Shown: in pieces, positions 1 through 64,000 of the stretch | Numbering within the stretch: the first letter of the stretch is position 1 | Layout: the number at the start of each line of letters is the position of its first letter | Translations under genes and position numbers: made by a program | Sequence record: NC_105587.1 | Source: Escherichia phage EC100 | DNA: 64,000 nucleotides | Strand: one strand, 5' to 3' | The notes under the pieces: model-generated | Told to the model about the DNA's origin: nothing | The model's input: the letters and a program-made list of their open reading frames with translations, nothing else | The model's database searches: none

Positions 1-256
1 AGCTCAGGGAAACTGGGACAGATTTGTGGCCGTAATTTTCTACATACATAACCATTTTGTAAGATTTACGGGTGGCATTTTTAGCTTTAGGCTTCTGACG
101 AATCGGAGCCGGATTATTCAGTGCTTGCGCAGCCTGAGCATCGGTAGGGTGCTTACGCAGGTGGCGTTCCAGACGAGCTTTGCGATTAGCCTCGGTCTGT
201 GGGAAAGTTTTAACTGTAGTAGCTGCTTGAGTTTTTGCGTTTTTCTGCTTAGCCAT
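1..256 (-). CDS. hypothetical protein, 3' end beyond window (start ATG at 254-256)
   Basis: Manual reverse translation gives an open frame from ATG 256 to the window edge (MAKQKNAKTQAATTVKTF...); AAGGAA Shine-Dalgarno 7 nt upstream; codon usage like other strongly expressed genes here; preceded by a cassette promoter. Confidence 0.45.
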   Translation of the reverse strand, partial: MAKQKNAKTQAATTVKTFPQTEANRKARLERHLRKHPTDAQAAQALNNPAPIRQKPKAKNATRKSYKMVMYVENYGHKSVPVSLS

Positions 257-294
257 TATTTGTTTTCCTTTTTGTTTATCAATTTATGAAGTAT

Positions 295-323
295 ATTATA
301 CGAGAATTTGAAGCGTTTAGCAA
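295..323 (-). promoter_or_regulatory. sigma70-type promoter, TTGCTA-17-TATAAT
   Basis: -35 TTGCTA (318-323 rc), 17-nt spacer, -10 TATAAT (295-300 rc); member of the repeated cassette. Confidence 0.55.
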
Positions 324-331
324 ATGAATTT

Positions 332-781
332 TTAATTTATTAACTGTAAGCTTCTTTTAATTTCAGACCTTACCTGCATCAAAAGAACTCCCAAAGTATT
401 ATCCCCGATGCCTCGGCAAACACCCCAATATGTATCTCCCCAGGTATTTCCTTCAATCAAAGTTGCATTTTCTGTTGCTAACAGTTTATCTCTCAAATCA
501 GGGAGTGCAAACTTTAACCGTAAAAGCTCTAGCATTACATCATCTTTTACCTTATCCCAGTCAGAGCGTAGAGTTAATTTACGTCCTCTACGTTTAGCAA
601 CTCCTGCATTTAGGGAGCGTAGTACATGAGCTACATCATCTTTTTGGTCGGATTTCATAGCCTGAAAAGCATGTTCTACAGTATCAGCATGCCATATTTC
701 ATTTAGATATTCGAAAGTAATTGGTGATAAATAAAAGTTAGATAAGAAACTATAAGCACCTTTAAATTCAGTAATCTTCAT
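332..781 (-). CDS. NADAR (YbiA-like, DUF1768) domain protein
   Basis: 149 aa; N-terminal SNFY motif and ...HAFQAMK... conserved core typical of NADAR/YbiA. Confidence 0.65.
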   Translation of the reverse strand: MKITEFKGAYSFLSNFYLSPITFEYLNEIWHADTVEHAFQAMKSDQKDDVAHVLRSLNAGVAKRRGRKLTLRSDWDKVKDDVMLELLRLKFALPDLRDKLLATENATLIEGNTWGDTYWGVCRGIGDNTLGVLLMQVRSEIKRSLQLIN

Positions 782-1062
782 TTTTTACGCCCCGCATCTT
801 TGGCCTCTTCGGCTGTATAGATATACTGGTAAGCCCCTTTGGAGTAGGCTGGAGCAGTACACAGTTTCTTACGCTCAATCTCTTCTTGAGCTTTTCTTTC
901 GCGTTCAGCTAATTCTTCATCCAGATAAACTAAACGTTGTTCTGGAGGAGGTGGAAGACGTGTTTCTGGCTCACCAATATTAGCCTTTCTTATTTGACGA
1001 GGTGATTGTGCACGTTTTCTCAATGATTTAAACCCTAGTGAATTTGAGTTATAAATTCGCAT
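778..1062 (-). CDS. hypothetical protein
   Basis: 94-aa ORF overlapping the downstream gene by 4 nt; GAGGAGG SD; cassette promoter upstream. Confidence 0.5.
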   Translation of the reverse strand: MRIYNSNSLGFKSLRKRAQSPRQIRKANIGEPETRLPPPPEQRLVYLDEELAERERKAQEEIERKKLCTAPAYSKGAYQYIYTAEEAKDAGRKK

Positions 1063-1089
1063 AAAGCCCTCCTCACTTTCAATACGAAT

Positions 1090-1118
1090 ATTATACTAAA
1101 TTAGAGAGCTTTAAGCAA
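1090..1118 (-). promoter_or_regulatory. sigma70-type promoter, TTGCTT-17-TATAAT
   Basis: -35 rc of 1113-1118, -10 rc of 1090-1095. Confidence 0.55.
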
Positions 1119-1138
1119 GAAGATTTTTAATTTATTTA

Positions 1139-1615
1139 TCACATCTCAGCCATTTCAGCTTCAGTAATAACTGTGTTACACAAAGCATCTACAGCTTCAT
1201 TACCACTAATACCAGAATGTCCTTTAACCTTAATAAAGGTAGGATTAGTATTATGAAAGTTGATATACTGCTGTGTTAATTTAAATGCTTCCTGCCAAAG
1301 TTCTAGATTAAGAGGAACTTCACCATCTGCTTTCTTCCAGCCTTTTCTTTGCCAAGAAAACATCCAACTTTCCATACCATTTTTGCAATAAGCAGAGTCA
1401 GTATAGATAATAATTGGTCTATTATCTTTTTTAACGGACCAACGTAGAGCTTCTACAATAGCCGTGAGTTCCATCTCATTATTTGTAGTTTTAGGACTAT
1501 ACCCAGATTTAGAACCTAAACGATCGTCGTTATCATCATAGACAATAAAACCCCAAGCACCTAAACCCGGATTGCCTTTACATGCACCATCTGTGTAAAT
1601 GTGGAAAACCGACAT
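1139..1615 (-). CDS. rnh: ribonuclease H (RNase HI family)
   Basis: 158 aa; YTDGAC(K)GNPG, TNN(E)MEL, YTDS and KGH motifs of RNase HI. Confidence 0.85.
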   Translation of the reverse strand: MSVFHIYTDGACKGNPGLGAWGFIVYDDNDDRLGSKSGYSPKTTNNEMELTAIVEALRWSVKKDNRPIIIYTDSAYCKNGMESWMFSWQRKGWKKADGEVPLNLELWQEAFKLTQQYINFHNTNPTFIKVKGHSGISGNEAVDALCNTVITEAEMAEM

Positions 1616-1815
1616 TATTTTTCACCTTCTGTTATCTCTTTAGTTTTTGACTGGGTAGGAGACTTGGGTTTTATAGCCTCTAACTCTCTATCCAGAAATT
1701 CCTCTATTGCTCTATCTACAAAATAATCATATGGTAAATGATAATATTCTGATAGAGTAAGAAGTTTGAGTTCTTGCTTTTCTGTTAAATAAACTTTCTT
1801 TCTAAAGAGTCCCAT
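1615..1815 (-). CDS. hypothetical protein
   Basis: 66-aa ORF, start overlaps rnh; cassette promoter upstream. Confidence 0.45.
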   Translation of the reverse strand: MGLFRKKVYLTEKQELKLLTLSEYYHLPYDYFVDRAIEEFLDRELEAIKPKSPTQSKTKEITEGEK

Positions 1816-1841
1816 ATGTGTATCTCCAATTTATAAAATAT

Positions 1842-1870
1842 ATTATATTTAAATTTCACTAAATAAGCAA
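1842..1870 (-). promoter_or_regulatory. sigma70-type promoter, TTGCTT-17-TATAAT
   Basis: -35 rc of 1865-1870, -10 rc of 1842-1847. Confidence 0.55.
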
Positions 1871-1879
1871 ATGAAATTT

Positions 1880-1903
1880 AAATATAATAGCCCCGAAGGG
1901 CTA
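1880..1903 (-). terminator. rho-independent terminator after thyA
   Basis: TAGCCC-cgaa-GGGCTA hairpin followed by a T-rich tract on the minus strand. Confidence 0.5.
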
Positions 1904-1909
1904 TTTAAG

Positions 1910-2749
1910 TTAAGAGGACATTTTAGCTTTAAGAGCTGGATGAGGATCGTACCCCTCTAAATGGAATGACCAAGCTGCCGTATTATTTTCTAGTAAGTCG
2001 TAAAGATCTACAAACTCTGGCATTACTAGAGTTGGTAAAGAACGAGGTTTACGTTTTACCTGTTCTTCTACCTGTTCCATATGGTCATTATAGATATGAG
2101 TATCACCACCACTAAAGATAAGATAACGAGGTTTTAATCCTGTCAGTTTTGCTAATATATGTGTTAATAAAGCATAACTAGCAATATTGAAAGGTAAACC
2201 GAGGAAACAATCTACAGAACGTTGTGTCCATTTAAGGTCTAGGTATCCATCGTTACTTACATAGCATTGGAAGCCGTAGTGACAGGGTGGTAATGCCATC
2301 TTATCCAGTTCAGCAACGTTCCATGCAGAAACTAGATGTCTGCGGCCATGAGGATTATTCTTGAGTCCCTCAATAAGTTCTAGAATCTGATCTCGCCCAC
2401 CAAAGTTACGCCACTGTTTGCCATATACTGGTCCTAGATTACCCTTATCATACCCCATACTTATAGCTTGGTCTTCATAATTTGGAGTCCAGATGGTCCA
2501 CTGCCCTTCGTCACGACCAAATGTGAATACACGTAGATCATGAAGATTTGTGGAACCAGACAAGAACCATAAAAGTTCTCCTACTACTGATTTCCAGGCC
2601 AGGCGTTTGGTAGTTACAGCTGGGAACCCTTCACGTAGGTCGAACTTAGCATAGGAATCAAAAATTGAAACTGTGCCTGTTCCTGTACGGTCATTACGGG
2701 GTTCACCTAGTAAAATTACATCTGTCAAAATTTTTAAATATTGTTGCAT
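1910..2749 (-). CDS. thyA: thymidylate synthase
   Basis: 279 aa; ThyA-like N-terminus (RNDRTGTGT), active-site region and C-terminus. Confidence 0.9.
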   Translation of the reverse strand: MQQYLKILTDVILLGEPRNDRTGTGTVSIFDSYAKFDLREGFPAVTTKRLAWKSVVGELLWFLSGSTNLHDLRVFTFGRDEGQWTIWTPNYEDQAISMGYDKGNLGPVYGKQWRNFGGRDQILELIEGLKNNPHGRRHLVSAWNVAELDKMALPPCHYGFQCYVSNDGYLDLKWTQRSVDCFLGLPFNIASYALLTHILAKLTGLKPRYLIFSGGDTHIYNDHMEQVEEQVKRKPRSLPTLVMPEFVDLYDLLENNTAAWSFHLEGYDPHPALKAKMSS

Positions 2750-3282
2750 TAATAAGTAACCAATTCCTGTACAAATCGCAGGCTGTTATCACTGTTTGCG
2801 CCAACTGCATAGACTAATCGGGTGGATTCATAATTATAATCCAGTATCATACTATCTAGGTGTATATCTGCCTCTAGCTTCTGTTCGCTAAAGATTGTAG
2901 ATACAAAAGCACTTTCTATATGCCCATGTTGGTACATTTCTAGAAGAAGATTAGCTCCGCCTAGAACTACTGTTTGCTGATCTTTTAGAAAAGTAGGTAA
3001 TGTATCACCTATCATTGATATGGGAGTGTAAATATCATGTGTAATATCGTCTGGCAGTGGACGATCAGCACGAATAAATAGGTCAGAAGCTCCAATCATA
3101 CGTTCCCTAACGGCGTATGGAAGAGCTAAATAAGTACCTGCCCCAATAATAATATTATCAGGATTTAGTACATCTAATTGTGAATAAAAAGCATCTAGTT
3201 CTTCTTTAAAAGAACCCCAGGGAAGCTTACCTCGGAGGCCGAACTCCCCATTCGGCCCAACTGCATATATTGCTGTAATCAT
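2749..3282 (-). CDS. frd: dihydrofolate reductase
   Basis: 177 aa; DHFR-like N-terminus (IYAV...GxxGxLPW); sits between thyA and nrdB. Confidence 0.75.
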   Translation of the reverse strand: MITAIYAVGPNGEFGLRGKLPWGSFKEELDAFYSQLDVLNPDNIIIGAGTYLALPYAVRERMIGASDLFIRADRPLPDDITHDIYTPISMIGDTLPTFLKDQQTVVLGGANLLLEMYQHGHIESAFVSTIFSEQKLEADIHLDSMILDYNYESTRLVYAVGANSDNSLRFVQELVTY

Positions 3283-4424
3283 AGGAAATCTCCAAATTCA
3301 TTGCCCAGATCTTTCAGAGTATCAGTAGAGGTCTCAGTTACCTGACCTACACGGTAAGCTGCACCAATCTGGATTTCTTGTGGAGCAGGCTGTAGAGAAG
3401 TAGTATCCAACCAGTTCATGATCCACGGAATAGGGTTTTTGGTGATTACTGGTAAGTGACTAGGCCATTCTACACCAATGTGCATAAATGCGTTACGTCC
3501 CACAAAGTACAAGTATTCTTCTAGAAGTTCTGCATTCAAACCAATCAGACTACGACCTTTGAAGATGAAATGACCCCATTCAATTTCAGTTTTCAGAGTT
3601 TTCAGGAGCTGTGCTGGTGCTTTAGCCACTGCTTCATCTACCAGATCTTTGTCAAACTGCTGGAACATAATCTGGATGATTGTTTTAGACATCTGAGTAT
3701 GTAGGGCTTCATCTTTAGCAATCAACTGCAGATTTTTAGCAATACCTTGCAGAATATCGTTCTCTGCTAACGCAAAGGTACATGCAAAGGATGCGTAGAA
3801 CTGCATTGCTTCTAGACCGTAGATTGCAAAATAAGCGTCTAATAACTTAGCCTGAGTTTCACGTTTAACTTCAGGAAACTCTGTTTCTGGGTAAGTATTA
3901 TCACCACGATGATCGCGTACTGCGATGAAATACTGACCTAACTGGTACAATTCATCGAACAGTTCAACAGAATCAGCGATACGTGCGAATGCTTCTTGGT
4001 TTTTAGTTACAGAATCAATAAATTCTGCCGGATCAGTCAGCACATTACGGATAATATTGCTATACGCACGACTATGCAGGTCTTCAAAATAGCTCCACTG
4101 CTTGAGCATACCTTCCAATTCTGGACGGCTTACAAGCGGCATAATAGCTGCTTCAGGAGCACGACTGATAAAGGAATCTGTTTGAGTCTGCCATGCTAAG
4201 TTCAGGAGTGTGATTTCCTGGATTTCACGTGGGAGATTGGGCCATTGTTTCTTATCTGCTTCCAGACTGATTTCAGTTTCAGTCCAAAATTGAGAGCGTT
4301 GCAGAAGTGCCAGACGTTCTAGTTCTGGATGTGCTACACGTACATAATCTGCGATACCTAGAGAATCGCCCAGGAAAAGATCAGCGTTAGTATGATCCCA
4401 ATTCAGGTTTAGTAAAGTAGTCAT
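3279..4424 (-). CDS. nrdB: ribonucleotide reductase class Ia beta subunit
   Basis: 381 aa; ferritin-like di-iron RNR small-subunit pattern; GAGGA SD. Confidence 0.9.
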   Translation of the reverse strand: MTTLLNLNWDHTNADLFLGDSLGIADYVRVAHPELERLALLQRSQFWTETEISLEADKKQWPNLPREIQEITLLNLAWQTQTDSFISRAPEAAIMPLVSRPELEGMLKQWSYFEDLHSRAYSNIIRNVLTDPAEFIDSVTKNQEAFARIADSVELFDELYQLGQYFIAVRDHRGDNTYPETEFPEVKRETQAKLLDAYFAIYGLEAMQFYASFACTFALAENDILQGIAKNLQLIAKDEALHTQMSKTIIQIMFQQFDKDLVDEAVAKAPAQLLKTLKTEIEWGHFIFKGRSLIGLNAELLEEYLYFVGRNAFMHIGVEWPSHLPVITKNPIPWIMNWLDTTSLQPAPQEIQIGAAYRVGQVTETSTDTLKDLGNEFGDFL

Positions 4425-4455
4425 TGATTTTCCTCTTTCTCACTATTTCAGGAAT

Positions 4456-4484
4456 ATTATAGCAAATCAGGTAGCGATTAGCAA
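4456..4484 (-). promoter_or_regulatory. sigma70-type promoter, TTGCTA-17-TATAAT, for nrdB-frd-thyA
   Basis: -35 rc of 4479-4484, -10 rc of 4456-4461. Confidence 0.55.
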
Positions 4485-4494
4485 GTAAAATTTC

Positions 4495-4530
4495 AAAGAA
4501 AAAGGAGACCCGAAGATCTCCTTGTTTTTT
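4495..4530 (-). terminator. rho-independent terminator after nrdA
   Basis: 8-bp stem with UUCG tetraloop (AGGAGAUC-uucg-GGUCUCCU) followed by UUUUU. Confidence 0.65.
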
Positions 4531-4531
4531 A

Positions 4532-6862
4532 TTATAACTGGCAACCACCAGAAGCACAACCCGCTGCTTCTTCACCAGCTCCTCCACCATTCGCAGTGTT
4601 AAAGTTAGCATAATACCAAGTTTTTATACCGTACTTAACAGCAGTCATGAAATCACGAACTACTACTGGGCCAGGGATGATTTCATTCTCGAATTTAGAG
4701 TAATCATAATACATCTGGAAACTTGATGACTGATTCAAGAATTTTTGGTAAACGGCGTTCCACTTGATCCACTCAGTGCGATCAATATCATAGGCCAGTT
4801 TATAGCTCATTAATGTTTCCCAATCAGTCGCACCTGGGGCAATTGCAATTACTTTATTCACTGCACTACCCTTGATAGATACAATCTTACGAGGTGGCTC
4901 AATTGAGTTGGTAACACCTAACAGAACAGAGGAACTTTCTCCCGGCATCTGAGCAGTCAGAACAGAGTTACGCATACCGTATTTCAGAATATCTGCACGG
5001 AGAGATTCCCAATCCATTTCTAGACCTACGGATACCAGCTCATCAACAGTTTTCTTATACGTGTCGATTACCAGAATTCCTTTGGATGGTTTAGTACGAT
5101 TAAACCATTCACATGCACCTTGTTCTTTAGCCAGACGTACAGAGGCTTTATGTAGGAAGTAAGACAGTTTTTCAGCCTCACGGTGAATCCAGTTACGTGC
5201 TTCAACGCCTTCATAAGCCAGACCTTCTGCTGCCATTGCACCTGCTGCGTTCATAAGGCCAATACCAACGTTACGACGTTTCTTAGCTGTATATTCCATA
5301 GTTGGGAACGGATAGTCCTGAATTTCAATAATTGTATCAACGAATTTCAGGAGGATGTAGCAAGTTTTTTCCCACTCAGCCAGAGATTCCATGCGTCCTA
5401 GTACAACACCACCTAAGTTACACAGAGATACTTCCCCAATATCCTCCGGCTTCATTTGATCAAGTTGTTCTTTTGTTTTATACAGTTCCGTGATATGATG
5501 GAGCGGGCGTGTAGGCTGAGTAATTTCAACACAAAGGTTTGTCATACGGATTGGATCAAGGAAGTTACCGTGACGATTAGATTCCCCAATGTGGTGCGCA
5601 TACATGCGTCCTGTTTCCATTCGGATACGTAGCCAGGTATCTAGGATTTCTTTTGCAGAGACTTTAGGAGCTGCTGGAACTGTTTTTCCTTCGTGGTCGA
5701 TCTTTGTAAGAGATGCCACACGTTTCTCCGCTGCCACATAGATTTCTTCAAATTTAGCCTCGTCATCACTATAAAACGCTTCATGAACTTCTGGAGCATA
5801 GAAGTATGACATTAGCGTAATATCTTCATTTTTCAGATAACGTTTTAACAAAAGATTGTTGAAACTCAGAGAATAATCCATCTTATCGATTTTATTCTCA
5901 TCTGTAGCACGTTGTTGCTTAACCTGCATCAACTGGATGATTTCAGGGTCAAAGTAAGGATAGGATACAGTAGCAGAACCACCACGAGTTTGCTGAGTAT
6001 TAGCCTTTACTGATCGGTCAATGTGTCGATAATATGGCAGTTTTCCGGAATGCGGGAATGCCCCATTTCGCACCGGATCAGCAATTGATCGGCTTTCAAG
6101 ATGATACCCGATTCCCGCTCTGGCTGCGACCATTTTAAAAACGATGTGCTCGGCTGTGTCGATTGAATCCAATGTGTCAGTGGAATCCACGAGGCAGCAA
6201 CTAGCAAATCCACGGTCACTAGAGCGCAAGCCAACCAATGGCGGCGTAGGAACGTTGATTTTGTGGAGCGACATTGCATTGTAGAGGTCGATTGCATCTA
6301 GAATTGTCCAGTTAGGTTGAGATAACATCGCCATTGCCATGCCCATATAGGCAAATTGCGGGGTTTCGTAAATTTCGCCAGTTGCGATATTACGACGGGA
6401 ATACTTATCAAAGAATTGTTTCAGTCCTCCGCTAGTGAAAAGACGGTCACGATCATGATCAATAACCTGATTCAAAGCCTCAAACTGCTCATCGGTAATC
6501 CATGCACTCATGTCTTCCCATGCACCTACACTAACCATATGATCGTGGAAAAAGCGTAGAGAAGGTGGTTCGAAGGAATCATAAAGGCGTTTACGCATCT
6601 GCGCAAGACGTAATTCCTTTGCAGGCACGTCGTATGCTGGATTATCTTTGATAAGACTTTCAGCAGCTTTAATTAACGCATCCATCAGAGTATCGGAATC
6701 TACAACCCCTTTAGGCAGAGTTTTTTGAGCAGCCATAGTAATGGCTGACCAACTTACATCAACTGTTTTGCAACCATACTCTGCCCAACCATTGAGTTTT
6801 TCAGGAGCAAAGTCTTCTACAGTACCGTCACGTTTAATTACTTTTTCAATGCGATGGCTCAT
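4532..6862 (-). CDS. nrdA: ribonucleotide reductase class Ia alpha subunit
   Basis: ATP-cone N-terminus (IEKVIKRDGTVEDF), large catalytic body, C-terminal CxxC tail; start set at ATG 6862 (AAAGGAAAA SD) rather than the ORF-track ATG 6967. Confidence 0.9.
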   Translation of the reverse strand: MSHRIEKVIKRDGTVEDFAPEKLNGWAEYGCKTVDVSWSAITMAAQKTLPKGVVDSDTLMDALIKAAESLIKDNPAYDVPAKELRLAQMRKRLYDSFEPPSLRFFHDHMVSVGAWEDMSAWITDEQFEALNQVIDHDRDRLFTSGGLKQFFDKYSRRNIATGEIYETPQFAYMGMAMAMLSQPNWTILDAIDLYNAMSLHKINVPTPPLVGLRSSDRGFASCCLVDSTDTLDSIDTAEHIVFKMVAARAGIGYHLESRSIADPVRNGAFPHSGKLPYYRHIDRSVKANTQQTRGGSATVSYPYFDPEIIQLMQVKQQRATDENKIDKMDYSLSFNNLLLKRYLKNEDITLMSYFYAPEVHEAFYSDDEAKFEEIYVAAEKRVASLTKIDHEGKTVPAAPKVSAKEILDTWLRIRMETGRMYAHHIGESNRHGNFLDPIRMTNLCVEITQPTRPLHHITELYKTKEQLDQMKPEDIGEVSLCNLGGVVLGRMESLAEWEKTCYILLKFVDTIIEIQDYPFPTMEYTAKKRRNVGIGLMNAAGAMAAEGLAYEGVEARNWIHREAEKLSYFLHKASVRLAKEQGACEWFNRTKPSKGILVIDTYKKTVDELVSVGLEMDWESLRADILKYGMRNSVLTAQMPGESSSVLLGVTNSIEPPRKIVSIKGSAVNKVIAIAPGATDWETLMSYKLAYDIDRTEWIKWNAVYQKFLNQSSSFQMYYDYSKFENEIIPGPVVVRDFMTAVKYGIKTWYYANFNTANGGGAGEEAAGCASGGCQL

Positions 6863-7006
6863 TTGGTTTTCCTTTTTATAGTTATCAGGATTTAGGAAAT
6901 AGTTTACTTTATTCTCAGTCATTTGGCAAATAAAATTTTCTGATAGAAAAGGCCCGAGTATTTTCATACCCAGGCCTTCTGTGTTGTCAGTCTAGTTTTT
7001 GGCCAC

Positions 7007-7204
7007 TTAAGTTCTCAGCAGAATATCTATTGAGGTACTTAGTTCATTATAATTGAAGGGCCGATTTGGATTTGAGGTTACAATTTTCCACGCTAGGGTA
7101 GTCTTAGGACTATCTTCCCCTTCCTTACGTGTAATCATATTAGCAGCACTCAGTGAAGTACGATGTATTTTTGTTTTACGGTGTAGATGTACGACGTTTC
7201 CCAT
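7007..7204 (-). CDS. hypothetical small protein
   Basis: 65-aa ORF starting 1 nt after the phoH stop; no other support. Confidence 0.3.
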   Translation of the reverse strand: MGNVVHLHRKTKIHRTSLSAANMITRKEGEDSPKTTLAWKIVTSNPNRPFNYNELSTSIDILLRT

Positions 7205-7205
7205 A

Positions 7206-7967
7206 TTACACCTTCCCCATGTCTTTAAAAATATCGTAGAATGCTTTAGACTCAGCAGAACGAACGTTATCGATCAATTCGATCATTGAGAATGGAGCAT
7301 TTTCATATTTCTCATAAACTTCCATAAGAAGTGCTAGACCTGAGTCACCTTTAATGTCTTTCTGAGCTATATCTCCGCAGATAATTAAACGGCAGTCTTG
7401 TCCTACACGAGTTAGGAGACAAACCATTGCCTCAACGGAAATATTCTGAGCTTCATCGACAATTACATAGGAGTTGTTGAAAGTTCTGCCACGAGCATGT
7501 TCTATAGCCAAAAATTTAATTTTCTGGCGTTCGACATATCCCTTATAGGCATGATCACCGATGGCCCATTTCATACCATCAGCTATTGGCTCCAACCAAG
7601 GCTCTAGCTTTTCTGCTAGATCACCAGGAAGCATACCAAGAGACTTACCTAGAGGTTCATTAGGACGTACGAGAATCACTTGCTCAATATCTGAGTGAAT
7701 GTCTACGAGTTCCTGAGCTGCAAGAACGGACGGGATAAAGGTTTTACCTGTACCTGGTTCACCGATACCTACAGTCACTGTGTTGTTCTTGATCATATTG
7801 ATATATGATTTTTGCTCTCGGTTTTTACCTACTAGGGATTTAGCAACTGGGTTAGCGTAATCATTAGAAAAATCAGCCTGAATTACGTTATTCTCATATT
7901 TGTTGCCACGCTTTCTTGAACCATTGCGGTTCTCTCTTTTTTGACGTGCTTTTCCCATAAATAACAC
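7206..7967 (-). CDS. phoH: PhoH-like ATPase
   Basis: 253 aa; Walker A GEPGTGKT and Walker B VIVDEAQN. Confidence 0.85.
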   Translation of the reverse strand: MLFMGKARQKRENRNGSRKRGNKYENNVIQADFSNDYANPVAKSLVGKNREQKSYINMIKNNTVTVGIGEPGTGKTFIPSVLAAQELVDIHSDIEQVILVRPNEPLGKSLGMLPGDLAEKLEPWLEPIADGMKWAIGDHAYKGYVERQKIKFLAIEHARGRTFNNSYVIVDEAQNISVEAMVCLLTRVGQDCRLIICGDIAQKDIKGDSGLALLMEVYEKYENAPFSMIELIDNVRSAESKAFYDIFKDMGKV

Positions 7968-8031
7968 TCCTATAGTGTACTTCGCTAACAGAGGATCAAC
8001 AAAAAGATCTTGTTTATCAACTTACAAATAT

Positions 8032-8060
8032 ATTATACCAGTATATGCAGTAAAAAGCAA
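8032..8060 (-). promoter_or_regulatory. sigma70-type promoter, TTGCTT-17-TATAAT, for phoH
   Basis: -35 rc of 8055-8060, -10 rc of 8032-8037. Confidence 0.55.
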
Positions 8061-8270
8061 CTACAATTTTAAATAAGCCTATGATATTGCATTTAAATAA
8101 AAAATTTGCTTGCTTTTAACGGGAAATGTATGGTATTAGATAATCATTTTATACCGCGTACATAGGTGCGTGATTATACTATTTTAAGTACAAAATAGCA
8201 AATAAATTTTTTAACAATTTGCTAACCTTTTAGCACAGATCAAAATACAATATCTAAGAGAAAAATTATA

Positions 8271-8299
8271 TTGACATTTGCCCTTGAATAAGCTATAAT
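8271..8299 (+). promoter_or_regulatory. consensus sigma70 promoter, TTGACA-17-TATAAT, for nrdD
   Basis: Perfect -35 (8271-8276) and -10 (8294-8299) hexamers with 17-nt spacer, in an AT-rich 360-bp divergent region. Confidence 0.7.
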
Positions 8300-8328
8300 A
8301 GTAGTCTTAGCTAGAGAAGGAGAGTATA

Positions 8329-10203
8329 ATGAATCGCAATGATGAACTAAAGTACAAGGAAATGCAGTCCTTGATTAGAAACTGCAAAGAAATTATTGAG
8401 GGTTCTGCTGATGAAGAGCTTCTCTTTAATAATGCGAATAAACCCTCTGAGCGTTTCCCTACACAAAGGGATATGCTTGCAGGGGAATTGAGTAAATATC
8501 TGATTCTAGAAGAAATGCCAATTCAGATTCGAAATGCTCATATGATTGGTGATATTCACTTTCATGATGCTGATTACGCTGCTTTAGGCATGACTAACTG
8601 TTGCCTAGTAGCCCTGGAAGATATGTTGAAAAATGGTATGAAAGTTGGTAATGCTGAAATTAGCACTCCAAACTCTATCACTACTGCGGCTGCTATTACA
8701 GCTCAGATTATCACACAGGTTAGTTCCCATCAGTATGGAGGTACTTCTGTAGACCGATTAGATGAGGTATTGGCTCCTTATGTTCGTAAGTCTTATGATA
8801 AGAATCATGCGTTTGCAAAACGTTGGACTAAGGATGAAGCCAAAGCATCAGTAATGGCTACGGAGATGACTGAAAAAGAAGTCTATGATGCTTGTCAAGG
8901 TCTAGAGTATGAAATCAATACGATGTTCAACTCTAATGGTCAGAGTCCATTTATTACCTTTGGTTTTGGTCTAGGAACTTCTTGGGAAGCACGTCTAGTA
9001 CAGAAAGCAATACTGAAAGTACGTATGGATGGCTTAGGCATCAATAAACGTACAGCTATCTTTCCGAAACTGGTGTTTGTTCTGCGTGATGGCGTAAATA
9101 TGAAGCCAGGAGATGTTAATTATGACATCAAGAAGTTAGCTATGAAATGTACTGCTGAACGTATGTATCCGGACTATATAAGCTATGATAAGGTTGTGGA
9201 AGTTACGGGCGACTATAAAGTTTCTATGGGCTGCCGTTCATTCCTAGCTGCTACAGAAGATGGTGAAACTGCCGGTCGTAATAACTTAGGTGTTGTTTCT
9301 ATAAACTTGCCTAGAATTGCTATCGAAGCTGAGGGGAATATTGATCTATTCTTTGATTTGCTTGAGTTACGTGTGGATACAGCGTTAAAAGCATTGGAGT
9401 GGAGGGTTGATCGCTTAAAATACATTCAAGCTAAAGCCGCACCCATCCTCTATATGTCAGGAGCCTTTGGATTACGCTTAGGGCCTGATGAGTATGTATT
9501 CGATCATTTCTATAACCGTGCTTCTGTATCTCTGGGGTATATTGGTTGCCATGAAATGTTACAGTTCATGTTTGGCAAAGATGTGGATACAATGTCAGAC
9601 ACCTGTATTAAGTTTGTACAACGTGTTCTACAGTATATGCGGGATAGAGTGGATCAGAAGAAGGAAGAGACTCAGTTAGGCTATAGTCTGTATGCTACAC
9701 CATCAGAGTCCCTATGTGATCGCTTTTGTCGTCTAGACCATGAATATTTCCCGGAGCATGAAGATATTCTGTCCAAAGGTTACTACACTAACTCACACCA
9801 CCTCGATGTGGAGCGTAAGGTTGCTCCAAACGTGAAGTTTGACTATGAATCTAATTTTACTCCAATTGCATCTGGTGGGTGTATTTCCTACGTGGAATTA
9901 CCAGACATGAAACGATTCCCAGATGCACTGGAATGGGTTATTAACTATGCTGCTAGTAAGGTTCATTACTTTGGTATTAATACTCCAGTGGATTCTTGTG
10001 GTAAATGTGGATTCTTAGGTGAAACAGTAGCATCCGAAGATGGATTCAAGTGCCCTATCTGTGGTAATCATGACCCTGAAACTCTTGAAGTAACTCGTCG
10101 AGTTTGTGGGTATCTTGGAAATCCAGGTGCTCGTCCGTTTAACCCAGGCAAACAACATGAGGTTATGGGCAGGGTGAAACATCAGGATATTCTAGCTAAA
10201 TAA
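8329..10203 (+). CDS. nrdD: anaerobic ribonucleotide reductase, class III catalytic subunit
   Basis: 624 aa; C-terminal Zn-ribbon CGKCG...CPICG and glycyl-radical motif RVCGYLG. Confidence 0.85.
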   Translation: MNRNDELKYKEMQSLIRNCKEIIEGSADEELLFNNANKPSERFPTQRDMLAGELSKYLILEEMPIQIRNAHMIGDIHFHDADYAALGMTNCCLVALEDMLKNGMKVGNAEISTPNSITTAAAITAQIITQVSSHQYGGTSVDRLDEVLAPYVRKSYDKNHAFAKRWTKDEAKASVMATEMTEKEVYDACQGLEYEINTMFNSNGQSPFITFGFGLGTSWEARLVQKAILKVRMDGLGINKRTAIFPKLVFVLRDGVNMKPGDVNYDIKKLAMKCTAERMYPDYISYDKVVEVTGDYKVSMGCRSFLAATEDGETAGRNNLGVVSINLPRIAIEAEGNIDLFFDLLELRVDTALKALEWRVDRLKYIQAKAAPILYMSGAFGLRLGPDEYVFDHFYNRASVSLGYIGCHEMLQFMFGKDVDTMSDTCIKFVQRVLQYMRDRVDQKKEETQLGYSLYATPSESLCDRFCRLDHEYFPEHEDILSKGYYTNSHHLDVERKVAPNVKFDYESNFTPIASGGCISYVELPDMKRFPDALEWVINYAASKVHYFGINTPVDSCGKCGFLGETVASEDGFKCPICGNHDPETLEVTRRVCGYLGNPGARPFNPGKQHEVMGRVKHQDILAK

Positions 10204-10210
10204 GCTAATC

Positions 10211-10245
10211 AGCCAGGTTGCTAGTCGACCTGGCTTTTATTTTAT
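10211..10245 (+). terminator. rho-independent terminator after nrdD
   Basis: AGCCAGGT / ACCTGGCT 8-bp stem followed by TTTTATTTTATTT. Confidence 0.7.
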
Positions 10246-10274
10246 TTGCTTTCAGCTAAAAATTTATGTATAAT
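10246..10274 (+). promoter_or_regulatory. cassette promoter, TTGCTT-17-TATAAT
   Basis: Followed by the conserved leader ATAGATTTATAAATTTGAGAGGAG and ATG at 10303. Confidence 0.6.
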
Positions 10275-10302
10275 AGATTTATAAATTTGAGAGGAGAAAG
10301 AT

Positions 10303-10515
10303 ATGAGGATTCATAAGGTAGATAAAGATCGTATCTATTTTGTTATGGACTCAGGAGCATATGGTTCCATTCTCTGTGAGGATATAACTAAATTATGTTT
10401 AGTAAATACTTGGATGGACGAAGAGAAGATTGATCCTAGGGCGGGATTGTGCTTATCTGAGCCCGCCCTTTCTATTGCTAATGCAGAAATTGAAATGTTT
10501 GAGGAACAAGAATGA
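10303..10515 (+). CDS. hypothetical protein
   Basis: 70-aa ORF directly behind the cassette promoter and SD. Confidence 0.45.
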   Translation: MRIHKVDKDRIYFVMDSGAYGSILCEDITKLCLVNTWMDEEKIDPRAGLCLSEPALSIANAEIEMFEEQE

Positions 10516-10715
10516 AAAACGTAAAACATCTTAAATATCGCTTAATTTACAACGGACGTATGGAAACAGAAGATCTGGCCCAACTAGCTATTAATTCTAA
10601 TGAGGTTACAGTGCGTGCACTGGCAATTGAAAAGTTGCGTGCTTCTTATGAAAATCGTGTTATGGAACTAGAGGAGAAACTTTATGGACTTCTTGAATCA
10701 GAATCTAAAAAGTAA
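10512..10715 (+). CDS. hypothetical protein
   Basis: 67-aa ORF, 4-nt overlap with upstream gene. Confidence 0.4.
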   Translation: MKNVKHLKYRLIYNGRMETEDLAQLAINSNEVTVRALAIEKLRASYENRVMELEEKLYGLLESESKK

Positions 10716-10878
10716 TCCAGAAAACATGCTTATTGAGCAGTGGAACTTTGGTTATAATGCTGGTGTAGCTACTTGTATTGCTAGATTGGATATGCTTATT
10801 AAACAAGAAAAGGTACGCCCGGAGGAAGCAATTTTACTCCGAAATATTATCGAAGGATTTAAGCAAGGAATCGTATAG
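10684..10878 (+). CDS. hypothetical protein
   Basis: 64-aa ORF in operon context. Confidence 0.35.
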   Translation: MDFLNQNLKSNPENMLIEQWNFGYNAGVATCIARLDMLIKQEKVRPEEAILLRNIIEGFKQGIV

Positions 10879-11714
10879 TGCGTAGATTAATTATTATTAG
10901 CGGTGCGGGTTTGAGTGTTGAAAGTGGTGTACGAGCTTTTCGTACTGATACTGCTAGTGGTAAAGCATTGTGGGATGATTATGACTTAGAAGAGGTATGT
11001 AATATTCATGCCTTTCGTGGTAATTTTTATCATAAAACTCATATGTTTTACAACAAGCGTCGTGAAGAGCTAAAAACTGTTGAACCCAATCTTGCACACT
11101 TGCGTATTGGTGAATGGTATAAGAAATATCCGGGTCAAGTAGTAAACTTGACTACCAACGTTGATGACCTTATTGAGCGTGCTGGCGTTCCACATAGTGA
11201 CATTCTGCACATTCATGGGTATTTAAAAGAGGTTGTTGTAGCTGATAGCTACAATAGTAGCAATAAACGAATTATTGATATTGGGTATAGCTCTATTGAC
11301 CCAGATGATTATAAATGGGTTAAACCTAATGTAATCTTCTTCGGGGAACATGCTCCAGCATATGCAGAAATGTACAATGTTTTTGATGGTATTACCAGTC
11401 AAGATATGATCATTGTGGTTGGTTGCTCTAATCAAGTAATTAACTTCTACTGGGAATTATTCCCTGTTCTTAATCTGACTTCTGCAAAACTTATGGTAGT
11501 TAACTACTATGATAGTGCTCTAGCGGTGGAACCAGGCTATCAAGGTATGACTCGTAGTGAGATGTACCAATTGGAAGAACGCGGTATCCCTTACTGGAGT
11601 AAAGGTGCGGTAGATGCTTTCAGTGACCCTGGTTTTATTGCTCGTGTAGAAGCCCATTTAGAGGGTAGACCTTATGTGCCGGAGAGAATGGGGAACAAAT
11701 ATGTCCATAGTTAA
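10878..11714 (+). CDS. Sir2 (sirtuin)-like NAD-binding protein
   Basis: 278 aa, GTG start; GAGLSVESGVRAFR, TTNVDDL and HIHG motifs; no CxxC...CxxC zinc ribbon seen. Confidence 0.7.
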   Translation: MRRLIIISGAGLSVESGVRAFRTDTASGKALWDDYDLEEVCNIHAFRGNFYHKTHMFYNKRREELKTVEPNLAHLRIGEWYKKYPGQVVNLTTNVDDLIERAGVPHSDILHIHGYLKEVVVADSYNSSNKRIIDIGYSSIDPDDYKWVKPNVIFFGEHAPAYAEMYNVFDGITSQDMIIVVGCSNQVINFYWELFPVLNLTSAKLMVVNYYDSALAVEPGYQGMTRSEMYQLEERGIPYWSKGAVDAFSDPGFIARVEAHLEGRPYVPERMGNKYVHS

Positions 11715-11883
11715 ATCTGTGTATACACATCCCGATGATATATTTGTATGGGCGGATGGTAGTTGGTGTTATCGATGTGAGCTATGGGAAATGGACTATA
11801 AATCCGATGACTATGGTGTCATATATGTTGATACGGCTGAGTATGATACGTTCTTAGAAAGGAACAAAAATGGAAATAAGTAA
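11701..11883 (+). CDS. hypothetical protein
   Basis: ATG at 11701 overlaps the Sir2 gene end by 14 nt; ORF-track start at 11674 is less likely. Confidence 0.3.
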   Translation: MSIVKSVYTHPDDIFVWADGSWCYRCELWEMDYKSDDYGVIYVDTAEYDTFLERNKNGNK

Positions 11884-12376
11884 TACTCCAATTATTTTTC
11901 TAGACATTGATGGGGTGCTTAATTCGAGCATCTCCCACCATCATGCACCTGATGATGAAAAGATTTTCTTTGGAAGTGACTGGGTTTTTAAACCACTTCT
12001 CAAGGCTTTTCAGGACTTTATTCGTCCTTCTCCAATAATGATTGTTGGGGTATCTTCATGGTTCTCTGTCAAGAATGAGATGGAGAACGTTCAGATTATG
12101 GCCGGATTAGATCTTATCGATCGTTTTCTTGGTACAACGGATTTTACTGGTGGTGGGCTATCTAGAGGTAATTCTGTTCTTCGCTTCGTTGAAAAGCATA
12201 AGCTCAAACATTGGTGTGTGCTGGATGACGCTGGTGCTATGATGTATCAGTATCCAACGGTTATAGTCAACGGTAGAACTGGAATAAATCTTCAAGATTT
12301 AAGAGCTGTTAGCTATATGTTAGAATTTAGTCCAGATCTTGAAATGTGTAAAGCCCTACAACAATTTAAGGTGTAA
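11870..12376 (+). CDS. HAD-superfamily phosphatase-like protein
   Basis: 168 aa; motif I FLDIDGVL near N-terminus and a C-terminal LDD acidic motif. Confidence 0.45.
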   Translation: MEISNTPIIFLDIDGVLNSSISHHHAPDDEKIFFGSDWVFKPLLKAFQDFIRPSPIMIVGVSSWFSVKNEMENVQIMAGLDLIDRFLGTTDFTGGGLSRGNSVLRFVEKHKLKHWCVLDDAGAMMYQYPTVIVNGRTGINLQDLRAVSYMLEFSPDLEMCKALQQFKV

Positions 12377-12378
12377 AT

Positions 12379-12807
12379 ATGTTCAATAATGTATTCTCTA
12401 AAGAAGCTAACCCAATATTGGTTAATTTTTGGCGTACTCTTCCAGACAACCTGTACAATGAGGCTATTAATGCTCTGAAAATATGGTGTGAGAATAATGA
12501 AATCTCCTTTGCTTTTAAAGGTGAGATTGAAGAAGCTCCCTGTATTGGTTTAATTGTGCAGGTAGAGGATGGCTTTGAAGAGATTGTCGGCTGGAAAGAG
12601 TTAGATGAAATGGGCTTGGTTTTTGCGTTAAACTATAAGCTGTTTATGCCTAATAAGCACCGTATTGTTGTTAACTATAAAACCAGTGAATCTCCGGGCT
12701 TTCAAGTTAATGAACATTACGGTTGGTCTTACTCACCGGAAGAAGTAAATGATGGTATACAAAAACTTCGTCGTTTTGGTTATCAAATTCCGGGTTTAAC
12801 CGCCTAA
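12379..12807 (+). CDS. hypothetical protein, paralog 1
   Basis: 142 aa; shares E(L)D..MGL(V/I)(F/V)ALN(Y/F).LF.P core and C-terminal (I/Y)(P/V)GL with the next ORF. Confidence 0.5.
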   Translation: MFNNVFSKEANPILVNFWRTLPDNLYNEAINALKIWCENNEISFAFKGEIEEAPCIGLIVQVEDGFEEIVGWKELDEMGLVFALNYKLFMPNKHRIVVNYKTSESPGFQVNEHYGWSYSPEEVNDGIQKLRRFGYQIPGLTA

Positions 12808-12817
12808 AGGGGGCACA

Positions 12818-13210
12818 ATGGAACAAGTATATTGGCGTCAGATTGATCCTAGTTTGGTGAAGCGTGCGGAGAAGCTGCTACAACGTTGGTTGGGGGTAAG
12901 ACAAGCCTCCTTCACTTTTCCGGAGCAGCAAATAGACGATCCCTGTGTTGGTGTTTTCCTATCAGGCTACGCTAGGGAATGGGAATTGGATTGGAATGAA
13001 TTGTCTGCTATGGGTTTAATTGTTGCACTAAATTTCTCTTTGTTCCATCCACGTGGTTTGGCCATATGTCGTGTGCCTGATGACGGTTGTTCGCCCCATC
13101 TTTTACAGGTGGAAGATGATATTTGGGAGTACACTCCAGATATTCTCAAAGAAGCCAAAGAACAATTAAACCGTGTTGGGATCTATGTTCCGGGGCTAAA
13201 TGATAAATGA
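12818..13210 (+). CDS. hypothetical protein, paralog 2
   Basis: 130 aa; tandem paralog of 12379-12807. Confidence 0.5.
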   Translation: MEQVYWRQIDPSLVKRAEKLLQRWLGVRQASFTFPEQQIDDPCVGVFLSGYAREWELDWNELSAMGLIVALNFSLFHPRGLAICRVPDDGCSPHLLQVEDDIWEYTPDILKEAKEQLNRVGIYVPGLNDK

Positions 13211-13233
13211 TTTTTATTAGTTGACCTCTGATT

Positions 13234-13262
13234 ACCGAGTCATTTTGGCTCGGTTTTCTCTA
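13234..13262 (+). terminator. putative rho-independent terminator
   Basis: ACCGAG / CTCGGT stem followed by TTTCTC. Confidence 0.4.
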
Positions 13263-13301
13263 TGCTCAAAGACACTGATAGCACCATCCGGAAAATTTTA
13301 C

Positions 13302-13330
13302 TTGCAGGATGCCCAAAATCTTGATATAAT
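13302..13330 (+). promoter_or_regulatory. extended -10 promoter (TTGCAG-17-TATAAT with TGn) with no ORF behind it
   Basis: TGATATAAT extended -10 at 13322-13330; the next ORF starts about 500 nt downstream. Confidence 0.5.
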
Positions 13331-13827
13331 ATTTATATTGAATTGAGAGACATTAGTAAAAATTGATTTTGCTAATTTTTCTTGTTTACAATCCGCGATA
13401 CGGAACAGTTAGGCTGCCCCATTAAGGGTTGTTTTAACTATTACTAGTGTTTATATTGCATTAGTTAATCTTCAATTAAGTGATCTGTGTACCCTGAATT
13501 CGGAAAGGTAAATCCAAACCGTGCATATTTAGCTCGTTATATAGGCAGAGTTTTATATGGGGGTGCGAACGAAAAGAGCAGCGAATGGCGGCACGTACAG
13601 TAGTCACCTACCAATAGGATAGTGAGGACAAATAGAATCGGCTTAGCGGCCAATGACCTAGGTTCTATTCTGTATATGAGCGAAGAGAGCACAGCACTGA
13701 GATATGATAACTTATTCATATTGTTTGATGATAATTGATGTTTACGTAAATAGTAGTAATAGTTGTTCTATTCTTTCTGAATAGTCCTAAAGAAAAGATT
13801 TCGATTAACCAACACAGGAGTATTGTT

Positions 13828-15666
13828 GTGTTTTCTATCCTTCAAGGTCACGCCGGATTTTCTCGTGATTTAGCAACAGGTATTTGGCGAGAAATCAAAG
13901 CGGAAGATTATACCTTTGCCAAGCGATTCTCGAAAGAGCATCCAGAAGGTAAACCAGCTTCTATGCCCTTCAAATTTGATGTAATAGAAGAGCACGACCC
14001 ACAAAGCCTTGCCGAAATGTTACCCCTTATGAGACGTTTAACGTCTGACCCTCATATCGTTGCGGTACGAGGTCGATGTCTTGCACCTAAAAATAATGTG
14101 CGACGTAAGAAAGGTAACTTTAATGTATCTAATCCTAGTAATATTATTGCTATGGACGTGGATGGTATCCTAGATACCGGTGGGTACGACAAATTTAATC
14201 TTGTTGGTATGGCCCGCCACATTATTAAGATGTTGAATAGTATTAGTGAGGATATGTTTCCTCTTGATGCAGGCTTTATAGCTCATGCATCATCTTCGGC
14301 TGGGCTAAAACCAGGTATCCGAATGCACTTAATGCTAGAATCTAACGTCAAGGTAACTCAGGGTCAGCTAAAGTTCTTATTTACATCTATCAACGATAGT
14401 AGTAAGCAAAAATTTGGTTTTGATATTGCCGACCTAGCTTATTATTCATCTGTCCAGCTCCACTATTTTGCCGACCCCTTATTTAGCGATGGTATTGTTG
14501 ATCCGTTTAAAGCGGAGAGTAAGCCACGTCTGGTGTATGTTAAAGGTTCGAAAGTAAATTTGCCCAATAATCTAGTTGACTATGAAACAACTAGAGGGGA
14601 GTTTAAGGAAGAGTTTTATTCTTTACTTGATCAAATTAAAGGCAAAAAGATTGCTTCTGATAAAGTAGAAGAAACCATCAGCGAGTTAGAAGAGGCTGAT
14701 GATGGAGTGTATTTGCGTATTATCCCCAAACTATACCATAGAGCATTAGAGGATGGTGTTGATTTTGCATGGCTAGAACGTGAGATTAAACCAGCTTTAT
14801 CTGAATATATTGCAACTAAAGATAACAGTCGTAATATTCAAGATTACTTTAATAACGGTCGTAAGCAGGCTCTCAAAGCGTTTGTTAATAATTCTAAACG
14901 TGAGATTCCATTAAATCTGAAAGGTGTTCCACTTAAGAAATTAGAAGTGGATTCTCCACCAGAAGTTCCATACCTGAAGATTAATATTGTGCCCCCAAAA
15001 GGCCATATAACATTTGTTAAGGCAAGTCTTGGTACGGGTAAAACTACGGCAGTAACTAAATGGCTGGACGCAGGTGTTCTTCCGGGCAACTTTTTAGCAG
15101 TTACAAATACTAGAGCACTGGTATCTTCAAATGCCAAGAAATTTAGTGCAGGACAATACGATAAGTCTGTAGATATGCTCAACTTTAAGCGTGGAGCTAT
15201 TGATCGTATGTCCACAACTATTCACTCTTTGCATAAGTTCAAAAGTTTTATTGGGCAAATAGACACCATTTTTATTGATGAATGTGACGCTGTAATGAAT
15301 GACCTATTATTCGCCCCTGTTGTTAAACAACGTCGTGAGTGTATTCAAGTTCTACGTGACATCCTCATGACAGCTAAGACTGTAATCTTATCCGATGGTG
15401 ATATTAGTGCTGAGACGATTGAAGCATATGGTTCTCTAATTGATTTTGATAAACCGGTTGCATTTTATAATCATCACCGTAAAATGCTGTCAAAAGCTCA
15501 TGCTTATGAGTTCCCTGATGAGTCCAGTATTTGGGTTGCACTTCAGACTTCTCTAGAGATGGGTGAGAAATCTATTCTAGTATCTGATTGTGGCCCGGAT
15601 GAGCTAAATGAGAAAGGTATGGCACTGCGTCGTAATACGGGTGCGTTAGTTAAGGAAATCCATTGA
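13828..15666 (+). CDS. helicase-like protein, N-terminal portion, ends at in-frame TGA
   Basis: 612 aa, GTG start with AGGAG SD; Walker A GTGKTT and Walker B IFIDECD. Confidence 0.6.
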   Translation: MFSILQGHAGFSRDLATGIWREIKAEDYTFAKRFSKEHPEGKPASMPFKFDVIEEHDPQSLAEMLPLMRRLTSDPHIVAVRGRCLAPKNNVRRKKGNFNVSNPSNIIAMDVDGILDTGGYDKFNLVGMARHIIKMLNSISEDMFPLDAGFIAHASSSAGLKPGIRMHLMLESNVKVTQGQLKFLFTSINDSSKQKFGFDIADLAYYSSVQLHYFADPLFSDGIVDPFKAESKPRLVYVKGSKVNLPNNLVDYETTRGEFKEEFYSLLDQIKGKKIASDKVEETISELEEADDGVYLRIIPKLYHRALEDGVDFAWLEREIKPALSEYIATKDNSRNIQDYFNNGRKQALKAFVNNSKREIPLNLKGVPLKKLEVDSPPEVPYLKINIVPPKGHITFVKASLGTGKTTAVTKWLDAGVLPGNFLAVTNTRALVSSNAKKFSAGQYDKSVDMLNFKRGAIDRMSTTIHSLHKFKSFIGQIDTIFIDECDAVMNDLLFAPVVKQRRECIQVLRDILMTAKTVILSDGDISAETIEAYGSLIDFDKPVAFYNHHRKMLSKAHAYEFPDESSIWVALQTSLEMGEKSILVSDCGPDELNEKGMALRRNTGALVKEIH

Positions 15667-15681
15667 AACTCTACCTCAGAT

Positions 15682-16617
15682 GTGGATATTCGACGTATTC
15701 TGGATTACACAACTAATGAACTAATTGATCAACAAATTGATTGCTTATTATGTAGTCCATCCGTAACGAGTGGTGTTGACTTTAACTATTTTGATAACGT
15801 ATTTGTGATTACTAGAACTAGTAATCAAGCGCCAAACATGCGTTTCCAAGCAATCAGGCGCGACCGTGGTGCTCAGAATATCTATTATTTTATTGATAAA
15901 TCCACTAGTGGATTCTCCGCAGGTTCTGAACAATATAATATTGATGAGGGTTGGCTGGAGTTAGCACAGCAATTATATGCACGTCGCAGGGAGCTGGAAT
16001 CTAGGAACTATACTAGTACTTTACGTTATTACTTGCTTGATCAGGGTGCAACTATTGATATTTTCAGTGAAAGCTGGGGAACTATTGAAGGTGCTGGTAA
16101 AGAGTACACAGAAGAGCGAATCAAAGCTATTCTGCACTCAACTCCTGATTATTGTGCTCCACGTCATGCGGATGCGTATGAAGCTAAGCTACTTCTTGTT
16201 CGCTATTATCATCTCGAGTCTATTAAAGATGTAACAGTTGAGCATGTTGAACAATATATAAAAGATAAACCGAATGATCGAGCTGCATTCTTCCATAAGA
16301 TGCACGAGATGTTCTGGGAAGATATTAAGAAGTGTTCAAATGTGACCATTAAACCATTCATAGAGGCTCTGAAAGGTAAGAAGAAAGATTTCTTCCTTAA
16401 AACCGGTCAGAGTGCTAACCCAAAATATGCTAGAATGTATCTTGGCATGATGGGTATTGGTAAGGATATGAACACGGAGAATATCGTAGACTGGTACAGA
16501 ACCTACTGTAAAATCGAGTGTATGCCAATTCCTTATAAATTCATGACTGACGAGGAAAAACATATGCACGATGAAGCAATGTCAGAGCTAGGTGCTAGAA
16601 ATGACAGTGAAGAATAA
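15682..16617 (+). CDS. helicase-like protein, C-terminal portion (same frame as 13828-15666)
   Basis: 311 aa in the same reading frame 15 nt after the TGA; helicase-like SPSVTSGVDF motif; no SD in front of its GTG. Confidence 0.5.
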   Translation: MDIRRILDYTTNELIDQQIDCLLCSPSVTSGVDFNYFDNVFVITRTSNQAPNMRFQAIRRDRGAQNIYYFIDKSTSGFSAGSEQYNIDEGWLELAQQLYARRRELESRNYTSTLRYYLLDQGATIDIFSESWGTIEGAGKEYTEERIKAILHSTPDYCAPRHADAYEAKLLLVRYYHLESIKDVTVEHVEQYIKDKPNDRAAFFHKMHEMFWEDIKKCSNVTIKPFIEALKGKKKDFFLKTGQSANPKYARMYLGMMGIGKDMNTENIVDWYRTYCKIECMPIPYKFMTDEEKHMHDEAMSELGARNDSEE

Positions 16618-16834
16618 AAAATGGGAAACAAGGAAGTTTCCAGTAAAAGAACGTAAAGTTCCTGTTTATGATACTTCGGAAAAGCTATGTAGGGTGGTAC
16701 CACATAGATTAGCTGGTATCCCTAACATATCCGAGTGGTTACTTAAACAACGGAGGACTAACGTATCTCTTCGCATAGGGTTTGAGTTAGATAAAGTATA
16801 TGCTGAACTTTCTTCTTTGCTCAAGGAATCGTAA
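16592..16834 (+). CDS. hypothetical protein
   Basis: 80-aa ORF overlapping the helicase 3' end. Confidence 0.3.
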   Translation: MLEMTVKNKKWETRKFPVKERKVPVYDTSEKLCRVVPHRLAGIPNISEWLLKQRRTNVSLRIGFELDKVYAELSSLLKES

Positions 16835-16842
16835 AAATTTAT

Positions 16843-16871
16843 TTGCTTTCAGGAAAATTTTTCTGTATAAT
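16843..16871 (+). promoter_or_regulatory. cassette promoter, TTGCTT-17-TATAAT
   Basis: Near-identical to the 10241-10302 cassette, including the leader ATAGATTCATAAATTTGAGAGAGGAG. Confidence 0.6.
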
Positions 16872-16902
16872 AGATTCATAAATTTGAGAGAGGAGTTTAA
16901 AT

Positions 16903-17607
16903 ATGGCTGGTTCTCGCAGAAAGAAACATATCCATGAAATCCCGGATGAAGTCTTTAAAAAAGTTATAGAGCATCTGGAGAATGGTGGTACTAAGAAAGC
17001 AGCATGTGAAATGCTCGGCGTATCATCCAATCCAACTATGGAAAGGATGATTGAAGAATGGCAAGACCGCCAGATTCAAGTTGCCGAAATGAAGAAAAAG
17101 AAACGTGGCACACTTATTGAAGGCATAGAGTTAGCCAACGTTATTGAGCAGTATTTATCTGGTGATTCTTTTGAAGAAATTGCCGATCGTAATTATCGCT
17201 CTGTAGCAATGGTTAAATCTGTTCTGGAACGATATGGTGCTCTACTTCGTTTTAACGATATTGTAGATCCATTGAATCCTCCAATTATTCCTGATGATGC
17301 TGTAGCAGAAGAATTTGCAGTTGGTGAGCTTGTTTGGGTTCCTGGATACCAGTGTATCGGTGAAATCAAAAAAGCAATGGATAATCCTGTTGGTTGTTAC
17401 CGTGTTTGGCTTCTATCAGAAGGCAAACAACAGAACGTTCATTATATGAATTACGAGCTGGCTTCTGTTAAACATCTGGAAAAGTTAGGAGTAGACGTAA
17501 AATCTTTAGGATATAAGTGGACTCGTGAAGAAATTATTACGTTGATTAACGAAGCTGTTAAGGCCGCCTTGAAACTTGATAAAGAAAAAGGAAAACGCCG
17601 TGAGTAA
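16903..17607 (+). CDS. hypothetical protein, possible HTH DNA-binding protein
   Basis: 234 aa behind a cassette promoter; N-terminal GGTKKAACEMLGVS helix-turn-helix-like stretch. Confidence 0.5.
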   Translation: MAGSRRKKHIHEIPDEVFKKVIEHLENGGTKKAACEMLGVSSNPTMERMIEEWQDRQIQVAEMKKKKRGTLIEGIELANVIEQYLSGDSFEEIADRNYRSVAMVKSVLERYGALLRFNDIVDPLNPPIIPDDAVAEEFAVGELVWVPGYQCIGEIKKAMDNPVGCYRVWLLSEGKQQNVHYMNYELASVKHLEKLGVDVKSLGYKWTREEIITLINEAVKAALKLDKEKGKRRE

Positions 17608-17863
17608 ACTAACAGATTTGCTTAAAGATGGAGATGTAAAATATCTCCAGCGGGATAGCTGGGGTAACTGGGATGCTCGTACTTATTACTCTACTATTAT
17701 AAAAGTAGATGTTGATAATAATGATATTGTCGAGTTTACCTGGTGGCCCAATGAAGATGGGTATACCAAGTTCGGTATAAAAGACGCAACATGGAAAACC
17801 ACCTCCCTAACCCTAGAAGAAGCTCTGGCGGATGATTGGGAGATCGTTGAGCTAGATGTGTAG
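17600..17863 (+). CDS. hypothetical protein
   Basis: GTG start at 17600 with AAAGGA SD overlapping the upstream stop; ORF-track TTG start at 17576 is less likely. Confidence 0.35.
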   Translation: MSKLTDLLKDGDVKYLQRDSWGNWDARTYYSTIIKVDVDNNDIVEFTWWPNEDGYTKFGIKDATWKTTSLTLEEALADDWEIVELDV

Positions 17864-17883
17864 CAATTACTGAAAAATTTCAG

Positions 17884-17912
17884 TTGCTTAATCCTATAAT
17901 TCTTGATATAAT
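17884..17912 (+). promoter_or_regulatory. sigma70-type promoter, TTGCTT-17-TATAAT
   Basis: -35 17884-17889, -10 17907-17912 with TGn. Confidence 0.5.
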
Positions 17913-17969
17913 ATTCTCATAGTTTGAAAGAACTATTCTGTTTAATTCTTAATTAAGGAAATATAAAAT

Positions 17970-18380
17970 ATGACTACTCCAACTCAGTGGACTGATGAAC
18001 TGTTTGAAAAAATGTCTTCCGAATATGTTGCTCGTATGGAGCAATTCCCAGAGGATGAACGTCCGGGCGTTAGCATGGAAATTGTTAGTGAAATTGCCCA
18101 GGAAAATGGTGTAACTCCGAACGGTTTTCGTATGAAGCTGACTAAAGCAGGTTTGTATATCAAGAAAGCTGCTGGTTCTACTTCTAAATCTAGCGCATCT
18201 ACTGGAGAAAAAGCTTCCGGTGGTTCTCGTACCTCCAAAGCTCAAGCCCATGCCGACCTTCGTTCAGCGTTCTCTGATGCTGGCTTAGCACCAGATTTTC
18301 TGGATGATGCAATTATCGACAAATTGACCGGTAAAGCGGCTGCTCATCTGGCAGAAGCAATCCGAGCTATCACTAAGTAA
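17970..18380 (+). CDS. hypothetical protein
   Basis: 136-aa ORF with AAGGAAA SD; codon usage like strongly expressed genes. Confidence 0.5.
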   Translation: MTTPTQWTDELFEKMSSEYVARMEQFPEDERPGVSMEIVSEIAQENGVTPNGFRMKLTKAGLYIKKAAGSTSKSSASTGEKASGGSRTSKAQAHADLRSAFSDAGLAPDFLDDAIIDKLTGKAAAHLAEAIRAITK

Positions 18381-18415
18381 TTTTAGATAAATCCACCACA
18401 AAAGGAACTATAGCT

Positions 18416-18712
18416 ATGACTAAAGCTGAAATTATTGCACAGTGCGAAAAATTTGGTGAGTTTTATCTTCATTACGAGAAACTTCGTCAGAAAGGAACCA
18501 CGTACCTTCAGGGTACAATGGAATTTGATCCAGCCCAAGATAAATATCTGGCTGAGCGTATTAAACGTGAACGTATTCGTAAAGCGAAAGATGATGAAAT
18601 CCTTGTCTTCTCTCGTACTAATGATAGCTTCCGTTTTATTCCTGTCGAGAAAGTTCGTCGTGTGACTAGCCTCCAATCAGAGTTAGATCGTGCTTCTCCA
18701 GTAGGCCGATAA
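18416..18712 (+). CDS. hypothetical protein
   Basis: 98-aa ORF with AAGGAA SD. Confidence 0.5.
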   Translation: MTKAEIIAQCEKFGEFYLHYEKLRQKGTTYLQGTMEFDPAQDKYLAERIKRERIRKAKDDEILVFSRTNDSFRFIPVEKVRRVTSLQSELDRASPVGR

Positions 18713-18721
18713 GAAAACAAT

Positions 18722-18745
18722 TAGCCCCTATATGGGGCTTTTTGT
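18722..18745 (+). terminator. rho-independent terminator
   Basis: AGCCCC-tata-GGGGCT hairpin followed by TTTTTGTG. Confidence 0.65.
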
Positions 18746-18762
18746 GTATTTGGGATATGTAA

Positions 18763-19071
18763 ATGAGCGAACAGGTAAATCAAAACTATGAAGGACACGT
18801 TGATGACCAGTCCATCATACTTTGGGAGAAGGAGGGAGAACAAGTAAGATTAACAGTATCTGAATTTCGTGGGAATCTATACATGGGTATTCGTTACTGG
18901 CTTCTTGATATTAATGATGAATGGTTTCCAACGAAATCTGGCTTCTCTTTTCCTTACACCCTAGAAACAACATCACAGCTTTTCTATGCGTTTACACAGA
19001 TTCTCAGCGAATCTGAGGTTTTACATGAAGTACAGAAACGAGCTGAAGAACTCAAAGCCAAGAATGCCTAG
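18763..19071 (+). CDS. hypothetical protein
   Basis: 102-aa ORF between two terminators. Confidence 0.45.
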   Translation: MSEQVNQNYEGHVDDQSIILWEKEGEQVRLTVSEFRGNLYMGIRYWLLDINDEWFPTKSGFSFPYTLETTSQLFYAFTQILSESEVLHEVQKRAEELKAKNA

Positions 19072-19088
19072 TTCTTGGCTTTTTCTTT
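19057..19088 (+). terminator. rho-independent terminator
   Basis: GCCAAGAA / TTCTTGGC 8-bp stem followed by TTTTTCTTT; the stop codon lies in the loop. Confidence 0.65.
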
Positions 19089-19098
19089 ATAAATGTAT

Positions 19099-19127
19099 TT
19101 GCTTTCAACTCAGTTTTGATATATAAT
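19099..19127 (+). promoter_or_regulatory. cassette promoter, TTGCTT-17-TATAAT, for ligase subunit A
   Basis: -35 19099-19104, -10 19122-19127. Confidence 0.6.
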
Positions 19128-19158
19128 ATTTATATAAATTAATGAGAGATATAAATAA

Positions 19159-20130
19159 ATGACCAATGTAAAAGAATTTATTAAACGCTGTCAAGAAGCA
19201 TATTATCAAGGCATGTCTTTAATCTCTGATGAAGAATATGATCGCCTGGTAAAACGCTTCCCGTTAGAGGAAGAGATCGGGCCTAAGGGTGATATTCCAC
19301 ACCTATATCGTATGTATTCTTTACAGAAAGTTTATTATAACCGTGGGGATAAACCACCATTTAATCCTTTAGGTCAGGTAGAAACTGATAAGTTAGATGG
19401 TTGTGCAATTTCTCTGCTATATATTAACGGTGAATTTGTTCAAGCATTAACCCGTGGTAATGGTATTCTGGGAAATGATGTAACAAGCAACGTAAGATTG
19501 CTGAACATTCCTAAAAAGATTTCCCAAAAAGTACCTACTCAAATCACTGGTGAAGTTCTAATTACAAAAGAAGTAGAAAATAAACGTAACTTTGCCTCTG
19601 GTGCTATTAACCTCAAAGATAGTGATGCTTTCGTACAACGCATTGGAGAAGGCGGTTTAATCTTTGTTGCTTACGGTATCCAATGTTCTGCTGAATCTGT
19701 AGGTATTACAGAAGCATATTTAAAAGATATGCTTTGGCTAGAGAAGGAGAACTTCTTAACAGTTGTTAATGTGCGTTCCTTTTTTAAATGGATTCCTACG
19801 GACGGTAAAGTTGTTCGTATTAATGACAATAACAAATTCTTCCGTGAAGGCTGGACTAATAAATTCCCTCGTGGAGCATTCGCCATTAAAGAGGATGAAG
19901 AAGGCGAAATTACAACTCTTACTAAAGTTGAATGGCAGGTAGGGGCTTCTGGTAAAGTAACTCCAGTTGGTTATTTCGAACCGGTAATTATTGATGATGC
20001 TACAATTGTTAAAGCGACTCTTAATAACGTTGATTATATTAACTCTCTTGATCTAGAGATCGGTTGCCAGATTCGAGTGATTCGTGCTGGTGGTGTAATC
20101 CCGTGCATAGTAGAGCGAGTATACGATTAA
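19159..20130 (+). CDS. lig: NAD-dependent DNA ligase, subunit A (adenylation and OB domains)
   Basis: 323 aa; KxDG adenylation motif (KLDGCA) and LigA-type OB-fold segment (WQVGASGKVTPV...RAGGVIP). Confidence 0.8.
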   Translation: MTNVKEFIKRCQEAYYQGMSLISDEEYDRLVKRFPLEEEIGPKGDIPHLYRMYSLQKVYYNRGDKPPFNPLGQVETDKLDGCAISLLYINGEFVQALTRGNGILGNDVTSNVRLLNIPKKISQKVPTQITGEVLITKEVENKRNFASGAINLKDSDAFVQRIGEGGLIFVAYGIQCSAESVGITEAYLKDMLWLEKENFLTVVNVRSFFKWIPTDGKVVRINDNNKFFREGWTNKFPRGAFAIKEDEEGEITTLTKVEWQVGASGKVTPVGYFEPVIIDDATIVKATLNNVDYINSLDLEIGCQIRVIRAGGVIPCIVERVYD

Positions 20131-20180
20131 TACATAACCCTTTGCTACCCATCTACCATATCGGAATTATAAAGTGGTTA

Positions 20181-20209
20181 TTGACATTTTCGCCGCTTAG
20201 GTATATACT
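20181..20209 (+). promoter_or_regulatory. sigma70 promoter, TTGACA-17-TATACT, inside the ligase spacer
   Basis: Consensus -35 with near-consensus -10. Confidence 0.5.
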
Positions 20210-20274
20210 ATTATCATTCAGTTGAGGGATAGAAAGTTATGGCGAGGGTAAGCAAAGTTAGTTAAAATTGTAGT

Positions 20275-20302
20275 TGCTAAATGCTTAAATACTTGCTATA
20301 AT
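20275..20302 (+). promoter_or_regulatory. cassette promoter, TTGCTA-17-TATAAT, for ligase subunit B
   Basis: -35 20275-20280, -10 20297-20302. Confidence 0.55.
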
Positions 20303-20332
20303 ATTTATATAAATTGATAAGGAAGAAATTTG

Positions 20333-21112
20333 ATGAAAATCGAAATTCCAACACAATGTCCCTCTTGTGGTTCTAAGCTAGATCTTGTCAACGGACAATT
20401 ATTCTGTCGTAATAAGTCCAACTGTCCAGCGCAATCAAGTAAGTTAATTGAGAACTTCTGTTCAAAAATGAAGTTAAAGGGCTTTGGCCCAAAAACTATT
20501 GAGAAGCTGGAGCTGACGAAGATTTCAGAACTATTTTACCTAACCGAAGAAGATTTGGTTAGAGCCGTGGGTAGCAAGGTTGCCGCTAAGTTAATTAGCG
20601 AATTAAATACTAAAGTTCGCGGAGACATTGACTTTGGTTCAGTTCTCGGTTCTTTAGGAATCCCTCTAATTGGAGAGGTTGCAGCAAAGAAATTGTCCCA
20701 AAATTGCACCAGTTTTCAAGATGTGAAGGCTGACGGCAAGGCTGGAGAAAACTATAAAGCCTGGCTAAATTCCCCACAAGGCAAGGATGTTATCGAATTA
20801 CCGTGGAAATTCACAACTGGTATTAAAGGTGCTAAAGCTGAGGTCATCATTACTGATGGTCTAGTAGCCCAGCCAAATGGAATCGCGGTGTGTATTACCG
20901 GGTCTTTGCAAGATTTTGCAAATCGAACGGATGCAACAAACTATTTAGAAGGTCTAGGATATACGGTTAAGAAATCCGTTACCAAAGACGTCAAATACCT
21001 AATCTGTGAGGATGAATCTAAGCGTTCTTCCTCATCTTATAAGAAAGCCGAAACGAATGGGATAGAAATCCTGTCGATTAAAGAACTATTGGAGAAAAAT
21101 AATAATGTCTAA
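20333..21112 (+). CDS. lig: NAD-dependent DNA ligase, subunit B (Zn finger, HhH, BRCT-like)
   Basis: C4 zinc finger CPSCGSKLD...CRNKSNCPAQ at the N-terminus, then HhH-like GFGPKT; ATG at 20333 (ORF track starts at TTG 20330). Confidence 0.75.
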   Translation: MKIEIPTQCPSCGSKLDLVNGQLFCRNKSNCPAQSSKLIENFCSKMKLKGFGPKTIEKLELTKISELFYLTEEDLVRAVGSKVAAKLISELNTKVRGDIDFGSVLGSLGIPLIGEVAAKKLSQNCTSFQDVKADGKAGENYKAWLNSPQGKDVIELPWKFTTGIKGAKAEVIITDGLVAQPNGIAVCITGSLQDFANRTDATNYLEGLGYTVKKSVTKDVKYLICEDESKRSSSSYKKAETNGIEILSIKELLEKNNNV

Positions 21113-21872
21113 ACTGAACTGGAACGTAGAAGGTGTAACCGAGTCTCTGAAAGCAAAAGCCACTGCTCTGGGTGTTGCTGTAATCTCTCAAGAACAAGTA
21201 GCGGCTATCGCTGCTGAACTGGCTGCTGAAACTGGCAAAGACGTTACCGCTCGCTCTGTTGGCTCTAAGCTGCGTAAAGAAGGTTTCGAAGTACAGAAAG
21301 CTAACGAAGTACAGAAATCCCCGTGGACTCCTGAGCAGGAAGCTGAACTGGTTGATTTCCTGAACGCTCATGCTGGTCAGTATACCTATGCTGAAATCGC
21401 TGCTGCTGTAGCTGGTGGTCAGTTCGGTGCTAAGCAGGTACAGGGTAAGATCCTGAGTCTGGAAATGACCGCTTCTGTTAAACCAACTGAAAAAGCTGCT
21501 GCTGTTCGTTCCTTCACTCCGGATGAAGAAACTGACTTTGTTAATCAGGTTGTTGCTGGAGCTACTATTGAAGCTATCGCTGCTCACTTCGGTCGTAATA
21601 TCAAACAGATCCGTGGTAAAGCTCTGAGTCTGCTTCGTGAAGGTCGTATCGCCGCTATGCCGGTACAGGAAACTTCAAGTGCTAAAACTCGTGAAGATCT
21701 GTTAGAAGGTCTGGATCTGGCTAACATGACCGTTGCTGAGATCGCTGAGAAAACTGGTAAGTCTGAGCGCGGTGTTAAATCTATGCTGTCTCGTCGTGGT
21801 CTGGTTGCTAAGGACTATGATGGTGCCGCTAAGCGTGCTAAACTGGATGCAAAAGCTGCGGCTGCTGAATAA
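21105..21872 (+). CDS. hypothetical protein with four HTH-like repeats
   Basis: 255 aa; four ~35-aa repeats of pattern xxE(I/V)AAxx...(K/R)x(V/I)xxKxLSL; Ala-rich; codon bias like highly expressed genes. Confidence 0.6.
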   Translation: MSKLNWNVEGVTESLKAKATALGVAVISQEQVAAIAAELAAETGKDVTARSVGSKLRKEGFEVQKANEVQKSPWTPEQEAELVDFLNAHAGQYTYAEIAAAVAGGQFGAKQVQGKILSLEMTASVKPTEKAAAVRSFTPDEETDFVNQVVAGATIEAIAAHFGRNIKQIRGKALSLLREGRIAAMPVQETSSAKTREDLLEGLDLANMTVAEIAEKTGKSERGVKSMLSRRGLVAKDYDGAAKRAKLDAKAAAAE

Positions 21873-21888
21873 TCTGGTAAATTAAACC

Positions 21889-21922
21889 TAAGGGGAGGGG
21901 GCTATGCTCCTTCCCCTTTTTG
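21889..21922 (+). terminator. rho-independent terminator
   Basis: AAGGGGAGGG / CCTTCCCCTT stem followed by TTTGCATTT. Confidence 0.55.
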
Positions 21923-21954
21923 CATTTAGAAGGCACGAAAGCGTGCAAAGGAGA

Positions 21955-23427
21955 ATGACCTTGTTTAACGTGCAAGCTGTAGTGTTGAAGATGCTTCTAG
22001 CTTCCGAACAGAAGCAAATAGCATTGGAAACATTCTCAAAACTGCATAAAGATCATTTTAATGACGCTTTCTCCTCAATTTACCAAGCCGTCCAGAATTA
22101 TTATAAAAAATATAACACAATGCCGTCCATTGACGCACTGATGCTTGAGTCTAATAGGAACGCCCGCCTTTCTCAAGCTCTAGTCGTCTTAGCTAACACT
22201 CAAATTCCAGAAGTGAGCATGGAACAGGCACTTGAAGTCCTAGAGGCCGAATATACACAGGATTTATTCCTGAAGCTTCTAGAAACAGACGTGCTTCAAG
22301 ATTTAACAATGCTGGATCAGGGAGAAATTCTCAACCGAGTTGCCTCCCTTCACTTAAAATTAGAAGAGAAAGTAACGAATACTGGAAAAGTATTCAACGC
22401 AGATAACATGCGTATTTTCCAGAGAGAAGAAGATACCAAACTGAACTTAATCGCTCTTGGTATTTGTAATGAGTTCGACGCTCAAATTGGTTTAGCTCGC
22501 ACAGAAACGTTACTGCTTGGTGGTTGGCGTGGTACTGGTAAATCCATTATCTGTTCAAACATACAGGTTCAGCAATATTTGAATGGAGATATTGCTCCAT
22601 ACTTCTCAATTGAGATGAAAGAACATGAAGTATTTAGACGTAATCTAGCCATGTTAGCTGGTGTATCAGCATTAGCAATGCGTAATAATACTCTAGAAGG
22701 TGCAGCTCTGTTGAGGTTGGCCAGAACTAGAGCTAGAATGTTTAATGGTGGTGAAGAGCTTTTTGATAACTTCGTTAAACAGTACACAATGGCTAAGATG
22801 AGTGATTTCTACGATATGGAGAGTAAGCTAATAGAGGGATATGAACTACATACTCCTATGATTATTGTTTATGATCCTGAGCTGTCCATTACAACAGTTG
22901 ACGTAGAATTAAATAAATTAGTTGCTAGATATGGTGATAAAGTTACAGTAGCTTTACTGGACTATATTAACCAAACCCGACTTCCAGACTCTAAAACCAT
23001 TGATATGTATGACTGGAAAGAACAGATGGTTGTTAGCTCGTCTTTCAAATCTATCTGCCAGAAACATAACGTGGCTGGAGTAGCTCCTTACCAGATCGAT
23101 CAAGATGGTAGAACACGTATGTCAAAGGGGATTCTTGATTCCGCAGACATGGCTGCTAATCTTAATGCTGCAAAAGCTGATAATGGTCAAGGTGCTATTA
23201 TGTTTGACTTCGTTAAGACTCGTTCTTCTGATAGCGTGAAGTTTATGCCTAAAATGAACTGGGAAACTCTGCGAATGGATAACACTACCAATCTAGCAAT
23301 GGAAGATATATCTCAAATGGAAGCTGAGTTCGTTATCCCTATTGAGAAGGATAAGTCGGCTCAACCTAAACGTGCTAAGAAAGACAAAGCTGAAAATTCA
23401 ACAGGTGAACAGGCCAGCGATATATGA
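21955..23427 (+). CDS. DnaB-like replicative helicase
   Basis: ATG 21955 with AAGGAG SD (ORF-track start 21904 lies inside the terminator); Walker A GGWRGTGKS; gene immediately precedes primase. Confidence 0.6.
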   Translation: MTLFNVQAVVLKMLLASEQKQIALETFSKLHKDHFNDAFSSIYQAVQNYYKKYNTMPSIDALMLESNRNARLSQALVVLANTQIPEVSMEQALEVLEAEYTQDLFLKLLETDVLQDLTMLDQGEILNRVASLHLKLEEKVTNTGKVFNADNMRIFQREEDTKLNLIALGICNEFDAQIGLARTETLLLGGWRGTGKSIICSNIQVQQYLNGDIAPYFSIEMKEHEVFRRNLAMLAGVSALAMRNNTLEGAALLRLARTRARMFNGGEELFDNFVKQYTMAKMSDFYDMESKLIEGYELHTPMIIVYDPELSITTVDVELNKLVARYGDKVTVALLDYINQTRLPDSKTIDMYDWKEQMVVSSSFKSICQKHNVAGVAPYQIDQDGRTRMSKGILDSADMAANLNAAKADNGQGAIMFDFVKTRSSDSVKFMPKMNWETLRMDNTTNLAMEDISQMEAEFVIPIEKDKSAQPKRAKKDKAENSTGEQASDI

Positions 23428-24314
23428 GTAGAATAACAGAACTACTTGATCTGAAAGGCATTGAATATAAAGACACAGGTGGGGACATCCTCATCTGTTG
23501 TCTCAATCCAGATCATGACGATAAACACCCAAGTTTGCGTATTGATCCTGAAACAGGTATTATGCACTGCTTGAGTTGTGGCTTCGGTAAAGGTATACCG
23601 AGCATTTACCATTATTTTAATGAGACTCAGTACCGACAGTCTCCAAGACTATCACAGGTACGTAAAAAGATTTCAGAGATTAGGAATGGATCTACGAATC
23701 TTGCAATTCCTGAATCTGCTTACCTTTTCGAAGGTGATTTCCGAGGTATAAGTTCTAAGACCTTGAAGAAATATTTTGCTTTCCAACACCAAGCAGACTG
23801 GGAAGGCAGAATTGTATTCCCAATCACAGATGCTGTTGGACGCAATATCCTATTTTTGGGTCGTTCTATAAACAGTTCTGCCCCTCCTAAATACTTAGTA
23901 AAACCAAAACAAGTTTCACCACCAATTTTTCCTGTACGATATAATACTCCAGTTCTTATTCTAGTTGAAGGTATCTTTGATCTGCTAAATCTAGAGGATA
24001 ATGGTATAGACTATGCTTCTTGTTGCTTTGGTACACATCAGTTTACTTCAGACAACATTGCGGATAAGTTTAGTCCTTATATTATTGCTGGTGTAAAAGT
24101 TGTTGTTATCTTACTAGATAATGATGCTTCGGGTAATAAAGCTGCACAAGCACTGGCCAAGCTAATTCGTACAAAAACGCGTTTAACACCTGTAGTTGCT
24201 AACTTTCTTCTACCTGAAGGTAAAGACCCAGGTGACCTAAATAAAGAAGAAATTGATATGTTAGCAAAACGTATTGAAATTTTAGTTGCTGAATCGCTTA
24301 AAGATTTGGTATAA
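23424..24314 (+). CDS. DNA primase (zinc-binding plus TOPRIM)
   Basis: 296 aa; CHC2-type zinc motif CCLNPDHDDKHPS...HCLSCG and TOPRIM motifs LVEG, DNDASG. Confidence 0.8.
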   Translation: MSRITELLDLKGIEYKDTGGDILICCLNPDHDDKHPSLRIDPETGIMHCLSCGFGKGIPSIYHYFNETQYRQSPRLSQVRKKISEIRNGSTNLAIPESAYLFEGDFRGISSKTLKKYFAFQHQADWEGRIVFPITDAVGRNILFLGRSINSSAPPKYLVKPKQVSPPIFPVRYNTPVLILVEGIFDLLNLEDNGIDYASCCFGTHQFTSDNIADKFSPYIIAGVKVVVILLDNDASGNKAAQALAKLIRTKTRLTPVVANFLLPEGKDPGDLNKEEIDMLAKRIEILVAESLKDLV

Positions 24315-24376
24315 TATATTGGTAAGTTAGAGAAGAAACACTGAAGTTATACTTACTTACCAAGAGGAGATTAAAT

Positions 24377-26944
24377 TTGAAAATCGCAGTAGTTGATAAA
24401 GCTCTAAATAACACTCGTTACGATAAATATTTCCAGCTATACGGCGAGGAAGTTGATGTATTTCATATGTGTAACGAGAAGTTATCTGGTCGTTTGCTTA
24501 AAAAGCACATTACTATTGGAACACCAGAAAACCCATTTGATCCGAATGATTATGATTTTGTTATACTGGTAGGTGCCGAACCTTTTCTGTACTTTGCAGG
24601 TAAGAAAGGTATTGGTGATTATACCGGTAAACGTGTAGAGTATAATGGATATGCTAACTGGATTGCGAGTATCAGCCCAGCCCAACTACACTTTAAACCT
24701 GAAATGAAACCAGTTTTCGATGCAACAGTAGAGAATATCCACGATATTATCAATGGTCGTGAGAAGATTGCAAAAGCTGGTGATTATCGTCCTATTACTG
24801 ACCCTGATGAGGCAGAAGAATATATCAAGATGGTGTATAATATGGTTATCGGACCTGTCGCATTCGACTCCGAAACCTCAGCACTATACTGTCGAGATGG
24901 TTATCTGCTCGGTGTTTCTATGTCTCACCAAGAGTATCAGGGTGTATATATCGATTCTGATTGTCTCACAGAGGTTGCAGTATATTATCTCCAGAAAATT
25001 CTGGATAGTGAAAACCACACTATTGTTTTTCACAACTTGAAGTTTGATATGCACTTTTATAAGTACCATCTGGGACTTACTTTTGATAAAGCGCATAAAG
25101 AACGCAGGCTTCATGATACCATGTTGCAACACTATGTTCTAGATGAACGTCGTGGTACTCATGGCTTGAAATCTCTAGCGATGAAGTACACCGATATGGG
25201 TGACTATGACTTCGAACTAGATAAGTTTAAAGATGATTACTGCAAAGCACATAAAATTAAGAAAGAAGATTTCAGTTATGATCTGATTCCTTTTGATATT
25301 ATGTGGCCATATGCTGCAAAAGATACAGATGCTACTCTACGTCTTCATAACTTCTTCTTACCAAAAATTGAGAAGAATGAAAAACTTTGCAGTCTGTATT
25401 ATGATGTTCTAATGCCTGGTTGTGTATTTCTCCAGCGTGTTGAGGATCGTGGTGTACCTATTTCTATTGATCGTTTAAAAGAAGCTCAGTACCAATTAAC
25501 CCATAATCTGAATAAAGCTCGTGAAAAGCTGTATACTTATCCAGAAGTAGTTCAGCTAGAGAAAGATCAGAACGAGGCATTTAACCCTAACTCTGTTAAG
25601 CAGCTACGTGTTCTTCTGTTTGACTATGTTGGCTTAACTCCAACAGGTAAACTGACGGATACTGGAGCAGACTCTACAGATGCAGAAGCTCTGAACGAAT
25701 TGTCTACGCAGCATCCAATTGCTAAGACTCTACTAGAGATTCGTAAGCTGACTAAGCTGATCTCTACTTATGTTGAGAAAATTCTTCTGAGCATTGATGC
25801 TGATGGTTGCATTCGTACTGGCTTCCACGAACACATGACTACTTCTGGTCGTCTGAGTTCTTCTGGTAAACTGAACCTGCAACAGTTACCTCGTGATGAA
25901 TCTATTATCAAGGGTTGTGTAGTAGCTCCTCCTGGGTATCGTGTAATTGCATGGGACTTAACAACTGCGGAAGTTTATTATGCTGCTGTTCTATCTGGTG
26001 ATAGAAATATGCAACAAGTATTTATCAACATGAGAAATGAACCAGATAAATACCCCGACTTCCACTCTAACATCGCACACATGGTATTTAAGCTCCAATG
26101 CGAGCCTCGTGATGTTAAAAAGTTATTCCCAGCTCTGCGTCAAGCAGCTAAAGCAATCACCTTTGGTATTCTGTATGGTTCTGGCCCAGCTAAAGTAGCT
26201 CATTCTGTTAACGAAGCTCTTCTGGAACAGGCTGCTAAGACAGGCGAACCGTTTGTAGAATGTACGGTTGCAGATGCGAAGGACTATATCGAAACTTACT
26301 TCGGTCAGTTCCCGCAGCTTAAGCGTTGGATTGATAAGTGCCATGATCAGATCAAGAATCATGGGTTTATCTATAGTCACTTTGGTCGTAAGCGTCGTCT
26401 GCACAATATCCACTCCGAAGACCGTGGTGTTCAGGGTGAAGAAATTCGTTCTGGATTTAACGCAATCATTCAGTCTGCTTCCTCTGATAGCCTCCTTTTA
26501 GGTGCTGTAGATGCAGATAATGAGATCATTTCTCTTGGCCTGGAACAAGAGATGAAGATTGTTATGCTGGTTCATGACTCCGTAGTTGCTATTGTTCGTG
26601 AAGATTTGATCGACCAATACAATGAAATCCTGATTCGTAATATCCAAAAAGACCGTGGTATTAGTATTCCTGGCTGTCCGATTGGTATTGATTCTGATTC
26701 TGAGGCTGGAGGTTCTCGTGACTATTCCTGTGGTAAGATGAAGAAGCAGCATCCATCAATCGCTTGTATTGATGATGATGAATATACTCGTTATGTCAAA
26801 GGTGTGTTACTTGATGCAGATTTCGAGTATAAGAAACTAGCTGCAATGGATAAAGAGCATCCAGATCATAGCAAATACAAGGATGATAAGTTTATTGCTG
26901 TATGTAAAGATTTGGATAACGTAAGAAGGATTCTCGGTGCTTGA
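24377..26944 (+). CDS. DNA polymerase, family A, with 3'-5' exonuclease domain
   Basis: 855 aa, TTG start with GAGGAG SD; exonuclease motif FDSET; polymerase motifs KAITFGILYG and VHDS. Confidence 0.9.
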   Translation: MKIAVVDKALNNTRYDKYFQLYGEEVDVFHMCNEKLSGRLLKKHITIGTPENPFDPNDYDFVILVGAEPFLYFAGKKGIGDYTGKRVEYNGYANWIASISPAQLHFKPEMKPVFDATVENIHDIINGREKIAKAGDYRPITDPDEAEEYIKMVYNMVIGPVAFDSETSALYCRDGYLLGVSMSHQEYQGVYIDSDCLTEVAVYYLQKILDSENHTIVFHNLKFDMHFYKYHLGLTFDKAHKERRLHDTMLQHYVLDERRGTHGLKSLAMKYTDMGDYDFELDKFKDDYCKAHKIKKEDFSYDLIPFDIMWPYAAKDTDATLRLHNFFLPKIEKNEKLCSLYYDVLMPGCVFLQRVEDRGVPISIDRLKEAQYQLTHNLNKAREKLYTYPEVVQLEKDQNEAFNPNSVKQLRVLLFDYVGLTPTGKLTDTGADSTDAEALNELSTQHPIAKTLLEIRKLTKLISTYVEKILLSIDADGCIRTGFHEHMTTSGRLSSSGKLNLQQLPRDESIIKGCVVAPPGYRVIAWDLTTAEVYYAAVLSGDRNMQQVFINMRNEPDKYPDFHSNIAHMVFKLQCEPRDVKKLFPALRQAAKAITFGILYGSGPAKVAHSVNEALLEQAAKTGEPFVECTVADAKDYIETYFGQFPQLKRWIDKCHDQIKNHGFIYSHFGRKRRLHNIHSEDRGVQGEEIRSGFNAIIQSASSDSLLLGAVDADNEIISLGLEQEMKIVMLVHDSVVAIVREDLIDQYNEILIRNIQKDRGISIPGCPIGIDSDSEAGGSRDYSCGKMKKQHPSIACIDDDEYTRYVKGVLLDADFEYKKLAAMDKEHPDHSKYKDDKFIAVCKDLDNVRRILGA

Positions 26945-27434
26945 TTTCAAATTGCCCGTCTATGCGTTACGGGCGTTTGTATCAATTGAGCAAGAAGGTG
27001 ATTATTCCGTAATTACAACAAGATATAATAAATATGTGCTAGATAACAGGAAGTTGCCTGGCACGTTTTCTCAACGTAGGCTTATTCTATTTGAGAAACG
27101 GAAAGAATTACCGTACAAGCTCTATCCTATTAGAGGTAGAATATCAATGTTGTCCCAATTAGTTGGGTCAAAGCGTAGCCAATTTATAGATTCTGATGGA
27201 AATCTTATTAATTGGAAGAAAACTACGTTCTATGATGTTGTTACCTCTAAAGTTTTGCATTCAGCTAGAATTTATAACGGAAAATACCAATGCTATGTAG
27301 CTAAAGTTCCATATCCATTTGTATTATCCTATGTTCCAGCGTATATAAGCTATATTCTGGTAAATAATAGCCCTGTTATTTATCAAGTCCATCAAGAGGA
27401 GCCTGAAATTCCTAGACTTAGAATAAAATTATGA
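26937..27434 (+). CDS. hypothetical protein
   Basis: 165-aa ORF, GTG start overlapping the polymerase stop. Confidence 0.4.
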   Translation: MLDFKLPVYALRAFVSIEQEGDYSVITTRYNKYVLDNRKLPGTFSQRRLILFEKRKELPYKLYPIRGRISMLSQLVGSKRSQFIDSDGNLINWKKTTFYDVVTSKVLHSARIYNGKYQCYVAKVPYPFVLSYVPAYISYILVNNSPVIYQVHQEEPEIPRLRIKL

Positions 27435-28783
27435 AGGTTGTTATATCTAATAAAGCCTATTTCAAGCCCGATGATGAACTTTGGGATTATTGTAGTAAGC
27501 AAACCACTTATCACATTGAGACAATGACTAGTAAATACCCTATTATGTATAAGAATAGTGGTGTTGTTGCTAAAGAGATTAAGTGGATTCCTATCACGCG
27601 TCTAGATTTACTAGATGCTAAAGGAGTAAAATACGAATTAGTCGATAAACGCACATTAGCCCCAGTAGATATACCAAAACCTAAGTTTAAGCTGCGTGAA
27701 GAAGACCAGCTCCCAATATATGAAGAGTGCGATGATACCTGTATTATTAATGGTAAGCCTGGATTTGGCAAAACTATCCTAGCCCTGGCACTTGCGTATA
27801 AATTTGGCCAGAAAACTTTGGTAATTTGTACCAACACATCTATTCGTGAAATGTGGGCGGCAGAAGTTCGTAAATGGTTTGGGTTCGAACCGGGCATTAT
27901 AGGTTCTGGGAAATACAATATTGATCCACCAATTGTAGTCAGTAATATTCAAACAGTAAATAAACATGCGAATAATCTTTCTAAAGTATTCGGTACTGTT
28001 ATAGTTGACGAAGTTCACCATTGTGTGGCTACAACTTTCACTAACTTCCTAGAAATATCATGTGCTCGCTATAAGATTGGACTATCTGGAACATTAAAAC
28101 GTAAAGATGGTCTACAAGTTATGTTCAAAGACTTCTTTGGATATAAGATCTTCAGCCCGCCTGTTAATAATACTGTTGCACCTACAATCCATAGGTACTC
28201 TGTACCTGTTGAGTTATCAGGAAATCAGAATGTGCCATGGGCATTACGTGCTAATGATGTGTACAACCATCCTGAATATCGAGAGACTATTATAAACTTA
28301 GCACACTTATACGTGAATATGGGGCATAAAGTACTCATTGTAAGTGACAGAACAGAGTTAATCCAAACAGTACTAGAAGCTCTCGCACAGCGTGGTGTTA
28401 CAACATATGAAATTATAGGGGCAACTCACTTAGATGACCGATTAAAAATTCAGGAAGATATAGCAAAAGGTGGACCTTGTGTACTTGCAGCAGCTCAAAG
28501 TATCTTCTCTGAAGGTATTTCCCTTAATGAGTTGTCTTGTTTAATAATGGGAAGTCTCATTAATAATGAATCTCTCATCGAACAGCTTGCAGGACGTGTT
28601 CAACGTATTGTCGATGGTAAACTAGACCCTATTGTTGTAGATCTAATTATGAAAGGTGGCACTGGACTAAGACAGGCTTCTGGACGTATGGCAGTATATC
28701 GTAACAACGGGTGGAAAACTATTACCATGACCCCTGAGAAAGCAGTTCAATTAGCTAAAATTGCATTTGGCAACAGCTCATAA
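27431..28783 (+). CDS. SF2 DEAH-box helicase (T5 D10-like)
   Basis: 450 aa; Walker A GKPGFGKT, motif II DEVHH, C-terminal helicase motifs. Confidence 0.8.
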   Translation: MKVVISNKAYFKPDDELWDYCSKQTTYHIETMTSKYPIMYKNSGVVAKEIKWIPITRLDLLDAKGVKYELVDKRTLAPVDIPKPKFKLREEDQLPIYEECDDTCIINGKPGFGKTILALALAYKFGQKTLVICTNTSIREMWAAEVRKWFGFEPGIIGSGKYNIDPPIVVSNIQTVNKHANNLSKVFGTVIVDEVHHCVATTFTNFLEISCARYKIGLSGTLKRKDGLQVMFKDFFGYKIFSPPVNNTVAPTIHRYSVPVELSGNQNVPWALRANDVYNHPEYRETIINLAHLYVNMGHKVLIVSDRTELIQTVLEALAQRGVTTYEIIGATHLDDRLKIQEDIAKGGPCVLAAAQSIFSEGISLNELSCLIMGSLINNESLIEQLAGRVQRIVDGKLDPIVVDLIMKGGTGLRQASGRMAVYRNNGWKTITMTPEKAVQLAKIAFGNSS

Positions 28784-28795
28784 ATGATGTATAAT
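28767..28795 (+). promoter_or_regulatory. sigma70-type promoter, TTGGCA-17-TATAAT, first of a tandem pair
   Basis: Followed by the conserved leader ATAAATTTGAGAGAG but no ORF. Confidence 0.45.
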
Positions 28796-28866
28796 ATATA
28801 CATAAATTTGAGAGAGAAAGTTTCGGATTGATAAGAAAGTCCGAAGCAGAAAAATAAAAATTTTAG

Positions 28867-28896
28867 TTGCTAAATTCTCTCGAAATCTAGTATAAT
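28867..28896 (+). promoter_or_regulatory. cassette promoter, TTGCTA-18-TATAAT
   Basis: Followed by leader ATAAATTCGAGGAG. Confidence 0.5.
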
Positions 28897-29003
28897 ATAT
28901 ACATAAATTCGAGGAGAAAATAAAAATTAAATTCTTCGATTATGAAAAGCTATACTTACTAGCTAGAGGAAATTCCGACCTAATTATTAAGCTATTCAAA
29001 AGA

Positions 29004-29288
29004 ATGCTTACAGAGCCTGATGCTCACCAATTATTGGTCGGTCCCTCATTCATTTTGAATGAATCAACTATTGTTGATAATCCAAATAAATTGTCTAATA
29101 GACAACTGGCAGAATATCTAGGAATTTTAAGTCTACGAAATTATGCCGAATACAAGTTTACAAACGATCCTAGTTTGGACATACAATATGTTCCAGTATG
29201 GATACCACGTTTAGTAATCGACACTAACCCACTAATCGCAATTAACAAATCGAAATTAATCTTTAAAGAGGAAATAAAATATGGCTAA
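29004..29288 (+). CDS. hypothetical protein
   Basis: 94-aa ORF with weak SD overlapping the next gene start. Confidence 0.3.
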   Translation: MLTEPDAHQLLVGPSFILNESTIVDNPNKLSNRQLAEYLGILSLRNYAEYKFTNDPSLDIQYVPVWIPRLVIDTNPLIAINKSKLIFKEEIKYG

Positions 29289-30054
29289 GTCTTGGGGCGA
29301 AACTACTGGCGGTTCTAACGATAAAATCGAATTCCTGAAGTTCAACAACGGTATCACTCGTGTTCGTATCGTTTCTGGTGTTCTTCCACGTTATGTCTAT
29401 TGGCTGACCAATAAAGAGGGTAACGTAGCTCCTTTCGAATGTCTCCGTTTTAACCGTGACAAAGAGAGCTTTGTTCGTGGTAAAGCTGATCCGGTTCATG
29501 AGATGGGCTTCTTCGAGAAAGAGCTGGATAAAGACGGTAATCGTGTTCCGCTGAAACCGAAGAAAAACTATATCGCTTTTGTTATCGACCGTTCTGATAA
29601 CAAACTGAAAGTAATGGAAGTCAAGGCTACTATTCTGAAAGGCATCCAGTCTATCATGAAGCAGCTGAGCCTGGCAACTCCGTTTGATATTGATATTTCT
29701 ATCGAGAAAAAAGGTAAAGGTTTCGATACTGAGTATGATGTACAGCAGATTGCTGCTATGCAGTTCCAGATTAAGCTGCAAGATCCTAACAGTGCAGAAT
29801 CTAAGCAATATGCTGCAGATGTAGATCTGATCGGTGAAGCTATGTGTGATGAAGATGGCGACATCATTAAGTTCGAAAAAGTTCCTTCTCTGGAACAAAC
29901 CTATCCGGTTCCTACCTATGAAGAGCAGAAAGAAGCAATTCAAGCCTTCATGGAGGGTCGTGAGAATAAAGATGATGATGCCAAATCTGGTAATAGCAAT
30001 GCAGGCTCCCAGAAAGGTATTGACACAGAAGCTGCAAGCGATCTGGATGACTAA
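29281..30054 (+). CDS. hypothetical early protein with acidic C-terminal tail, possibly ssDNA-binding
   Basis: 257 aa; strong SD AAGAGGAAA; codon bias like highly expressed genes; C-terminus DTEAASDLDD; located between helicase and SbcCD-like genes. Confidence 0.5.
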   Translation: MAKSWGETTGGSNDKIEFLKFNNGITRVRIVSGVLPRYVYWLTNKEGNVAPFECLRFNRDKESFVRGKADPVHEMGFFEKELDKDGNRVPLKPKKNYIAFVIDRSDNKLKVMEVKATILKGIQSIMKQLSLATPFDIDISIEKKGKGFDTEYDVQQIAAMQFQIKLQDPNSAESKQYAADVDLIGEAMCDEDGDIIKFEKVPSLEQTYPVPTYEEQKEAIQAFMEGRENKDDDAKSGNSNAGSQKGIDTEAASDLDD

Positions 30055-30059
30055 TAAAT

Positions 30060-30085
30060 AGAGGGGCTTCGGCCCCTTTCTTTTT
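30060..30085 (+). terminator. rho-independent terminator or attenuator just upstream of sbcD
   Basis: AGGGGC-ttcg-GCCCCT hairpin followed by TTCTTTTT, 6 nt before the sbcD ATG. Confidence 0.65.
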
Positions 30086-30090
30086 AACCA

Positions 30091-31068
30091 ATGAGAATAT
30101 TATTTAGTGCTGATCATCATATCAAACTAGGACAAGATAAAGTTCCAAAGGAATGGCAGAAGCGTCGCTTCCTGATGCTAGGAGAACGGTTAAATGATAT
30201 ATTCCATAATCATAACTGTGATCTTCATATTGCTGGTGGTGATATACTTGATGTTGCCGACCCGTCGTCAGAAGAAATAGAACTGCTTGAACAGTTCATG
30301 TCAAGACTCGACCATCCAGGCAAAATCTTTACTGGAAATCATGAAATGCTAACTAAAACCATTTCATGTCTATATCACTATGCAGGAGTTATTAATAAAG
30401 TAACTAGTGGGAAGTGGGAAGTAATTACCAAACCATATCGTTCTCCTGAATTTGATATTGTTCCATATGATGAGATCCATAAATCTAAGTGGAAATCTCC
30501 TGAATCAAAACTATGTTTCACACATGTTCGTGGTGAAATCCCTCCACATGTAAAACCAGAAATTGATCTAACTAAGTACAACTGTTATGATACTGTAATT
30601 GCTGGTGATTTACATTCTTATACTAATAGCCAGACTATCGGACCTACTAGACTTCTCTACCCAGGGTCTCCATTAACTACGTCGTTCCATAGAGAACGCA
30701 CAAAAGGTACAAATGGTTGCTTTATCGTTGATACCGACACATTAAAAGTAGAATGGATTGAACTAGGTGATTTACCTCAACTGATTCGTAAAACAATCGG
30801 AGTTGGTGAAGAGATGGAACCTAGTGATTATGATCGTGTAGTCTATGAAGTTACTGGTGACGTTGTTCAATTAAAGTCTATCAAAGACTCTGATTTATTA
30901 GATAAGAAGATTAACCATCGAGTTACTAAAGACGCTAAGTTAAATCTTGTTGATCTTGATATGTTAGGTGAACTTGAACTTTACTTCCGTGAAGTTGAGA
31001 AGCTATCTCAAGGCGACATTGATAGAATCTTGGCTAGAGCTGCGAAATATGTCAAAGATTACAATTAA
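30091..31068 (+). CDS. sbcD: SbcD/Mre11-like nuclease subunit
   Basis: 325 aa; calcineurin-like phosphoesterase motifs DHH, GGD, GNHE. Confidence 0.85.
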   Translation: MRILFSADHHIKLGQDKVPKEWQKRRFLMLGERLNDIFHNHNCDLHIAGGDILDVADPSSEEIELLEQFMSRLDHPGKIFTGNHEMLTKTISCLYHYAGVINKVTSGKWEVITKPYRSPEFDIVPYDEIHKSKWKSPESKLCFTHVRGEIPPHVKPEIDLTKYNCYDTVIAGDLHSYTNSQTIGPTRLLYPGSPLTTSFHRERTKGTNGCFIVDTDTLKVEWIELGDLPQLIRKTIGVGEEMEPSDYDRVVYEVTGDVVQLKSIKDSDLLDKKINHRVTKDAKLNLVDLDMLGELELYFREVEKLSQGDIDRILARAAKYVKDYN

Positions 31069-32887
31069 GACACTAAAATTTAGTAACGTTATGTCTTACG
31101 GTAAGGACATCGTAATCCATTTCGATAAGAATCCAGTTACTCAACTAATTGGTGGCAATGGGCTAGGGAAATCCACCATCGCTACGGTTATCGAGGAATT
31201 GTTTTATAACAAGAACTCACGGGGTATTAAGAAGGATGCTCTGTTCTCTTGGTCTTCCCCGAAAAAAGAGTATGATATGCACGCTTATTTCTCGAAAGAT
31301 GAAGATGAGTATGAACTGCATAAAGTAGTTAAGTCAACTGCTAAAGTAACTCTTATTAAGAATGGGGAAGATATTAGTGGGCACACGGCAACCCAAACAT
31401 ACAAGATGATTGAAGAGATTATGGGTGGTGACTTCCAAACATTCACCAAACTAATTTATCAATCAGTAGGTTCCAATCTAGACTTTCTAAAAGCAACAGA
31501 TGCAACACGTAAGGCTTTTCTTGTTAACTTGTTCAATCAAGAACAGTACAAAGAAATGTCAGAAACTATTAAGGCAGACCGTAAAGAAATAGCAAATACC
31601 TTAAATAATTTGCAGGGCCAAATGGCTGTAATTACGAAAATCCTTGATGGAAAGAATAATCTAGGAACTTTGCAGGAACCTGTAGAAGTACCAGAGTTTG
31701 ATGAAGAGCCATTAGCACAAGAACTTACTAAATCGAAAATTAAGGCGGCATTAGCCAAGTCTCAAGAGGCTAATATTACTAAATTGCGTAATTTGGACAA
31801 AGCTGTACAAGTTGCCGAACAATCTTTCGAGCCTTTCAAAAATTTACCCGCGCCCACTGACCAAAATGAAGAGATCTCGAGTGTTACGCGTGACCTAACG
31901 ATTGTGACCTCACGTGCGGGCGAAGTTAAGAAACGTTATCAGAAGTTCAAGCAAGAGGCTTCAAATACTGAATGTCCTACCTGTGGTACTCATCTGGATA
32001 CAACTGCTGCGCAAAAAGCAATGGATATGGCTAGAACAGAATATGATCCTCTGTTCAAAGAGAAGCAATCTCTTGAAGCTAAGCTAGAACAGTTGAAGAA
32101 AGAACAACTTGAGTACGTTGCATATACTAGAGCAAAAGATGCTTTGGATAAGGCAGTAGCAGCTAGAGACGAATTCAAGAATTCAATGAGTGATACTTCT
32201 TTTGAAGAACTCAATGTGCAAAACCTACAGGTGCAAATCCGACAACTAGAACAGGAAATCGCCGATGGCCGTTCTAAGGTTGCAATTGCCAAAGAGCATA
32301 ATGCAAATGTTGAATTAGCCAATGCAAAATATAAAGCGAAACTAGAACAGATTGAGAAAGCTGAGGCAGAAATGTCTGAGATTACTTCCAAACTGGATGG
32401 AGTATCAGAAGCTGTTGCTGATCTCGATATTCTGATCGCCGCATTGAAAAATCTGGTAGGGTATAAACTAGAGCATAGTGTGAAAGTATTTGAAGAGCTT
32501 ATCAATAAATATCTTTCTATTATGACTGGCGGTAAATTCGCACTTGGATTTGAACTTGATGAAACAAAATTACAAGTAGTAATCTTCAATGATGGAAACC
32601 GTACTAGTATGGAGAACTGCTCCACTGGTCAGCAAAGTCGAATCAATCTAGCAACCCTGTTAGCTATTCGGATGCTGTTAACATCTATTAGTAAAGTTAA
32701 TATTAATCTTCTATTCCTTGATGAAGTAATTAGCTTTATTGATACAAAAGGACTTGATACTCTCGTTGAACTATTAAATGAGGAAGAAAGTCTAAATTCT
32801 ATCATTGTTTCTCATGGGCATACGCATCCATTAGCCCATAAGATTACTGTTAAAAAAGATGCAGAAGGATTTTCCTACTTAGAATAA
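31049..32887 (+). CDS. sbcC: SbcC/Rad50-like ATPase subunit
   Basis: ATG 31049 (ORF-track start 30968 is upstream in-frame); Walker A GGNGLGKST, long coiled coil, ABC signature STGQQS and Walker B LLFLDE. Confidence 0.85.
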   Translation: MSKITIKTLKFSNVMSYGKDIVIHFDKNPVTQLIGGNGLGKSTIATVIEELFYNKNSRGIKKDALFSWSSPKKEYDMHAYFSKDEDEYELHKVVKSTAKVTLIKNGEDISGHTATQTYKMIEEIMGGDFQTFTKLIYQSVGSNLDFLKATDATRKAFLVNLFNQEQYKEMSETIKADRKEIANTLNNLQGQMAVITKILDGKNNLGTLQEPVEVPEFDEEPLAQELTKSKIKAALAKSQEANITKLRNLDKAVQVAEQSFEPFKNLPAPTDQNEEISSVTRDLTIVTSRAGEVKKRYQKFKQEASNTECPTCGTHLDTTAAQKAMDMARTEYDPLFKEKQSLEAKLEQLKKEQLEYVAYTRAKDALDKAVAARDEFKNSMSDTSFEELNVQNLQVQIRQLEQEIADGRSKVAIAKEHNANVELANAKYKAKLEQIEKAEAEMSEITSKLDGVSEAVADLDILIAALKNLVGYKLEHSVKVFEELINKYLSIMTGGKFALGFELDETKLQVVIFNDGNRTSMENCSTGQQSRINLATLLAIRMLLTSISKVNINLLFLDEVISFIDTKGLDTLVELLNEEESLNSIIVSHGHTHPLAHKITVKKDAEGFSYLE

Positions 32888-32890
32888 AAC

Positions 32891-33373
32891 ATGGCCGTAG
32901 ATAGTAGAGAGAAAGGTAAGCGTGGTGAATATCAGGTAAGAGATATTCTACGTGAGCGTACAGGTCTTGAGTGGGAACGTGTTCCTGGCTCTGGTGCTTT
33001 TGGCCAGAGCCACGGATTGAAGGGTGACATCTACCTTCCACCACAAAGCGGACACATTAGTAAATACTGCTTCGAAGTTAAGTGGTATAAAGATGATAAT
33101 ATATCAAGTAATTTATTTAATGTTGGTGAATCCACTCTAGAGAAGTGGTGGCAGCAGTGCTCACGTGAAGGCGAGCAGATGAACTCCAAACCTGCATTAA
33201 TATTCAAAAAAGACAGAGGACAGTGGTTAATAGCTTTGGATAGCTCAGACCCGATGGTTGACAACTTAATGAGTCGTACCCATATGGTGTTAAATAAGAA
33301 AGGCATGGAAATCGTAATCGGTTTATTTGAGCCGTGGCTACATAATGCATCTGTTGAGGACTTAATTAAATAA
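32891..33373 (+). CDS. putative Hjc-like / PD-(D/E)xK nuclease
   Basis: 160 aa; pattern GKRGEY...VPGSG...GDIYL...FEVKW resembles archaeal Hjc-type resolvase core. Confidence 0.4.
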   Translation: MAVDSREKGKRGEYQVRDILRERTGLEWERVPGSGAFGQSHGLKGDIYLPPQSGHISKYCFEVKWYKDDNISSNLFNVGESTLEKWWQQCSREGEQMNSKPALIFKKDRGQWLIALDSSDPMVDNLMSRTHMVLNKKGMEIVIGLFEPWLHNASVEDLIK

Positions 33374-34248
33374 TGAGCAAATCCTGGGGAAAATTTATTG
33401 AAGAAGAGGAAGCTGAAATGGCTTCCCGTCGTAACCTAATGATTGTCGATGGAACTAACTTAGGCTTTCGCTTCAAACATAACAACAGTAAAAAACCATT
33501 TGCCTCAAGTTATGTTTCAACTATTCAATCTTTAGCAAAATCCTACTCCGCAAGAACTACGATTGTTCTAGGTGATAAGGGGAAATCTGTATTTCGTCTA
33601 GAACATCTACCAGAGTATAAAGGTAATCGTGATGAAAAATACTCACAACGTACAGAGGAAGAGAAAGCACTGGATGAACAGTTCTTTGAGTACCTGCGTG
33701 ATGCTTTCGAGTTGTGTGAAACCACATTCCCAACTTTTACCATTCGTGGTGTAGAAGCTGATGATATGGCAGCTTATATTGTTAAGCTCATCGGGCATCT
33801 TTATGATCACGTTTGGTTGATTTCTACCGATGGTGACTGGGATACTTTATTAACGGATAAAGTTTCCCGATTTTCTTTTACTACACGTCGTGAGTATCAT
33901 CTTCGTGATATGTATGAACATCATAATGTTGATGATGTTGAGCAGTTTATTTCCCTGAAAGCAATTATGGGAGATCTAGGGGATAATATCCGTGGTGTTG
34001 AAGGTATTGGGGCAAAACGCGGGTATAACATTATTCGTGAATTCGGTAACGTTCTGGATATTATTGATCAGCTTCCACTACCCGGAAAACAGAAATATAT
34101 ACAGAATTTAAATGCTTCGGAAGAATTGCTTTACCGAAACCTAATTCTGGTTGATTTACCTACCTACTGTGTGGATGCTATTGCTGCTGTAGGTCAAGAC
34201 GTATTAGATAAGTTTACAAAAGATATTTTGGAGATTGCAGAACAATGA
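33373..34248 (+). CDS. 5'-3' exonuclease / flap endonuclease (T5 D15-like)
   Basis: 291 aa; FEN-family N-terminus LMIVDGTNLGFRF, acidic active-site clusters, HhH-like GIGAKRG. Confidence 0.9.
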   Translation: MSKSWGKFIEEEEAEMASRRNLMIVDGTNLGFRFKHNNSKKPFASSYVSTIQSLAKSYSARTTIVLGDKGKSVFRLEHLPEYKGNRDEKYSQRTEEEKALDEQFFEYLRDAFELCETTFPTFTIRGVEADDMAAYIVKLIGHLYDHVWLISTDGDWDTLLTDKVSRFSFTTRREYHLRDMYEHHNVDDVEQFISLKAIMGDLGDNIRGVEGIGAKRGYNIIREFGNVLDIIDQLPLPGKQKYIQNLNASEELLYRNLILVDLPTYCVDAIAAVGQDVLDKFTKDILEIAEQ

Positions 34249-34691
34249 TTAAAATTAAGTTAACTCATCCAGATTGTATGCCTAAGATTGGATCTGAAGA
34301 TGCCGCAGGTATGGATCTGCGAGCATTCTTTGGTACTAACCCTGCAGCGGATTTACGTGCTATTGCACCCGGCAAATCCCTGATGATTGACACCGGTGTC
34401 GCGGTAGAAATTCCGCGAGGTTGGTTCGGTTTGGTAGTTCCGCGTAGTTCTCTAGGAAAGCGTCATCTGATGATTGCAAATACCGCGGGGGTGATTGATT
34501 CAGACTATCGTGGTACTATTAAGATGAACTTGTTCAATTACGGTTCTGAAATTCAAACTCTGGAGAATTTTGAAAGACTTTGTCAGTTAGTGGTACTACC
34601 GCATTACTCAACCCATAATTTTAAAATCGTTGACAAACTAGGAGAGACTGATCGTGGTGAAGGTGGGTTTGGAAGTTCGGGAAGCAAATAA
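34245..34691 (+). CDS. dut: dUTPase
   Basis: 148 aa; dUTPase motifs AAGMDLRA, VPRSSLG, GVIDSDYRG and C-terminal RGEGGFGSSG. Confidence 0.9.
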   Translation: MIKIKLTHPDCMPKIGSEDAAGMDLRAFFGTNPAADLRAIAPGKSLMIDTGVAVEIPRGWFGLVVPRSSLGKRHLMIANTAGVIDSDYRGTIKMNLFNYGSEIQTLENFERLCQLVVLPHYSTHNFKIVDKLGETDRGEGGFGSSGSK

Positions 34692-34715
34692 CCTACATAT
34701 CAAATAAATAATAAA

Positions 34716-34750
34716 CCCCAGAGGATTTTGTCCTCTGGGGTTTTCTTTTA
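34716..34750. terminator. bidirectional rho-independent terminator between convergent early and late operons
   Basis: 10-bp perfect stem CCCCAGAGGA / TCCTCTGGGG flanked by an A-run upstream and T-run downstream. Confidence 0.75.
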
Positions 34751-36478
34751 CTTAGCTTTCAATATATTTATTTCTTCTTGCAATTCTTCAACTTTATTAA
34801 TAAGCCACTTAACCGCAGCAACGGAATCAAGCAACATAACATTTTCATCGATGGCTAACGTTTTCTCTCTTCCTGGATCTCCGTATTCCCGTACATATTG
34901 GGGATCTATTTTCTGTAAATCCTGGGCTATAAAACCGCGCCTCACTTGTTCATTCTCATCATTTTTATAGATGTATGATTTATAGGGCATCTGCTTAATA
35001 TTACTTATTGCAATATTAGTATCGATGGACTGAATATTTTTCTTTAGTCTTTCATCACAAATCGGAGATTTTGAAAAAATATAATTTAACGAACCATCGT
35101 TGTACCCATATTGAATATCAAATGAATTATCAATAAATGTAAACACGGTAATACTCTTGCCATTACCTTGTTCACCATCTGGCAGTGCCCAATCCCTTAC
35201 TTGAGCAATTGCAGCTCTAGGATAACTATTGCTAGAATCAGGATAAGATATTTGTCCAAAACAAGCAAAAGATCTATAGTTTTTTAGTGAATTACCGCTA
35301 CCACCCCCAAGAATTGGAACGAAGGCACTATACGCTGTGTTATTCCACCAGTCTGGCGCGCGATAAGCGCAGTGACTATAGGAATTCCCTGTACCGACTC
35401 CGGCCGGCCTATGAGATGTTGAAAACTGACCATTACTGTCATACTTAATGCTTACAGGGATTCCTCTATCATCTGATATAGTTAAACTAACACCCCATGC
35501 ACCATTAACCACTTTACTTGATTTTAGTTCCGCTACTACATTTGCACTGGGTGATTTATACTCAGATTTAACACTACCTCCAAAAACGACAACACCTGAA
35601 TTGGGGGTTGTTTTATCCGCATTAATAACACTCCACGAGGTATTAGCAGCCACGAACCCACCAGAAGCACGGATTACCCACACACCGACAAAGTTTCGTG
35701 TAAGAATCTCATCTGTTGATGCCCCGTAAATCGGACTTGATATTGAGGCATTGAATTCGCAGGTATTATAACGCCCAGATAAAGCTGTAGACCCTGGAGC
35801 GATTCCGTCACCTCTTCCGTCAGGAAACGCATTATTGTTTGCATTAAAGCAACCACCTGTATGTCCTAATACCTGGGCATAGGTTTGAGAGGCATATGTG
35901 GTGAAAAAACCTGTAATATTAGGCGCAGCGGATTCGAACAGTTGCCCATTTGCACCACTATTCCCACCATCTCCACGGCCATAAAGAGCACGTATTGATC
36001 CCTCCTGCACCCCATTCTTATCTGGAACACGAAAGGTTGTTGTCCCATCCCCAGATGAGTATCTGCCACGCTGAAATTTATCTGCTAACCAAACTGAATC
36101 ATCTATAGCCCCAACCATTTGTGCATACGCCCAAAGTTCAGGCCAGTCAGCCCTATTAAGAAGCTGTCCATCCGAAACGACTTCGTATGGTTGAATATAC
36201 GCACGACTATCTCGGAGGTGAAAATCACCAACACCGTAGTTCATAACACCATTCATAGTGGGTCCAACTGTACCAGTGTTAATCTTATTCTCTACCCAAC
36301 GTTTAGTTGCGGCATCATAATCCCCAACAGGATCACCAGCAAGAGGGGTTGAACCAATAGGTCTTACATTTAGCCACGCTGCTGCACGGTCTGCTAAGTC
36401 ACTCAGGTTATTATTTTTATTAAGTGACTCATTTTTAAGTTTTGTAATATCCGTAGGAATTACTGTTTTAGTTACCAT
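34748..36478 (-). CDS. L-shaped tail fibre distal subunit with C-terminal intramolecular-chaperone (S74-like) domain
   Basis: 576 aa; C-terminal ...CDERLKKNIQSID...IAQDLQKIDPQYV resembles the autoproteolytic chaperone domain of tail fibres. Confidence 0.65.
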   Translation of the reverse strand: MVTKTVIPTDITKLKNESLNKNNNLSDLADRAAAWLNVRPIGSTPLAGDPVGDYDAATKRWVENKINTGTVGPTMNGVMNYGVGDFHLRDSRAYIQPYEVVSDGQLLNRADWPELWAYAQMVGAIDDSVWLADKFQRGRYSSGDGTTTFRVPDKNGVQEGSIRALYGRGDGGNSGANGQLFESAAPNITGFFTTYASQTYAQVLGHTGGCFNANNNAFPDGRGDGIAPGSTALSGRYNTCEFNASISSPIYGASTDEILTRNFVGVWVIRASGGFVAANTSWSVINADKTTPNSGVVVFGGSVKSEYKSPSANVVAELKSSKVVNGAWGVSLTISDDRGIPVSIKYDSNGQFSTSHRPAGVGTGNSYSHCAYRAPDWWNNTAYSAFVPILGGGSGNSLKNYRSFACFGQISYPDSSNSYPRAAIAQVRDWALPDGEQGNGKSITVFTFIDNSFDIQYGYNDGSLNYIFSKSPICDERLKKNIQSIDTNIAISNIKQMPYKSYIYKNDENEQVRRGFIAQDLQKIDPQYVREYGDPGREKTLAIDENVMLLDSVAAVKWLINKVEELQEEINILKAK

Positions 36479-36487
36479 TATAAAACC

Positions 36488-36766
36488 TTATGCCCATACT
36501 CTAAGAGGCTGTTCTAGCTGAACTATAAAAGGCTCGAAGTATTCGTAAGTAAAGGATTCATCAAGAATCCTTACATTAACATAGTATCCTTCATTACGGA
36601 CGTACATAGGCTCCTCATCATCTGGCGAGGAGATTTCAGTATAAGTATAGCCAATCTCGTCCAGGAGAAACATATCTCGTAACTCTTCATTTTCTTGCCA
36701 ACTTATTCCAACTAAGAAATTTTTATATTCATTCTTGTCTTTAAATTTTAGTGTTATGTCTTTCAT
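36488..36766 (-). CDS. hypothetical acidic protein between tail-fibre genes
   Basis: 92-aa ORF, 4-nt overlap with the upstream gene. Confidence 0.4.
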   Translation of the reverse strand: MKDITLKFKDKNEYKNFLVGISWQENEELRDMFLLDEIGYTYTEISSPDDEEPMYVRNEGYYVNVRILDESFTYEYFEPFIVQLEQPLRVWA

Positions 36767-39177
36767 ACAGACTCCCTCATTTGACGATCTGTTAATTCTT
36801 TATGCCAGATTCTAAAGTTTCTGACATGCCCGAAAAGATGTTTCCCACCATCTGCACTAATGCCGCCAATACGAAGATTTTTAGATAAACCAGCTTTCCA
36901 TGTTGTTTTTACAGGCGCACCGAACACAGCGTTTGTTACGCATCTTAATTCTGAGTTTTTGTTACAAACGAAACCTGTCACCATTTTCCCGCTTGTTTTT
37001 GTTGATACTGGCGTATATGACTGACTTACTCCCAACTGAGAATAAGGCAGCGGTTCTACTGTATCACTTGATGGAGCTCTGAAAGCAACTAATAACTGGT
37101 CTTCTGGTAAATTTGCTACATGTACTATCCTTGGGGCTGAGTTTGGAGGTATATCCCAGTTTCTGTTTACCTCAACAAGTAGACTTAATGGTATAGATGA
37201 TGGTTGATTGCAATCAGTTGGTATTAAAACCATGTCACTAGCGCGAGTTGCTGGCGCACCTCCTGTGATTATGAATGAAGAAGCGCACGATCCGGTCTCT
37301 ACTTGAGGTGTAGCTAAGTTAAGCGATGCACCTGTTTGTATAACACTTTCATTTTCAGGGCATACAATCTCAAAACGACAAACAGCAGATAGATCTGTAT
37401 CAAATCCGAATGTCGTTTCAAAGTACCACCAATCACCATCTTTTACCGATCTTGATGTGTATAAAGGACCAGAAGTTACCTTACCAGTATCAAGATCGAG
37501 AACTGAATCAGAATGAAAAATTGCTACACCATCAGTTACTTTTGCAAGCCTCATTCGAAGCCTAGAATTAGACCCTGCTTTAGCACGACATGACACTGTA
37601 ATATAATCACCCGTTGTTCCGCTAATAGCATTACCTATCACCATGCTCAAAATTTGATAGCCGGCAGCGTTTGGTGCTTCGTTTGTTACAGTTACACGCC
37701 CATAATTGAATCTACCATCGTTTGACTCCTCGATACCTATCGATGCTGTTTTATTCCATAATGCCGGTGAGTTGGAATTTAAGAAATAATTAGTTCTTTG
37801 CCCTTCAATAAGCAAACCATCTCGTTCAAATCGCGGTTCGTCAACTTCAGCAATGGTCAATATACCGGACTTATTAATATATGTCGCAGTTGATGCACGG
37901 GTAAAGCTAACAATCTTGTCGCTAGGCAGTGTTATTTCCTCATCACCGACTGTTATTTTTTTATAGCCTGGTGCAAAGCCGGTGATCATATCTAGAGAAT
38001 CGTTAAACGGTATCCATACATCTGGAAGAGGTTGAATGTCGGGGGTAGAATTAGCAGCAGCTTCTGATCTATCAGCCTCAGTTTTTGAACGGTCGGCTTC
38101 AGTTTTAGCAGTATTAGCACTATTGGCAGCATTAGTAGCTTGTTTTCCAGCTTCAGTAGCAGAATTTGCAGCATTAGTTGCAGAAGCAGCAGCTTGGTTT
38201 TTTAAAGTTGTTGTCTCAGATACCGCGCTATCCTTAATACCTTGTGTATCTATTTTTAATTGCTCAACATCTGCTTTTAAAGCTGTTGTCTCTGTTACAG
38301 CACTATTTTTAATGGCTTGGGTATCTGTTTTTAATTGCTCAACATCTGCTTTTAAAGCTGTTGTCTCTGTTACAGCACTATTTTTAATGGCTTGGGTATC
38401 AGATTTTAACTGTTCAACATCTGATTTAAGTCCTTGAATAGTAGTTACAGATTGACTGGCGGAAGTTGCAGATCCTGCAGCATTAGTTTCACTAGCCTTA
38501 GCTTTTGTTTCCGAGGTTTTTGCATTGGTTTCAGAGATTTTTGCCGCAGATGCCGATGCAGCAGCTTGCTCAGAGAATATTTCCGCCTCATTCCTAAAAC
38601 CGTTAGAAGCAGCAGCTGATTGAGCTGCATTAGTCTCACTGATTTTTGCTTTATCTTCACTAATTTTTGCAGCTGCAGTCGAAGCAGCAGCATTAGTTTC
38701 ACTAGCCTTAGCATTAGTCTCGGAGGCCTTAGCTTTGGTTTCACTAGACTTTGCATTAGTTTCTGATGTTTTTGCATTAGTCTCGGAGGTTTTAGCCTTA
38801 GTTTCACTAGCTTTCGCATTAGTCTCGGATACTTTAGCTGCTGCAGCTGATTCTGCAGATTTAGTAGCAGAAGTGGCAGACTGAGTAGCAGAAGTAGCTG
38901 ATTGGGTAGCCGATGCTTCAGAAGCTCCAGCGGAAATAGCAGCTTCCTGCTCCGAATTCTTAGCATTAAGTTCTGAGGTTTTAGCTGCTATTTCAGAATC
39001 TTTTGCAGCCGCAGCAGATTTAGCAGCGGCCTCTATAGAGGATACTAACTCATTAGCAGTAATAGAGCTAATAGAATTTCCAAGAGTTACTGTGTATCTA
39101 GGAAATTTACTAGCAGTAGCTTTAGTATCATCAATATTTAATATTTGTTGTACAATAATCTTAGTAGTTATTGCCAT
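36763..39177 (-). CDS. L-shaped tail fibre proximal subunit (pb1-like N-terminal part)
   Basis: 804 aa; long Ala/Ser/Thr-rich low-complexity region with SETNAK heptad repeats and three 25-aa tandem repeats. Confidence 0.65.
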   Translation of the reverse strand: MAITTKIIVQQILNIDDTKATASKFPRYTVTLGNSISSITANELVSSIEAAAKSAAAAKDSEIAAKTSELNAKNSEQEAAISAGASEASATQSATSATQSATSATKSAESAAAAKVSETNAKASETKAKTSETNAKTSETNAKSSETKAKASETNAKASETNAAASTAAAKISEDKAKISETNAAQSAAASNGFRNEAEIFSEQAAASASAAKISETNAKTSETKAKASETNAAGSATSASQSVTTIQGLKSDVEQLKSDTQAIKNSAVTETTALKADVEQLKTDTQAIKNSAVTETTALKADVEQLKIDTQGIKDSAVSETTTLKNQAAASATNAANSATEAGKQATNAANSANTAKTEADRSKTEADRSEAAANSTPDIQPLPDVWIPFNDSLDMITGFAPGYKKITVGDEEITLPSDKIVSFTRASTATYINKSGILTIAEVDEPRFERDGLLIEGQRTNYFLNSNSPALWNKTASIGIEESNDGRFNYGRVTVTNEAPNAAGYQILSMVIGNAISGTTGDYITVSCRAKAGSNSRLRMRLAKVTDGVAIFHSDSVLDLDTGKVTSGPLYTSRSVKDGDWWYFETTFGFDTDLSAVCRFEIVCPENESVIQTGASLNLATPQVETGSCASSFIITGGAPATRASDMVLIPTDCNQPSSIPLSLLVEVNRNWDIPPNSAPRIVHVANLPEDQLLVAFRAPSSDTVEPLPYSQLGVSQSYTPVSTKTSGKMVTGFVCNKNSELRCVTNAVFGAPVKTTWKAGLSKNLRIGGISADGGKHLFGHVRNFRIWHKELTDRQMRESV
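38206..38430 (-). repeat. three 75-bp in-frame tandem repeats inside the tail-fibre gene
   Basis: Near-identical 75-nt units encoding ALKADVEQLK(T/S/I)DTQAIKNSAVTETT. Confidence 0.8.
38680..38870 (-). repeat. 21-bp in-frame repeat array (SETNAK units) inside the tail-fibre gene
   Basis: Reiterated GCATTAGTCTCGGAGG / TTTGCATTAGTTTC units on the plus strand. Confidence 0.7.
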
Positions 39178-39599
39178 TATCTAGTTACCCCATCACTGAT
39201 AAATACTTTACCCTCCATTATACGAAAAGAGCTAATAGCTGATCCTATGACATCTCGTGTCATAATTATATCATAGTATCCTGCAAAACGTTGGCGAGGG
39301 TTATACTTATCTCTCTCTTTGGTAGCTTTTTCACCAATATTATCTACCGCCTCTACAGGTAAACTTATAGCTATGGCACCTTGAGCAGCATCAATAATTT
39401 TAGTAGTAAAAGATGCCAAAGTTTCCGCATTCTCATCAAGCCCGGCCTTTATAGTACCCCTTAGAGAATACCCCGTTAAGTTAACAGGGGTATTTGTAGG
39501 TGGATAAGTACTATCATCAACATCTAAGAATTGCATCATTAGACCATAAGGTACTTTCTCATCTATCACTAAGTCTATAACTCTATTTTCAGTACTCAT
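39177..39599 (-). CDS. tail collar protein (T5 p132-like)
   Basis: 140 aa, between pb4-like and tail-fibre genes; assignment by size and position. Confidence 0.45.
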
Positions 39600-39605
39600 T
39601 ATTTA

Positions 39606-41678
39606 TTACCTTATATGGATATACCCACTATTTAGGTCTATCTTCATCTTGTAGTATGCCTCAGGATTCCCGGATAACGCAGCATTTCTATCATAAATGA
39701 TGTTAACACCGATCTGAGATAAGAAAGCATTTCCTGCTACAATTTTATCTGCCGTCACCGTCCCATTAACAATCATGTTTCCGTGGAGAACCATTGCAGG
39801 GCTAACCCAACCAGACCCATTCCATTGCCTTGTAAATGCTGATTGTGGAGCATTACTATTAAATTCGGTTAATACATCATATCTAACAGGAGGACTACCA
39901 AAGTTATTCTGGAAGAAGGCATTAGCCTGCCCATCATCCCAGCCCCCAAGACCAGGAATACCTAAGGAGTACATTCCAGGACCACGTTGTCCATCATGTC
40001 CTATAGTACCCTCAGTACCACTCCACTGAACTACATCAGACCAGCTAGTACCTTCAAGAAGTTTGTTAGTAACGGGATCAAGCGTACCTGTAGTGGCATA
40101 GATATTCTGTGTCATATCTGTACGGTTAGGTGGAGTTTTTGACCAACCAGGAGGCGGATAATCTTGTTCTAGTGGTTTAGCAGGTAGAGATGTTGCTAAC
40201 TTATAAACAAATACTGTTTGCTTACCTTGCATACCAGTACCCAGATCTACATCACCATTAGGAGTTCCAATAACTACTCCACTAGAAATACGTAGCACAT
40301 CACCATCATAACGAATCCACTGTGTGGCATTACCAATGTCTAATTTAGCTTTGGCAGAGGTATTATCCATACCCATCCAAATACCAGAGTTATTATCCCC
40401 CCAAGATTTACCTTGAGTGTAAATTGCTGGATTATCCTTACCAGATAAGTTAGTCATGATAAAGTTCGCAGCATTAATATCTCTAGTAATTACTTTACCA
40501 TCAACGTTAACAACACGGTTTATAGGGTCAAAAGAAATAGGTGCTTTTCCTTCTTCATCTAGCAGACCAATGTTAATAGCACCAGTAGCTGCGTCGATTA
40601 AGAATGTCTGTCTCCAGATTTCTCCATCTTTCATGCTGCCCTTAATAAAGGCATAATTAACATCAATACCCGTCTCATTGACAAAGCTGTTGTCTAGAGG
40701 AGTATCTTCATTAAGTATAAACGTTACAGGAGCTGATTCTGTTATATCTTGCTTATTTGGTCCCCAGGCAATTGATGATACCTTAAAAGTATGCTCAACT
40801 TTCCATGGGAATGATATAATCGTTGCAGCTCTAGCAGCCCCAACGTTTATCTTTTGAGCTTTAGCCCAGCCAGTCTTAGCGTATTCTTCAGAGTTTATAT
40901 AAGTAACCAGAAATTCACGGACATTAGCACCCGCACCACGTTCCCAGTCCCACTCTATTCTGACATCATATCGTTCCTTACCATCTGCAATTCGTGCAGC
41001 TTTAAAGGCAATGTTAGTAGGTGCAGTAGGTGGTACAAAATTATAAGCTACAGTGAAAACGCTAGGATATTCATAATAACCAGATGAGTCAACTGTAACA
41101 CCATCTGGCATCGTAACTTGACCAGATATTCTGATCTTATAGTCGCCAACAGGAACACCACCAAATTTGATAGTAGGTCCCAGCGCACCTATATAATACT
41201 TAACCCATTCACTATCTTCTGATGCAGTACTTTTTAATTCAATAGTGCAGTAACTAGCTTCACCAGTAGTATCTACAACAACTATTGGAGCACCAACACC
41301 TACGTCGACGGGTTCTGATTCAGATCTTGCTGCAACAATTATTGGCTTTTCCTTTGTTCTAAAGTTAGTTTCATTAGAGAGGTTGATACCAATTTTTGCA
41401 TTTAAAAGCTCTGAGTCAATAATTGAGTCATAGAAAGCCCCCTGAATCTCATAGGAGGTAGAGGGGGTTAGATTATTAATCATTACGAAGAAAGTATCTA
41501 TACCGGTGTAATCACGTCTATCTATACTTTCTCCTATTTTTAACCAAAAAGATCTACCAATAACATCATAATCAGTATAAATGGAGTGCTGGACATAAGC
41601 CAAAGTATATCCAGTCATTATACTATTTAAGACCATTTTGGCTGGTGCATTATTTGAAATCATTAAATGGATGCCCAC
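39606..41678 (-). CDS. baseplate / tail tip protein (T5 pb4-like)
   Basis: 690 aa, downstream of the hub gene; assignment by size and position. Confidence 0.5.
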   Translation of the reverse strand: MGIHLMISNNAPAKMVLNSIMTGYTLAYVQHSIYTDYDVIGRSFWLKIGESIDRRDYTGIDTFFVMINNLTPSTSYEIQGAFYDSIIDSELLNAKIGINLSNETNFRTKEKPIIVAARSESEPVDVGVGAPIVVVDTTGEASYCTIELKSTASEDSEWVKYYIGALGPTIKFGGVPVGDYKIRISGQVTMPDGVTVDSSGYYEYPSVFTVAYNFVPPTAPTNIAFKAARIADGKERYDVRIEWDWERGAGANVREFLVTYINSEEYAKTGWAKAQKINVGAARAATIISFPWKVEHTFKVSSIAWGPNKQDITESAPVTFILNEDTPLDNSFVNETGIDVNYAFIKGSMKDGEIWRQTFLIDAATGAINIGLLDEEGKAPISFDPINRVVNVDGKVITRDINAANFIMTNLSGKDNPAIYTQGKSWGDNNSGIWMGMDNTSAKAKLDIGNATQWIRYDGDVLRISSGVVIGTPNGDVDLGTGMQGKQTVFVYKLATSLPAKPLEQDYPPPGWSKTPPNRTDMTQNIYATTGTLDPVTNKLLEGTSWSDVVQWSGTEGTIGHDGQRGPGMYSLGIPGLGGWDDGQANAFFQNNFGSPPVRYDVLTEFNSNAPQSAFTRQWNGSGWVSPAMVLHGNMIVNGTVTADKIVAGNAFLSQIGVNIIYDRNAALSGNPEAYYKMKIDLNSGYIHIR

Positions 41679-44512
41679 TCCACAGACTGTTCTCCATCAT
41701 CCCCTTCAGCTCTAATACGAAAATACAATTTTCTATTTATACCTAGAGCACCGCTGTTCTGGAGAGCAAAATCTGCCTTATTATACGTTAATAAATAGTC
41801 ATAAGTATACTGATTTTCAATACGTACACTTCTTAACATCCTATTTTGTGAATCGTGTATTTCAAGGGTATAAAATATACTCTCTATTATATCTTCTTCA
41901 GGTATTCTATCCCAGGCTAGTTTCACATCTGGGCCAACAAACTCAGTTACATCTCCAGAAGCAGTATTAGTTACCCTAAAATTAGATACTACACTAAGAT
42001 TTTTAGCGGAGTTAAGTTCTATGGACAGAGTCACCGGAGAACTTCTTCTACCATTAATATCTACTGCCCTTATTTCAAATATTGCTAAACCTGCAGGCTC
42101 TCCAATTACCTCTTGGATCATGCGTTCATTGGGATTTGTTTCTAGTTGCTGCACAATATAAGGTTCAGCATGACCGGAATGCACAATAGAGTAGTAAACT
42201 ACATTATTGGTTAGACTCGGAAACCAGGATAACTCACCATTTTTACCTATAGAGCCTACTAAACCGCCAGGAGTAGGAGTATATTTAAAGTCTCTAGGAG
42301 GAAGGACATTGTTACTAATATCAGGAATATCATTACTGCTATTATCAACCTGCTCAGAGTTGATGAATACATCCTCTCCATACTCCTGTAAGGTAACATT
42401 TATCTTTCCTTCTCTAGAGTTTTCCACTTCGTCTACTAGGAAGTACTTTTTATCCCATCCGTAACGATCGTAAGTAAAGGCGATAGCATCATTGGGTTCA
42501 ATCCCTATGAACTGGTATGGTAATGAGAAAGAAAGTGTTCTTGAGTATCTGGATTTCTTAAGTTCTCTGTCTGCAAAACTTCTAGCAGTATAGTAGTTAG
42601 TTATATTTGCAAAAGATAATTGTAATTTTTTATCTAAATTTTTATCTTGCTCTTTATATTTAGAATTATAGAATGTGATGGCATTCGTTTTCCAGCTTAA
42701 TGCAGGATCTACAATAGATGCCTGCACTGAGTTGAATTTATTTCTACCAGTAGTATCTGATAGCTCCAAATCACCGTAAGTATCTAGAAAATTAATCTCT
42801 AATGGAGTATTAGAGTATTTTTCTACAGTAACTCTATACTGGCCAGATAAGTTGTTAATAGCCCCGCCATAGGACTCTAACAAACCTTGCACATTTTTAA
42901 ATACTGATTCAGATGTATCTAGAATAGTATTCATTTGTACTATTTGTCTATTTTCTGCTACTGGGTCAGTCCACCCAACGTATCTCCAGTATGGCTGCCA
43001 AGATACTTGGTATGATTCATCTATAATATCTAGGATAGCAGCTTCTTGTATTAATTGCTGAAGAGGGAACTGATCAATAGTAATGTTTGCGCCATACCTA
43101 TCTGAAGTTAAGTAGTCAAGCGTTTGCCAGATACCATTTAAACTAGTACTATTAGCCGTTACTCTACCATCAGAATGATAGATTTTTATCTTCTTACCCT
43201 GAATTTCAGCACTAACTTCTGGAATCTCAGTTCTATTTTCATTAATAGTAAAGCGCACTACCGCATATGCAGTATCCAATAGCTTATACCTAGCATCCCA
43301 GTATTCAGGTCCATTGCCATTCATATTTTGAAGATAGAACCCTCGTTCTTTCGCTATGTTTACTAATACTTCAGAAGCCGTTTGATTAGATTTCCCATGA
43401 TAAGTCCAAATTCTTATATCACCATTACCATCGTTGTATTTATACTCCTGTCCATGTACGGAAGGGCTACTAGAAGATGTTCCTGATGCTATTCTCTGCA
43501 TGGTATCTCCGGCTACTTTTTTAACACCGAAACAGGTTCTAGCAGAGCTATCATTAGAGTCCATACAAATCATAGGATTATCACCAAAGGAAAAATCAAG
43601 AAAACCGTCTATCTCTCCCTCAGCAAAAGCATATACTACGTAAACTATATTAGGATTGTGTAGTTCTGTATCCGCAAAAACAGGTATTCCAGGTATTTTC
43701 TGTACACCATAAACTACTGGTATATACTTAGCAGCAAGGTTAAAATCTATATCTACTTCTTTAGTAACAGTCTCATAGTATTTTTTAAGACTATAGCTTC
43801 TAGATAAACCAAATAGTTTTTTCTTAGACTTTAGTTTATATCTTTCTTCCTGTACCTGATACTTTGCTAGAATAGAGATACTTTTATTGGCATGAAAGAA
43901 TCCATAGTCTTCTTGATATTCAGGTCTTTTAGCACCGTTAGATGGAACTAATTGTCCTGCTACAACTTCAAGTCCTCTATGAGAAGCATCATCAGTATAT
44001 CTACCATTAACTCTATCGAAGTCATAGAACTGATTAGAACAATTCCAAGTAATTGTAGAGGTTCCAACTCCAGAAGTACTAACGTTGTCCTTAATACCTC
44101 CCCCAGTAATTCTCCCCCTAAAATATAGTAGAGGACCATTTGTATCTGGGTCTACAGGTAAAATGGAGCCATCCTCCATAATAATTGCTTGGTGAATTGA
44201 TACTATTCTATCTAAAAAGGACACACCATTCTGCACTAATTTCAGTACTTCATCCTGCGCTGTACCCGTAATAGTAAAAGATAGACTGCCAATAGATAAA
44301 TCTCTATTTTGTTTATGTGTGCTAATGGACTTAACCTTACCGGCCTGGTACAAAATACCATTATATAGTACATCTCTAAAATAATCAGTTAAATAAATAA
44401 AAGCAGTACTAGTACCAGTAGAGCCAGGTAATTCTAGGGAAATTAGACTAGCAGTTTTTATTCTGCTATTATTTTTTAAGTAGTTTCTAGCACTATCTAG
44501 TATTTTCTTCAT
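41663..44512 (-). CDS. baseplate hub protein (T5 pb3-like)
   Basis: 949 aa, follows the distal tail protein gene; assignment by size and position. Confidence 0.6.
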   Translation of the reverse strand: MKKILDSARNYLKNNSRIKTASLISLELPGSTGTSTAFIYLTDYFRDVLYNGILYQAGKVKSISTHKQNRDLSIGSLSFTITGTAQDEVLKLVQNGVSFLDRIVSIHQAIIMEDGSILPVDPDTNGPLLYFRGRITGGGIKDNVSTSGVGTSTITWNCSNQFYDFDRVNGRYTDDASHRGLEVVAGQLVPSNGAKRPEYQEDYGFFHANKSISILAKYQVQEERYKLKSKKKLFGLSRSYSLKKYYETVTKEVDIDFNLAAKYIPVVYGVQKIPGIPVFADTELHNPNIVYVVYAFAEGEIDGFLDFSFGDNPMICMDSNDSSARTCFGVKKVAGDTMQRIASGTSSSSPSVHGQEYKYNDGNGDIRIWTYHGKSNQTASEVLVNIAKERGFYLQNMNGNGPEYWDARYKLLDTAYAVVRFTINENRTEIPEVSAEIQGKKIKIYHSDGRVTANSTSLNGIWQTLDYLTSDRYGANITIDQFPLQQLIQEAAILDIIDESYQVSWQPYWRYVGWTDPVAENRQIVQMNTILDTSESVFKNVQGLLESYGGAINNLSGQYRVTVEKYSNTPLEINFLDTYGDLELSDTTGRNKFNSVQASIVDPALSWKTNAITFYNSKYKEQDKNLDKKLQLSFANITNYYTARSFADRELKKSRYSRTLSFSLPYQFIGIEPNDAIAFTYDRYGWDKKYFLVDEVENSREGKINVTLQEYGEDVFINSEQVDNSSNDIPDISNNVLPPRDFKYTPTPGGLVGSIGKNGELSWFPSLTNNVVYYSIVHSGHAEPYIVQQLETNPNERMIQEVIGEPAGLAIFEIRAVDINGRRSSPVTLSIELNSAKNLSVVSNFRVTNTASGDVTEFVGPDVKLAWDRIPEEDIIESIFYTLEIHDSQNRMLRSVRIENQYTYDYLLTYNKADFALQNSGALGINRKLYFRIRAEGDDGEQSVEWASI

Positions 44513-45123
44513 AAACTTTCCCGTAAATTTAATGAGATGCCGGAATATGTTCCGTTATTATTTAATGTAGATCCGAAAGCATCACCATTCATGAGTTTTG
44601 TTCTAAATAGTATTCCGTTAAACACTGGTTTCTCAGCCCCAGTAGTAGTTATAAATAAATCAGGGTATAAGTTTATAGACCACGTATTGCCTGATTTATT
44701 GAATGATGTTATTTTATATACTTTTGGATGGTTAGATAGCTTAAATAGATCCCCCGGTTTTGGAGTACCGATAAGAAGTCCTTTTGTATCCATAGTTATA
44801 TTAGAACCCTTCTGTCCAGCAGGTATACTTACTAGACTAGTATTACCTCTAACTCTAAAAGCTTCGTATTGTGGTAATATAACATCTATATAACCACCAG
44901 TCCTTTTGTATTCTAGAATAAAAGCATCTAGAACACTATATTCATCTGGAAATAATTCTGGGTAAGAAATATTTATACCCCAGTATTGAGCGGATACCTT
45001 AACTTCGTTAACTTTACCATTTGGTAACTCATCACGAATTACTGGGTCATTATCAATCAGGTTAACACTTTCGAATCCTAAGCCTGAAAGTTCCGGATTC
45101 GTGTATGGGTCTGGTAATCTCAT
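44509..45123 (-). CDS. distal tail protein (T5 pb9-like)
   Basis: 204 aa, directly downstream of the tape measure gene. Confidence 0.6.
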   Translation of the reverse strand: MRLPDPYTNPELSGLGFESVNLIDNDPVIRDELPNGKVNEVKVSAQYWGINISYPELFPDEYSVLDAFILEYKRTGGYIDVILPQYEAFRVRGNTSLVSIPAGQKGSNITMDTKGLLIGTPKPGDLFKLSNHPKVYKITSFNKSGNTWSINLYPDLFITTTGAEKPVFNGILFRTKLMNGDAFGSTLNNNGTYSGISLNLRESL

Positions 45124-45194
45124 AGTTAATTTCTCCTCTTTAATAACAATATTATAATAGTATTAGAAAATTTTATCAAGAAATTTTTATTTTT

Positions 45195-45225
45195 CCATAA
45201 AGAAAAGGAGGACTCAAAGTCCTCC
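45195..45225 (-). terminator. rho-independent terminator after the tape measure gene
   Basis: GGAGGAC / GTCCTCC hairpin followed by UUUUCUUUAUGG on the minus strand. Confidence 0.6.
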
Positions 45226-45232
45226 TCCAGTT

Positions 45233-48200
45233 TTAAGAATTTCCTAATGTTTTCAGACTAGCACCGTTCTCATTCAGAGCTAATTCTACTGCGTCTCTTA
45301 GAGCACTACTATTACTAGAAGCAAACTCTCTAAAACTTGCAGCATCCATAGCACTAATATTCAAGATGATAGGTCTTCCTGAAGTTGAGTTAGATGAGGT
45401 TTTTAACTCATCATTAGGTGTAGCTTTCATAGGAACCATAGGGGTAACTACTTCTGTACCATGCTCACCCATTTGATAGCTAACCCCAGGGTACATATTA
45501 CCACCCTCAGCACGAGGAACGAAAGAGTTAGCACCGCCTATGCCTTTATCGCCACGAATATAAGATAATTCACCAGCATTAGCAGACATGGACACATCTA
45601 TATTCTTCTGACGTTCTCCTAAGGTTAAATAACTAGTTGTATCCGCCCCAGAATCTGCAATAGAAGACATGCCAGATGCAGAAGATGCTTGTGCTAACGC
45701 CAATGCACCCGCTAAACCTGCCGCAACCATTAAAGGAATAGAGAACGGGTATGGTACAGCTGTTGCCGCTTGCATTACAGCTACTGCAGTTTGGATGATA
45801 ATCTGCTTCTTAGCTGCGTCTTGTTGAATCTTCAGCTTTTCAGCTTCCAACTTCTTCAACTTAGCTTTAGATGCTTCTGATTTACCATCACGTTTCTGTT
45901 CTGCTGCAATAGCCTGATCAATTGCACTAACTTGTTGGCTAGTACTATATTGAATCATCGAGGCTACAGTCTGCATACCAGAAGCAATCATAGACGTAGT
46001 ATCTAGGGATCCCTGGGAGAACTGAATCATAGAGTTAGTTAAATTACCCATGCTTTGAGCTACAGCAGTTGCTTCGGAATTTAACTCAGATAGTTTAGAA
46101 ATTGCTTGGTCATACGAAGACATCCTATTCTGCATATCAGCAAAATCTTTATCTGCTCCAGATAGGCCAGTTGTAGGAGTATAAGTAGCTCCAACAGAAG
46201 AACCTACCTGTTGCTGCATCTGAGCATTACGTTGTGCTGTTAAAGCTGACATCTGAGCCCTTGTCTTAGCTATTTCAGCATTCCAACGCATTTGCTCATT
46301 AGCGTTACCTTTGGTAAGTTCTTTCATCTGAGTATAAAAATCTAACTGCATTTCCATTTTTTGCATTTCCCCTGCCAGAGGGAACATGGAAGTTAGAGTA
46401 TTTTCAAAGGCTTCTTGCCTTTTACTGGTCATTTCAGCTTGCTGGTTCTGACGGAATTTCCATATTTCACGTTCAATTTGGGCTTGAGAACGTCTAGACT
46501 GTTCAGCCTCTTTCTGTTTGTCCGCTTGTTTTGTATACCATTCGTACTTCTCTTTTTCAATGGTCAATTCAAGATTTAACTGTGCTAGACGATACTGAGT
46601 ATCTGTCATAGTACGGTTATTTAAGAGAGCTATCTCACGATCTACACCAAGAATTTTATCTGTGTAATCCTTGACCTTCTTCTGAGCTTCCATACCCTGA
46701 TTGGTAAGTTTAAGTTTCTCCAGCTGAATTTTTTCAATTTCTTTCTCAACAGCTTTATTTCCCTGGTTTGTTTGAAGAACACGGCGTAAAGCAGCTTCTT
46801 GCTCTTCTAACTGTTGGAGTTCTAAACGCCTACCGGCTTCCTGTGCTTTTTCTTTATCCTTAGTTTGGTTATATACATCAGCTATCTTCTGTTGAACTGC
46901 TAACTGATTTTTAGTTTCATTACCGGTTAGTTTAACATACTCAGATAAGGCCTGAGACGCAGTTTTCATTTCAGACAGAGTGTTATAGCCTAGGTTAAGA
47001 TTTTTAACGTACTCATCTGCACTTTTACCAGTACCTAGAGATAGAGATTCTATATTTTTTATAGCATCTGCTAAAGTAGCACTAGTTTTAGCAGCAGTAT
47101 CTGTATTCTGAGCAACGTTCTGTATGTCATTAGCTAAGTCACTAGCCGTTTTCTTAGTCTGATTGTACGCTTTCTGCTGCTCAGTTAGTCCTTTTAATAC
47201 AGTAGAGTTAAAATCGTATACAGCATCAGGATCAGTAGTATCTCTCTGTAGATTAATCTGTTTCTGAAACTCTGGATTAGCTTTTGCAGCAGCAGCACCC
47301 GCAGCTTGATAGGCTGACTTCCAAGCATTAAGGTTTTCAGTAGAATCTTCTACTTCCTTACCTAGTCTGGTTACTTGTAGACCCATAGCCGCAGTTTCTT
47401 CTACGAACTTTTTATTAGCTTCGGAAGCACCAGCAGCAGCAAGACCAACAGGAATACCTTCACCAACTTGACGTATGGCTAGTTTTGTATAGAAATCTGC
47501 TTGTTCCATTCGTTTGTCGAACTCAGATTTTAGCTTATTACGCTTATCAAGAGATTCCTTATACATATCTAGAGCTTTATTATAGCCTTCTTCAGAAGCA
47601 GCCAAACTTAAAGCAACAGCACCAACGTTGGTAGGATCTATCTGTCTATTAGTTTTTTCTTGCGCTCTAGCTGCCTCAGCAGATATCGAAGCCTGAGAAG
47701 TGTAGAATACAGTATTGATAGCATCAATTACTGGCCCTAAATACTTAGCAGCAGCCTGCTGAATCTTTCTCAGGGCGGCATCTGCATTAGCAGCAAATTG
47801 CTCCCATGGAGTTGCACGTAGTACTTCATCTAGGTAGCCAAACCTCTTAGTAGATTCAGCAATTACCGCGTTAGCGTATGCTTGTTGTTTCTGGAAAGTG
47901 GTAAGACTATTAACATTATATGTTATACCTGTGTTTGCAGCATTTAACTGTTTAACATAATCGGCGTATGCGTCATTAAGACGGATGGTGACACCAAGTT
48001 CATCCAGAAGTTCGATTTCTTGTTTAGATACGCCCTTAATTACACGGTTAAGTGCATCAGTCATATCAACACCAAGAACAGCAGCAGCACGACGAGCTAC
48101 TAAACCAAATTTATTAAGTTGTTCGGCATCAAATCCATAAGCAGATGCTGAAGATGCCTGTCTCATTGCTTCCTCAAAAGAAATAGCATATCCAGCAGCT

Positions 48201-48916
48201 TCTTGTAGTGATCTAGCAAGGGTCTGAACAGGAGTACCTGTCTGAGTACCTACTATAACACCAAATTTTTCTAGACGATTTAGCTGGTCACCTAGTTTAA
48301 GTTGTTCGAACGCTGATTGCAAAACGAAGATGTTGGAAGCAAGAGCTGCGTACATAATAGGTAAACTACCACCTATCTTAGCCATTGCTGCAAAATCACG
48401 AGTTGCACCACGTGCTGAACCAGAAGTATTACCAATAGCTCTAGAAGCTCTACCAGCGGCACCAGCAGTGTCATTAAAACCCCTAGCTGTGCCACCTAAT
48501 GCTCTATTAGTATCATATAACCTATCTTGAACTTTCTCTGTTGCAGCTGCAACATCATTGCCCATTGTTTTAACAGATCTAGAAACCCCATCGAATCCAA
48601 CTTCTAGCTTATCAGCTACCTCTATCATTGTAATAGCAAGGTCGTCCAGCTTAGTTCCTATATCATTAATAGATTTAGTAACACTAAGCATACCCCTACT
48701 AGCTTGCATTTTAGTAAGACTTTTTGCTGCTCTATCTGCTGCCCTCTCAATGGAGTATAGAGTTTTGGGCATTTTACCTAACTGTTCATTCGTTAGCTCA
48801 GAAGCCGCAGCAGCATTCTCTAATGCATCAGATACGTTTTCAATAGACTTTGCAGTACGAGTTGCCCCCTTCTGTTTAACGTCTATTAGTAATTCTCGTA
48901 TTAGCTTATCAGTCAT
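45233..48916 (-). CDS. tape measure protein (T5 pb2-like)
   Basis: 1227 aa, long coiled-coil and Ala/Gln-rich stretches, hydrophobic segment near the C-terminus. Confidence 0.85.
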   Translation of the reverse strand: MTDKLIRELLIDVKQKGATRTAKSIENVSDALENAAAASELTNEQLGKMPKTLYSIERAADRAAKSLTKMQASRGMLSVTKSINDIGTKLDDLAITMIEVADKLEVGFDGVSRSVKTMGNDVAAATEKVQDRLYDTNRALGGTARGFNDTAGAAGRASRAIGNTSGSARGATRDFAAMAKIGGSLPIMYAALASNIFVLQSAFEQLKLGDQLNRLEKFGVIVGTQTGTPVQTLARSLQEAAGYAISFEEAMRQASSASAYGFDAEQLNKFGLVARRAAAVLGVDMTDALNRVIKGVSKQEIELLDELGVTIRLNDAYADYVKQLNAANTGITYNVNSLTTFQKQQAYANAVIAESTKRFGYLDEVLRATPWEQFAANADAALRKIQQAAAKYLGPVIDAINTVFYTSQASISAEAARAQEKTNRQIDPTNVGAVALSLAASEEGYNKALDMYKESLDKRNKLKSEFDKRMEQADFYTKLAIRQVGEGIPVGLAAAGASEANKKFVEETAAMGLQVTRLGKEVEDSTENLNAWKSAYQAAGAAAAKANPEFQKQINLQRDTTDPDAVYDFNSTVLKGLTEQQKAYNQTKKTASDLANDIQNVAQNTDTAAKTSATLADAIKNIESLSLGTGKSADEYVKNLNLGYNTLSEMKTASQALSEYVKLTGNETKNQLAVQQKIADVYNQTKDKEKAQEAGRRLELQQLEEQEAALRRVLQTNQGNKAVEKEIEKIQLEKLKLTNQGMEAQKKVKDYTDKILGVDREIALLNNRTMTDTQYRLAQLNLELTIEKEKYEWYTKQADKQKEAEQSRRSQAQIEREIWKFRQNQQAEMTSKRQEAFENTLTSMFPLAGEMQKMEMQLDFYTQMKELTKGNANEQMRWNAEIAKTRAQMSALTAQRNAQMQQQVGSSVGATYTPTTGLSGADKDFADMQNRMSSYDQAISKLSELNSEATAVAQSMGNLTNSMIQFSQGSLDTTSMIASGMQTVASMIQYSTSQQVSAIDQAIAAEQKRDGKSEASKAKLKKLEAEKLKIQQDAAKKQIIIQTAVAVMQAATAVPYPFSIPLMVAAGLAGALALAQASSASGMSSIADSGADTTSYLTLGERQKNIDVSMSANAGELSYIRGDKGIGGANSFVPRAEGGNMYPGVSYQMGEHGTEVVTPMVPMKATPNDELKTSSNSTSGRPIILNISAMDAASFREFASSNSSALRDAVELALNENGASLKTLGNS

Positions 48917-48924
48917 ATTTTATT

Positions 48925-48964
48925 TTTCCCAATAAAAAAGGCTCTGGGCAAATCACCCAGAGCC
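48925..48964 (-). terminator. rho-independent terminator directly upstream of the tape measure start
   Basis: GGCTCTGGG / CCCAGAGCC 9-bp stem followed by UUUUUUAUU; the ATG follows 23 nt later. Confidence 0.6.
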
Positions 48965-48998
48965 AAGCCTCATCGTGGAACGCCCATTGGAGGAAACT

Positions 48999-49490
48999 TT
49001 ACCGTGCTCGAGATTTGGCATGCGGCTTAACGTTAGGTATTCTACCGTTTTGCGGCTTATGCTTCTCAGCACGTTTACGTGCAGCGTCTACAGCTTTAGC
49101 ATCAAATATATTGATAATGTGTAGAACAAATTCTTTTTCTATAGGGTCGGTAATCCCATAAATATCAAATAAAACACCTAAAGCAGCCTTGTCTTTACCT
49201 ATAAAGATAGGGAAGTCACCAGGTATGAAACAGTCAACTAGACTATTATAAATATTCATACTAATAGCTACAATAGGTGGAAAGTCTTCAAGTTCAACAG
49301 GCATAGCCTTAGGATCAGGTTCTATACCCATTGACTCACAAAGTATTAAATATTGTTGTTTAGTCATTTTAGATGCTGAGCTTTTAATACACTTATCTGC
49401 AAAATCAGCAACAGCATCTAGTAGTTCTTTACGCTTTTGAGCTACGAAAAGTGTCGAGGTGGAACACTGTCTGGTTGATCCAAGAATCAA
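48999..49490 (-). CDS. tail assembly chaperone, downstream frame (possible frameshift extension)
   Basis: 163-aa ORF in the +1 frame relative to 49429-49848, overlapping it by 62 nt; the only start is a non-ATG codon. Confidence 0.35.
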   Translation of the reverse strand: MILGSTRQCSTSTLFVAQKRKELLDAVADFADKCIKSSASKMTKQQYLILCESMGIEPDPKAMPVELEDFPPIVAISMNIYNSLVDCFIPGDFPIFIGKDKAALGVLFDIYGITDPIEKEFVLHIINIFDAKAVDAARKRAEKHKPQNGRIPNVKPHAKSRAR

Positions 49491-49848
49491 ACGCAGCAGA
49501 GTTCTGCATAAGCATTACAGCATTATCACGACTAAATGGAACTTCAGTAGTAGGATCAGCATCTGTCTCAATCAGCATCAGCTTTTCAACGTCACCTACA
49601 GTCAAACCAGTCCAACCTTTAATTGCAGCATCAACGAAAGCTTCAATAAACTTATCGTCATCCTGTACTTGAATTAGAGTACCATTAACCCACTCATCGC
49701 GTTTGGCGGAAGAGATAACACGCTTAGAGGTAGCACGAGACATATAGTTAAGCTCTAGCTTAAAGTTTGGCATACCTGGGTATGAAAGAGTAATAGTACG
49801 GGTATCAAGGGTAATATCTTTTAAATTAATCATTTTTAATTTCTCCAA
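49429..49848 (-). CDS. tail assembly chaperone
   Basis: 139 aa immediately upstream of the tape measure gene. Confidence 0.5.
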   Translation of the reverse strand: MEKLKMINLKDITLDTRTITLSYPGMPNFKLELNYMSRATSKRVISSAKRDEWVNGTLIQVQDDDKFIEAFVDAAIKGWTGLTVGDVEKLMLIETDADPTTEVPFSRDNAVMLMQNSAAFDSWINQTVFHLDTFRSSKA

Positions 49849-50728
49849 AGAAATCTATTCTCACTGGGTCTGAAGAAGCAGTAGGTATAATATCCCACTC
49901 AACTTTATACACATCTGAGAAATCTAGGCGTTTTGTAATACGTGCTAAAGGAAAATCTATAGAAATACTATTATTTCTTATATTTAAAGGTACATCGGTC
50001 TCTGGTTCGATATTGTAAACCATATCTCCAGCAAAACGTTTTAAGTAATATAGAGAAATGGTTGCCGAAGCATTCATTTCATTTACATAGGCTCTTTTAT
50101 TATTATAGATTTTATTTATATCAAAAACACTCTTATCTTCTCTCCAAGAGCATTGCTGTTGAAAAGATAAAGAGGCGGAAATAAGGCCAGGTAAGATGCT
50201 ACCGTTAGTAGAAACTATTACCGGGCTATAAGACATTGCTTCACCCTGTATAATAGAAGCTGCTTCTCTATATGTAGATACTTCGGAGAATTTCCCTGAC
50301 TCAATACCAACGTTAAGAATTGGTATATTCTTATCTAAAGAAAAATCTACTGTAGATACATAACAGTTTTCAAAATATACACAGTTGTTATCTTTATTTA
50401 CTATATAGATATTAAACATAATAGGTTCAATATTGTTACTATATAGTGGTAGTAAGAAAGTATTACCTTTTCTGTCAAAACCTAGCCATTCAAAAAAGTT
50501 AGCTTCAGTAAGTGTATTACTAAAATTTATTGCTAGAGAGATAGAAGAAGGAGTTTGAGCATTTATAATAGAGTCTGCATAGTTAGTTCTACGATGAATA
50601 GTCCTACGAAGGGTCTTAAATTCTTCGTAGGATGTTTGTACATCATAGTTTGATAGGGCATCAAAATGAAATGCCCTACCATCATACTCAACTATAACTT
50701 TTGACTCTCGCATTAGAGAGTAGTACAT
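49826..50728 (-). CDS. tail structural protein (T5 p140-like)
   Basis: 300 aa between tube and chaperone genes; assignment by size and position. Confidence 0.4.
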   Translation of the reverse strand: MYYSLMRESKVIVEYDGRAFHFDALSNYDVQTSYEEFKTLRRTIHRRTNYADSIINAQTPSSISLAINFSNTLTEANFFEWLGFDRKGNTFLLPLYSNNIEPIMFNIYIVNKDNNCVYFENCYVSTVDFSLDKNIPILNVGIESGKFSEVSTYREAASIIQGEAMSYSPVIVSTNGSILPGLISASLSFQQQCSWREDKSVFDINKIYNNKRAYVNEMNASATISLYYLKRFAGDMVYNIEPETDVPLNIRNNSISIDFPLARITKRLDFSDVYKVEWDIIPTASSDPVRIDFFGEIKND

Positions 50729-50732
50729 TTAT

Positions 50733-52139
50733 TTAACCACCAGCACTAACTGTGATAGTTTTAGTACCTTCTACACCAGAACCGTCTTTAGCTACAGCCT
50801 TCACAATAACTGCACCAGTTTTAGAAGCGTCAGCTGTTAATAGCCCAGATTCTGCATCAATCGTAGCTGCGTTACCACTAGAAATAGACCAAGTTACAGC
50901 CTTATTAGTAGCTTCTGGAGGTGTTACCTCAACAGACATCTGTAAAGTATTACTATTTGTTACAGAAACAGCCTCACCTGCAGATTTAACTATAATGGAT
51001 TTAACGGGAACTGGAGGAGTTTTAGCACCATCTCCGGTAGCAATTAGATTCGCTATTGTAGTTTTGGTATACTTGTTAGAGAAGCCTAAGTATCCTTCGT
51101 CACCAGTATCCAAATCAGTAGGAATAGCTTTAAACTCTACTGAAGTACCAAGTACATCATCAGTCTCAATAGTAGGAATGTTAACGTGCGCCTGTTTAGC
51201 AACTAACACAGCTGCCGGACGTTCATCATCGTATTCACCACCCAAAATAAGTGCAATTTCAAAACGGTTAACTACCTTAAGGGTTTTGACAAGATCTTTG
51301 TACAGTTCCATAGAACCAAGAGACTTATCATTAAGGTATGCTGTCAAAGAACCCGTTAACTCAAACGCACCTGTAAATGAGCCGATTGGAATATTTACAC
51401 GGGACATAATATTCGGGGTTAGGTACGTGATGTTGTTATTAATGGTAAAAGTACCACCAGTAATAGGAATATCATATGCCTTATCAGAATCCATATCCTT
51501 AATTTTTAGGATAGTTAACTTGTTCTTAATGTAAGAACTCTGAATAGTCATATAGGTTTCATCATCAATACCTAGTGCATCTGGATCAAATGGTTGGCTA
51601 TCTAACGGGATGAGCTGATTACCATTACCAGACCAAGTTACACGACCAATATCCTCAATATCAACGTTAACTTCTGCCTGGTTGATCTGGCAAGAGTCAA
51701 TATAGCTCCATGCTTTGTCAGTAAGAATGTAGATGTGCAGCATAGCCAACTCATGATAAGAGTTATCTTTAAAGTTAACCATGAAGTTAGCTTCATTATT
51801 ATGCGCACCTGTGTCTCCCTCAAGGTTTAGTGCTTTACCACTAGAAAGAGCATGCCATAACATGTAGTCGGGAACAATCTGTTTATTAGAGGTTTTATCC
51901 TTGTATGGCAGGATATAAGTAGAAAAACTCCACTCAGCCGCATTTAAGGAATCGTTAAAACGTTTAGAACCACGAGTAGGCCGCGGACCAGCTTCGTTAA
52001 CAGTAATATCTGTTGAGTTACTGTCCTGACCCCAAGAAATATCATCCTGAACTAGAATCTCTTGCGTGTTGGTCTTATCGTGACCAGTCTTAACCGTAGA
52101 CACGAAGATTCGAGTATTACGTAATAGTTGTAAAGACAT
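50733..52139 (-). CDS. major tail tube protein with C-terminal Ig-like domain (T5 pb6-like)
   Basis: 468 aa; C-terminal ~90 aa with bacterial Ig-like (Big_2-type) pattern; AGGAG SD. Confidence 0.75.
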   Translation of the reverse strand: MSLQLLRNTRIFVSTVKTGHDKTNTQEILVQDDISWGQDSNSTDITVNEAGPRPTRGSKRFNDSLNAAEWSFSTYILPYKDKTSNKQIVPDYMLWHALSSGKALNLEGDTGAHNNEANFMVNFKDNSYHELAMLHIYILTDKAWSYIDSCQINQAEVNVDIEDIGRVTWSGNGNQLIPLDSQPFDPDALGIDDETYMTIQSSYIKNKLTILKIKDMDSDKAYDIPITGGTFTINNNITYLTPNIMSRVNIPIGSFTGAFELTGSLTAYLNDKSLGSMELYKDLVKTLKVVNRFEIALILGGEYDDERPAAVLVAKQAHVNIPTIETDDVLGTSVEFKAIPTDLDTGDEGYLGFSNKYTKTTIANLIATGDGAKTPPVPVKSIIVKSAGEAVSVTNSNTLQMSVEVTPPEATNKAVTWSISSGNAATIDAESGLLTADASKTGAVIVKAVAKDGSGVEGTKTITVSAGG

Positions 52140-52165
52140 TTAATTATTTTCTCCTAATCTGTAAC

Positions 52166-52651
52166 TTATCTGCGAAGTGACCTACGTGGAGGCTGATACC
52201 TCACTGTTACATTTATTTCTGCTAAACCATATGGGGCCAGTAGACCCTCATCTGTACTAACTGATGTAATGCTCATATCAGTCGCCTCACATGGGAAGGT
52301 CGATCCATTAGGTTTACTAACAGTATATTCTAAATTTCCACCTGTGTCAATAACGGTTTTTATATCCGCTACGAGTTTTTCAAGTTGCTCTTGAATGTCT
52401 GTTTTCTCTTTATCATACACCAGGATAGGAAGTTCTAAAAACATCCACTGTTGACCTGAGGGAAGATACTGCCCAGTTTCAGTTCCGATATGAACTGCAA
52501 CATAAGGAAACTCTCTTATCTCCTCAAACTTATAAGTTTGACGTGAGACGTTTCCATACAAGTTATTAAAATATTCATCTGGTTGGGAGCCATCCATTTG
52601 TTTGGCTATTCGATCAACCAGAGCTTGTGCTATACTTGTTCTGTGATCCAT
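52166..52651 (-). CDS. putative tail terminator / head-tail joining protein
   Basis: 161 aa directly upstream of the tube gene. Confidence 0.4.
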   Translation of the reverse strand: MDHRTSIAQALVDRIAKQMDGSQPDEYFNNLYGNVSRQTYKFEEIREFPYVAVHIGTETGQYLPSGQQWMFLELPILVYDKEKTDIQEQLEKLVADIKTVIDTGGNLEYTVSKPNGSTFPCEATDMSITSVSTDEGLLAPYGLAEINVTVRYQPPRRSLRR

Positions 52652-52654
52652 TTA

Positions 52655-53422
52655 TTAGGTTCCTTGATTAACCTTAATTTTGTATCTGGAGTGAATTAAG
52701 TCTCTTGCAGCTTTAGCTATCGCCTCTCCAATTAATCTTTGAGGGTTTCTAGCACCTGGGTAGGGTCGTAATGACAATCTTCGATATGTGGATACTGCAG
52801 GATTAAATACTGAATATGGACGTACCATATAATTATATGTAACATTTAATTCAGGAGCACCTTTGCTAGTTCCAACATCTCTAAGCATAACATCTTTAAC
52901 TTTTAGAGAATTTGCAAAACGACCTGTTCTAAATTTAAGTGGAGCTCCTGCTTTTTTCATATCCTTTATTAAGTATTCTTTAGCAACCAACTCCAGAATA
53001 ACCTTCATATTGCTATTAGATACAAAACGTCCTGAAGCACCTGTTACTGCACCTGAGTATCCATCCTCTACGTCTCTAGGATCCCCAAAGTTTACCTGTA
53101 CTCTGCCTGTAGAACGTTTTTTACCTACAGCGGATTTTTTGCCAGCGGTTGCTTGTATTAAACTCTCTAGAGCACCTAAATCTCCCGAAAGATCTAAACT
53201 AGAGGATACGGCTTTTAGTATAGAGGCTGTTCTAACATCAAGAAGATCTTGTGATACGGGTTTTGAAAATTTAAAAGATACTTGAGCAACAGTACCATCT
53301 CTGGTAGGATCTTTTAACCCTGTCTCAACAGAGTACACAACAGTATTCTTATTATTTTCAGATCGTCCTGCAGTATCTAGCTGCTCTTTAATAATTTGTT
53401 TAGCTAGATCGGAAAGAGACAT
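52655..53422 (-). CDS. hypothetical structural protein
   Basis: 255 aa in the head-tail connector block. Confidence 0.4.
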   Translation of the reverse strand: MSLSDLAKQIIKEQLDTAGRSENNKNTVVYSVETGLKDPTRDGTVAQVSFKFSKPVSQDLLDVRTASILKAVSSSLDLSGDLGALESLIQATAGKKSAVGKKRSTGRVQVNFGDPRDVEDGYSGAVTGASGRFVSNSNMKVILELVAKEYLIKDMKKAGAPLKFRTGRFANSLKVKDVMLRDVGTSKGAPELNVTYNYMVRPYSVFNPAVSTYRRLSLRPYPGARNPQRLIGEAIAKAARDLIHSRYKIKVNQGT

Positions 53423-53934
53423 TATACTCTCCTATATACTTCAATAATAGTACGAATATGCTCTGGGATACCAGACTTAGTGCTATTGAAGGTTACTGTT
53501 TCACCACCAATTGTTTTAGCTTGGCGATAATCTTGTTTATGCCAATGATCTACTAGCATACACGCTGCAAGTTTGAGATCTTCAGGCACTGGGTTAAATC
53601 CACCTTGTGTATATGCTACATCCATATAACCTTCTGGAGGATTAAATTTGAGAAGGATAATACCGTCAGAGTATAGCTTATACTGCTCTGGGTCAATCTC
53701 ATTATCGTTAATCGTCACTTTAGTTACGGAGGTAGCAGATGGTGAACTCAGAAAATATTTCCTACGTGTAGGTTTTGTATTGATTAACTGGTCTACCGCA
53801 TCAGCATCATCCATGCCTAGAAGGCTCGTAATCAGCGCATTGGCAGCAGTAATCATCATTTCTACACCAGATTCTAATTCAGGTCGTTTTAAGCTACCAT
53901 ATAATCTATAATCTTCGGCTGTGATGATTTGCAT
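53422..53934 (-). CDS. putative head-tail adaptor / head completion protein
   Basis: 170 aa; N-terminal MQIITAEDY...L pattern typical of head-tail connector proteins; first gene after the capsid terminator. Confidence 0.45.
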   Translation of the reverse strand: MQIITAEDYRLYGSLKRPELESGVEMMITAANALITSLLGMDDADAVDQLINTKPTRRKYFLSSPSATSVTKVTINDNEIDPEQYKLYSDGIILLKFNPPEGYMDVAYTQGGFNPVPEDLKLAACMLVDHWHKQDYRQAKTIGGETVTFNSTKSGIPEHIRTIIEVYRRV

Positions 53935-53939
53935 TTATT

Positions 53940-53974
53940 TTTCCCAATAAAAAAGGAGAGCCGAAGCTCTCCTT
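53940..53974 (-). terminator. rho-independent terminator after the major capsid gene
   Basis: AAGGAGAGC-cgaa-GCTCTCCTT hairpin followed by UUUUAUUGG on the minus strand. Confidence 0.65.
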
Positions 53975-53993
53975 ATCGGCTGAAAAGCCTGTA

Positions 53994-55370
53994 TTAAGAT
54001 GCAGCGTAAGCACCAGATACAACGCCGTTTTCGAAGTAACGTTGCAGGTTAACACGCTGAGTAACGTAGTACGCATCACGCTGTTTACCAGCTTGGCGCT
54101 CACGTTCAACAGTAACAGCACGCTGACGCGGCATTACGAAGTTATCTTTATAAACAATAACTGCGAACTCTGCAGAGTTAGCTTTAGCTGGGAAGTACTC
54201 AGAAACTACAACCGGCAGACCATAAATACGACCAACCTGACCCTGCAGTTTAACAGCATCATTACCAACCTGTGCAACATCCTGCCATTCTTCATCTTCC
54301 AGCAGATCGTAGTAAGCATCCATAGATACGATCAGTACCAGTTTGCTCAGTTTCAGACCATGACGGCCCAGTTTACGACGCAGTTTAGAGATAGTTTTAG
54401 CAGTTACCAGAACAGAACCATCAGCTTTAGCTTCAGTAATAACTTTAGCACTGTCGCCTTCAGCCAGTTTCAACAGACCTTTCGGCTTACCAGTACCATC
54501 ACCAGTCATAAACGCTTCTTCGATAGAAACAGCATGTGCTTCGATCAGGCGCTTACGCAGCAGCGGTAGCAAGGAGAAGATTGCATCTTCTTCAGTTTCA
54601 TCAGTAATGAATGACTTAGCAGCCAGTTTATAGGTTTTGAACTGAATTTCAGTCAGAGCACCTTTAACTTCGTTACCAGTAGTAGTGTCAGTACCGTATG
54701 TGTTAGCATCTACCCAAGTAGCTTTACCAGCATCTGGTTCAACCAGCATAGTAAGAATTTTGCTGGACATTGGCAGTTCTTCAAACAGAGCACCAACTAC
54801 CAGTTCTTTCTGCAGATCACGAATAATACGCTGAGAGAAAATAGTTTCATAGCTTTCACTAGAAACTTCTACTGAAGAGGACTGGTTTACAGTTTTCAGG
54901 TGTCTCTGGCCATGTTCGGTATCAAATACACCTTTTTCCATCACGTAAGACAGAAGAACCAGTTTTTCAACTTCATCTTCAAAGTTTTCCTGAGTACCGT
55001 ACAGTGCTTTAGCTACGCTATCACCAACGAAGGAACGTCCTTCACGAGCTGCCAGCAGAGATTTGATTTCGTCCTGAAGACCAACAATAGTTTCCTGTTG
55101 TTTTTCTACGGTCTGTGCGAACAGTTCATTACTCTTCTTAGATTTCTCATCCAGCGACTTAACCAGTTCCAGAGCCTCTTCCAGACGCTTACGGTCTTCG
55201 CCAACTGCTTTAGAAACCAGGTCATTCATACGAGCCAGTTCTTTTTCTTCCTGCTCTTTACGCATACGTTCAGCTTCCTGAGCTTTCTGAGCAGCGGTCA
55301 GACCTTCCAGAGATTTAGCCAGATCACCCAGACCAAGTTCTTCTTTCAGCTTATTAATATCAATAGTCAT
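53994..55370 (-). CDS. major capsid protein precursor (HK97 fold with N-terminal delta domain; T5 pb8-like)
   Basis: 458 aa; N-terminal ~150-aa coiled-coil scaffold-like domain, then capsid body; strong codon bias; terminator downstream. Confidence 0.85.
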   Translation of the reverse strand: MTIDINKLKEELGLGDLAKSLEGLTAAQKAQEAERMRKEQEEKELARMNDLVSKAVGEDRKRLEEALELVKSLDEKSKKSNELFAQTVEKQQETIVGLQDEIKSLLAAREGRSFVGDSVAKALYGTQENFEDEVEKLVLLSYVMEKGVFDTEHGQRHLKTVNQSSSVEVSSESYETIFSQRIIRDLQKELVVGALFEELPMSSKILTMLVEPDAGKATWVDANTYGTDTTTGNEVKGALTEIQFKTYKLAAKSFITDETEEDAIFSLLPLLRKRLIEAHAVSIEEAFMTGDGTGKPKGLLKLAEGDSAKVITEAKADGSVLVTAKTISKLRRKLGRHGLKLSKLVLIVSMDAYYDLLEDEEWQDVAQVGNDAVKLQGQVGRIYGLPVVVSEYFPAKANSAEFAVIVYKDNFVMPRQRAVTVERERQAGKQRDAYYVTQRVNLQRYFENGVVSGAYAAS

Positions 55371-55387
55371 TTTTAAATAATTCTCCG

Positions 55388-56020
55388 TTATTCTTTAACG
55401 TAGCCTAAAGCTATCGCAAGTTTTTCTAGTTCAGAAAGATTACGTTCTTGAGCTGGGACAGCTTTAGAACTTATTGCAGTAAAAGATTTACGCCATTCAG
55501 TATAATCATGACCATTCATGCTCTTAGCGAGATTGAACGTTGAGTCCTGATTACAAGGTACAGAAACTACCGAAACTTCGTATAGTTCTAAATCTTTAAT
55601 AATAAATATATCAGTAGCTTCATCCCACTCTGCATCTAGGCAGCGGAATCCGATACTAAAAGTTTTCAGTACACCGTTTTTAATTAGTGAAAAGATAGCC
55701 GGATCAGAACTTTCATAGATCTCGCATTCTATTTCGAGACCCATTTCAGTAGGATTAAGATCAATACACTTGCCGATTGGACGACGATGGTCGTGTCCGA
55801 AAAGAATAATCGGGTTTTTCATGTAGTTAGCAAGTGCATTAGATGTTTTCCATGCCGAGGCAGGAATTACATCACCAGCGCGATCTTTACTAATTGTATT
55901 AGCGAATCCACGGATTTTTACAACACCTTCTTTGGATTCGCTATCAATAGATTTAATATAAGCATCTAAATGAACCGGTGCTGATTTTAACTTGTTATAG
56001 TCAATAGCAGCTTGTGTCAT
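55388..56020 (-). CDS. prohead protease (HK97 S78-like)
   Basis: 210 aa, directly upstream of the capsid gene; prohead-protease-like composition with conserved His and Ser. Confidence 0.7.
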   Translation of the reverse strand: MTQAAIDYNKLKSAPVHLDAYIKSIDSESKEGVVKIRGFANTISKDRAGDVIPASAWKTSNALANYMKNPIILFGHDHRRPIGKCIDLNPTEMGLEIECEIYESSDPAIFSLIKNGVLKTFSIGFRCLDAEWDEATDIFIIKDLELYEVSVVSVPCNQDSTFNLAKSMNGHDYTEWRKSFTAISSKAVPAQERNLSELEKLAIALGYVKE

Positions 56021-56023
56021 TTA

Positions 56024-56509
56024 TTAGCCTCCAGGAACAGTAGGATTAACTGTTACAGCACATGCAGTAGAATCCTTACTTACTTGCTTACTATCTGTTA
56101 CAGTTACTTTATAAGAGCCGGCATCCTCAGCTGCTGCTGTAGGCTTAGTATAGGTAGCTCCTGAAGCATCCGGAATCGGAGAACCATCTTTAGTCCATGC
56201 ATAAGTATATGGACCAGTACCACCAGCTGCAGTAACAGAAAGTGTTAATGCTGCTCCCTCTTCAACGGACATGCTAGCAGTTAAATCTTTAGAAAGAGTT
56301 AATGGTGGAGCAGGAGGAACTGCTTTACCATAAGCCTCTACAAATTTCTTCCATACTTTACGGTTAGTATGCGCAGATGAAAGCCCTAGTTCTCTACGCA
56401 GAAAAGCATAGCTAGGAACATATTTATGCGCAGCAACCGTAGCAAAGAAGATATGAGATTCTGGCAGTTTTTCACCAAAAATGGTCTTTAGACCATTATA
56501 ATCAATCAT
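56024..56509 (-). CDS. capsid decoration protein with Ig-like domain (T5 pb10-like)
   Basis: 161 aa; C-terminal Ig-like segment LTLSVTAAGGTGPYTYAWTKDG...YKVTVTD. Confidence 0.5.
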   Translation of the reverse strand: MIDYNGLKTIFGEKLPESHIFFATVAAHKYVPSYAFLRRELGLSSAHTNRKVWKKFVEAYGKAVPPAPPLTLSKDLTASMSVEEGAALTLSVTAAGGTGPYTYAWTKDGSPIPDASGATYTKPTAAAEDAGSYKVTVTDSKQVSKDSTACAVTVNPTVPGG

Positions 56510-57723
56510 TCTTTATCTCCCTCGGTGGAACCCTGAGGTCTACCACCTTCTTGACCAGATACACCTGTTGCAGAACCAGCAACGTTAGCAGGAATACGAA
56601 TCCTATCCATCTGCTCATCATCTAAAGGTTCAAGGTTCAGCTCTAAACGAGCTTCGTTACCAGTCATAATACCATTATTAACCAATGAGGTTAAATGTTT
56701 AGCCTCAGCTTCTTTATCTGGTGTTAATGCAGCTACTTCCTTAGTATTAGGAGTAATCTTATAACCAAAAAAGAAAGTAAGAGAACTAGTCAGTTTGTTC
56801 AGCATAGGAATGATAGTCATATAATAGAACAATTCGATGTTTGGTCGAATATTCGCATTATTACCACCATCAAGCAGTACTTGCGGAACTCCAAAGGCTA
56901 GACAAATAGATTTATTAAATCCTTCGATGTCTTCCTTAAAGTCTAGATCTTTAAAAGAGGATATTTGGGAGTACGGTTTAGCTTTCATACCACCATCTAG
57001 AATCAGGACAGAGGACTGACCAGTACTAGGATTATAATCTAGTTGTAATTCTTCTTGTTTACGCTCACGCAATTTCTTGTTCAGGATTTCATCCGTCTCA
57101 AGAATAAGACCAATCACGGTTCCGTTATCGAGGAATTTCTCTTTAAAGTTAAGCATCTTAGAACGCTTCTCAAGAGAATCAATAACAGTAGCAACACGAG
57201 ATTGTCCAGAAATTTGAGAATTTGTGCCGCACACGTAACTGTTATCCTTTATAAAGATAATCTCATCTACGCGATAGTCTATCTGATTATTAAATATAAA
57301 TTTTTTGATAAACTTATTGGCATCTGCCTCTACTTGCATTAGTGCAGCAGGGACATGGTAAAGTGCTGTGCCATCCCAATAGATGTATGCACAACCTTCA
57401 AAAAGTAGGTCAGTGACTACAAGTCTACGGAATGTGCTTATATCCATGAATGGATTAGGTCGTACATTTAAGAGAGTGTCTAGAGTCTTTGTCTTGATGC
57501 CATTAGCATACGTGACAATATTATATTTATCTCCGACAGTATAAGAACACTCCGCCGCACTATCTATAACCATATTAGCAGTTCTATTGAGAATCTCAAT
57601 TTTACTGTAGGCTTGTCCAGTGGTAAAAGGCTTACGGTTAGTGCGATGACTAACTGGTTCCATGTCTCTTATAATACGTTGACCCGGATTTAGCTTTTCA
57701 GTAATCCAGCTTTTAAAACCCAT
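56506..57723 (-). CDS. portal protein
   Basis: 405 aa, position between terminase/HE genes and the protease; acidic C-terminal region. Confidence 0.75.
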   Translation of the reverse strand: MGFKSWITEKLNPGQRIIRDMEPVSHRTNRKPFTTGQAYSKIEILNRTANMVIDSAAECSYTVGDKYNIVTYANGIKTKTLDTLLNVRPNPFMDISTFRRLVVTDLLFEGCAYIYWDGTALYHVPAALMQVEADANKFIKKFIFNNQIDYRVDEIIFIKDNSYVCGTNSQISGQSRVATVIDSLEKRSKMLNFKEKFLDNGTVIGLILETDEILNKKLRERKQEELQLDYNPSTGQSSVLILDGGMKAKPYSQISSFKDLDFKEDIEGFNKSICLAFGVPQVLLDGGNNANIRPNIELFYYMTIIPMLNKLTSSLTFFFGYKITPNTKEVAALTPDKEAEAKHLTSLVNNGIMTGNEARLELNLEPLDDEQMDRIRIPANVAGSATGVSGQEGGRPQGSTEGDKE

Positions 57724-58175
57724 TATAAGAACCTTGCGAATCCTGATTTTGTTTCAGTCTTGACTTGTGTCTTTTCTTGAGGATTCTGTAATTTGTCTTT
57801 CTGCTTTTGAACCCACACTTTTTGCTTATTAGCAGAAAATAAAGGAGGTTCTTTTGTGTAAACCTTATGTAATAATTGGTGATGGTGCTGGCACAATGTT
57901 ACCACGTCCCTAACTAACTCATGCTCATATTTCTTGTAGAATGCTTCCCTATTTGAAAGGACGATATTCTCATCAGTGAAATCCAGCTGGAGTTCTTTAG
58001 CAAATTTTTTTATTAGCTGAGATATAGTATGATAATGATGAAGTTCTAGGTCTTCACTACTACCACATATAGCACAGCAACCATCCTTACTATACCTAGA
58101 TTTTATACCATCCCTCATTATGGAAATGGCATCACGTTTGTACTTAGTATTAGTGGCCATAATCCTCCAATCCAA
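57723..58175 (-). CDS. HNH homing endonuclease
   Basis: 150 aa; HNH motif CAICGSSEDLELHHY...N...LCQHHHQLLH. Confidence 0.65.
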   Translation of the reverse strand: MDWRIMATNTKYKRDAISIMRDGIKSRYSKDGCCAICGSSEDLELHHYHTISQLIKKFAKELQLDFTDENIVLSNREAFYKKYEHELVRDVVTLCQHHHQLLHKVYTKEPPLFSANKQKVWVQKQKDKLQNPQEKTQVKTETKSGFARFL

Positions 58176-58824
58176 AGCTACTTAGAAAGATTACTATATC
58201 CTCAGGAGCAACATTAAAAAATTCCGTGCTTCCTGTAAAATTAGAAAACCCACAGTTTTTATTATAATATTCTCTGTGAACTTCCTTTTCTAAATCTAAA
58301 GCAGTCTCTCTATCTGGCAGATGATACATGGTGAACAAGTATAGGTCAGAAAATCCAGATTCTCTTTTAACTTCATTCAACCGTTTCTCAGGGTATAAGC
58401 TTATGCCTACTTTAGTACCGCTAGAGGAGGACATGATATAAAGGAATCCACCATTCTCCCACTTAAGAGAACAATAAGGGCATCTCTTACCTTGAGTCAA
58501 TCCATCTAAGGTAATGAAACAGTCATGCCCATTATTGCAGCGTAGATGTAGTTTTGTTTTAGCATTAGTATAGCTGCTTAACAGAGTATACCCTATATTA
58601 GATATTCTGTTACTAACTTCATCTAACGATATTGTATTATTGGAGCAGTGTGGACAACCTCTCCCCATATGGAGTATAGAATGTGGTGTTGCTTCCCAAA
58701 CGTGTGCTCTCTGGCATTTAAATACTGTTTTTGTACGTTGGTTTACATATTCACCGACAATTTGGATTCCACGATCAGCTAATCTAATATTTATATCTTT
58801 TATTGTTAGCTTTTGTCGACCCAT
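58150..58824 (-). CDS. GIY-YIG-like (T5orf172-type) endonuclease with two zinc ribbons
   Basis: 224 aa; two C...H...GxGCPxC zinc-ribbon repeats, then GGFLYIM...KVGIS...RLNE module; AGGAG SD. Confidence 0.5.
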   Translation of the reverse strand: MGRQKLTIKDINIRLADRGIQIVGEYVNQRTKTVFKCQRAHVWEATPHSILHMGRGCPHCSNNTISLDEVSNRISNIGYTLLSSYTNAKTKLHLRCNNGHDCFITLDGLTQGKRCPYCSLKWENGGFLYIMSSSSGTKVGISLYPEKRLNEVKRESGFSDLYLFTMYHLPDRETALDLEKEVHREYYNKNCGFSNFTGSTEFFNVAPEDIVIFLSSFGLEDYGH

Positions 58825-58954
58825 AGAATCTCCTACACCTCATGTAGAGCATTAATTTTTCTTGTTTACGTTCTATTATGGGAGAAGTTCTCCCGATCAA
58901 TGAATATAGTATACATAATCGTATCGAATTTGTAAAGGGGATTTTAAAATGCAG

Positions 58955-58985
58955 GAATGGGATACCAACTGAGTAGTATCCCATC
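58955..58985 (-). terminator. putative terminator after the terminase large subunit
   Basis: ATGGGATAC / GTATCCCAT stem followed by a T-rich tract on the minus strand. Confidence 0.4.
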
Positions 58986-58995
58986 CTATATTTAT

Positions 58996-60312
58996 TTATT
59001 TACCACGGGAAATAGAGTAAATTCCATAGCGCAGCGCATCACAGAGGTGAGAGTTAGCATCATGACGTGGTTTTTCACGTGATAATTTTTCTTCACCTTC
59101 TTGGAAGTCCCATTTATAGTTCTGCAACGCATGGATTAATGAGGAACATGAAGCATCTACAATAATCTTGCCCTGCTGGAATAGCGCTTGCAAGCATGCT
59201 AGACCGTCTAGGACAGATTTTTTAGCTGGAGCTGATGCAATTTCATGTTCATAAGCTAAGTCCTGACGGAACTGAGCTGCGGCAGAGTCAACAAAAATAC
59301 GATCAACTTTATAACGATCTATACAGTGCTGAATATAAGCAGCATGCTGAGCTGTGGTCTTCTCCGCCTGCTGGTACTCTTCTAATACATAGTAAGTATC
59401 CGTATCGTAATGATACTTGATAGTAAGAACTGCTGTAGGATCACGATAACCAACGTCAATGCCAAGCAATGTTTCGAATGCTTCATCATCTTTAAAGAAG
59501 TGACGCATACCTTTGAGATCTTTAACATGGTCGATGGCATTAAAGGTATCGAAGATCTGACCTTCGAATACAGAGAAGTCAGCCTCGTATTCTTGTCGGA
59601 AGTAGTTTTTACTAACAGTACGACGTGCTTCTTCGATGTCATTAAGGTCAGCACGTGGGTTATCACGATATGTACCATGAATAGATACCCAGTTAGGTAA
59701 TGTATCATCAAATCCATAGGCGTAAAACTCTTTAAACCAGTTACCCCCACGAGGAGTAGAGATAAATAGAGCCTTAGAATTAGGCTTATCTAGAGTAGGA
59801 CGCAACTGAACTCTAAAGGCATCACCACCCACATCAGAAATTGCCGCCTCATCGAAGATGATAAAATCATATGAACGTCCAACTGCGGAGTCAGCCTGAG
59901 CGGCAGAAGCTAGTTTAAATAGAGAACCATTAGCTAACTCAATCTCTTTATCTTTAGCGTTCTCACGTTCGGTCTGTAGGCCATACTTCTTAATAAGACC
60001 ACGAATCTGAGACCATCCGATGTTGGCCAGTGAGTAGTTAGGAGCAACTACTAACACTTTCACATTAGGTTCCAACAATTTTAGGAATCCAAGTGTATAT
60101 GCTATAAAGGATTTGCCTACACGGCGTGACACACACGCCGTTACAAAACGATGTCTAGGGTCCTCTAAAGCATTAATGATTGCTATTTGAGGACCATTAG
60201 GTGTAATACCTTCTTGTGCTAGTATTCCTGAAACAGGTAAACGAAAGAAACGTTTATCTATCCCGAAATCAATAACATCTACTGTGTTAACGTAGGGTCT
60301 TGATACTTCCAT
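58996..60312 (-). CDS. terminase large subunit
   Basis: 438 aa; Walker A-like RRVGKS, Walker B-like DFIIFDEAA, C-terminal nuclease domain acidic residues. Confidence 0.85.
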   Translation of the reverse strand: MEVSRPYVNTVDVIDFGIDKRFFRLPVSGILAQEGITPNGPQIAIINALEDPRHRFVTACVSRRVGKSFIAYTLGFLKLLEPNVKVLVVAPNYSLANIGWSQIRGLIKKYGLQTERENAKDKEIELANGSLFKLASAAQADSAVGRSYDFIIFDEAAISDVGGDAFRVQLRPTLDKPNSKALFISTPRGGNWFKEFYAYGFDDTLPNWVSIHGTYRDNPRADLNDIEEARRTVSKNYFRQEYEADFSVFEGQIFDTFNAIDHVKDLKGMRHFFKDDEAFETLLGIDVGYRDPTAVLTIKYHYDTDTYYVLEEYQQAEKTTAQHAAYIQHCIDRYKVDRIFVDSAAAQFRQDLAYEHEIASAPAKKSVLDGLACLQALFQQGKIIVDASCSSLIHALQNYKWDFQEGEEKLSREKPRHDANSHLCDALRYGIYSISRGK

Positions 60313-60794
60313 TACTTCTTACCTCCAGTAGCTAGGGAAGTAATTAGGTCCATGTAGTTTTGATCCCCAGCTCCAGCAATAATATTATTCTGGATATTGG
60401 TCTGGTTAGCTGGAGTACGGGCTGCTGCCTTCACTTTCTCCAATTCTACCATCATTTTCATTTCTTCCATCTTCATCTTGTGTGCCTTCCAGAGAATGTC
60501 CATAATATCCTGGTCAGAACCCATGCCAGTTTCTTCTAGCTCTTCTAGCTTACGCTTAATAACTTCATCTAGAACACCAAATAAACGATCTCTATTACGG
60601 AATCCACTCTCCATAAAAATATCATTTAAGTAGTTTTTAACTTCGCTACGATTCATAATATCTCGGAAAGCAATTTCAGACATTCCAAGACTACGTGCGG
60701 CAGAAGGCACATCACTCCCGCACTGTAAATAAGCTTCAATTACATCCATCCCTTCAGGGGACATAAGATCTGGTACTAATACATCATTTGCCAT
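60312..60794 (-). CDS. putative terminase small subunit
   Basis: 160 aa, immediately upstream and overlapping the large subunit; HTH-like [12 protein letters not shown]. Confidence 0.5.
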
Positions 60795-60804
60795 ATTTCC
60801 TCCT

Positions 60805-62727
60805 TTAGGTAAGGCGTTGAATTATAAGTTTAATATTTGGTAAGCATGCTTTCATGCCAATTATATTGCTCATAGAGGATTCTAACCAAATAGAGATATT
60901 ATTATTTCCATCATTTCTCATATAGTATGTTAGAGTATAGTAACCCGTTTGACCTACGGATCCTGGCAACCCAGATACCCAGTACGGAGTTGGAGTATAC
61001 CCAGCAGCCTGTAATTTACAAGCATTTACTACAGTACCTTTAATAGTAAAAAATGGTACATATTCTCCTGCAGGTAGGGACAATATTTGGTGAAGTTTTT
61101 TATCGATAGTATTGCCACCCATTCTAAACCTACTATCGCCATATTCAGCGCCTTTAGATAGCATTTCCGTAGGATTAAAGCAGCCAATACCTCCTGCAGA
61201 CAACCATGTGTCATCCAGGAACTCCATAGTACATACAATTGCGCCATTTCTACTACTATTAAGATCTAGTCCCACGGTGCCAACATGCACGGAACCATTA
61301 CCCTGAAATACTATGTTACCAGATAGTACAGTACTTCCGCTACCACCTAGAAGTCTTAAAGGTAAAAGATTCTCACTCCAAACATCTCCATAATTGCTGC
61401 CTATTTTTGGAGGATTACTAGAAACATACCAAGATGCTGAAGGTAAAAAGTTATAAATACTAACTACATTAGTATTTAAACCACCAACGTTACCGCCTTT
61501 AATACTTGGTGCGTTATTGCTTTCCGTAGTGGGCAGCCCAAATGTTGCTATGCCAGAGATCCCAGTAGAGGGGGCACCCATACTCAAGTTACACCCAACA
61601 TCACGAAAATCAGCCCTGTTACCGACATTGAAGTTTTTCTCTATAAAGTTGATAAACTTCCAAGATGTATTATTAACGTTAATCCCTTTAATAATAAATT
61701 CAGTGGGGCTTAATTTTATATCATTACCTGTGAATAATCCAGCATCAATACTATAACCTGAACCATTATACACTAAGTTAGTAACATACCAGGTAATTTT
61801 AGATGGATAAATACCGAGGTGCTCACTATATATACCTATGGGCCCATTAGCAGCATCATTCGGATCACCCATACTTTCCCAATACGCATAGTTAGTGGGA
61901 TCAGCACGTGCGAAACCTACAGAGTACTTAGGGGCCGAGGGATTGCTAGGATTAGACATAAAGTTAAGAGCCCCAGAACTAGAAGCACCGTGCACGGCTC
62001 CAGCAGTAGTATAGTTAGGCCCCTCCATACCGTAAAGAACTCTATTACAAGACCTTCCACGAACATATATGGCATTAAATCCAAAGTTTCTAGCTCCGGG
62101 ATGCCTAACGTAGTCGCTAGGGATAGTTAGAGTTCCTGAATCCGGCACTACATATCCTGAACCATCCCAGGCAGACTTATAAAGAGCGGCACCCCCTAAG
62201 TACATTGCACTAGATGCAAACCCTCTACGTCCACTAAAGGCTCCAAATATATGCTGACATCCAGTACCATCTCTTAACTTTTGTGGTATAGTGCCACTAG
62301 TACCTGTATTAAAATAGCCTACATCAAGTGAAAGATCGGCACTAGCTGTTATTTGTGTTTTTAACCCACCCTGAGACATAACCTGAGGATTTATAATACC
62401 ATAGGCTTTTGCACCTACCCCCATAGACATGCCAGATAACATATGTCTAGAGCCATCAGAAAACTCAATTTCTGTTAATACAACCCTATTAGGGTCATTA
62501 TTATGTAGCTGTGTAATTCTACTAGGCATTTCAGACCAGTAATAGTCACCAGCGCCCTGATCCAATCTTAATCCAGTAGAATGAGTTTCCGTTATAATTA
62601 CGTGCGGCATATCTGAATGAAAGATGGTTTGGGAATCAGGGTTGATATGTTGGTTAGTATCTCCACCACTACCCCTTCGCAGTGAGAGTATAGATTTGTT
62701 ATTTAGCTTACCAGCGAAAAAACTCAT
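60805..62727 (-). CDS. oad: receptor-binding tail protein (T5 pb5/oad-like)
   Basis: 640 aa; Gly/Ser/Asn-rich beta-type composition; divergent from an Llp-like lipoprotein gene. Confidence 0.6.
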
Positions 62728-62746
62728 AAGTTCTCCAAAAATTTAG

Positions 62747-62775
62747 TTGCTTATACTGCCATAATTCTGTATAAT
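62747..62775 (+). promoter_or_regulatory. cassette promoter, TTGCTT-17-TATAAT, for llp
   Basis: -35 62747-62752, -10 62770-62775, GAGGAG SD before ATG 62807. Confidence 0.6.
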
Positions 62776-62806
62776 AGTATTATAAATTAAATAGAGGAGA
62801 ATGTAA

Positions 62807-63040
62807 ATGAAAAAATTATTTTTAGCTCTGGCAGTGGTACTTCTTTCGGCTTGCTCTACTTTTGGGCCTAAGGATATTAAATGTGAGGCCTACTATATAC
62901 AGGATCATGTGAAATATAAGGCTAATGTTTTTGATAGAAAAGGGGATATGTTTTTGGTGTCACCAATTATGGCCTATGGGTCTTTCTGGGCCCCGGTAAG
63001 CTACTTTACCGAAGGAAATACATGCGAGGGAGTTTTCTAA
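62807..63040 (+). CDS. llp: Llp-like lytic-conversion lipoprotein (superinfection exclusion)
   Basis: 77 aa; signal peptide with lipobox LLSAC; small Cys-containing mature domain; adjacent and divergent to the receptor-binding gene. Confidence 0.7.
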   Translation: MKKLFLALAVVLLSACSTFGPKDIKCEAYYIQDHVKYKANVFDRKGDMFLVSPIMAYGSFWAPVSYFTEGNTCEGVF

Positions 63041-63194
63041 GTAAAAACCACCCCAGTAACCATCACCACTTAAGATGAATCTAGTGCAGAATTAGTTCAG
63101 GATGCCACACAAGACACTATGGAGGGTGTGATGGGAATATTTACACTAATCGCTGCAATTGCTAGAATATTTTAAATACCACACTTATAGGAGC

Positions 63195-63332
63195 ATGAAA
63201 GATATGTCAAACAAAAGAAAGAGCAGACGTGGAGAAGTGTACGATAGCTGGATTAATAGCTTTGGGTTCGGAACTATCCTATTCTTTATTTTCGTAGGTT
63301 TTTGGTTAGCAGCTATGGCGGGGTGGATTTAA
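63195..63332 (+). CDS. small membrane protein (45 aa)
   Basis: Hand-found ORF with AGGAG SD; basic N-terminus then one hydrophobic helix (TILFFIFVGFWLAAMAGW). Confidence 0.3.
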   Translation: MKDMSNKRKSRRGEVYDSWINSFGFGTILFFIFVGFWLAAMAGWI

Positions 63333-63439
63333 TGGAATGGGTAATTATTGCACTACTAGGGATTGTGATTATTGGGCAATGTATTTTAGATAATCACTTA
63401 GCTAGAGTTGAAACTTTATTAACGGAGAAACGTAAATGA
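63332..63439 (+). CDS. small membrane protein (35 aa)
   Basis: ATG overlaps the upstream stop (TAATG); hydrophobic helix EWVIIALLGIVIIG. Confidence 0.3.
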   Translation: MEWVIIALLGIVIIGQCILDNHLARVETLLTEKRK

Positions 63440-63630
63440 TGGAGGTAGCAATTACACTAATAGTAATACTAGTTTGGGTAATCTTTATTGCCTCTCGTAT
63501 TGTGTACGTTCGCCTAAAAACTCTAGAAGCCCAGGTAAAACAACAACAAGTTGCTCTAGAAAAGCTAGTATTACTCCAACGTTGTGATAGCACCCGTATT
63601 CTGCAAATTGAGAGGGAATTAGATGTTTAG
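63436..63630 (+). CDS. small membrane protein (64 aa)
   Basis: ATGA overlap with the upstream ORF; N-terminal TM helix then coiled-coil tail. Confidence 0.35.
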   Translation: MMEVAITLIVILVWVIFIASRIVYVRLKTLEAQVKQQQVALEKLVLLQRCDSTRILQIERELDV

Positions 63631-63868
63631 TATTATAGTTGCTTTTATTATCGGAGTAATCGCGGGAGTTTTCGGAATGACTGCGGCTATTAACAAGCAT
63701 CGTAAGTATACTGCGGAAGTATCGCGGGAGATTGCGGAAAGAGAGCGGAAGTTTGACGAGAAACGTGCGGAGTTTGAGCGGGAGTGGTCGGATGGATCTC
63801 GGGCGTCGCGGAAGAGATTTCGTGAGTTTAGACCAGAGCACAGGTTTGATGACCCTTCTATGCGCTAA
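63623..63868 (+). CDS. small membrane protein (81 aa)
   Basis: Overlaps the upstream ORF; N-terminal TM helix then charged Arg/Glu-rich tail. Confidence 0.35.
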   Translation: MFSIIVAFIIGVIAGVFGMTAAINKHRKYTAEVSREIAERERKFDEKRAEFEREWSDGSRASRKRFREFRPEHRFDDPSMR

Positions 63869-64000
63869 TTTGGAAATCTCGAAATTTCATAAGATTACAC
63901 ATGGAGGTGTGTCCAGTGGCCCTCCAGATGAGAATGAGTCTCATTACCGCCTGGTACTTAGCAGGCTAATAGTCACGGCATGTTATCATTACACACCGTG

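Follow-up and report, generated by a model that had tools for sequence, protein, structure and literature searches.

A conserved structured RNA upstream of D2/obp in T5-like phages is a candidate 5′ leader of the early helicase transcript

The intergenic gap that precedes the D2/obp helicase gene of T5-like phages probably specifies a highly structured 5′ leader, about 490 nt long (13337–13827), of the early D2/obp transcript, as judged by sequence comparison. Most likely, this modeled element acts in cis, probably as an RNase III-processed leader that controls D2 expression. We describe it in a window of 64,000 nt from Escherichia phage EC100 (NC_105587.1), a T5-like phage with 100% identity to Escherichia phages EC122 and EC105 and 98% identity to T5. 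Both the terminator and the promoter in the gap already appear in T5 annotations; the structured leader is the new part. Because the conserved fold matches no catalogued family, we propose it as a new candidate for a regulator, or an RNA component, of phage DNA replication. The initial annotation had proposed a replication origin, a long structured 5′ UTR, or a noncoding RNA. Covariation, plus-strand G·U pairs, and the lack of a conserved ORF strongly support the structured 5′ UTR or noncoding RNA, whereas the origin has gained no independent support.

The gap spans 617 nt (13211–13827) between a T5.107-like DUF7415 gene (12818–13210) and D2/obp. Plus-strand ORFs within it reach only 26–41 aa, and the minus strand holds one ORF of 60 aa and one of 43 aa. 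Neighboring genes, as annotated in T5, either overlap or are separated by no more than 54 nt; spacing and ORF sizes together bear out the earlier description of an ORF-free stretch in a packed genome. The length of such an AT-rich, ORF-free stretch is unremarkable alone; what is remarkable is that the gap, promoter, and fold are kept across genera. The gene upstream of the leader differs by lineage, and obp always lies directly downstream. Work on T5 D2 biochemistry is available (PMC3632103).

A terminator and a promoter lie at the upstream end of the gap (Table 1). The terminator scan found a 9-bp stem (13234–13254) followed by UUUCUCUA, the GC-rich hairpin and U-tract of an intrinsic terminator. 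This element is annotated as putatively rho-independent in AY543070 and AY587007; across genera its stem varies in sequence and keeps its complementarity, as judged by eye. The promoter, T5P32, fits the T5 early sigma-70 class in its hexamers, 17-nt spacer, and extended −10 TG, has an A/T tract upstream, and is kept across genera. A simple promoter scan missed it because its −35 hexamer matches at only 3 of 6 positions. By analogy with T5 PN25, we take A13337 to be the transcription start. At 13325–13334, TATAATATTT carries ATATT, which at the −10/discriminator junction is a signature of T5 early promoters (PMC7472727). The initial annotation had recognized both the hairpin at 13234–13262 and the extended −10 promoter at 13302–13330, and the scan, the cross-genus complementarity, the promoter sequence, and the T5 records uphold them. 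Its description of the promoter as an orphan does not hold: T5P32 is an annotated early promoter of T5, and the scan detected no terminator from there to the D2/obp start codon. We therefore assign T5P32 to D2/obp.

Table 1. Features of the D2/obp upstream region (window coordinates; helices are those of the modeled leader RNA)
Feature	Coordinates	Strand	Details
Rho-independent terminator, end of DUF7415 operon	13234–13262	+	Stem ACCGAGUCA/UGGCUCGGU, then UUUCUCUA
Early sigma-70 promoter T5P32	13302–13330	+	−35 TTGCAG 13302–13307; 17-nt spacer; extended −10 TGaTATAAT 13322–13330
P1, 16-bp hairpin, 8 nt from presumed 5′ end	13345–13383	+	9 of 15 pairs compensatory, six lineages
P2, composite hairpin	13388–13432	+	Tip GG-AA-CAGU-UAG-GCUG-CC-CC; inner hairpin 13406–13416
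Closing rod, 5′ strand	13435–13475	+	P3a 13435–13454, P3b 13458–13475; pairs with 13725–13765
P4, 5′ strand (GAUCUGUG core), closes multibranch core	13479–13495	+	Pairs with 13684–13698
Left subdomain of core	13499–13589	+	Predicted fold, weakly supported by variation
Three-way junction	13595–13675	+	P5 13595–13600/13670–13675; P6 hairpin 13603–13629; P7 13631–13639/13661–13669
P8, hairpin GGCU-UAGC-GGCC	13640–13651	+	CUUAGCGG identical in all enterobacterial lineages
P4, 3′ strand	13684–13698	+	Covariation
P9, hairpin	13701–13722	+	AU to GC between types A and A′
Closing rod, 3′ strand	13725–13765	+	P3b 13725–13741, P3a 13746–13765; inverted-repeat search and covariation
P10, hairpin CUAUUC-UUUCU-GAAUAG	13768–13784	+	Directly 3′ of rod
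D2/obp ribosome-binding region	13813–13830	+	SD AGGAG 13816–13820; GTG start 13828
D2/obp gene	13828–16617	+	UL9-like SF2 "replication origin binding" helicase; Pfam PF02399, PHROG 3712, PDB UL9 relatives

The leader, which runs up to the D2 GTG, is modeled with 15 named helices and a core of ~330 nt. The predicted architecture comprises a 5′ hairpin, an invariant CAGU-UAG-GCUG module, and a closing rod of ~35 bp around a multibranch core of ~290 nt, in which a three-way junction would present an invariant GGCU-UAGC-GGCC hairpin. Predicted folding energy is −130.5 kcal/mol on the plus strand (z = −2.67), against −98.8 on the minus strand (z = −1.56). The P2 tip is invariant in 11 of the 13 sequences of alignment A4, and the remaining two, both from Sugarlandvirus, keep CAGU/GCUG only. 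From GAACAGTnnGGCTGC to CTTAGCGG the spacing is 224–234 nt in every lineage that has the motif.

In the window, the rod is built of two blocks that total 35 bp, which provides the near-continuous dsRNA of at least 20 bp expected of an RNase III stalk. Its strands change together: AACUAUUAC/GUAAUAGUU in the window corresponds to AACUGUUAC/GUAACAGUU in type B, and T5 has a G·U intermediate. Six of nine P4 pairs show compensatory change, a P4 pair changes from UA to CG between types A and A′, and the C–G and U·G pairs of P8 occur in 10 of 10 sequences of the covariance-model alignment. The left subdomain shows single compatible changes only, and in sequence it is strongly divergent between types A and B. 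P10 is not a terminator, since no U-tract follows it; P10-equivalent hairpins of different sequence were found by eye in other genera. The SD/GUG region of D2 lies within a weak predicted hairpin of 5 bp (CACAG/UUGUG). A long-range anti-SD pairing proposed by RNAalifold (UUCUUGU/ACAGGAG) was dropped, as RNAduplex scored it no better than shuffles across eight lineages. Two inverted repeats that the initial annotation had listed prove to be helices of the conserved RNA fold. ATAGAA/TTCTAT lies at 13633–13638/13663–13668; CTATTC/GAATAG is equally real and lies at 13768–13773/13779–13784, ~10 nt to the right of its earlier placement.

Compensatory change preserves this secondary structure on the sense strand. 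Thirteen sequences from six lineages, aligned with plain MAFFT, had 93.6% of cells paired, versus 39–51% in slid controls, and compensatory changes occurred in 27 of 56 pairs, versus 7–12. Within types A and A′, the 153 pairs show compatible changes that are double in 6 cases and single in 12, with just 2 of 1,989 cells broken. Among leader pairs, G·U combinations far outnumbered A·C combinations (154 versus 11, and 302 versus 1), which argues for a plus-strand RNA and against a two-strand cruciform.

Plain MAFFT misaligned the junction, for which iterative covariance models (R1 and R2) were used instead. In the resulting alignment, which is itself fitted to the structure, 91.4% of cells were paired, versus 35–46% in slid controls, with compensatory changes in 19 of 22 pairs. 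Across the window, R2 gave one clear match (73.9 bits), and all others scored at most 14.3 bits; weak matches at 19023 and 29091 were treated as noise. R2 also recovered four lineages on which it had not been trained (L041, L043, L068, and L069), exactly at the junction sites placed earlier by hand, and gave no detection in Vibrio-phage or environmental lineages. The gap at 28784–29280 was considered as a paralogue and rejected; it holds a 94-aa ORF.

Against these results stands the reading of the gap as a nonfunctional spacer or a DNA-level cruciform, with an RNA fold that arises by chance or through relatedness. AT-rich DNA folds readily, and related sequences inflate shuffle tests, including the one in which none of 500 shuffles of the 13-sequence alignment was as good as the real one. 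The slid-partner controls keep that relatedness, yet drop to 35–51% paired; the untrained lineages were detected at the predicted place, and the G·U versus A·C asymmetry excludes a cruciform. We regard a spacer as very improbable.

Beyond the helices, the gap, promoter, and motif spacing are kept in all enterobacterial Demerecviridae lineages retrieved via obp. The core diverges faster than its surroundings (67% identity between types A and B versus 85–93% for flanking genes) and can be exchanged between phage lineages, the flanks remaining 93–96% identical. The element was seen only in T5-like phages, always upstream of obp and once per genome. Comparison with related phages, proposed in the initial annotation as a check on folding and covariance, thus yields a conserved plus-strand fold with strong covariation. 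That annotation had also named two findings that would speak against its view, a conserved small protein ORF in related genomes and a joint lack of transcription and sequence conservation; conservation across genera is clear, and a six-frame comparison across lineages found no conserved ORF in the gap.

The same comparison bears on whether the gap holds unannotated small protein genes. Some GenBank records call ORFs of 38–41 aa here, Salmonella phage vB_Sen_I1 annotates three small ORFs, and the window itself has plus-strand ORFs of 38, 38, and 26 aa. Among close relatives, stop-free segments match equally in all six frames; none is kept in divergent lineages, and substitutions track base pairing. 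Protein genes in the gap are hardly credible on this evidence.

How a structured leader could act on D2 is suggested by its layout. It lies between promoter and D2 with no intervening terminator or conserved ORF, and all enterobacterial lineages share this arrangement. The terminator would end the upstream operon, T5P32 would restart transcription, and the leader would then act in cis on D2 synthesis. The 5′-proximal P1 may protect the transcript from 5′-end-dependent decay, and host RNase III could cut the long rod. Such a cut would detach the 5′ module and core from the coding sequence, leaving a message that begins just upstream of P10 and the weakly structured SD/GUG region. The invariant UAG-loop hairpins (the P2 tip and P8) may be sites for a protein that sets D2 output, either D2 itself or another early protein. 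Transcription start, RNase III cleavage, and any regulatory effect of the leader are inferences.

The leader of the lambda N gene (nutL to N) is a long structured leader that connects an early promoter to an early gene and contains an RNase III site. The T5 leader resembles it in its place, downstream of an early promoter and ahead of an early gene for regulation or replication, and in forming a long duplex that is a plausible RNase III substrate; by analogy, processing would remodel access to the ribosome-binding site. It differs in being about twice as long, in its multibranch core and three-way junction, in lacking boxA/boxB and any sequence or Rfam similarity, and in that its RNase III cleavage is only predicted. 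Several points count against a cis-acting leader: It is larger and more complex than leaders that typically regulate in cis, the nonsignificant anti-SD pairing leaves it with no concrete translational switch, its layout of stalk and folded core would also suit a stable RNA excised from the transcript, and a place beside the initiator gene also fits an origin.

In the last of these readings, the gap is a promoter-primed replication origin, where the T5P32 transcript forms an R-loop or structured preprimer and the UL9-like D2 helicase opens or loads; D2 would then recognize the invariant motifs either in DNA or, as in herpesvirus OriS*, in a single-stranded hairpin form. The gap lies directly upstream of the only gene for a UL9-like "origin binding" helicase, at ~48.5% of the T5 genome by annotation coordinates. 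It also has a strong conserved promoter directed into noncoding DNA, as expected of such an origin, and two invariant motifs at constant spacing (224–234 bp). Such an origin would be compatible with a transcript that also serves as D2 mRNA, since a gene and a promoter-primed origin can use one RNA. The initiator repeats and unwinding element of an origin, however, were not found: A search of the gap for iterons and conserved dsDNA palindromes turned up, besides the RNA helices, nothing but weak two-copy direct repeats, and the AT-rich segment that type A has at 13700–13760 gives way in type B to sequence richer in G+C, leaving no conserved DNA unwinding element. What is conserved is base pairing more than sequence, and it is plus-strand-specific and rich in G·U. 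The gap sits within a plus-strand gene block, away from any gene-orientation switch, cumulative GC skew climbs steadily across 10–18 kb, and in a relative lineage (L045, L063), a promoter-like site lies just ~110–140 nt upstream of obp. We consider an origin unlikely.

Known origins give partial parallels. As in ColE1 RNA II, T4 oriF/oriG, and the T7 primary origin, several hundred structured noncoding nucleotides lie downstream of a strong promoter and next to replication functions, and as in ColE1, structure rather than sequence is conserved among variants. Unlike in these systems, the T5 leader has no antisense partner, its transcript runs into a translated gene, and no hybrid-forming G/C-rich pair was identified in it. 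Herpesvirus oriS adopts an intrastrand hairpin (OriS*), and the T5 locus is similar in that its neighbor, D2, is a distant relative of UL9. The T5 element differs in having a 330-nt multibranch fold, on the sense strand and downstream of a promoter, with no inverted sites like box I/box II found.

Alternatively, the rod could be a processing stalk from which RNase III excises the ~290-nt core as a stable noncoding RNA that works in trans, perhaps as the cofactor of a phage or host protein or as its decoy. In the five lineages where the MFE fold includes it, a rod of 27–39 bp surrounds a compact multibranch core; the invariant hairpin in the three-way junction points to a specific partner, and the core can be exchanged between lineages. 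Yet the core is never found away from obp or in more than one copy per genome, and neither a promoter nor a terminator is dedicated to it. We consider a stand-alone RNA unlikely. The likeness to rRNA RNase III stalks is that distant 5′ and 3′ segments form a long helix around a compact RNA; the enclosed T5 RNA differs in being ~290 nt and embedded in an mRNA leader. More speculatively, an excised core of ~290 nt might be an RNA component of T5 replication initiation, either as a structured preprimer or R-loop former at a T5 origin or as a partner of D2 through GGCU-UAGC-GGCC. Such an RNA would, if real, represent a new class of phage replication RNA.

Searches of catalogued RNAs returned no counterpart. 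In an Rfam 15 scan (E ≤ 10) of window positions 12500–14500 and 11 related loci, no family matched the leader core, with RNase P, 6S, tmRNA, group I/II introns, riboswitches, and ROOL/GOLLD/OLE/raiA/HEARO among the families unmatched; sub-threshold matches to unrelated families fell only over the terminator/promoter end. ARAGORN found no tRNA or tmRNA gene in the whole window. The Rfam and tRNA searches that the initial annotation suggested thus place the region in no relevant family. Like ROOL, GOLLD, OLE, raiA, and HEARO, the T5 element is a large, covariation-supported, multihelix RNA with no assigned biochemical function; unlike them it has no Rfam 15 match, is smaller than ROOL/GOLLD, and always leads the same gene within a single phage family. 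ROOL and GOLLD have phage representatives too (PMC12286853).

Several candidate likenesses were discarded. The pattern GAACAGTNNGGCTGCN{210,235}CTTAGCGG had four matches in 596 Gb of bacterial genomes, against ~7 expected by chance; these are GC-rich MAG contigs without the P7 helix and were rejected. Other CTTAGCGG sites in the window (20583 and 21826) are antisense inside genes and form no hairpins. Neither a resemblance between A1 and RNase P CR-V nor that of GAGAAGUG and GUAGCG to 5S rRNA is supported by the covariance models. The literature that we searched on T5 origin mapping, T5 transcriptomes, RNase III in T5, and structured RNAs in T5-like phages contained nothing on this region, no T5 replication origin defined at sequence level, and nothing on control of the initiator helicase D2.

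T5 is one of the classical model phages, and its relatives are widely isolated for therapeutic use. An "empty" gap, filled with spurious small ORFs in some records, becomes a defined RNA with a testable secondary structure, and annotators gain a feature to mark in >500 deposited genomes. Lytic phages rarely show large structured RNAs with this much covariation support. The fixed place before a replication initiator opens experiments on both D2 regulation and origin function. In the window, the D2/obp reading frame itself is split by a TGA at 15664–15666.

The window phage is T5-like (Tequintavirus): positions 13100–13950 are 100% identical to Escherichia phages EC122, EC105, EC104, and EC142, 99.9% identical to T5_ev219, and 98% identical to T5. 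The region under study is a 617-nt gap that the T5 records place between T5.107, a DUF7415 protein (Pfam), and T5.108, gene D2, annotated as "replication origin binding protein"; neighboring T5 genes, by comparison, overlap or lie ≤54 nt apart. D2 (also obp) is a UL9-like SF2 helicase (Pfam PF02399; PHROG 3712) with distant matches to solved herpesvirus origin-binding protein structures, and has been biochemically characterized as a bipolar helicase (PMC3632103). The lack of plausible ORFs reported in the initial annotation is real: + strand ORFs reach at most 41 aa, and two ORFs, of 60 and 43 aa, lie on the − strand. Directly upstream of the terminator lie tandem paralogous DUF7415 genes (PHROG 2502; 12379–12807 and 12818–13210).

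The terminator and promoter proposed in the initial annotation are likewise real, and both are already known. The terminator is found by scan and annotated in both T5 records. The promoter is annotated as early promoter T5P32; our promoter scan missed it because its −35 element matches only 3/6 of the consensus. It contains the ATATT motif reported in all known T5 early promoters (PMC7472727). The promoter had been called an orphan, which it is not, since a scan found no terminator between T5P32 and the D2 start codon.

Coordinates of transcription signals, predicted RNA helices (P1–P10), and D2 start signals in the window
Feature	Position	Remark
Terminator	13234–13262	9-bp stem 13234–13254, then UUUCUCUA
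Promoter T5P32	13302–13330	TTGCAG 13302–13307, 17-nt spacer, TGaTATAAT 13322–13330
Presumed transcription start	~13337	A; assumed by analogy with T5 PN25
P1	13345–13383	
P2	13388–13432	
P2 invariant tip	13406–13416	CAGU-UAG-GCUG
Rod P3a	13435–13454 / 13746–13765	
Rod P3b	13458–13475 / 13725–13741	
P4	13479–13495 / 13684–13698	
Left sub-domain	13499–13589	weakly supported; fold from energy, not covariation
P5	13595–13600 / 13670–13675	
P6	13603–13629	
P7	13631–13639 / 13661–13669	
P8	13640–13651	
P9	13701–13722	
P10	13768–13784	
SD/GUG hairpin	13813–13830	
D2 Shine–Dalgarno	13816–13820	AGGAG
D2 start codon	13828	GTG

Each lineage, folded separately, yields the same architecture. It comprises a hairpin just downstream of the presumed transcription start; a small hairpin module that is conserved; the rod (P3a plus P3b), a long closing helix pairing segments ~290 nt apart; and a multibranch core. 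Folding energy is −130.5 kcal/mol for the + strand (z −2.67) vs. −98.8 for the − strand (z −1.56). Both inverted repeats listed in the initial annotation exist: ATAGAA/TTCTAT is helix P7, and CTATTC/GAATAG, whose position was off, is hairpin P10.

Covariance analysis against related phages, which the initial annotation had suggested, used 13 sequences from six lineages in a plain MAFFT alignment, from which RNAalifold recovers the rod, P4, P7, and hairpin P8. In this alignment 93.6% of cells are paired (39–51% in slid controls, with helix partners shifted out of register), 27 of 56 pairs are changed on both sides (controls, 7–12), and the covariation score is 0.466 (controls, 0.08–0.14). None of 500 shuffles equaled this result. 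Across the covariation evidence as a whole, independent lineages are few (6–8). Tequintavirus and close relatives carry the gap as "alleles": A (window, T5), A′ (~92% identical to A), and B (including Gostya9 and saus111K). Across 13 sequences of types A and A′, the consensus of 153 pairs is broken in 2 of 1,989 cells, with six double compensatory changes (P4, P5, P6, P7 twice, P9) and 12 single changes that keep pairing; slid controls give 0–1 compensatory pairs. In P1, both partners have changed in 9 of 15 pairs across six lineages, and the rod base reads AACUAUUAC/GUAAUAGUU in the window vs. AACUGUUAC/GUAACAGUU in type B, with a G·U intermediate in T5.

Two further results bear on whether this structure could be fortuitous or confined to DNA. 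G·U pairs are more numerous than A·C pairs (154 vs. 11 and 302 vs. 1); what is constrained is therefore the + strand in single-stranded form, the strand of the predicted T5P32 transcript, rather than a two-strand DNA cruciform. Covariance models of the three-way junction (P5, P6, and P7) also carry over between lineages. R1, built from types A and A′ only, matches type B, Pectobacterium phage DU_PP_V, and Sugarlandvirus weakly, always at the correct place. R2, rebuilt after the R1 search, gives one clear match in the window (13593–13677, 73.9 bits; all others ≤14.3 bits) and detects lineages outside its training at exactly the hand-drawn boundaries: loci L041 (1278–1362, 19.3 bits), L043 (1167–1252, 17.6 bits), and L068 and L069 (1033–1127, 16.6 bits). 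In its 10-sequence alignment, which is fitted to the model and so biased toward structure, 91.4% of cells pair (35–46% slid), 19 of 22 pairs are compensatory (7–11 slid), and the GGCU-UAGC-GGCC hairpin keeps its C-G and U·G pairs in 10/10 sequences. Given the pairing asymmetry and the detection of untrained lineages, chance or DNA-only structure is highly improbable, effectively excluded; a structured sense-strand RNA is very probably under selection here.

Coding content is even less credible. A conserved small ORF, which the initial annotation named as contrary evidence, did not emerge from six-frame comparison: close relatives show stop-free segments that match equally well in all six frames, and no such segment persists between divergent lineages. 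With no frame conserved across lineages, small ORFs are effectively excluded. Salmonella phage vB_Sen_I1 has three 38–41-aa "hypothetical proteins" annotated inside the leader (L003, 1622–2139); lacking conservation in other lineages, they are probably mis-annotations. Of the suggested Rfam and tRNA searches, the latter found no tRNA or tmRNA in the window, and the former, covering the window locus and 11 related loci at E ≤ 10, found no Rfam 15 family matching the leader core. We found no published description of the leader RNA; the RNA family is new.

The region matches 532 phage records. Types A and B are 96% identical over terminator, promoter, P1, and P2, and 93.5% at the leader 3′ end, vs. 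67% over the rod and core (13435–13765), where lengths are near-equal (331 vs. 333 nt); the flanking genes are 85% (obp) and 93% (upstream gene) identical. Among loci collected via the obp protein, all enterobacterial Demerecviridae lineages examined (Klebsiella Sugarlandvirus, DU_PP_V, a 122-kb lineage (L041), Providencia, and Proteus) have an ORF-free gap of ~600–820 nt ahead of obp. The invariant island GAACAGUnnGGCUGC (13403–13417) occurs in lineages with obp 72–100% identical, and CUUAGCGG (13642–13649) extends also to the Providencia and Proteus lineages. The two islands, wherever they co-occur, are always spaced 224–234 nt apart. In viral contigs this two-island pattern has 31 matches, all T5-like genomes of 96–123 kb, at least 30 already known via obp. 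Four matches in 596 Gb of bacterial genomes, vs. ~7 expected by chance, lie in GC-rich context without the P7 helix and were rejected. The leader is strictly linked to obp, whereas its upstream neighbor gene differs between lineages. One environmental lineage (L045, L063; obp 50–52% identity) has its consensus promoter-like site only ~110–140 nt upstream of obp and seems to lack a long leader, which is therefore common, not universal.

An optional ~88–97-nt insert between P1 and P2, flanked by duplicated TTTTTCTT (equivalent site after window 13383), occurs in Gostya9 (L004, 773–869) and in L023, L028, and L042. It is found once per genome in 51 phage records of type A and type B background; 4/4 copies located in fetched loci lie in the leader, and the insert resembles an additional RNA domain or a small insertion event. 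Vibrio phages (L049–L052, ~730–1417 of each locus) have a consensus promoter and ~650-nt ORF-poor leader before obp, with modules conserved at the 5′ and 3′ ends, a center that diverges between L051 and L049, and, in L050, an optional insert of ~95 nt; R2 detects nothing in them, and the likeness to the T5 leader is one of analogous arrangement.

The stretch from the conserved early promoter to the D2 start codon, in which no terminator was found, holds a conserved multihelix fold specific to the + strand. We consider it reasonably probable that the D2 message carries this region as its 5′ leader and that the leader controls D2 output in cis, the processing and binding steps included. P1, 8 nt from the presumed 5′ end, would shield the transcript from 5′-end-dependent decay. 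At ~35 bp, the rod is of sufficient length for cleavage by host RNase III, which would detach the 5′ module and core; the remaining message would then begin immediately upstream of P10, ahead of the weakly structured SD/GUG. A U·G-closed UAG(C) loop is common to both invariant hairpins, which are putative paired protein-binding sites, possibly for D2 itself. Two other roles are compatible with this proposed cis-acting leader. A promoter-primed replication origin would suit the adjoining initiator gene and the position at ~48.5% of the T5 genome, and the accessible literature yielded no sequence-level T5 origin map; it is nonetheless unlikely: the gap contains neither iterons nor a conserved unwinding element, has no strong DNA repeats besides the RNA helices, and coincides with no switch in gene orientation or GC skew. 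An excised trans-acting RNA, which the stalk-plus-core architecture fits, is slightly more doubtful still. The lambda N leader with its RNase III site is closest in possible mode of action, ColE1 RNA II and rRNA processing stalks jointly in form, and large structured RNAs of unknown function in status; the leader belongs to none of these, and we rate it among conserved structured leader or non-coding RNAs.

D2/obp itself is interrupted in the window by an in-frame TGA (15664–15666; TCA, Ser613, in T5 and relatives), giving ORFs 13828–15666 and 15682–16617 in place of a single 929-aa gene. Of 38 related loci, 34 have TCA and 4 have CAC/CAT at the equivalent codon, and none has a stop; over 15615–15715, no phage record matches the window at 100% identity. 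Candidate explanations for the TGA are an opal mutant, a read-through site, and a sequencing error. Genes run on the − strand to 7967, the + strand from 8329 to 34248, and the − strand from 34748, the switches at ~8000–8330 and 34250–34750 being further candidate places for replication or transcription landmarks. A second ~500-nt stretch (28784–29280), 3′ of a 450-aa gene ending at 28783, holds two promoter-like sites in tandem, which have TATAATATATACATAAATT and a GAGAG-type start in common, followed by a 94-aa ORF (29004–29288) overlapping the start of the next gene; in the equivalent helicase–SSB gap of Klebsiella phage IME260, the promoter is 85% identical to T5P32.

Follow-up and report, generated by a model that had tools for sequence, protein, structure and literature searches.

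The genome of Escherichia phage EC100 (sequence record NC_105587.1) carries, in the 64,000-nt stretch analysed here (hereafter the window), what reads as one helicase gene cut in two by a single in-frame TGA, and the question is what that stop codon means. The original prediction, made from the letters alone, left four answers standing: programmed opal readthrough or recoding, a nonsense mutation, a genuinely split two-subunit helicase, or a sequencing error. EC100 (OK665835.1) is a Tequintavirus from pond water that was isolated on E. coli ECOR4, plaque-purified at least three times and assembled de novo from Illumina MiSeq data at 433x, and 19 tRNAs are given for it and for its siblings alike (PMC9583813).

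The interruption is as first described. Two ORFs in one reading frame, 13828-15666 (612 aa) and 15682-16617 (311 aa), each opening with GTG, are split by one TGA at 15664-15666, as both the ORF list and the translation confirm. Translated throughout, 13828-16617 comprises 929 codons with codon 613 as the sole internal stop, and this gene is alone among the 47 mapped coding sequences of the window in having a stop within its reading frame. The surrounding codons (window 15649-15696) read GTT AAG GAA ATC CAT up to the TGA and AAC TCT ACC TCA GAT after it, followed by the GTG of the downstream ORF and then by GAT ATT CGA. Both products exactly match annotated EC100 proteins, the 612-aa one UIS74164.1 ("hypothetical protein") and the 311-aa one UIS74165.1 ("DNA primase C"). 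Against the PHROG 3712 profile (927 positions) the first ORF matches positions 1-613 (E=0) and the second 620-927 (E 3e-184); because the two are consecutive stretches of one profile, their pairing is not due to chance. The expectation that the joined ORFs would make one helicase-like protein of about 929 aa is borne out by the codon count and by this colinear match.

All features of the gene lie on the plus strand. It is preceded by a Shine-Dalgarno sequence (AGGAG) at 13816-13820 (upstream 20 nt accaacacaggagtattgtt; anti-Shine-Dalgarno dG -6.9 kcal/mol). Codons 1-612 (13828-15663) encode an N-terminal domain with invariant D110xD112 and H167, followed by a helical region and by RecA-like domain 1, which holds motifs I and II; they also include the first beta-alpha-beta unit of RecA-like domain 2. 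Codons 614-929 and the natural stop (15667-16617), which match the profile from codon 619 onwards, encode the remainder of RecA-like domain 2 with motifs V and VI, and then a C-terminal helical domain. On translation, the Walker A (GTGKTT) and Walker B (DECD) sequences and the later SPSVTSGVDF (aa 643-652 of the 929-codon translation) were all found at the places claimed for them. Motif I, ASLGTGKT (aa 399-406; 15022-15045), is invariant from L401 to T406, including K405, and in motif II, FIDECD (aa 482-487; 15271-15288), the invariant residues are F482, D484, E485 and D487. Beyond the stop, the motif V region LLCSPSVTSGVDF (aa 640-652; 15745-15783) has invariant S643, P644, S645, G649 and D651, and motif VI with its arginine finger (aa 668-682; 15829-15873) has invariant P669, N670, R672, Q674, A675, R678 and R680.

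Judged by its sequence, the interrupted gene is the orthologue of T5 D2, an SF2 bipolar helicase related to herpesvirus UL9. The EC100 region shares 97.6% DNA identity with phage T5, in which the counterpart T5.108 (2787 nt; protein AAU05245) is one CDS, annotated "replication origin binding" and given the name D2 in AY692264. Wong, Sayers et al. (2013 NAR; PMC3632103) describe T5 D2 as an SF2 helicase of 928 aa that shows bipolar unwinding and is inactivated by the K405E substitution; they assign residues 396-406 to motif I, 475-489 to motif II, 632-653 to motif V and 668-682 to motif VI, the arginine finger. EC100 D2 is like T5 D2 in length, motif positions and genomic neighbourhood, and the catalytic residues K405, D484/E485, S643-P644-S645 and R672/R678/R680, which are family-invariant, are all present in the window. 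The Pfam family Herpes_ori_bp matches aa 389-533. An AlphaFold2 model with a pLDDT of 88.4, for which a 93%-identical representative and 65 homologues were used, has HSV-1 OBP as its best match in the PDB, followed by SF2 helicases, and its two-RecA SF2 fold fits the UL9 kinship. That kinship is distant: identity between phage D2 and the HSV-1 UL9 origin-binding protein (PDB 9hgj/9hgi) is only about 15%, and phage D2 has an extra N-terminal region of about 380 aa with DxD/H motifs that UL9 lacks. Whereas UL9 is an origin-binding protein, the phage protein is likened to it by sequence and fold, with origin binding only predicted. In all respects save the interruption of its ORF, EC100 D2 fits the T5 D2/UL9-like SF2 family.

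The model also places the stop within the fold. RecA-like domain 2 runs through strand 582-586 (motif IV), helix 590-604, strand 608-611 and loop 612-618, onward through helix 619-635, strand 639-642 (motif V) and strand 657-662, and ends with helix 669-676 (motif VI) and strand 684-689. The break follows beta-strand 608-611 in the middle of this domain, between motifs IV and V and upstream of motif VI, and not at a domain boundary. Because a 612-aa product without motifs V and VI cannot be an active SF2 motor, the fragment ending at the stop would have no working helicase motor.

What separates EC100 from its relatives at this position is a single base. The opal TGA of codon 613 (15664-15666), in a UGA-A context, has G at 15665 in place of the relatives' C (TCA, Ser). 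The siblings EC104, EC105, EC122 and EC142 each show one mismatch over 3001 nt. In a 6-kb comparison with EC122 the single difference is at 15665, G in the window versus C in EC122 (TGA versus TCA, Ser613), and over the first 45.7 kb of the window there are three base differences from EC122, the other two being synonymous third-position changes. Codon 613 is TCA in T5, BF23, SP01, EC122 and vB_Sen_I1, and T5 D2, unlike the EC100 gene, is a single uninterrupted ORF; the C is also found in six IMG/VR contigs and in one metagenome contig matching the flanking 29 bases. A 61-nt query with the TGA gave no full-length identical match among phage records, the best match being 98.4% identical with one mismatch. 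Alignment to T5-like homologues, which the original prediction had proposed, gives contiguous homologues with Ser (TCA) opposite the TGA.

The same holds far beyond the siblings. Searching 5.8 billion proteins yielded 74 clusters of homologues, with identities as low as 30%, each 861-1050 aa long and covering 92-100% of the D2 query, from Escherichia, Salmonella, Klebsiella, Pectobacterium, Erwinia and Vibrio phages and from metagenomes. No split homologue occurs among the 74 clusters or the annotated phage records, and in a full-length cluster of 517 members the EC100 pieces are the only 612/311 pair seen. We considered vB_Sen_I1 as a second split case, as three features lie under its match, and rejected it, the gene being intact. 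The T5 HNH endonuclease gene hegI was also rejected as a cause of the split, an idea suggested by genes that homing endonucleases have divided: in T5 it lies just downstream of D2, past the gene end and away from codon 613, and the EC100 window lacks it.

Read from these comparisons, the stop is an opal nonsense substitution, a C-to-G transversion turning TCA into TGA, that is private to the EC100 isolate, and we propose that the change at 15665 is recent. Apart from this codon, EC100 D2 is intact and contiguous, a T5 D2 orthologue of 929 codons. The event is of a known kind in a known gene, and it behaves like a classical opal nonsense mutation.

EC100 would appear to be viable, since it went through three rounds of plaque purification and gave a lysate, and how it does without an intact D2 reading frame then has to be explained. 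We lean towards a real, private C-to-G nonsense change in D2 that is tolerated through leaky readthrough at UGA-A. Most ribosomes would stop at codon 613 and free the 612-aa fragment, while host Trp-tRNA is predicted to read UGA-A occasionally and yield a little full-length D2 (S613W), a small supply that could suffice for a helicase of the replication-initiation type. Such readthrough would involve no phage-evolved recoding signal. UGA is the stop codon most read through, and in E. coli Trp-tRNA is reported to misread it most readily when the next base is A (PMC5289835; also PMC10570021). That a phage can live with UGA in an important gene agrees with the leakiness long known of opal mutants in E. 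coli and coliphages. There are also grounds for caution about leaky readthrough. Residue 613 sits between invariant H612 and S615, with near-invariant D618 close by (40-sequence alignment), and Trp may therefore not be tolerated there. RF2 is more active in natural E. coli isolates than in K-12, so that readthrough would be lower in them. Were D2 strictly essential, as the T5 D2 ambers suggest, readthrough of about 1% might not give normal plaques.

As a separate observation, position 613 takes differing side chains among 40 aligned homologues (S in 26, A in eight and K in six), a variability that favours leakiness.

Another reading, which we regard as unlikely, also takes the mutation as real and supposes that the D2 motor is lost, D2 or its C-terminal half being dispensable under laboratory conditions; the DnaB-like protein (21904-23427 / 23424-24314), D10 (27431-28783) or the 612-aa fragment would then cover the need. 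The phage is viable, further helicases are present in the window according to the sibling annotation, and CRISPRi-ART knock-down scores T5.108 as 'Not Fit', that is, with no significant fitness effect. However, the CRISPRi-ART screen of T5 is insensitive, as portal, tail tube and primase are likewise scored 'Not Fit'. D2 amber mutants make no net DNA, according to Wong et al. citing Hendrickson & McCorquodale 1972 (PMC3632103), but the amber link is ambiguous: NC_005859 and Bf23 put the D2 name on a neighbouring 705-bp gene, and since the name falls on differing ORFs across T5 records the amber evidence cannot be assigned to this gene with confidence. Also against dispensability, the protein is full length across all sampled Demerecviridae, down to 30% identity and with invariant catalytic motifs, a depth of conservation that implies strong purifying selection, and no disruption of the gene was seen in any other T5-like genome. 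The HIDEN-SEQ essentiality data cover no T5-like phage.

The case for dispensability of D2 is weak. We see a small chance that a viable EC100 with D2 cut in RecA domain 2 means that the motor is unneeded for lytic growth, at least on ECOR4, or, less likely, that it works as two polypeptides; if true, this would overturn the amber-based assumption that T5 cannot replicate its DNA without D2. That loss or down-tuning of D2 could be selected, for example by evading a helicase-sensing host defence, is pure speculation. As to the stop being a defence escape, the literature lends it no support: the retron-Eco11 paper implicates T5 D10 in defence, not D2, and an escaper survey names the T5 polymerase, with D2 absent.

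It is also conceivable, if rather improbable, that the biological phage has TCA and that the TGA arose as an error in sequencing, assembly or consensus calling, or belongs to a variant in a mixed lysate. Suspicion is natural, given a single base that is unique among all public relatives, that inactivates a gene presumed necessary for replication and that is the sole non-synonymous difference from EC122 in 45.7 kb. Yet the phage was plaque-purified and sequenced with Illumina to 433x, a depth at which consensus substitution errors are very rare, ATCCATTCAAACTC, the local sequence, is neither a homopolymer nor otherwise error-prone, and the depositors annotated two ORFs. On these grounds the mutation is probably real. 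Two of the four initial answers survive: a nonsense mutation, which is the likelier, and a sequencing error.

The lesson is mainly one of caution: a striking "interrupted helicase" comes down to a nonsense change of one base in one isolate, within a well-characterised gene, and neither recoding nor a novel split-helicase architecture should be inferred from it. Should the reads (SRP394492) confirm the G, EC100 would offer a natural opal mutant of a T5-type D2 helicase, ready for use. It could then show how much D2 a T5-like phage needs, and could be used to test whether the D2 amber phenotype maps to this gene and how leaky UGA-A is in natural E. coli.

We consider it very improbable that the gene works as a functional split, in which translation stops at the TGA, reinitiates 15 nt on at GTG 15682 and yields 612-aa and 311-aa pieces that reassemble. 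Short-distance termination-reinitiation is known in bacteria, and a start-capable codon does lie 15 nt past the stop in the same frame, ahead of a C-terminal piece that keeps motifs V and VI. This GTG (15682-15684) was correctly said to lack a Shine-Dalgarno sequence: its anti-Shine-Dalgarno duplex has a dG of +0.4 kcal/mol, whereas eight real starts nearby range from -2.9 to -10.7 kcal/mol. The codon is simply that of Val619, in a variable column (E11/V8/A6/P4 and others among 40 homologues), and is GTA in SP01; a restart here would lose residues 613-618, among them the invariant S615 and the near-invariant D618. The break also lies inside the beta-sheet of RecA-like domain 2. Scans for internal promoters and terminators, and for repeats upstream of D2, gave nothing beyond chance. 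With no split homologue, no ribosome-binding site, an unconserved GTG and a break within the RecA fold, the proposal of a genuinely split two-subunit helicase is rejected, and with it any conserved or evolved two-subunit arrangement. The T5 NAD-dependent ligase genes ligA and ligB (window 19159-20130 and 20333-21112) are likewise two adjacent same-strand ORFs of one enzyme family. Their split is kept across T5-like phages and annotated as two subunits, whereas the break in D2 recurs in no relative, comes without a second ribosome-binding site and runs through a domain.

Programmed recoding, be it evolved opal readthrough, selenocysteine or a phage-encoded opal-suppressor tRNA, can be given practically no weight, as the stop is missing from four near-identical siblings and from all other relatives, which is decisive against any evolved mechanism. 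The suggestion of programmed readthrough thus falls, and the data likewise give no support to selenocysteine insertion, to reassignment of the code or to suppression encoded by the phage. In the phage Q-beta (A1 protein) the leaky stop is conserved and each of the two products has a function, whereas the EC100 stop is private to one isolate and gives no sign of selection for two products. No SECIS or other relevant Rfam family matched at E<=10 within 15400-15950, and the predicted folding of the 91 nt that begin at the stop does not surpass that of shuffled sequences (z = -1.1). In favour of a phage-encoded suppressor, T5-like phages carry about 20 tRNA genes, and one tRNA-like gene of a sibling is annotated 'tRNA-OTHER'. 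The window holds no tRNA genes, the EC100 cluster falling outside it; in the EC122 cluster, taken as its proxy, none of the 20 ARAGORN and two weaker Rfam tRNAs has a UCA anticodon, and the opal suppressor raised in the original prediction is thus found in neither place. The EC122 'tRNA-OTHER' is a degenerate tRNA-like fold with an ACT loop. TGA is the ordinary stop codon of 11 of the 47 window genes, with A as the next base in five of the 11. The A at +4 after the D2 stop is a leaky context as well, but it belongs to a pre-existing AAC codon.

The NAD-dependent DNA ligase is encoded in the window by two separate CDSs (19159-20130 and 20333-21112) that lie approximately 200 nt apart, and in T5 the two halves have been described as the ligA/ligB subunits (PMC3632103). 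Across T5-like phages the division of the ligase seems to be truly conserved, in contrast to the break in the D2 helicase gene, which is conserved nowhere. A degenerate tRNA-like gene annotated as 'tRNA-OTHER' on the minus strand of the sibling phage EC122 (40158-40229) is not an opal suppressor. The anticodon loop (TAACTGG, anticodon ACT) is unusual, the acceptor and D stems contain mismatches, and the gene scores 35.5 bits against the Rfam tRNA model and is detected by ARAGORN only with a relaxed threshold.

In T5 (NC_005859), the D2 helicase gene is overlapped at its 3' end by the HNH homing endonuclease gene hegI (T5.109; 4402-4920), the counterpart position being approximately 16601 in the window. 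The window, BF23 and EC122 lack hegI; it is apparently present in Salmonella phage MET_P1_100_107, where the match spans 3.5 kb in two pieces.

The label 'D2 helicase' is also carried by a 234-aa T5.111-type protein in NC_005859, Bf23 and PHROG 3611. Pfam gives only weak helix-turn-helix matches and no helicase motifs for its homologue in the window (16903-17607). D2 in Wong et al. (PMC3632103) is the adjoining 929-aa gene, from which the name was probably mis-transferred.

Upstream (5') of the helicase gene is a 617-nt non-coding gap (13211-13827). It contains a strong hairpin resembling a terminator (13234-13254), as well as a promoter-like site (13363-13392). Because iteron-like repeats in 13211-13827 do not exceed chance, nothing in the gap sequence suggests an origin for an 'origin-binding' protein.

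The window is near-identical to EC122 (3 SNPs) up to approximately 45.69 kb, after which it departs sharply across the tail, receptor-binding and head genes (approximately 45690-64000), where the nearest relative is EC105 (99.1%). This pattern indicates recombinational mosaicism among the sibling phages.

Follow-up and report, generated by a model that had tools for sequence, protein, structure and literature searches.

The split ligA/ligB NAD-dependent DNA ligase of a T5-like phage and the predicted tandem promoters between its genes

The locus described here is the ligA/ligB NAD-dependent DNA ligase of a T5-like phage (Tequintavirus), and it very probably encodes a two-subunit enzyme of the T5 type, in which the two gene products act as a non-covalent pair. 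It lies in a window of 64,000 nucleotides from Escherichia phage EC100 (NC_105587.1), the whole stretch of DNA that was analysed. Such a split is not a new phenomenon: ligA and ligB of phage T5 have long been annotated, the annotation dates from the T5 genome papers of 2004-2005, and it was cited as such in 2006. The two-gene ligase of T5 is cited in PMC1684257 with a 2005 source, and PMC3632103 gives ligA and ligB as subunits. What can be added are modest refinements, namely that both the split and the tandem promoters recur throughout the sampled family, that both halves are under purifying selection, and that extra genes enter at one particular site.

The features of the locus are collected in Table 1. 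With its flanks (3.2 kb), the locus is 100% identical to those of Escherichia phages EC122, EC105, EC104 and EC142, and 97.9% identical at the nucleotide level to T5. A first-pass annotation, made from the sequence alone, had described two ORFs about 200 bp apart (19159..20130 and 20330..21112, the latter of 260 aa from a TTG), with the adenylation and OB domains in the first, the zinc finger, HhH and BRCT-like domains in the second, and two promoters in a spacer devoid of any endonuclease or intron-like ORF; the two products were presumed to assemble in trans. The evidence below bears this picture out, the start of ligB being the one point that changes.

Table 1. Features of the ligA/ligB locus, in window coordinates
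Feature	Position	Strand	Remarks
Rho-independent terminator of the upstream unit (PC4-like gene)	19054..19082	+	terminator scan: 12-pair stem, then T run
Putative ligA promoter, TTGCTT-17-TATAAT	19099..19127	+	read from sequence; equivalent to T5P35 / T5 'putative promoter'
ligA, subunit A, 323 aa, ATG start	19159..20130	+	domain Ia, nucleotidyltransferase domain, OB fold
Non-coding spacer, 31% G+C	20131..20332	+	stop codons in all three frames
Predicted promoter, TTGACA-17-TATACT	20181..20209	+	promoter scan 11/12 matches; = T5 P-K28b / T5P36
Predicted promoter, TTGCTA-17-(TG)TATAAT	20274..20302	+	promoter scan 10/12 plus extended -10 TG; = T5 P-K28a / T5P37
19-mer repeat copy, TATAATATTTATATAAATT	20297-20315	+	3' of second spacer promoter
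Shine-Dalgarno of ligB, AAGGAAG	20319..20325	+	read from sequence; 7 nt 5' of ATG 20333; kept in relatives
ligB, subunit B, 259 aa	20333..21112	+	Cys4 zinc finger, HhH repeats, BRCT domain
D5-like DNA-binding protein gene	21105..21872	+	T5 annotation; HTH and sigma-70 region 4 matches

Subunit A is matched by two Pfam models, DNA_ligase_aden (8e-24) and DNA_ligase_OB (3.3e-22, residues 252-321), and its OB-fold region aligns with residues 284-390 of E. coli LigA (PDB 2OWO). Motif I (KxDG, with the lysine that is adenylated) reads K78-L-D-G, opposite K115-L-D-G of the E. coli enzyme, and E132, D215 and K244 face E173, D285 and K314, as befits a nucleotidyltransferase domain with motifs III, IV and V besides. 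More broadly, K115, D117, G118, R136, E173, R200, D285 and K314 of E. coli LigA are all conserved. Three further residues of E. coli LigA are taken to be essential there: R220 stands conservatively in place of K290 and N151 in place of R208, and R277 falls in an alignment gap; the first two changes are lineage features, because the ligase of Providencia phage PR1 shows them as well. Domain Ia keeps Y15, D24, Y27 and D28 (Y22, D32, Y35 and D36 in E. coli), and H23 has become Y16, again as in PR1. These five E. coli residues (Y22, H23, D32, Y35 and D36) presumably bind NMN and specify the use of NAD+, and the cofactor of the ligase encoded here is probably NAD+.

In subunit B, Pfam finds the BRCT domain (9.3e-08) and, just under the gathering score, a weak HhH match. 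The zinc-finger Pfam model gave no match to subunit B at E<=0.01; the Cys4 finger is seen instead in C9, C12, C25 and C31, which are invariant in 33 homologues. The protein aligns with residues 402-530 of E. coli LigA and 400-652 of the T. filiformis ligase, and its AlphaFold model (pLDDT 82) matches 9hu3_B and 2owo_A, the latter with probability 1.00. The zinc finger, HhH and BRCT domains by which an NAD+-dependent ligase is recognized are therefore all present in the downstream ORF, the half on which the first-pass reading depended. The ORF itself stands as described, and its translation most likely begins at ATG 20333 rather than at TTG 20330, because the ATG is kept in all relatives and the TTG is not, and the Shine-Dalgarno sequence is appropriately placed 7 nt upstream. 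In line with this choice, the solved subunit B of PR1 starts with MKIQIPT.

How do the two products relate to the single chain of bacteria? Alignment with bacterial LigA, which the first-pass annotation had proposed for defining the domain boundaries, shows that A and B joined end to end are colinear with E. coli LigA over its whole length, subunit A corresponding to residues 1-398. The break falls in the linker that joins the OB fold to the zinc finger, at D398|T399, and no residues are missing or extra there. The two halves likewise tile TIGR00575, the NCBIfam model of LigA: A reaches profile position 378 and B spans positions 388-651. As there are two ORFs and each half scores below the cut-off of this one-polypeptide family (175.7 and 108.8 bits against 444), the enzyme is a split variant of the LigA family and not a canonical member. 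It does have the marks of the T5-type heterodimeric ligase: orthology with T5 ligA and ligB in a kept gene context, a break in the OB/Zn linker, and a gene for A (about 320 aa) followed by one for B (about 250 aa). The end points of both subunits agree with those in T5 and in Klebsiella, PR1 and Vibrio phages.

The closest functional precedent is the PR1 enzyme. PDB entry 9hu3, released on 2026-01-14, is entitled 'PR1 phage heterodimeric DNA ligase in complex with 21-mer nicked DNA containing phage nick sequence', and chains A and B of 9hu3 and 9i5i are the Providencia phage PR1 pair; a literature search for 9hu3/9i5i or for 'heterodimeric/split DNA ligase' found no paper on the PR1 structure. 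Subunit A matches 9hu3_A with E=2.6e-103 and subunit B matches 9hu3_B with E=7.5e-81. By analogy, A and B of the window probably form a heterodimer like the PR1 pair, which supports the assembly in trans proposed at first pass. In addition, LigN truncated at the equivalent point, and so without the Zn, HhH and BRCT domains, adenylates and cannot ligate (PMC1684257), from which it follows that the domains of subunit B are needed for ligation.

These same data weigh on another reading, that the halves are independent, A being a minimal self-sufficient ligase and B a separate DNA-binding or BRCT scaffold, for instance a nick binder or a replisome recruiter that the strong promoters would supply in excess. 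One could argue for it from the two strong promoters that ligB has of its own, from its co-transcription with D5, helicase and primase and not only with ligA, and from the one to three annotated genes that part the halves in Vibrio phages. We nevertheless regard it as very improbable, given the heterodimer formed on nicked DNA by the orthologous PR1 pair, the inability of the shortened LigN to ligate, and the linked history of the halves, which co-occur in all relatives sampled and have diverged equally (73% amino-acid identity each against a Klebsiella phage pair, 56% each against the PR1 pair).

The gap between the ORFs measures 199 bp to the TTG and 202 bp to the ATG, and it holds two predicted strong sigma-70 promoters. 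The region as a whole has no more promoter-like matches than chance would give (5, with 7.6 expected), but both spacer promoters sit within the annotated P-K28b/P-K28a and T5P36/T5P37 of T5 and are kept across genera. The first of them is kept as far as Vibrio phages, and the 93 bp between the two recur as equal spacing in Vibrio phage D13. The second had been called a 'cassette promoter' at first pass, and this corresponds to an exact 19-mer, TATAATATTTATATAAATT, which occurs at 19122 in the ligA promoter and at 20297 in that of ligB, and of which there are 7 copies in the window with up to 3 mismatches against 0.21 expected. The names P-K28a and P-K28b, judging by GenBank labels, reportedly go back to the functional selections of T5 promoters by Gentz and Bujard in the 1980s; a literature search for the original P-K28a/b papers returned unrelated matches only. 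An 8-codon mini-ORF (20239-20265) 3' of the first promoter was considered and, as it is not conserved in relatives, is not proposed as a gene.

Could the spacer instead be removed or bridged, so that a single polypeptide is remade by a split intein (protein trans-splicing), a self-splicing intron or translational bypass? Introns, inteins and homing endonucleases are common in phage genes, and one Klebsiella relative does have a T5orf172-type endonuclease between the halves. That gene, however, is a secondary insertion, since it was seen in this relative only and lies upstream of the promoter module. In the phage studied here, a scan of 19900-20500 against Rfam at E<=1 gave no match and no intron, and what fills the spacer is the pair of conserved promoters followed by a Shine-Dalgarno sequence and an ATG. 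Intein halves would have no room, because the end of A and the start of B are adjacent positions of E. coli LigA, and read-through or bypass is ruled out by the stops in all frames together with the initiation signals of ligB. As PDB 9hu3 also contains two separate chains, remaking of a single chain has a negligible probability, and the reading of two polypeptides that associate is retained.

The wider family tells the same story. The split occurs at the same point in all sampled Tequintavirus, Epseptimavirus, Klebsiella, Providencia and Vibrio phages, and the split and the tandem promoters are kept in every sampled member of the Demerecviridae, Vibrio phages included. As to whether relatives have a fused gene, a question already raised at first pass, none was found among 43 sampled two-piece tblastn matches in the T5 family, nor among the best 120 database homologues of either half. 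These homologues are all of stand-alone size: the A homologues have 310-337 aa, bar one partial of 240 aa, and the B homologues 190-263 aa (three are shorter or partial, the rest 247-263 aa). Fusion is thus absent from T5-family relatives down to about 46% identity, and single-gene forms appear only in distant phage ligases, at <=29% identity.

Both halves are under purifying selection (dN/dS 0.02-0.13). In the old record of phage EPS7, the ligB annotation is truncated and the tblastn match comes in three pieces, which an uncorrected sequence error may explain. One might take that record as a hint that the split in this isolate itself arose through an error of sequencing or assembly, or through a recent mutation that turned the gene into a pseudogene, a scenario already named at first pass as one that would refute the reading. 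The comparative data refute this: the same break is present in hundreds of independently sequenced phages of several genera, dN/dS is well under 1 for each half, and the spacer carries a promoter module that is both conserved and functional. Such an origin is accordingly almost inconceivable.

The relatives also reveal where the locus tolerates additions. The tandem-promoter module (about 175 bp) stands directly upstream of ligB in 6/6 aligned phages, from enterobacterial to Vibrio hosts, and extra genes, where present, always lie between the ligA stop and this module; that segment is a hotspot for inserted genes. Insertion in the spacer was also considered for the close relatives oldekolle, ESCO40 and MET_P1_179_112, whose records give longer matches, and their extra DNA proved to lie upstream of ligA instead.

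How, then, would the two-subunit ligase work? Subunit A would react with NAD+ to give the enzyme-AMP intermediate, and subunit B, with its Zn finger, HhH and BRCT domains, would contribute the half of the clamp that binds DNA. Both polypeptides would associate non-covalently around the nick and carry out AMP transfer and sealing jointly, like single-chain LigA. The break in the OB/Zn linker would coincide with a transcription-unit boundary: ligA would close a unit with a promoter of its own, and ligB would open the next early unit (ligB-D5-helicase-primase) under the control of P-K28b and P-K28a. The D5-like gene, whose first 8 nt overlap the end of ligB, comes next in that unit. Upstream of ligA, the terminator is in the same place as one annotated in the T5 record AY587007, and the ligA promoter maps to annotated promoters in AY692264 and AY587007; it was absent from the consensus scan list because its -35 hexamer matches only 3/6. 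The promoters would give the subunits partly independent expression. The terminator scan detected none after ligA, so read-through from the ligA promoter may occur and the operon boundary is only partial.

A bolder proposal is that the split at this boundary is ancestral to the sampled Demerecviridae and is adaptive, not simply tolerated, with subunit B made earlier or in excess and perhaps having a ligase-independent role. Because the tandem-promoter module precedes ligB in six phages, subunit B might indeed precede or exceed subunit A, and in a second role it might, for example, bind or protect the single-strand nicks that are programmed into T5-type genomes, or dock to the replisome by way of its BRCT domain. 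We consider this proposal unlikely.

The locus carries little weight as a discovery, with the split annotated in 2004-2005 and the heterodimer of a relative solved in 2026. Its interest is rather as a natural example of a multi-domain, clamp-forming ligase that functions as two chains despite a cut in the OB/Zn linker, which may be of use in protein engineering, e.g., for split-ligase designs.

Among known systems, the nearest is T5 itself, whose LigA and LigB (T5p114/T5p115; dnlj1/dnlj2, NAD-dependent DNA ligase subunits A and B) come from the same locus. The neighbours are the same, with the PC4-like gene upstream and D5, DnaB-like helicase and primase downstream, and the spacer is identical, P-K28b and P-K28a included. 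The differences are a few substitutions, leaving 99.4% amino-acid identity in A and 98.5% in B, and the isolate, which is EC122-like. The PR1 heterodimeric ligase is an orthologous two-gene enzyme with the same OB/Zn break, about 56% identity per subunit and a similar tandem-promoter spacer of about 190 bp between the halves. Compared with the pair described here, its A has 10 aa more and its B 11 aa fewer. Its record annotates a terminator after ligA whereas none was detected in the window, and its solved structure on nicked DNA is that of a heterodimer. Finally, bacterial LigA, as in E. coli (PDB 2OWO) and T. filiformis (1DGS), has the same domain order, Ia-NTase-OB-Zn-HhH-BRCT, and the same catalytic motif I lysine and Cys4 finger. 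The bacterial enzyme, however, is one chain, with an identity of only about 25% to the two polypeptides found here; these together have 582 aa, about 90 fewer than the 671 aa of E. coli LigA, the Ia/NTase region being trimmed and the fourth HhH degenerate.

The ORF list bears out the first-pass annotation of an NAD-dependent DNA ligase divided between two separate genes of 323 and 260 aa, about 200 bp apart, the sole adjustment being the start of the second. Half A matches the Pfam adenylation (8e-24) and OB (3.3e-22) domains of NAD-dependent ligases, and ligase domains are likewise found by profile search in half B: BRCT (9.3e-08) and, weakly, HhH models. Together the halves tile TIGR00575, the NCBIfam LigA equivalog, with A reaching profile position 378 and B covering 388-651. 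As for the start of ligB, it is probably the ATG rather than the TTG, because the ATG is kept in all relatives and the TTG is not; an AAGGAAG Shine-Dalgarno lies 7 nt 5' of this ATG, and MKIQIPT is the N-terminus of the solved subunit B of Providencia phage vB_PreS_PR1 (PR1).

Features of the split ligase locus and of its relatives (window coordinates, or each relative's own where a locus handle, L, precedes)
Feature	Coordinates	Strand	Remarks
ligA (half A)	19159..20130	+	323 aa, ORF list
ligB (half B)	20330..21112	+	260 aa from TTG; 259 aa from ATG at 20333
Spacer between ORFs			199 bp, 31% G+C; stops in 3/3 frames
Promoter TTGACA-17-TATACT	20181-20209		11/12 matches, consensus scan
Promoter TTGCTA-17-TATAAT, extended -10 TG	20274-20302		10/12 matches, consensus scan
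Terminator 5' of ligA	19054-19082		good, terminator scan
Tandem-promoter module, ~175 bp	20161-20332; L007 (River4) 3660-3830; L008 (D13) 2740-2902		6/6 aligned phages, enterobacterial to Vibrio hosts
Insertion, Salmonella phage bastian	L011 1265-1459		64-aa ORF
Insertion, Klebsiella phage vB_Kpn24-P3	L006 1956-2654		232-aa zinc-ribbon / T5orf172-type endonuclease
Insertion, Vibrio phage River4	L007 2469-3672		three genes, one annotated DprA-like (Pfam match weak, E=0.004)
Insertion, Vibrio phage D13	L008 2457-2753		98-aa ORF

The E. coli K-12 ligA product, taken from the genome record, was aligned with the concatenated A and B proteins of the window and of PR1, and A+B is colinear with it along the whole alignment. 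The last residue of subunit A aligns with D398 and the first of subunit B with T399, which puts the break in the OB/zinc-finger linker without loss or gain of any residue. Intein halves at this junction were therefore rejected; more broadly, the idea that one polypeptide is regenerated by an intein, an intron or translational bypass has a negligible probability, given that junction, the stops in every frame of the spacer and the lack of any Rfam match inside or around it. The spacer is thus free of an endonuclease or intron-like ORF, as first read.

Catalytic positions are kept: K78 (E. coli K115), D80, G81, R99 (R136), E132 (E173), R143 (R200), D215 (D285) and K244 (K314), together with Y15, D24, Y27 and D28 of domain Ia (E. 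coli Y22, D32, Y35, D36). Changes from E. coli LigA are H23 to Y in domain Ia, and K290 to R and R208 to N, all three also seen in PR1. We take the listed E. coli residues to be functionally important from the mutational literature on LigA. In subunit B, the zinc-finger cysteines C9, C12, C25 and C31 are invariant among 33 diverse homologues.

Do the halves work together? Sequence searches of the PDB match half A to chain A of entry 9hu3 (E=2.6e-103) and half B to chain B, 'DNA ligase subunit B' (E=7.5e-81); the aligned parts of these chains are the translated PR1_116 and PR1_117. Half B was also modelled with AlphaFold (pLDDT 82), and a structure search of the PDB with this model returns 9hu3, released 2026-01-14 as 'PR1 phage heterodimeric DNA ligase in complex with 21-mer nicked DNA containing phage nick sequence'. 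Assembly in trans, at first only presumed, is thereby demonstrated structurally for an orthologue. Against independent functions for the halves, a very improbable reading, stand this heterodimer, the equal divergence of the two proteins (73% amino acid identity each against a Klebsiella phage and 56% each against PR1), as expected for a single functional unit, and the fact that LigN truncated at the equivalent point adenylates but cannot ligate (PMC1684257), which supports a need for B-type domains after adenylation. Both halves are maintained: Nei-Gojobori dN/dS in unsaturated comparisons ranges over 0.02-0.12 (ligA) and 0.09-0.13 (ligB). With these low values (0.02-0.13 overall), the equal divergence and hundreds of independent genomes, a sequencing artefact or pseudogene was rejected as next to impossible.

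In the most likely mechanism, subunit A would adenylate itself from NAD+ on K78, as the conserved Ia and NTase residues suggest; DNA binding would fall to the Zn, HhH and BRCT domains of subunit B. The two would close round the nick, like the PR1 heterodimer on DNA and single-chain LigA in 2OWO, after which the nick's 5' phosphate would receive the AMP and sealing would follow.

Both promoters proposed for the spacer were recovered by consensus scan, and their hexamer pairs lie inside the T5-annotated boxes, which map to 20161-20235 and 20254-20328. T5 record AY692264 names these 'P-K 28b' and 'P-K 28a'; record AY587007 has T5P36/T5P37, with genes dnlj1/dnlj2, and places one copy of 'repeat b' in the ligA promoter and another in that of ligB. 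The "cassette promoter" of the first-pass annotation corresponds to this repeat, the 19-mer TATAATATTTATATAAATT (a -10 hexamer with an AT-rich box 3' of it), exact at 19122-19140 and 20297-20315. With seven + strand copies in the window at <=3 mismatches against 0.21 expected (the others at 10269, 13325, 28790, 28891 and 62770), it appears to be a shared early-promoter module.

In the predicted arrangement, ligA, with its own promoter after the upstream terminator, would close one early unit, and ligB would open the next, followed by D5 (a DNA-binding protein gene), a DnaB-like helicase and primase. Since the consensus scan detected no terminator 3' of ligA, transcripts reading through from ligA may reach ligB as well, and its product could be in excess. 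The ligB stop overlaps the D5-like start by 8 nt (21105-21112, ATGTCTAA), which suggests translational coupling. Just 5' of ligA, the product of 18763-19071 (102 aa) carries the PC4/p15 domain of eukaryotic-type ssDNA-binding transcriptional coactivators (PF02229, 8e-08), and a strong terminator follows this gene.

In a spacer alignment both promoters are kept across T5, Klebsiella phages and PR1; they also occur in Vibrio phages, where protein identity is only about 50%. River4 has TTGACA-17-TATACT directly 5' of ligB; D13 has TTGACG-17-TATAAT and TTGCCA-17-(TG)TATAAT 93 bp apart, the spacing from 20181 to 20274 in the window. Across the 175 bp 5' of ligB, a six-way alignment leaves the -35 and -10 elements and a 'TATAATATT' box as invariant blocks. 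A 43-aa ORF annotated on the D13 module (L008 2786-2917) is probably spurious. About 12-19 nt 3' of the first promoter's -10, the T5, Klebsiella and River4 phages carry the Shine-Dalgarno-like 'TTGAGGGA', of which PR1 and D13 have variant forms; the motif may belong to the initial transcribed sequence or act as a ribosome-binding site that stabilises the mRNA. In the window (20222-20265) it precedes an 8-codon mini-ORF (ATG 20239, stop ending 20265) that is not conserved as an ORF in relatives.

Extra DNA that separates the halves in relatives is always placed 3' of the ligA stop and 5' of the promoter module, an interval that is an insertion hotspot. The split and the tandem promoters therefore look ancestral to Demerecviridae, and the T5orf172-type endonuclease came in secondarily rather than causing the split.

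A megablast of 18700-21900 against phage records matched 517, of which Escherichia phages EC122, EC105, EC104 and EC142 are 100% identical and T5 is 97.9% identical. Fused relatives were sought by tblastn of the concatenated A+B protein against all phage records: every sampled match from 99% down to 47.5% identity (Tequintavirus, Epseptimavirus, Klebsiella phages, PR1, Vibrio phages) came in two pieces, and single-piece matches appeared only at <=29%, in unrelated phages. Among the best 120 homologues per half from a 5.8-billion-protein database, those of A (46-99% identical) have 310-337 aa, except one 240-aa partial, and those of B (50-99%) 190-263 aa, with three shorter or partial and the rest 247-263; A ends and B starts are homologous throughout the relatives compared. 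Within the T5 family, these matches and homologues include no fused gene. In phage EPS7 (NC_010583, L013 1272-2253), an older record, ligB is annotated at only 390 nt and the tblastn match is in three pieces, which suggests that this sequence entry contains frameshift errors.

Set beside known systems, the phage enzyme is compact, 582 aa for A+B against 671 in E. coli LigA; its Ia/NTase region carries deletions and its fourth HhH is degenerate. Serratia jumbo phage 2050HW has its NAD-dependent ligase annotated as three consecutive CDS of 65, 59 and 535 aa (L015 1106-3090); those breaks, real or frameshift errors, lie near the N-terminus, whereas the T5-type split lies elsewhere. The locus itself is the ligA/ligB pair of phage T5, a textbook annotation, already known and with its heterodimer documented structurally in a relative; mildly new here are only the tandem promoters, conserved at the split throughout the family, and the hotspot for insertions 5' of them.

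What the first reader, a model, noticed from the sequence alone, without database searches (positions are those of the whole stretch)
21105..21872. Early protein built from four HTH-like repeats with strong codon bias
The 255-aa product contains four ~35-aa internal repeats, each resembling a helix-turn-helix unit (T/S-x-x-E-[IV]-A-A ... K-x-[IV]-x-x-K-x-L-S). Its codon usage (GCT, CTG, CGT, GGT, GAA) departs from the neighbouring genes and resembles that of strongly translated genes. It is followed by a terminator. This could be an abundant DNA-binding or nucleoid-associated protein, for example a D5-like late-transcription factor.
Basis: seen in the sequence. Interest (0 to 1): 0.45.

Follow-up and report, generated by a model that had tools for sequence, protein, structure and literature searches.

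The report
Phage T5 D5 DNA-binding protein gene

Summary
The ORF at 21105-21872 (+) is the ortholog of bacteriophage T5 gene D5. It is 253/255 aa identical to T5.118, and the window is a Tequintavirus. All three observations hold.

1. Repeats: the protein consists of four three-helix HTH modules (aa 6-62, 74-122, 137-182, 193-236) plus a C-terminal helix. Profile-profile comparison (R2 vs R3, E=4.9e-9) and an AlphaFold model (pLDDT 91) support this. The real units are 45-57 aa, not about 35 aa.
2. Codon bias: it is the strongest of 64 ORFs in the window (Fop 0.83, Nc 30.8). That equals the major head protein and is far above ligB (Fop 0.42), the overlapping and probably co-transcribed gene.
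3. Terminator: a 13-bp hairpin with a T-run follows the gene. Relatives carry different hairpins at the same place.

Most likely D5 coats phage dsDNA stoichiometrically as an architectural protein. That would permit replication, switch off early transcription and enable late transcription. The gene and its phenotype are already known; only the four-module description adds detail.

The parts
20181..20209 (+). Sigma-70-type promoter-like site (TTGACA-17-TATACT) in the ligA-ligB spacer. It lies where T5 annotates early promoter P-K28b.
   Evidence: 11 of 12 matches; T5 annotation. Promoter activity was not tested here.
20274..20302 (+). Second promoter-like site (TTGCTA-17-TATAAT with an extended -10 TG). 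It lies where T5 annotates early promoter P-K28a. It is the likely start of the ligB-D5 transcript.
   Evidence: T5 annotation.
20333..21112 (+). ligB (second half of the split NAD-dependent DNA ligase). It lies upstream of D5, is probably co-transcribed with it, and its stop codon overlaps the D5 start by 8 nt.
   Evidence: Fop 0.42 and Nc 56.4. The same ligB-D5 overlap occurs in a marine relative.
21092..21095 (+). Shine-Dalgarno GGAG, 9 nt upstream of the D5 ATG.
   Evidence: Read directly from the sequence.
21105..21872 (+). D5 coding sequence: 255 aa, 27.0 kDa, pI 6.8, 18% Ala, no Cys.
21120..21290 (+). HTH module R1 (aa 6-62), helices 11-22, 29-43 and 49-58. Recognition helix ARSVGSKLRK (charge +4, mean conservation 0.90).
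21324..21470 (+). HTH module R2 (aa 74-122), helices 76-88, 95-101 and 109-118. Recognition helix AKQVQGKILS. Q113, G114, K115 and L117 are invariant.
21513..21650 (+). HTH module R3 (aa 137-182), helices 139-150, 155-162 and 166-178. Recognition helix IKQIRGKALSLLR. It is a clear duplicate of R2.
   Evidence: (E=4.9e-9).
21681..21812 (+). HTH module R4 (aa 193-236), helices 210-217 and 221-231, with a short or irregular first helix. This is the only stretch that passes a Pfam threshold (Sigma70_r4_2, aa 204-230).
21822..21866 (+). Conserved basic C-terminal helix (aa 240-254, GAAKRAKLDAKAAAA), preceded by invariant D237 and G240. Its role is unknown; it may be a protein-protein or cooperativity element.
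21890..21923 (+). Intrinsic terminator: 13-bp GC-rich hairpin followed by a T-run, ending the ligB-D5 unit.
   Evidence: It is identical in T5. Different hairpin-plus-T-run sequences sit at the same place in Salmonella phage R2 and in a marine relative.

Best explanation
This is gene D5 of a T5-like phage (Tequintavirus). It lies in the early replication gene block and appears to be transcribed with ligB from the P-K28-type early promoters, ending at its own terminator. Its codon usage points to very efficient translation.

The product is a string of four small three-helix HTH DNA-binding modules, each with acidic helices 1 and 2 and a basic, highly conserved recognition helix. Short linkers with conserved residues join them, and a basic C-terminal helix follows.

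I infer that one D5 monomer places its four recognition helices in successive major grooves (a footprint of roughly 40 bp is a rough guess). I also infer that many monomers coat phage duplex DNA in stoichiometric amounts, like a phage-encoded nucleoid-associated protein. Coating would remodel the template so that replication can proceed, early promoters are shut off and late promoters become usable by the host sigma-70 RNA polymerase.

Shown here: identity with D5, the four-module architecture, the codon bias, the terminator and the conserved synteny. Taken from the T5 record and literature: DNA binding and the replication and late-transcription phenotype. Inferred: coating stoichiometry, groove-by-groove binding and the template-remodelling mechanism.
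For: - Identity: 253/255 aa identical to T5 D5; PHROG 323 at E=1.9e-71; source names.
- Function in T5: the record note reads 'DNA-binding protein; required for DNA replication and late transcription; also involved in shutoff of expression...'. The title of McCorquodale 1979 J Virol 29:322 is seen.
- Architecture: four tri-helical modules at pLDDT 91, with pTM of only 0.45, which suggests independently placed domains.
- Recognition helices: more conserved than the rest (0.81 vs 0.60, p=3.7e-8) and charged +2 to +4, while helices 1 and 2 are acidic.
- Linkers: they carry invariant or near-invariant residues (V125, K126, R135, P186, Q188).
- Abundance: Fop 0.83 and Nc 30.8 equal the major head protein. 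The phage SSB (D11) and D3 DNA-binding protein come next, whereas the overlapping ligB has Fop 0.42. This is the pattern of stoichiometric DNA-coating proteins, not of low-copy regulators.
- Synteny: the order PC4-like, ligA, ligB, D5, DnaB, primase, PolA is kept in a marine relative (53% identical over the aligned 87% of D5).
- Nucleic-acid binding: purified T5 D5 remodels a retron-msdDNA complex in vitro, is predicted (AlphaFold3) to bind the msdDNA through an HTH, and is mildly toxic when expressed alone.
Against: - No binding, stoichiometry or footprint data were generated here.
- The classical biochemistry (cooperative dsDNA binding, about 29 kDa, abundant early protein) is recalled from memory. 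The papers could not be opened.
- Each module's recognition helix is distinct and individually conserved. That could equally indicate sequence-specific reading of a composite site.
- The marine homolog does not show a stronger codon bias than its neighbours (Nc 41.5).
- A retron escape phage is reported to carry W74* in D5. This is hard to reconcile with an indispensable coating protein.
Confidence: 0.6

Rival explanations
1. D5 is an RNA-polymerase-directed cofactor. It would act like GcrA (a sigma-70 cofactor with a DNA-binding HTH) or as a mimic of sigma region 4. It would contact the sigma-70 holoenzyme, perhaps through the C-terminal helix or module R4, and redirect it from early to late T5 promoters.
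For: - The R2+R3 module profile aligns end to end with GcrA aa 3-48 (hhalign P 94%, E=1.6e-7). In a second run GcrA (5.8e-6) beat eight other HTH controls.
- R4 passes the Pfam Sigma70_r4_2 threshold (29.1 vs 25.7).
- Marine phage-like contigs encode proteins with a sigma/LuxR-like N-terminus fused to 4-5 D5-like modules.
- How T5 switches from early to late transcription by the host sigma-70 RNA polymerase is still unknown (PMC7472727).
Against: - D5 has no cysteine, so it lacks GcrA's CCCH zinc-finger sigma-interaction domain, which is essential for sigma binding.
- Pfam GcrA is not matched.
- There is no sigma region 2, and the Sigma70_r4_2 match covers only the 27-aa HTH.
- Codon adaptation at major-head-protein level is far more than a 1:1 polymerase cofactor would need.
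Confidence: 0.2
2. D5 is a sequence-specific activator or repressor. Its four different recognition helices would read a long composite operator present at late and/or early T5 promoters.
For: Each module has its own nearly invariant recognition helix across homologs down to about 50% identity: RSVGSKLRK, KQVQGKxLS, xRGKxLSL and RGxKxxLxRRG. The linkers have fixed lengths and conserved residues. Tandem HTH proteins such as Myb R2R3, Tc3 and Cbp1 are sequence-specific, and all appear among the fold matches.
Against: Abundance-level codon bias. Of the residues that contact bases in GcrA, only G38 is kept (as G114/G171); R33, N34, I37, H41 and R42 are not, while the backbone-contacting K39 (K115/K172) is also kept. 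Non-specific cooperative dsDNA binding is what I recall from the classical literature (unverified here). No candidate operator was searched for.
Confidence: 0.12
3. D5 is primarily a replication protein, such as a replisome or template accessory factor. The late-transcription defect of mutants would then be a secondary consequence of failed replication or template processing.
For: The gene sits inside the replication block between ligase and the DnaB-like helicase, primase and polymerase. That order is conserved in distant relatives. The T5 record lists a replication requirement first.
Against: The T5 record separately lists late transcription and shut-off of early expression. Nothing in the sequence points to an enzymatic or clamp-like replication role. 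This rival overlaps with the main explanation rather than excluding it.
Confidence: 0.2
4. The repeats and the codon bias are artefacts. The repeats would reflect Ala-rich low complexity, and the codon usage would reflect recent acquisition of a host gene.
For: The protein is 18% alanine. The gene's GC content is 48%, against about 40% for its neighbours.
Against: - The R2-R3 profile match at E=4.9e-9 covers 41 columns that include non-Ala invariant residues.
- The structure model gives four matching modules.
- Natural variants with five modules exist (P0121, P0181).
- GC3 is only 0.32, like the rest of the phage. The preferred codons (GCT, CGT, GGT, ACT, CTG, ATC, CAG, CCG) are those of highly expressed E. 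coli genes, not of average host genes (the optimal-codon set is established knowledge from Ikemura and from Sharp & Li).
- The family shows conserved synteny and occurs on T5-like phage genomes and metagenome contigs, with no bacterial source gene apparent among the best matches.
Confidence: 0.02

Closest known systems
Bacteriophage T5 D5 protein (T5.118, YP_006946.1; UniProt D5_BPT5 'Putative transcription factor D5'; PHROG 323)
   Same: 253/255 residues identical, with the same length. It has the same position between ligB and the DnaB-like helicase D6 and the same terminator sequence.
   Different: Two substitutions only (D25A and V206A relative to T5). Unlike T5, the window lacks the HNH endonuclease genes hegI and hegJ nearby.
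Caulobacter crescentus GcrA DNA-binding domain (PDB 5YIU/5YIV; Pfam PF07750)
   Different: GcrA has one DBD plus a CCCH zinc-finger sigma-interaction domain and acts as a 1:1 monomeric cofactor. D5 has four DBD-like modules, no Cys and no SID. It does not match Pfam GcrA. Most of GcrA's base-contacting residues (R33, N34, I37, H41, R42) are not kept.
Tandem tri-helical HTH arrays: Myb R1R2R3 / SANT repeats, Tc3 and paired bipartite domains, Sulfolobus Cbp1 (2LVS)
   Different: The Myb Pfam score is below threshold (17.6 vs 24.4). The three regularly spaced Trp residues of Myb repeats are absent. There are four modules rather than two or three.
Sigma-70 region 4 / LuxR-GerE HTH
   Same: R4 (aa 204-230) passes the Sigma70_r4_2 gathering score. 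Some phage records therefore name the protein 'RNA polymerase sigma factor' (Shivani).
   Different: Only the 27-aa HTH core matches. There is no region 2 or 3 and no core-binding determinants, so it is not a sigma factor.
Abundant phage-encoded duplex-DNA-binding proteins that modulate transcription, e.g. Bacillus phage SPO1 TF1 (recalled from memory, not tested)
   Same: The proposed way of working: a highly expressed phage protein that coats or bends phage DNA and changes promoter use.
   Different: TF1 is an HU-type dimer, an unrelated fold. No sequence or structural relation exists.

Membership tests
T5 D5 family (PHROG 323, 'transcriptional regulator, D5-like') | Full-length sequence homology to T5 D5 | tested here: met
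   99% identity over 255 aa. PHROG 323 at E=1.9e-71 covering aa 1-253. Same 90% cluster as D5_BPT5.
T5 D5 family (PHROG 323, 'transcriptional regulator, D5-like') | Position in the early replication block, directly after ligB and before the DnaB-like helicase | tested here: met
T5 D5 family (PHROG 323, 'transcriptional regulator, D5-like') | Binds double-stranded DNA; required for replication, late transcription and early shut-off | not testable with these tools
   Taken from the T5 record note and the title of McCorquodale 1979.
GcrA family (Pfam PF07750) | N-terminal three-helix DNA-binding domain of GcrA type | tested here: met
GcrA family (Pfam PF07750) | C-terminal CCCH zinc-finger sigma-70 interaction domain | tested here: not met
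   D5 contains no cysteine. The SID requires C118, C133, C143 and H146 (PMC5887438).
GcrA family (Pfam PF07750) | Match to the Pfam model at its gathering score | tested here: not met
   PF07750 is absent from the Pfam results for D5 and for each module even at E<=10. The GcrA DBD itself scores 93.3 bits.
Sigma-70 family sigma factors | Region 4 HTH (-35 recognition) | tested here: inconclusive
   Sigma70_r4_2 scores 29.1 bits against a cut-off of 25.7, but only profile positions 23-49 of 54 are matched (aa 204-230).
Sigma-70 family sigma factors | Region 2 (core binding, -10 recognition) | tested here: not met
   No Sigma70_r2 hit at E<=10. The whole chain is accounted for by four HTH modules.
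Myb/SANT repeat proteins | Pfam Myb_DNA-binding at gathering score; three conserved, regularly spaced aromatic residues per repeat | tested here: not met
   17.6 bits against a cut-off of 24.4. Only the first aromatic residue (W6, W74, F137) is conserved.
Intrinsic (rho-independent) terminators | GC-rich hairpin immediately followed by a U-run, downstream of a stop codon | tested here: met
   13-bp stem with 8 GC pairs, followed by TTTTT, -25.5 kcal/mol. Non-homologous equivalents occur in relatives. Termination itself was not assayed.

The most novel reading that the evidence does not exclude
D5 may be the missing switch of T5 transcription. On this reading, its array of four GcrA-DBD-like modules occupies promoter-proximal DNA while its conserved C-terminal helix touches the sigma-70 holoenzyme. 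It would then work as a multivalent, GcrA-like sigma-70 cofactor that silences early promoters and activates late ones. The marine phage proteins that fuse a sigma/LuxR-like domain to 4-5 such modules would be covalent versions of the same device.
Probability: 0.15. Interest if true: 0.6.

Novelty: already known. Interest (0 to 1): 0.22.

Why it matters
The gene and its phenotype have been known since the 1970s, so the finding itself adds no new element.

What the analysis adds is a concrete architecture. D5 consists of four conserved, non-identical HTH modules with basic recognition helices. The nearest solved structure to a module is the GcrA DNA-binding domain. The analysis also adds a quantitative argument (codon adaptation equal to the major head protein) that D5 acts in stoichiometric amounts.

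The mechanism of the early-to-late transcription switch in T5 is still described as unknown (PMC7472727). D5 was also recently reported as the trigger of a type IX retron. A module-level map therefore gives clear targets for mutagenesis and DNA-binding experiments. It also corrects the annotations found in phage records, which range from 'sigma factor' and 'single stranded DNA-binding protein' to 'hypothetical protein'.

Tried and rejected
- Foldseek of the whole model against the PDB gave nothing below E=0.018, only generic multi-HTH proteins.
- HMMER profile searches of the whole family and of the R2+R3 module against PDB sequences found no true relative. The best hits were designed helical or 'CAP repeat' proteins and an engrailed variant.
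- Pfam does not recognise GcrA in D5 or in any module.
- The classical T5 papers (PMC353123, PMC355262, PMC4743489) are not held. Full-text searches for D5 returned essentially only the retron preprint.
- The DRT4 trigger 'ORF55', a T5 DNA-binding protein, turned out to be a different, ssDNA-binding protein and is not D5.
- The 169-aa antisense ORF 21078-21587 was considered and rejected as a by-product of the GCT/CTG-rich sense frame.
- Horizontal transfer from the host as the cause of the codon bias was rejected. GC3 is 0.32, the family is phage-associated and synteny is conserved.
- The codon-bias test in a marine homolog was uninformative (Nc 41.5, no host reference).

Full report
**What is at the coordinates**

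Positions 21105-21872 (+) hold an ATG-to-TAA ORF of 255 aa. The DNA is 100% identical to Escherichia phages EC104, EC105, EC122 and EC142, and 95-99% identical to more than 400 T5-like phage records. The protein is 253/255 identical to bacteriophage T5 gene D5 (T5.118, YP_006946.1). It matches PHROG 323 'transcriptional regulator, D5-like' over its whole length (E=1.9e-71). Its exact sequence is filed as 'D5 protein' in UniProt, and the T5 copy is Swiss-Prot D5_BPT5 'Putative transcription factor D5'.

The window is therefore the early-replication and late-structural part of a Tequintavirus (Demerecviridae) genome. The T5 record describes D5 as a 'DNA-binding protein; required for DNA replication and late transcription; also involved in shutoff of expression of ...'.

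**Observation 1: internal repeats**

The best off-diagonal self-alignment scores 75, against 38.9 +/- 6.9 in 200 shuffles (z 5.2; one shuffle reaches it).

I aligned 28 homologs that go down to about 50% identity, cut the alignment into four segments and compared them as profiles. The E-values, each for a single comparison, are:
- R2 vs R3: 4.9e-9 (probability 96%, 41 columns)
- R3 vs R4: 9.3e-5
- R1 vs R4: 5.6e-4
- R1 vs R3: 0.008
- R2 vs R4: 0.01
- R1 vs R2: 0.16

An AlphaFold2 model built on that alignment has mean pLDDT 91 and pTM 0.45. It shows four helix-helix-helix modules: helices 11-22/29-43/49-58, 76-88/95-101/109-118, 139-150/155-162/166-178, and 210-217/221-231 with a short first helix. 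A C-terminal helix at 240-254 follows.

The four modules align to one pattern. It starts with an aromatic residue and Thr/Ser and an acidic helix 1. Then comes 'T-x-x-E-I-A' in helix 2. A basic helix 3 has 'V/I-x-G/S-K-x-L-S/R'.

So the repeats are real. The true unit is a 45-57 aa module recurring every 58-68 aa, not about 35 aa. Natural relatives with five modules exist (P0121 with a second R2 copy, and P0181), which shows evolution by tandem duplication.

**Observation 2: codon bias**

I scored each ORF by the fraction of codons that are optimal in highly expressed E. coli genes. The codon set is established knowledge (Ikemura; Sharp & Li).
- D5 scores 0.83, against a mean of 0.47 (sd 0.10) for 64 ORFs. 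This is the highest in the window.
- The major head protein (53994-55370, -) is second at 0.80.
- The host-independent effective number of codons is 30.8, the lowest of 23 genes. The head protein has 32.1, SSB D11 34.1 and D3 36.4.
- ligB overlaps the D5 start and is presumably on the same transcript, yet it has Fop 0.42 and Nc 56.4.

D5 uses GCT for 85% of Ala, CTG for 89% of Leu, CGT for 83% of Arg, GGT for 84% of Gly, ATC for 90% of Ile and CAG for 83% of Gln. GC3 is 0.32, like the rest of the phage. The signal therefore points to translational selection, not to a host-derived gene.

**Observation 3: terminator**

A 13-bp hairpin with 8 GC pairs at 21890-21918 is followed by TTTTT. Its predicted energy is -25.5 kcal/mol (z -2.9 against shuffles). 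It is identical in T5. In Salmonella phage vB_Sen_SG_WM_RUS_R2 and in a marine relative, different hairpin-plus-T-run sequences occupy the same position. This argues for a conserved function.

Upstream, two strong promoter-like sites in the ligA-ligB spacer (20181-20209 and 20274-20302) coincide with T5's annotated early promoters P-K28b and P-K28a. The likely unit is therefore promoter, ligB, D5, terminator.

**What the modules resemble**

Only one Pfam model passes its threshold: Sigma70_r4_2, 29.1 vs 25.7 bits, covering just the HTH of R4 (aa 204-230). Myb, homeodomain-like and other HTH models score below threshold. No relative has a solved structure by sequence, and whole-chain Foldseek against the PDB finds nothing significant.

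The R2+R3 module profile aligns end to end with GcrA residues 3-48 (hhalign probability 94%, E=1.6e-7). In a control run GcrA scored 5.8e-6, against 7e-4 for c-Myb R2, 1e-3 for sigma-70 region 4 and 3.6e-3 for GerE. GcrA is therefore the closest, but by a modest margin.

GcrA's G38-K39 (base contact and phosphate contact; PMC5887438) corresponds to the invariant G114-K115 and G171-K172 of D5. GcrA's other base-contacting residues are not kept. D5 has no cysteine, so it cannot have GcrA's CCCH zinc-finger sigma-interaction domain. It also has no sigma region 2. It is therefore neither a GcrA-family member nor a sigma factor, despite some database names.

**Conservation and distribution**

The recognition helices are the most conserved parts (mean column identity 0.81 vs 0.60 elsewhere, p=3.7e-8). 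They carry charges of +2 to +4, while helices 1 and 2 are acidic. The linkers contain invariant or near-invariant residues (K126, R135, P186, Q188).

A profile search of 1.84 billion representative proteins finds 510 clusters at E<=0.001. Of these, 75 are at E<=1e-30, and nearly all of those that are full length are 233-262 aa. In a marine relative (53% identical over the aligned 87% of D5) the gene order is PC4-like, ligA, ligB, D5, DnaB, primase, PolA, and the ligB-D5 overlap is conserved. BFVD finds the Vibrio phage D5 model (E=6e-27), and beyond it only loosely similar multi-HTH viral proteins.

**Mechanism**

The identity with D5 is certain. For the way it works, I favour (confidence about 0.6) an architectural, stoichiometric duplex-DNA-coating protein:
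- There are four independently folded HTH modules (low pTM).
- The recognition helices are basic and conserved, and the linkers are conserved.
- Codon adaptation is on a par with the major head protein and above the phage SSB.
- The gene has a fixed place in the replication block.

From memory, and unverified here, classical work reported cooperative dsDNA binding by an abundant early protein of about 29 kDa.

A recent preprint shows that purified D5 is monomeric (26 kDa) and remodels a retron-msdDNA complex. An AlphaFold3 model in it predicts that D5 binds the msdDNA through an HTH. D5 is mildly toxic when expressed alone.

The main rival is a GcrA-like sigma-70 cofactor or sigma-region-4 mimic (about 0.2). 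The GcrA resemblance supports it, as do marine phage proteins that fuse a sigma/LuxR-like domain to D5-like modules. The missing sigma-interaction domain and the implied abundance weaken it. A sequence-specific composite-site regulator (about 0.12) and a primarily replicative role (about 0.2, not exclusive) remain possible.

**Novelty**

What is added here is descriptive:
- an explicit four-module map;
- the nearest solved fold;
- the quantitative codon-bias ranking;
- the functionally conserved terminator;
- a probable mis-annotated start of the neighbouring helicase gene.

How T5 switches from early to late transcription is still described as unknown (PMC7472727). The module map is therefore useful for experiments, but it is not a discovery.

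Noticed in passing
window 21904-21957: The annotated start of the DnaB-like helicase D6 (ATG 21904, as in T5 and EC122) lies in the loop of the D5 terminator hairpin. An in-frame ATG at 21955 has AAAGGAG 5 nt upstream. The ortholog in Salmonella phage R2 starts at the residue equivalent to window residue 20, and the first 19 residues have no counterpart. The true start is probably 21955 (or the TTG at 21961).
   Followed up: yes
window 16617-16834 and 23424-23427; L001 4319-4837 and 11615-12148; L002 4828-5409: The window lacks the HNH homing-endonuclease genes hegI and hegJ that T5 carries after T5.108 and between D6 and primase. Here the D6 stop overlaps the primase start. Salmonella phage R2 has an additional HNH gene inserted between D5 and the helicase. 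The flanks of D5 and D6 are hot spots for homing-endonuclease gain and loss.
   Followed up: partly
window 21078-21587 (-): A 169-aa Ser-rich antisense ORF lies entirely inside D5. It is best explained as a stop-free by-product of the GCT/CTG/GGT-rich sense frame and is not a gene.
   Followed up: partly
window 53994-55370 (-), 29281-30054 (+), 17970-18380 (+), 3279-4424 (-): The other genes with strong E. coli-type codon adaptation are the major head protein (Fop 0.80, Nc 32.1), SSB D11 (0.66, 34.1), D3 DNA-binding protein (0.68, 36.4) and the small subunit of ribonucleotide reductase (0.62, 37.3). The bias tracks proteins expected in stoichiometric amounts.
   Followed up: partly
L007 2579-4099, L008 3396-4916, L009 1197-2717 (proteins P0250, P0240, P0256): Marine phage-like contigs encode 447-569 aa proteins with a sigma/LuxR-type N-terminal part (Pfam hits to GerE and Sigma70_r4) followed by 4-5 D5-like HTH modules. 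This may be a covalent link between a sigma-like domain and a D5-type array.
   Followed up: partly
D5 residues G53, W74, V149, G232 (window 21261-21263, 21324-21326, 21549-21551, 21798-21800): A 2026 preprint reports a T5 retron-Kva2 escape phage carrying G53D, W74*, V149I and G232D in D5. A premature stop at W74, at the start of module R2, is unexpected for a gene that the T5 record calls required for replication and late transcription. This is unexplained; it could reflect a mixed population, a suppressor, or dispensability in that host.
   Followed up: no
window 20131-20332: The NAD-dependent ligase is split into ligA and ligB by a 200-nt spacer that carries two strong promoter-like sites (equivalents of P-K28b and P-K28a). 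In Salmonella phage R2 the same gap holds two extra small ORFs.
   Followed up: partly
window 13211-13827: A stretch of about 600 nt without an annotated gene lies upstream of the 930-aa T5.108-like protein ('replication origin binding', SANT/Myb plus helicase domains in the T5 annotation). T5 annotates a terminator and a promoter there. I did not examine it for origin-like repeats.
   Followed up: no
window about 49000-55400 vs ON185583.1: The window is 100% identical to phage EC122 across D5, but gene coordinates drift by 2-13 nt in the late region. The source is therefore a very close relative (perhaps EC104, EC105 or EC142) and not necessarily EC122 itself.
   Followed up: no
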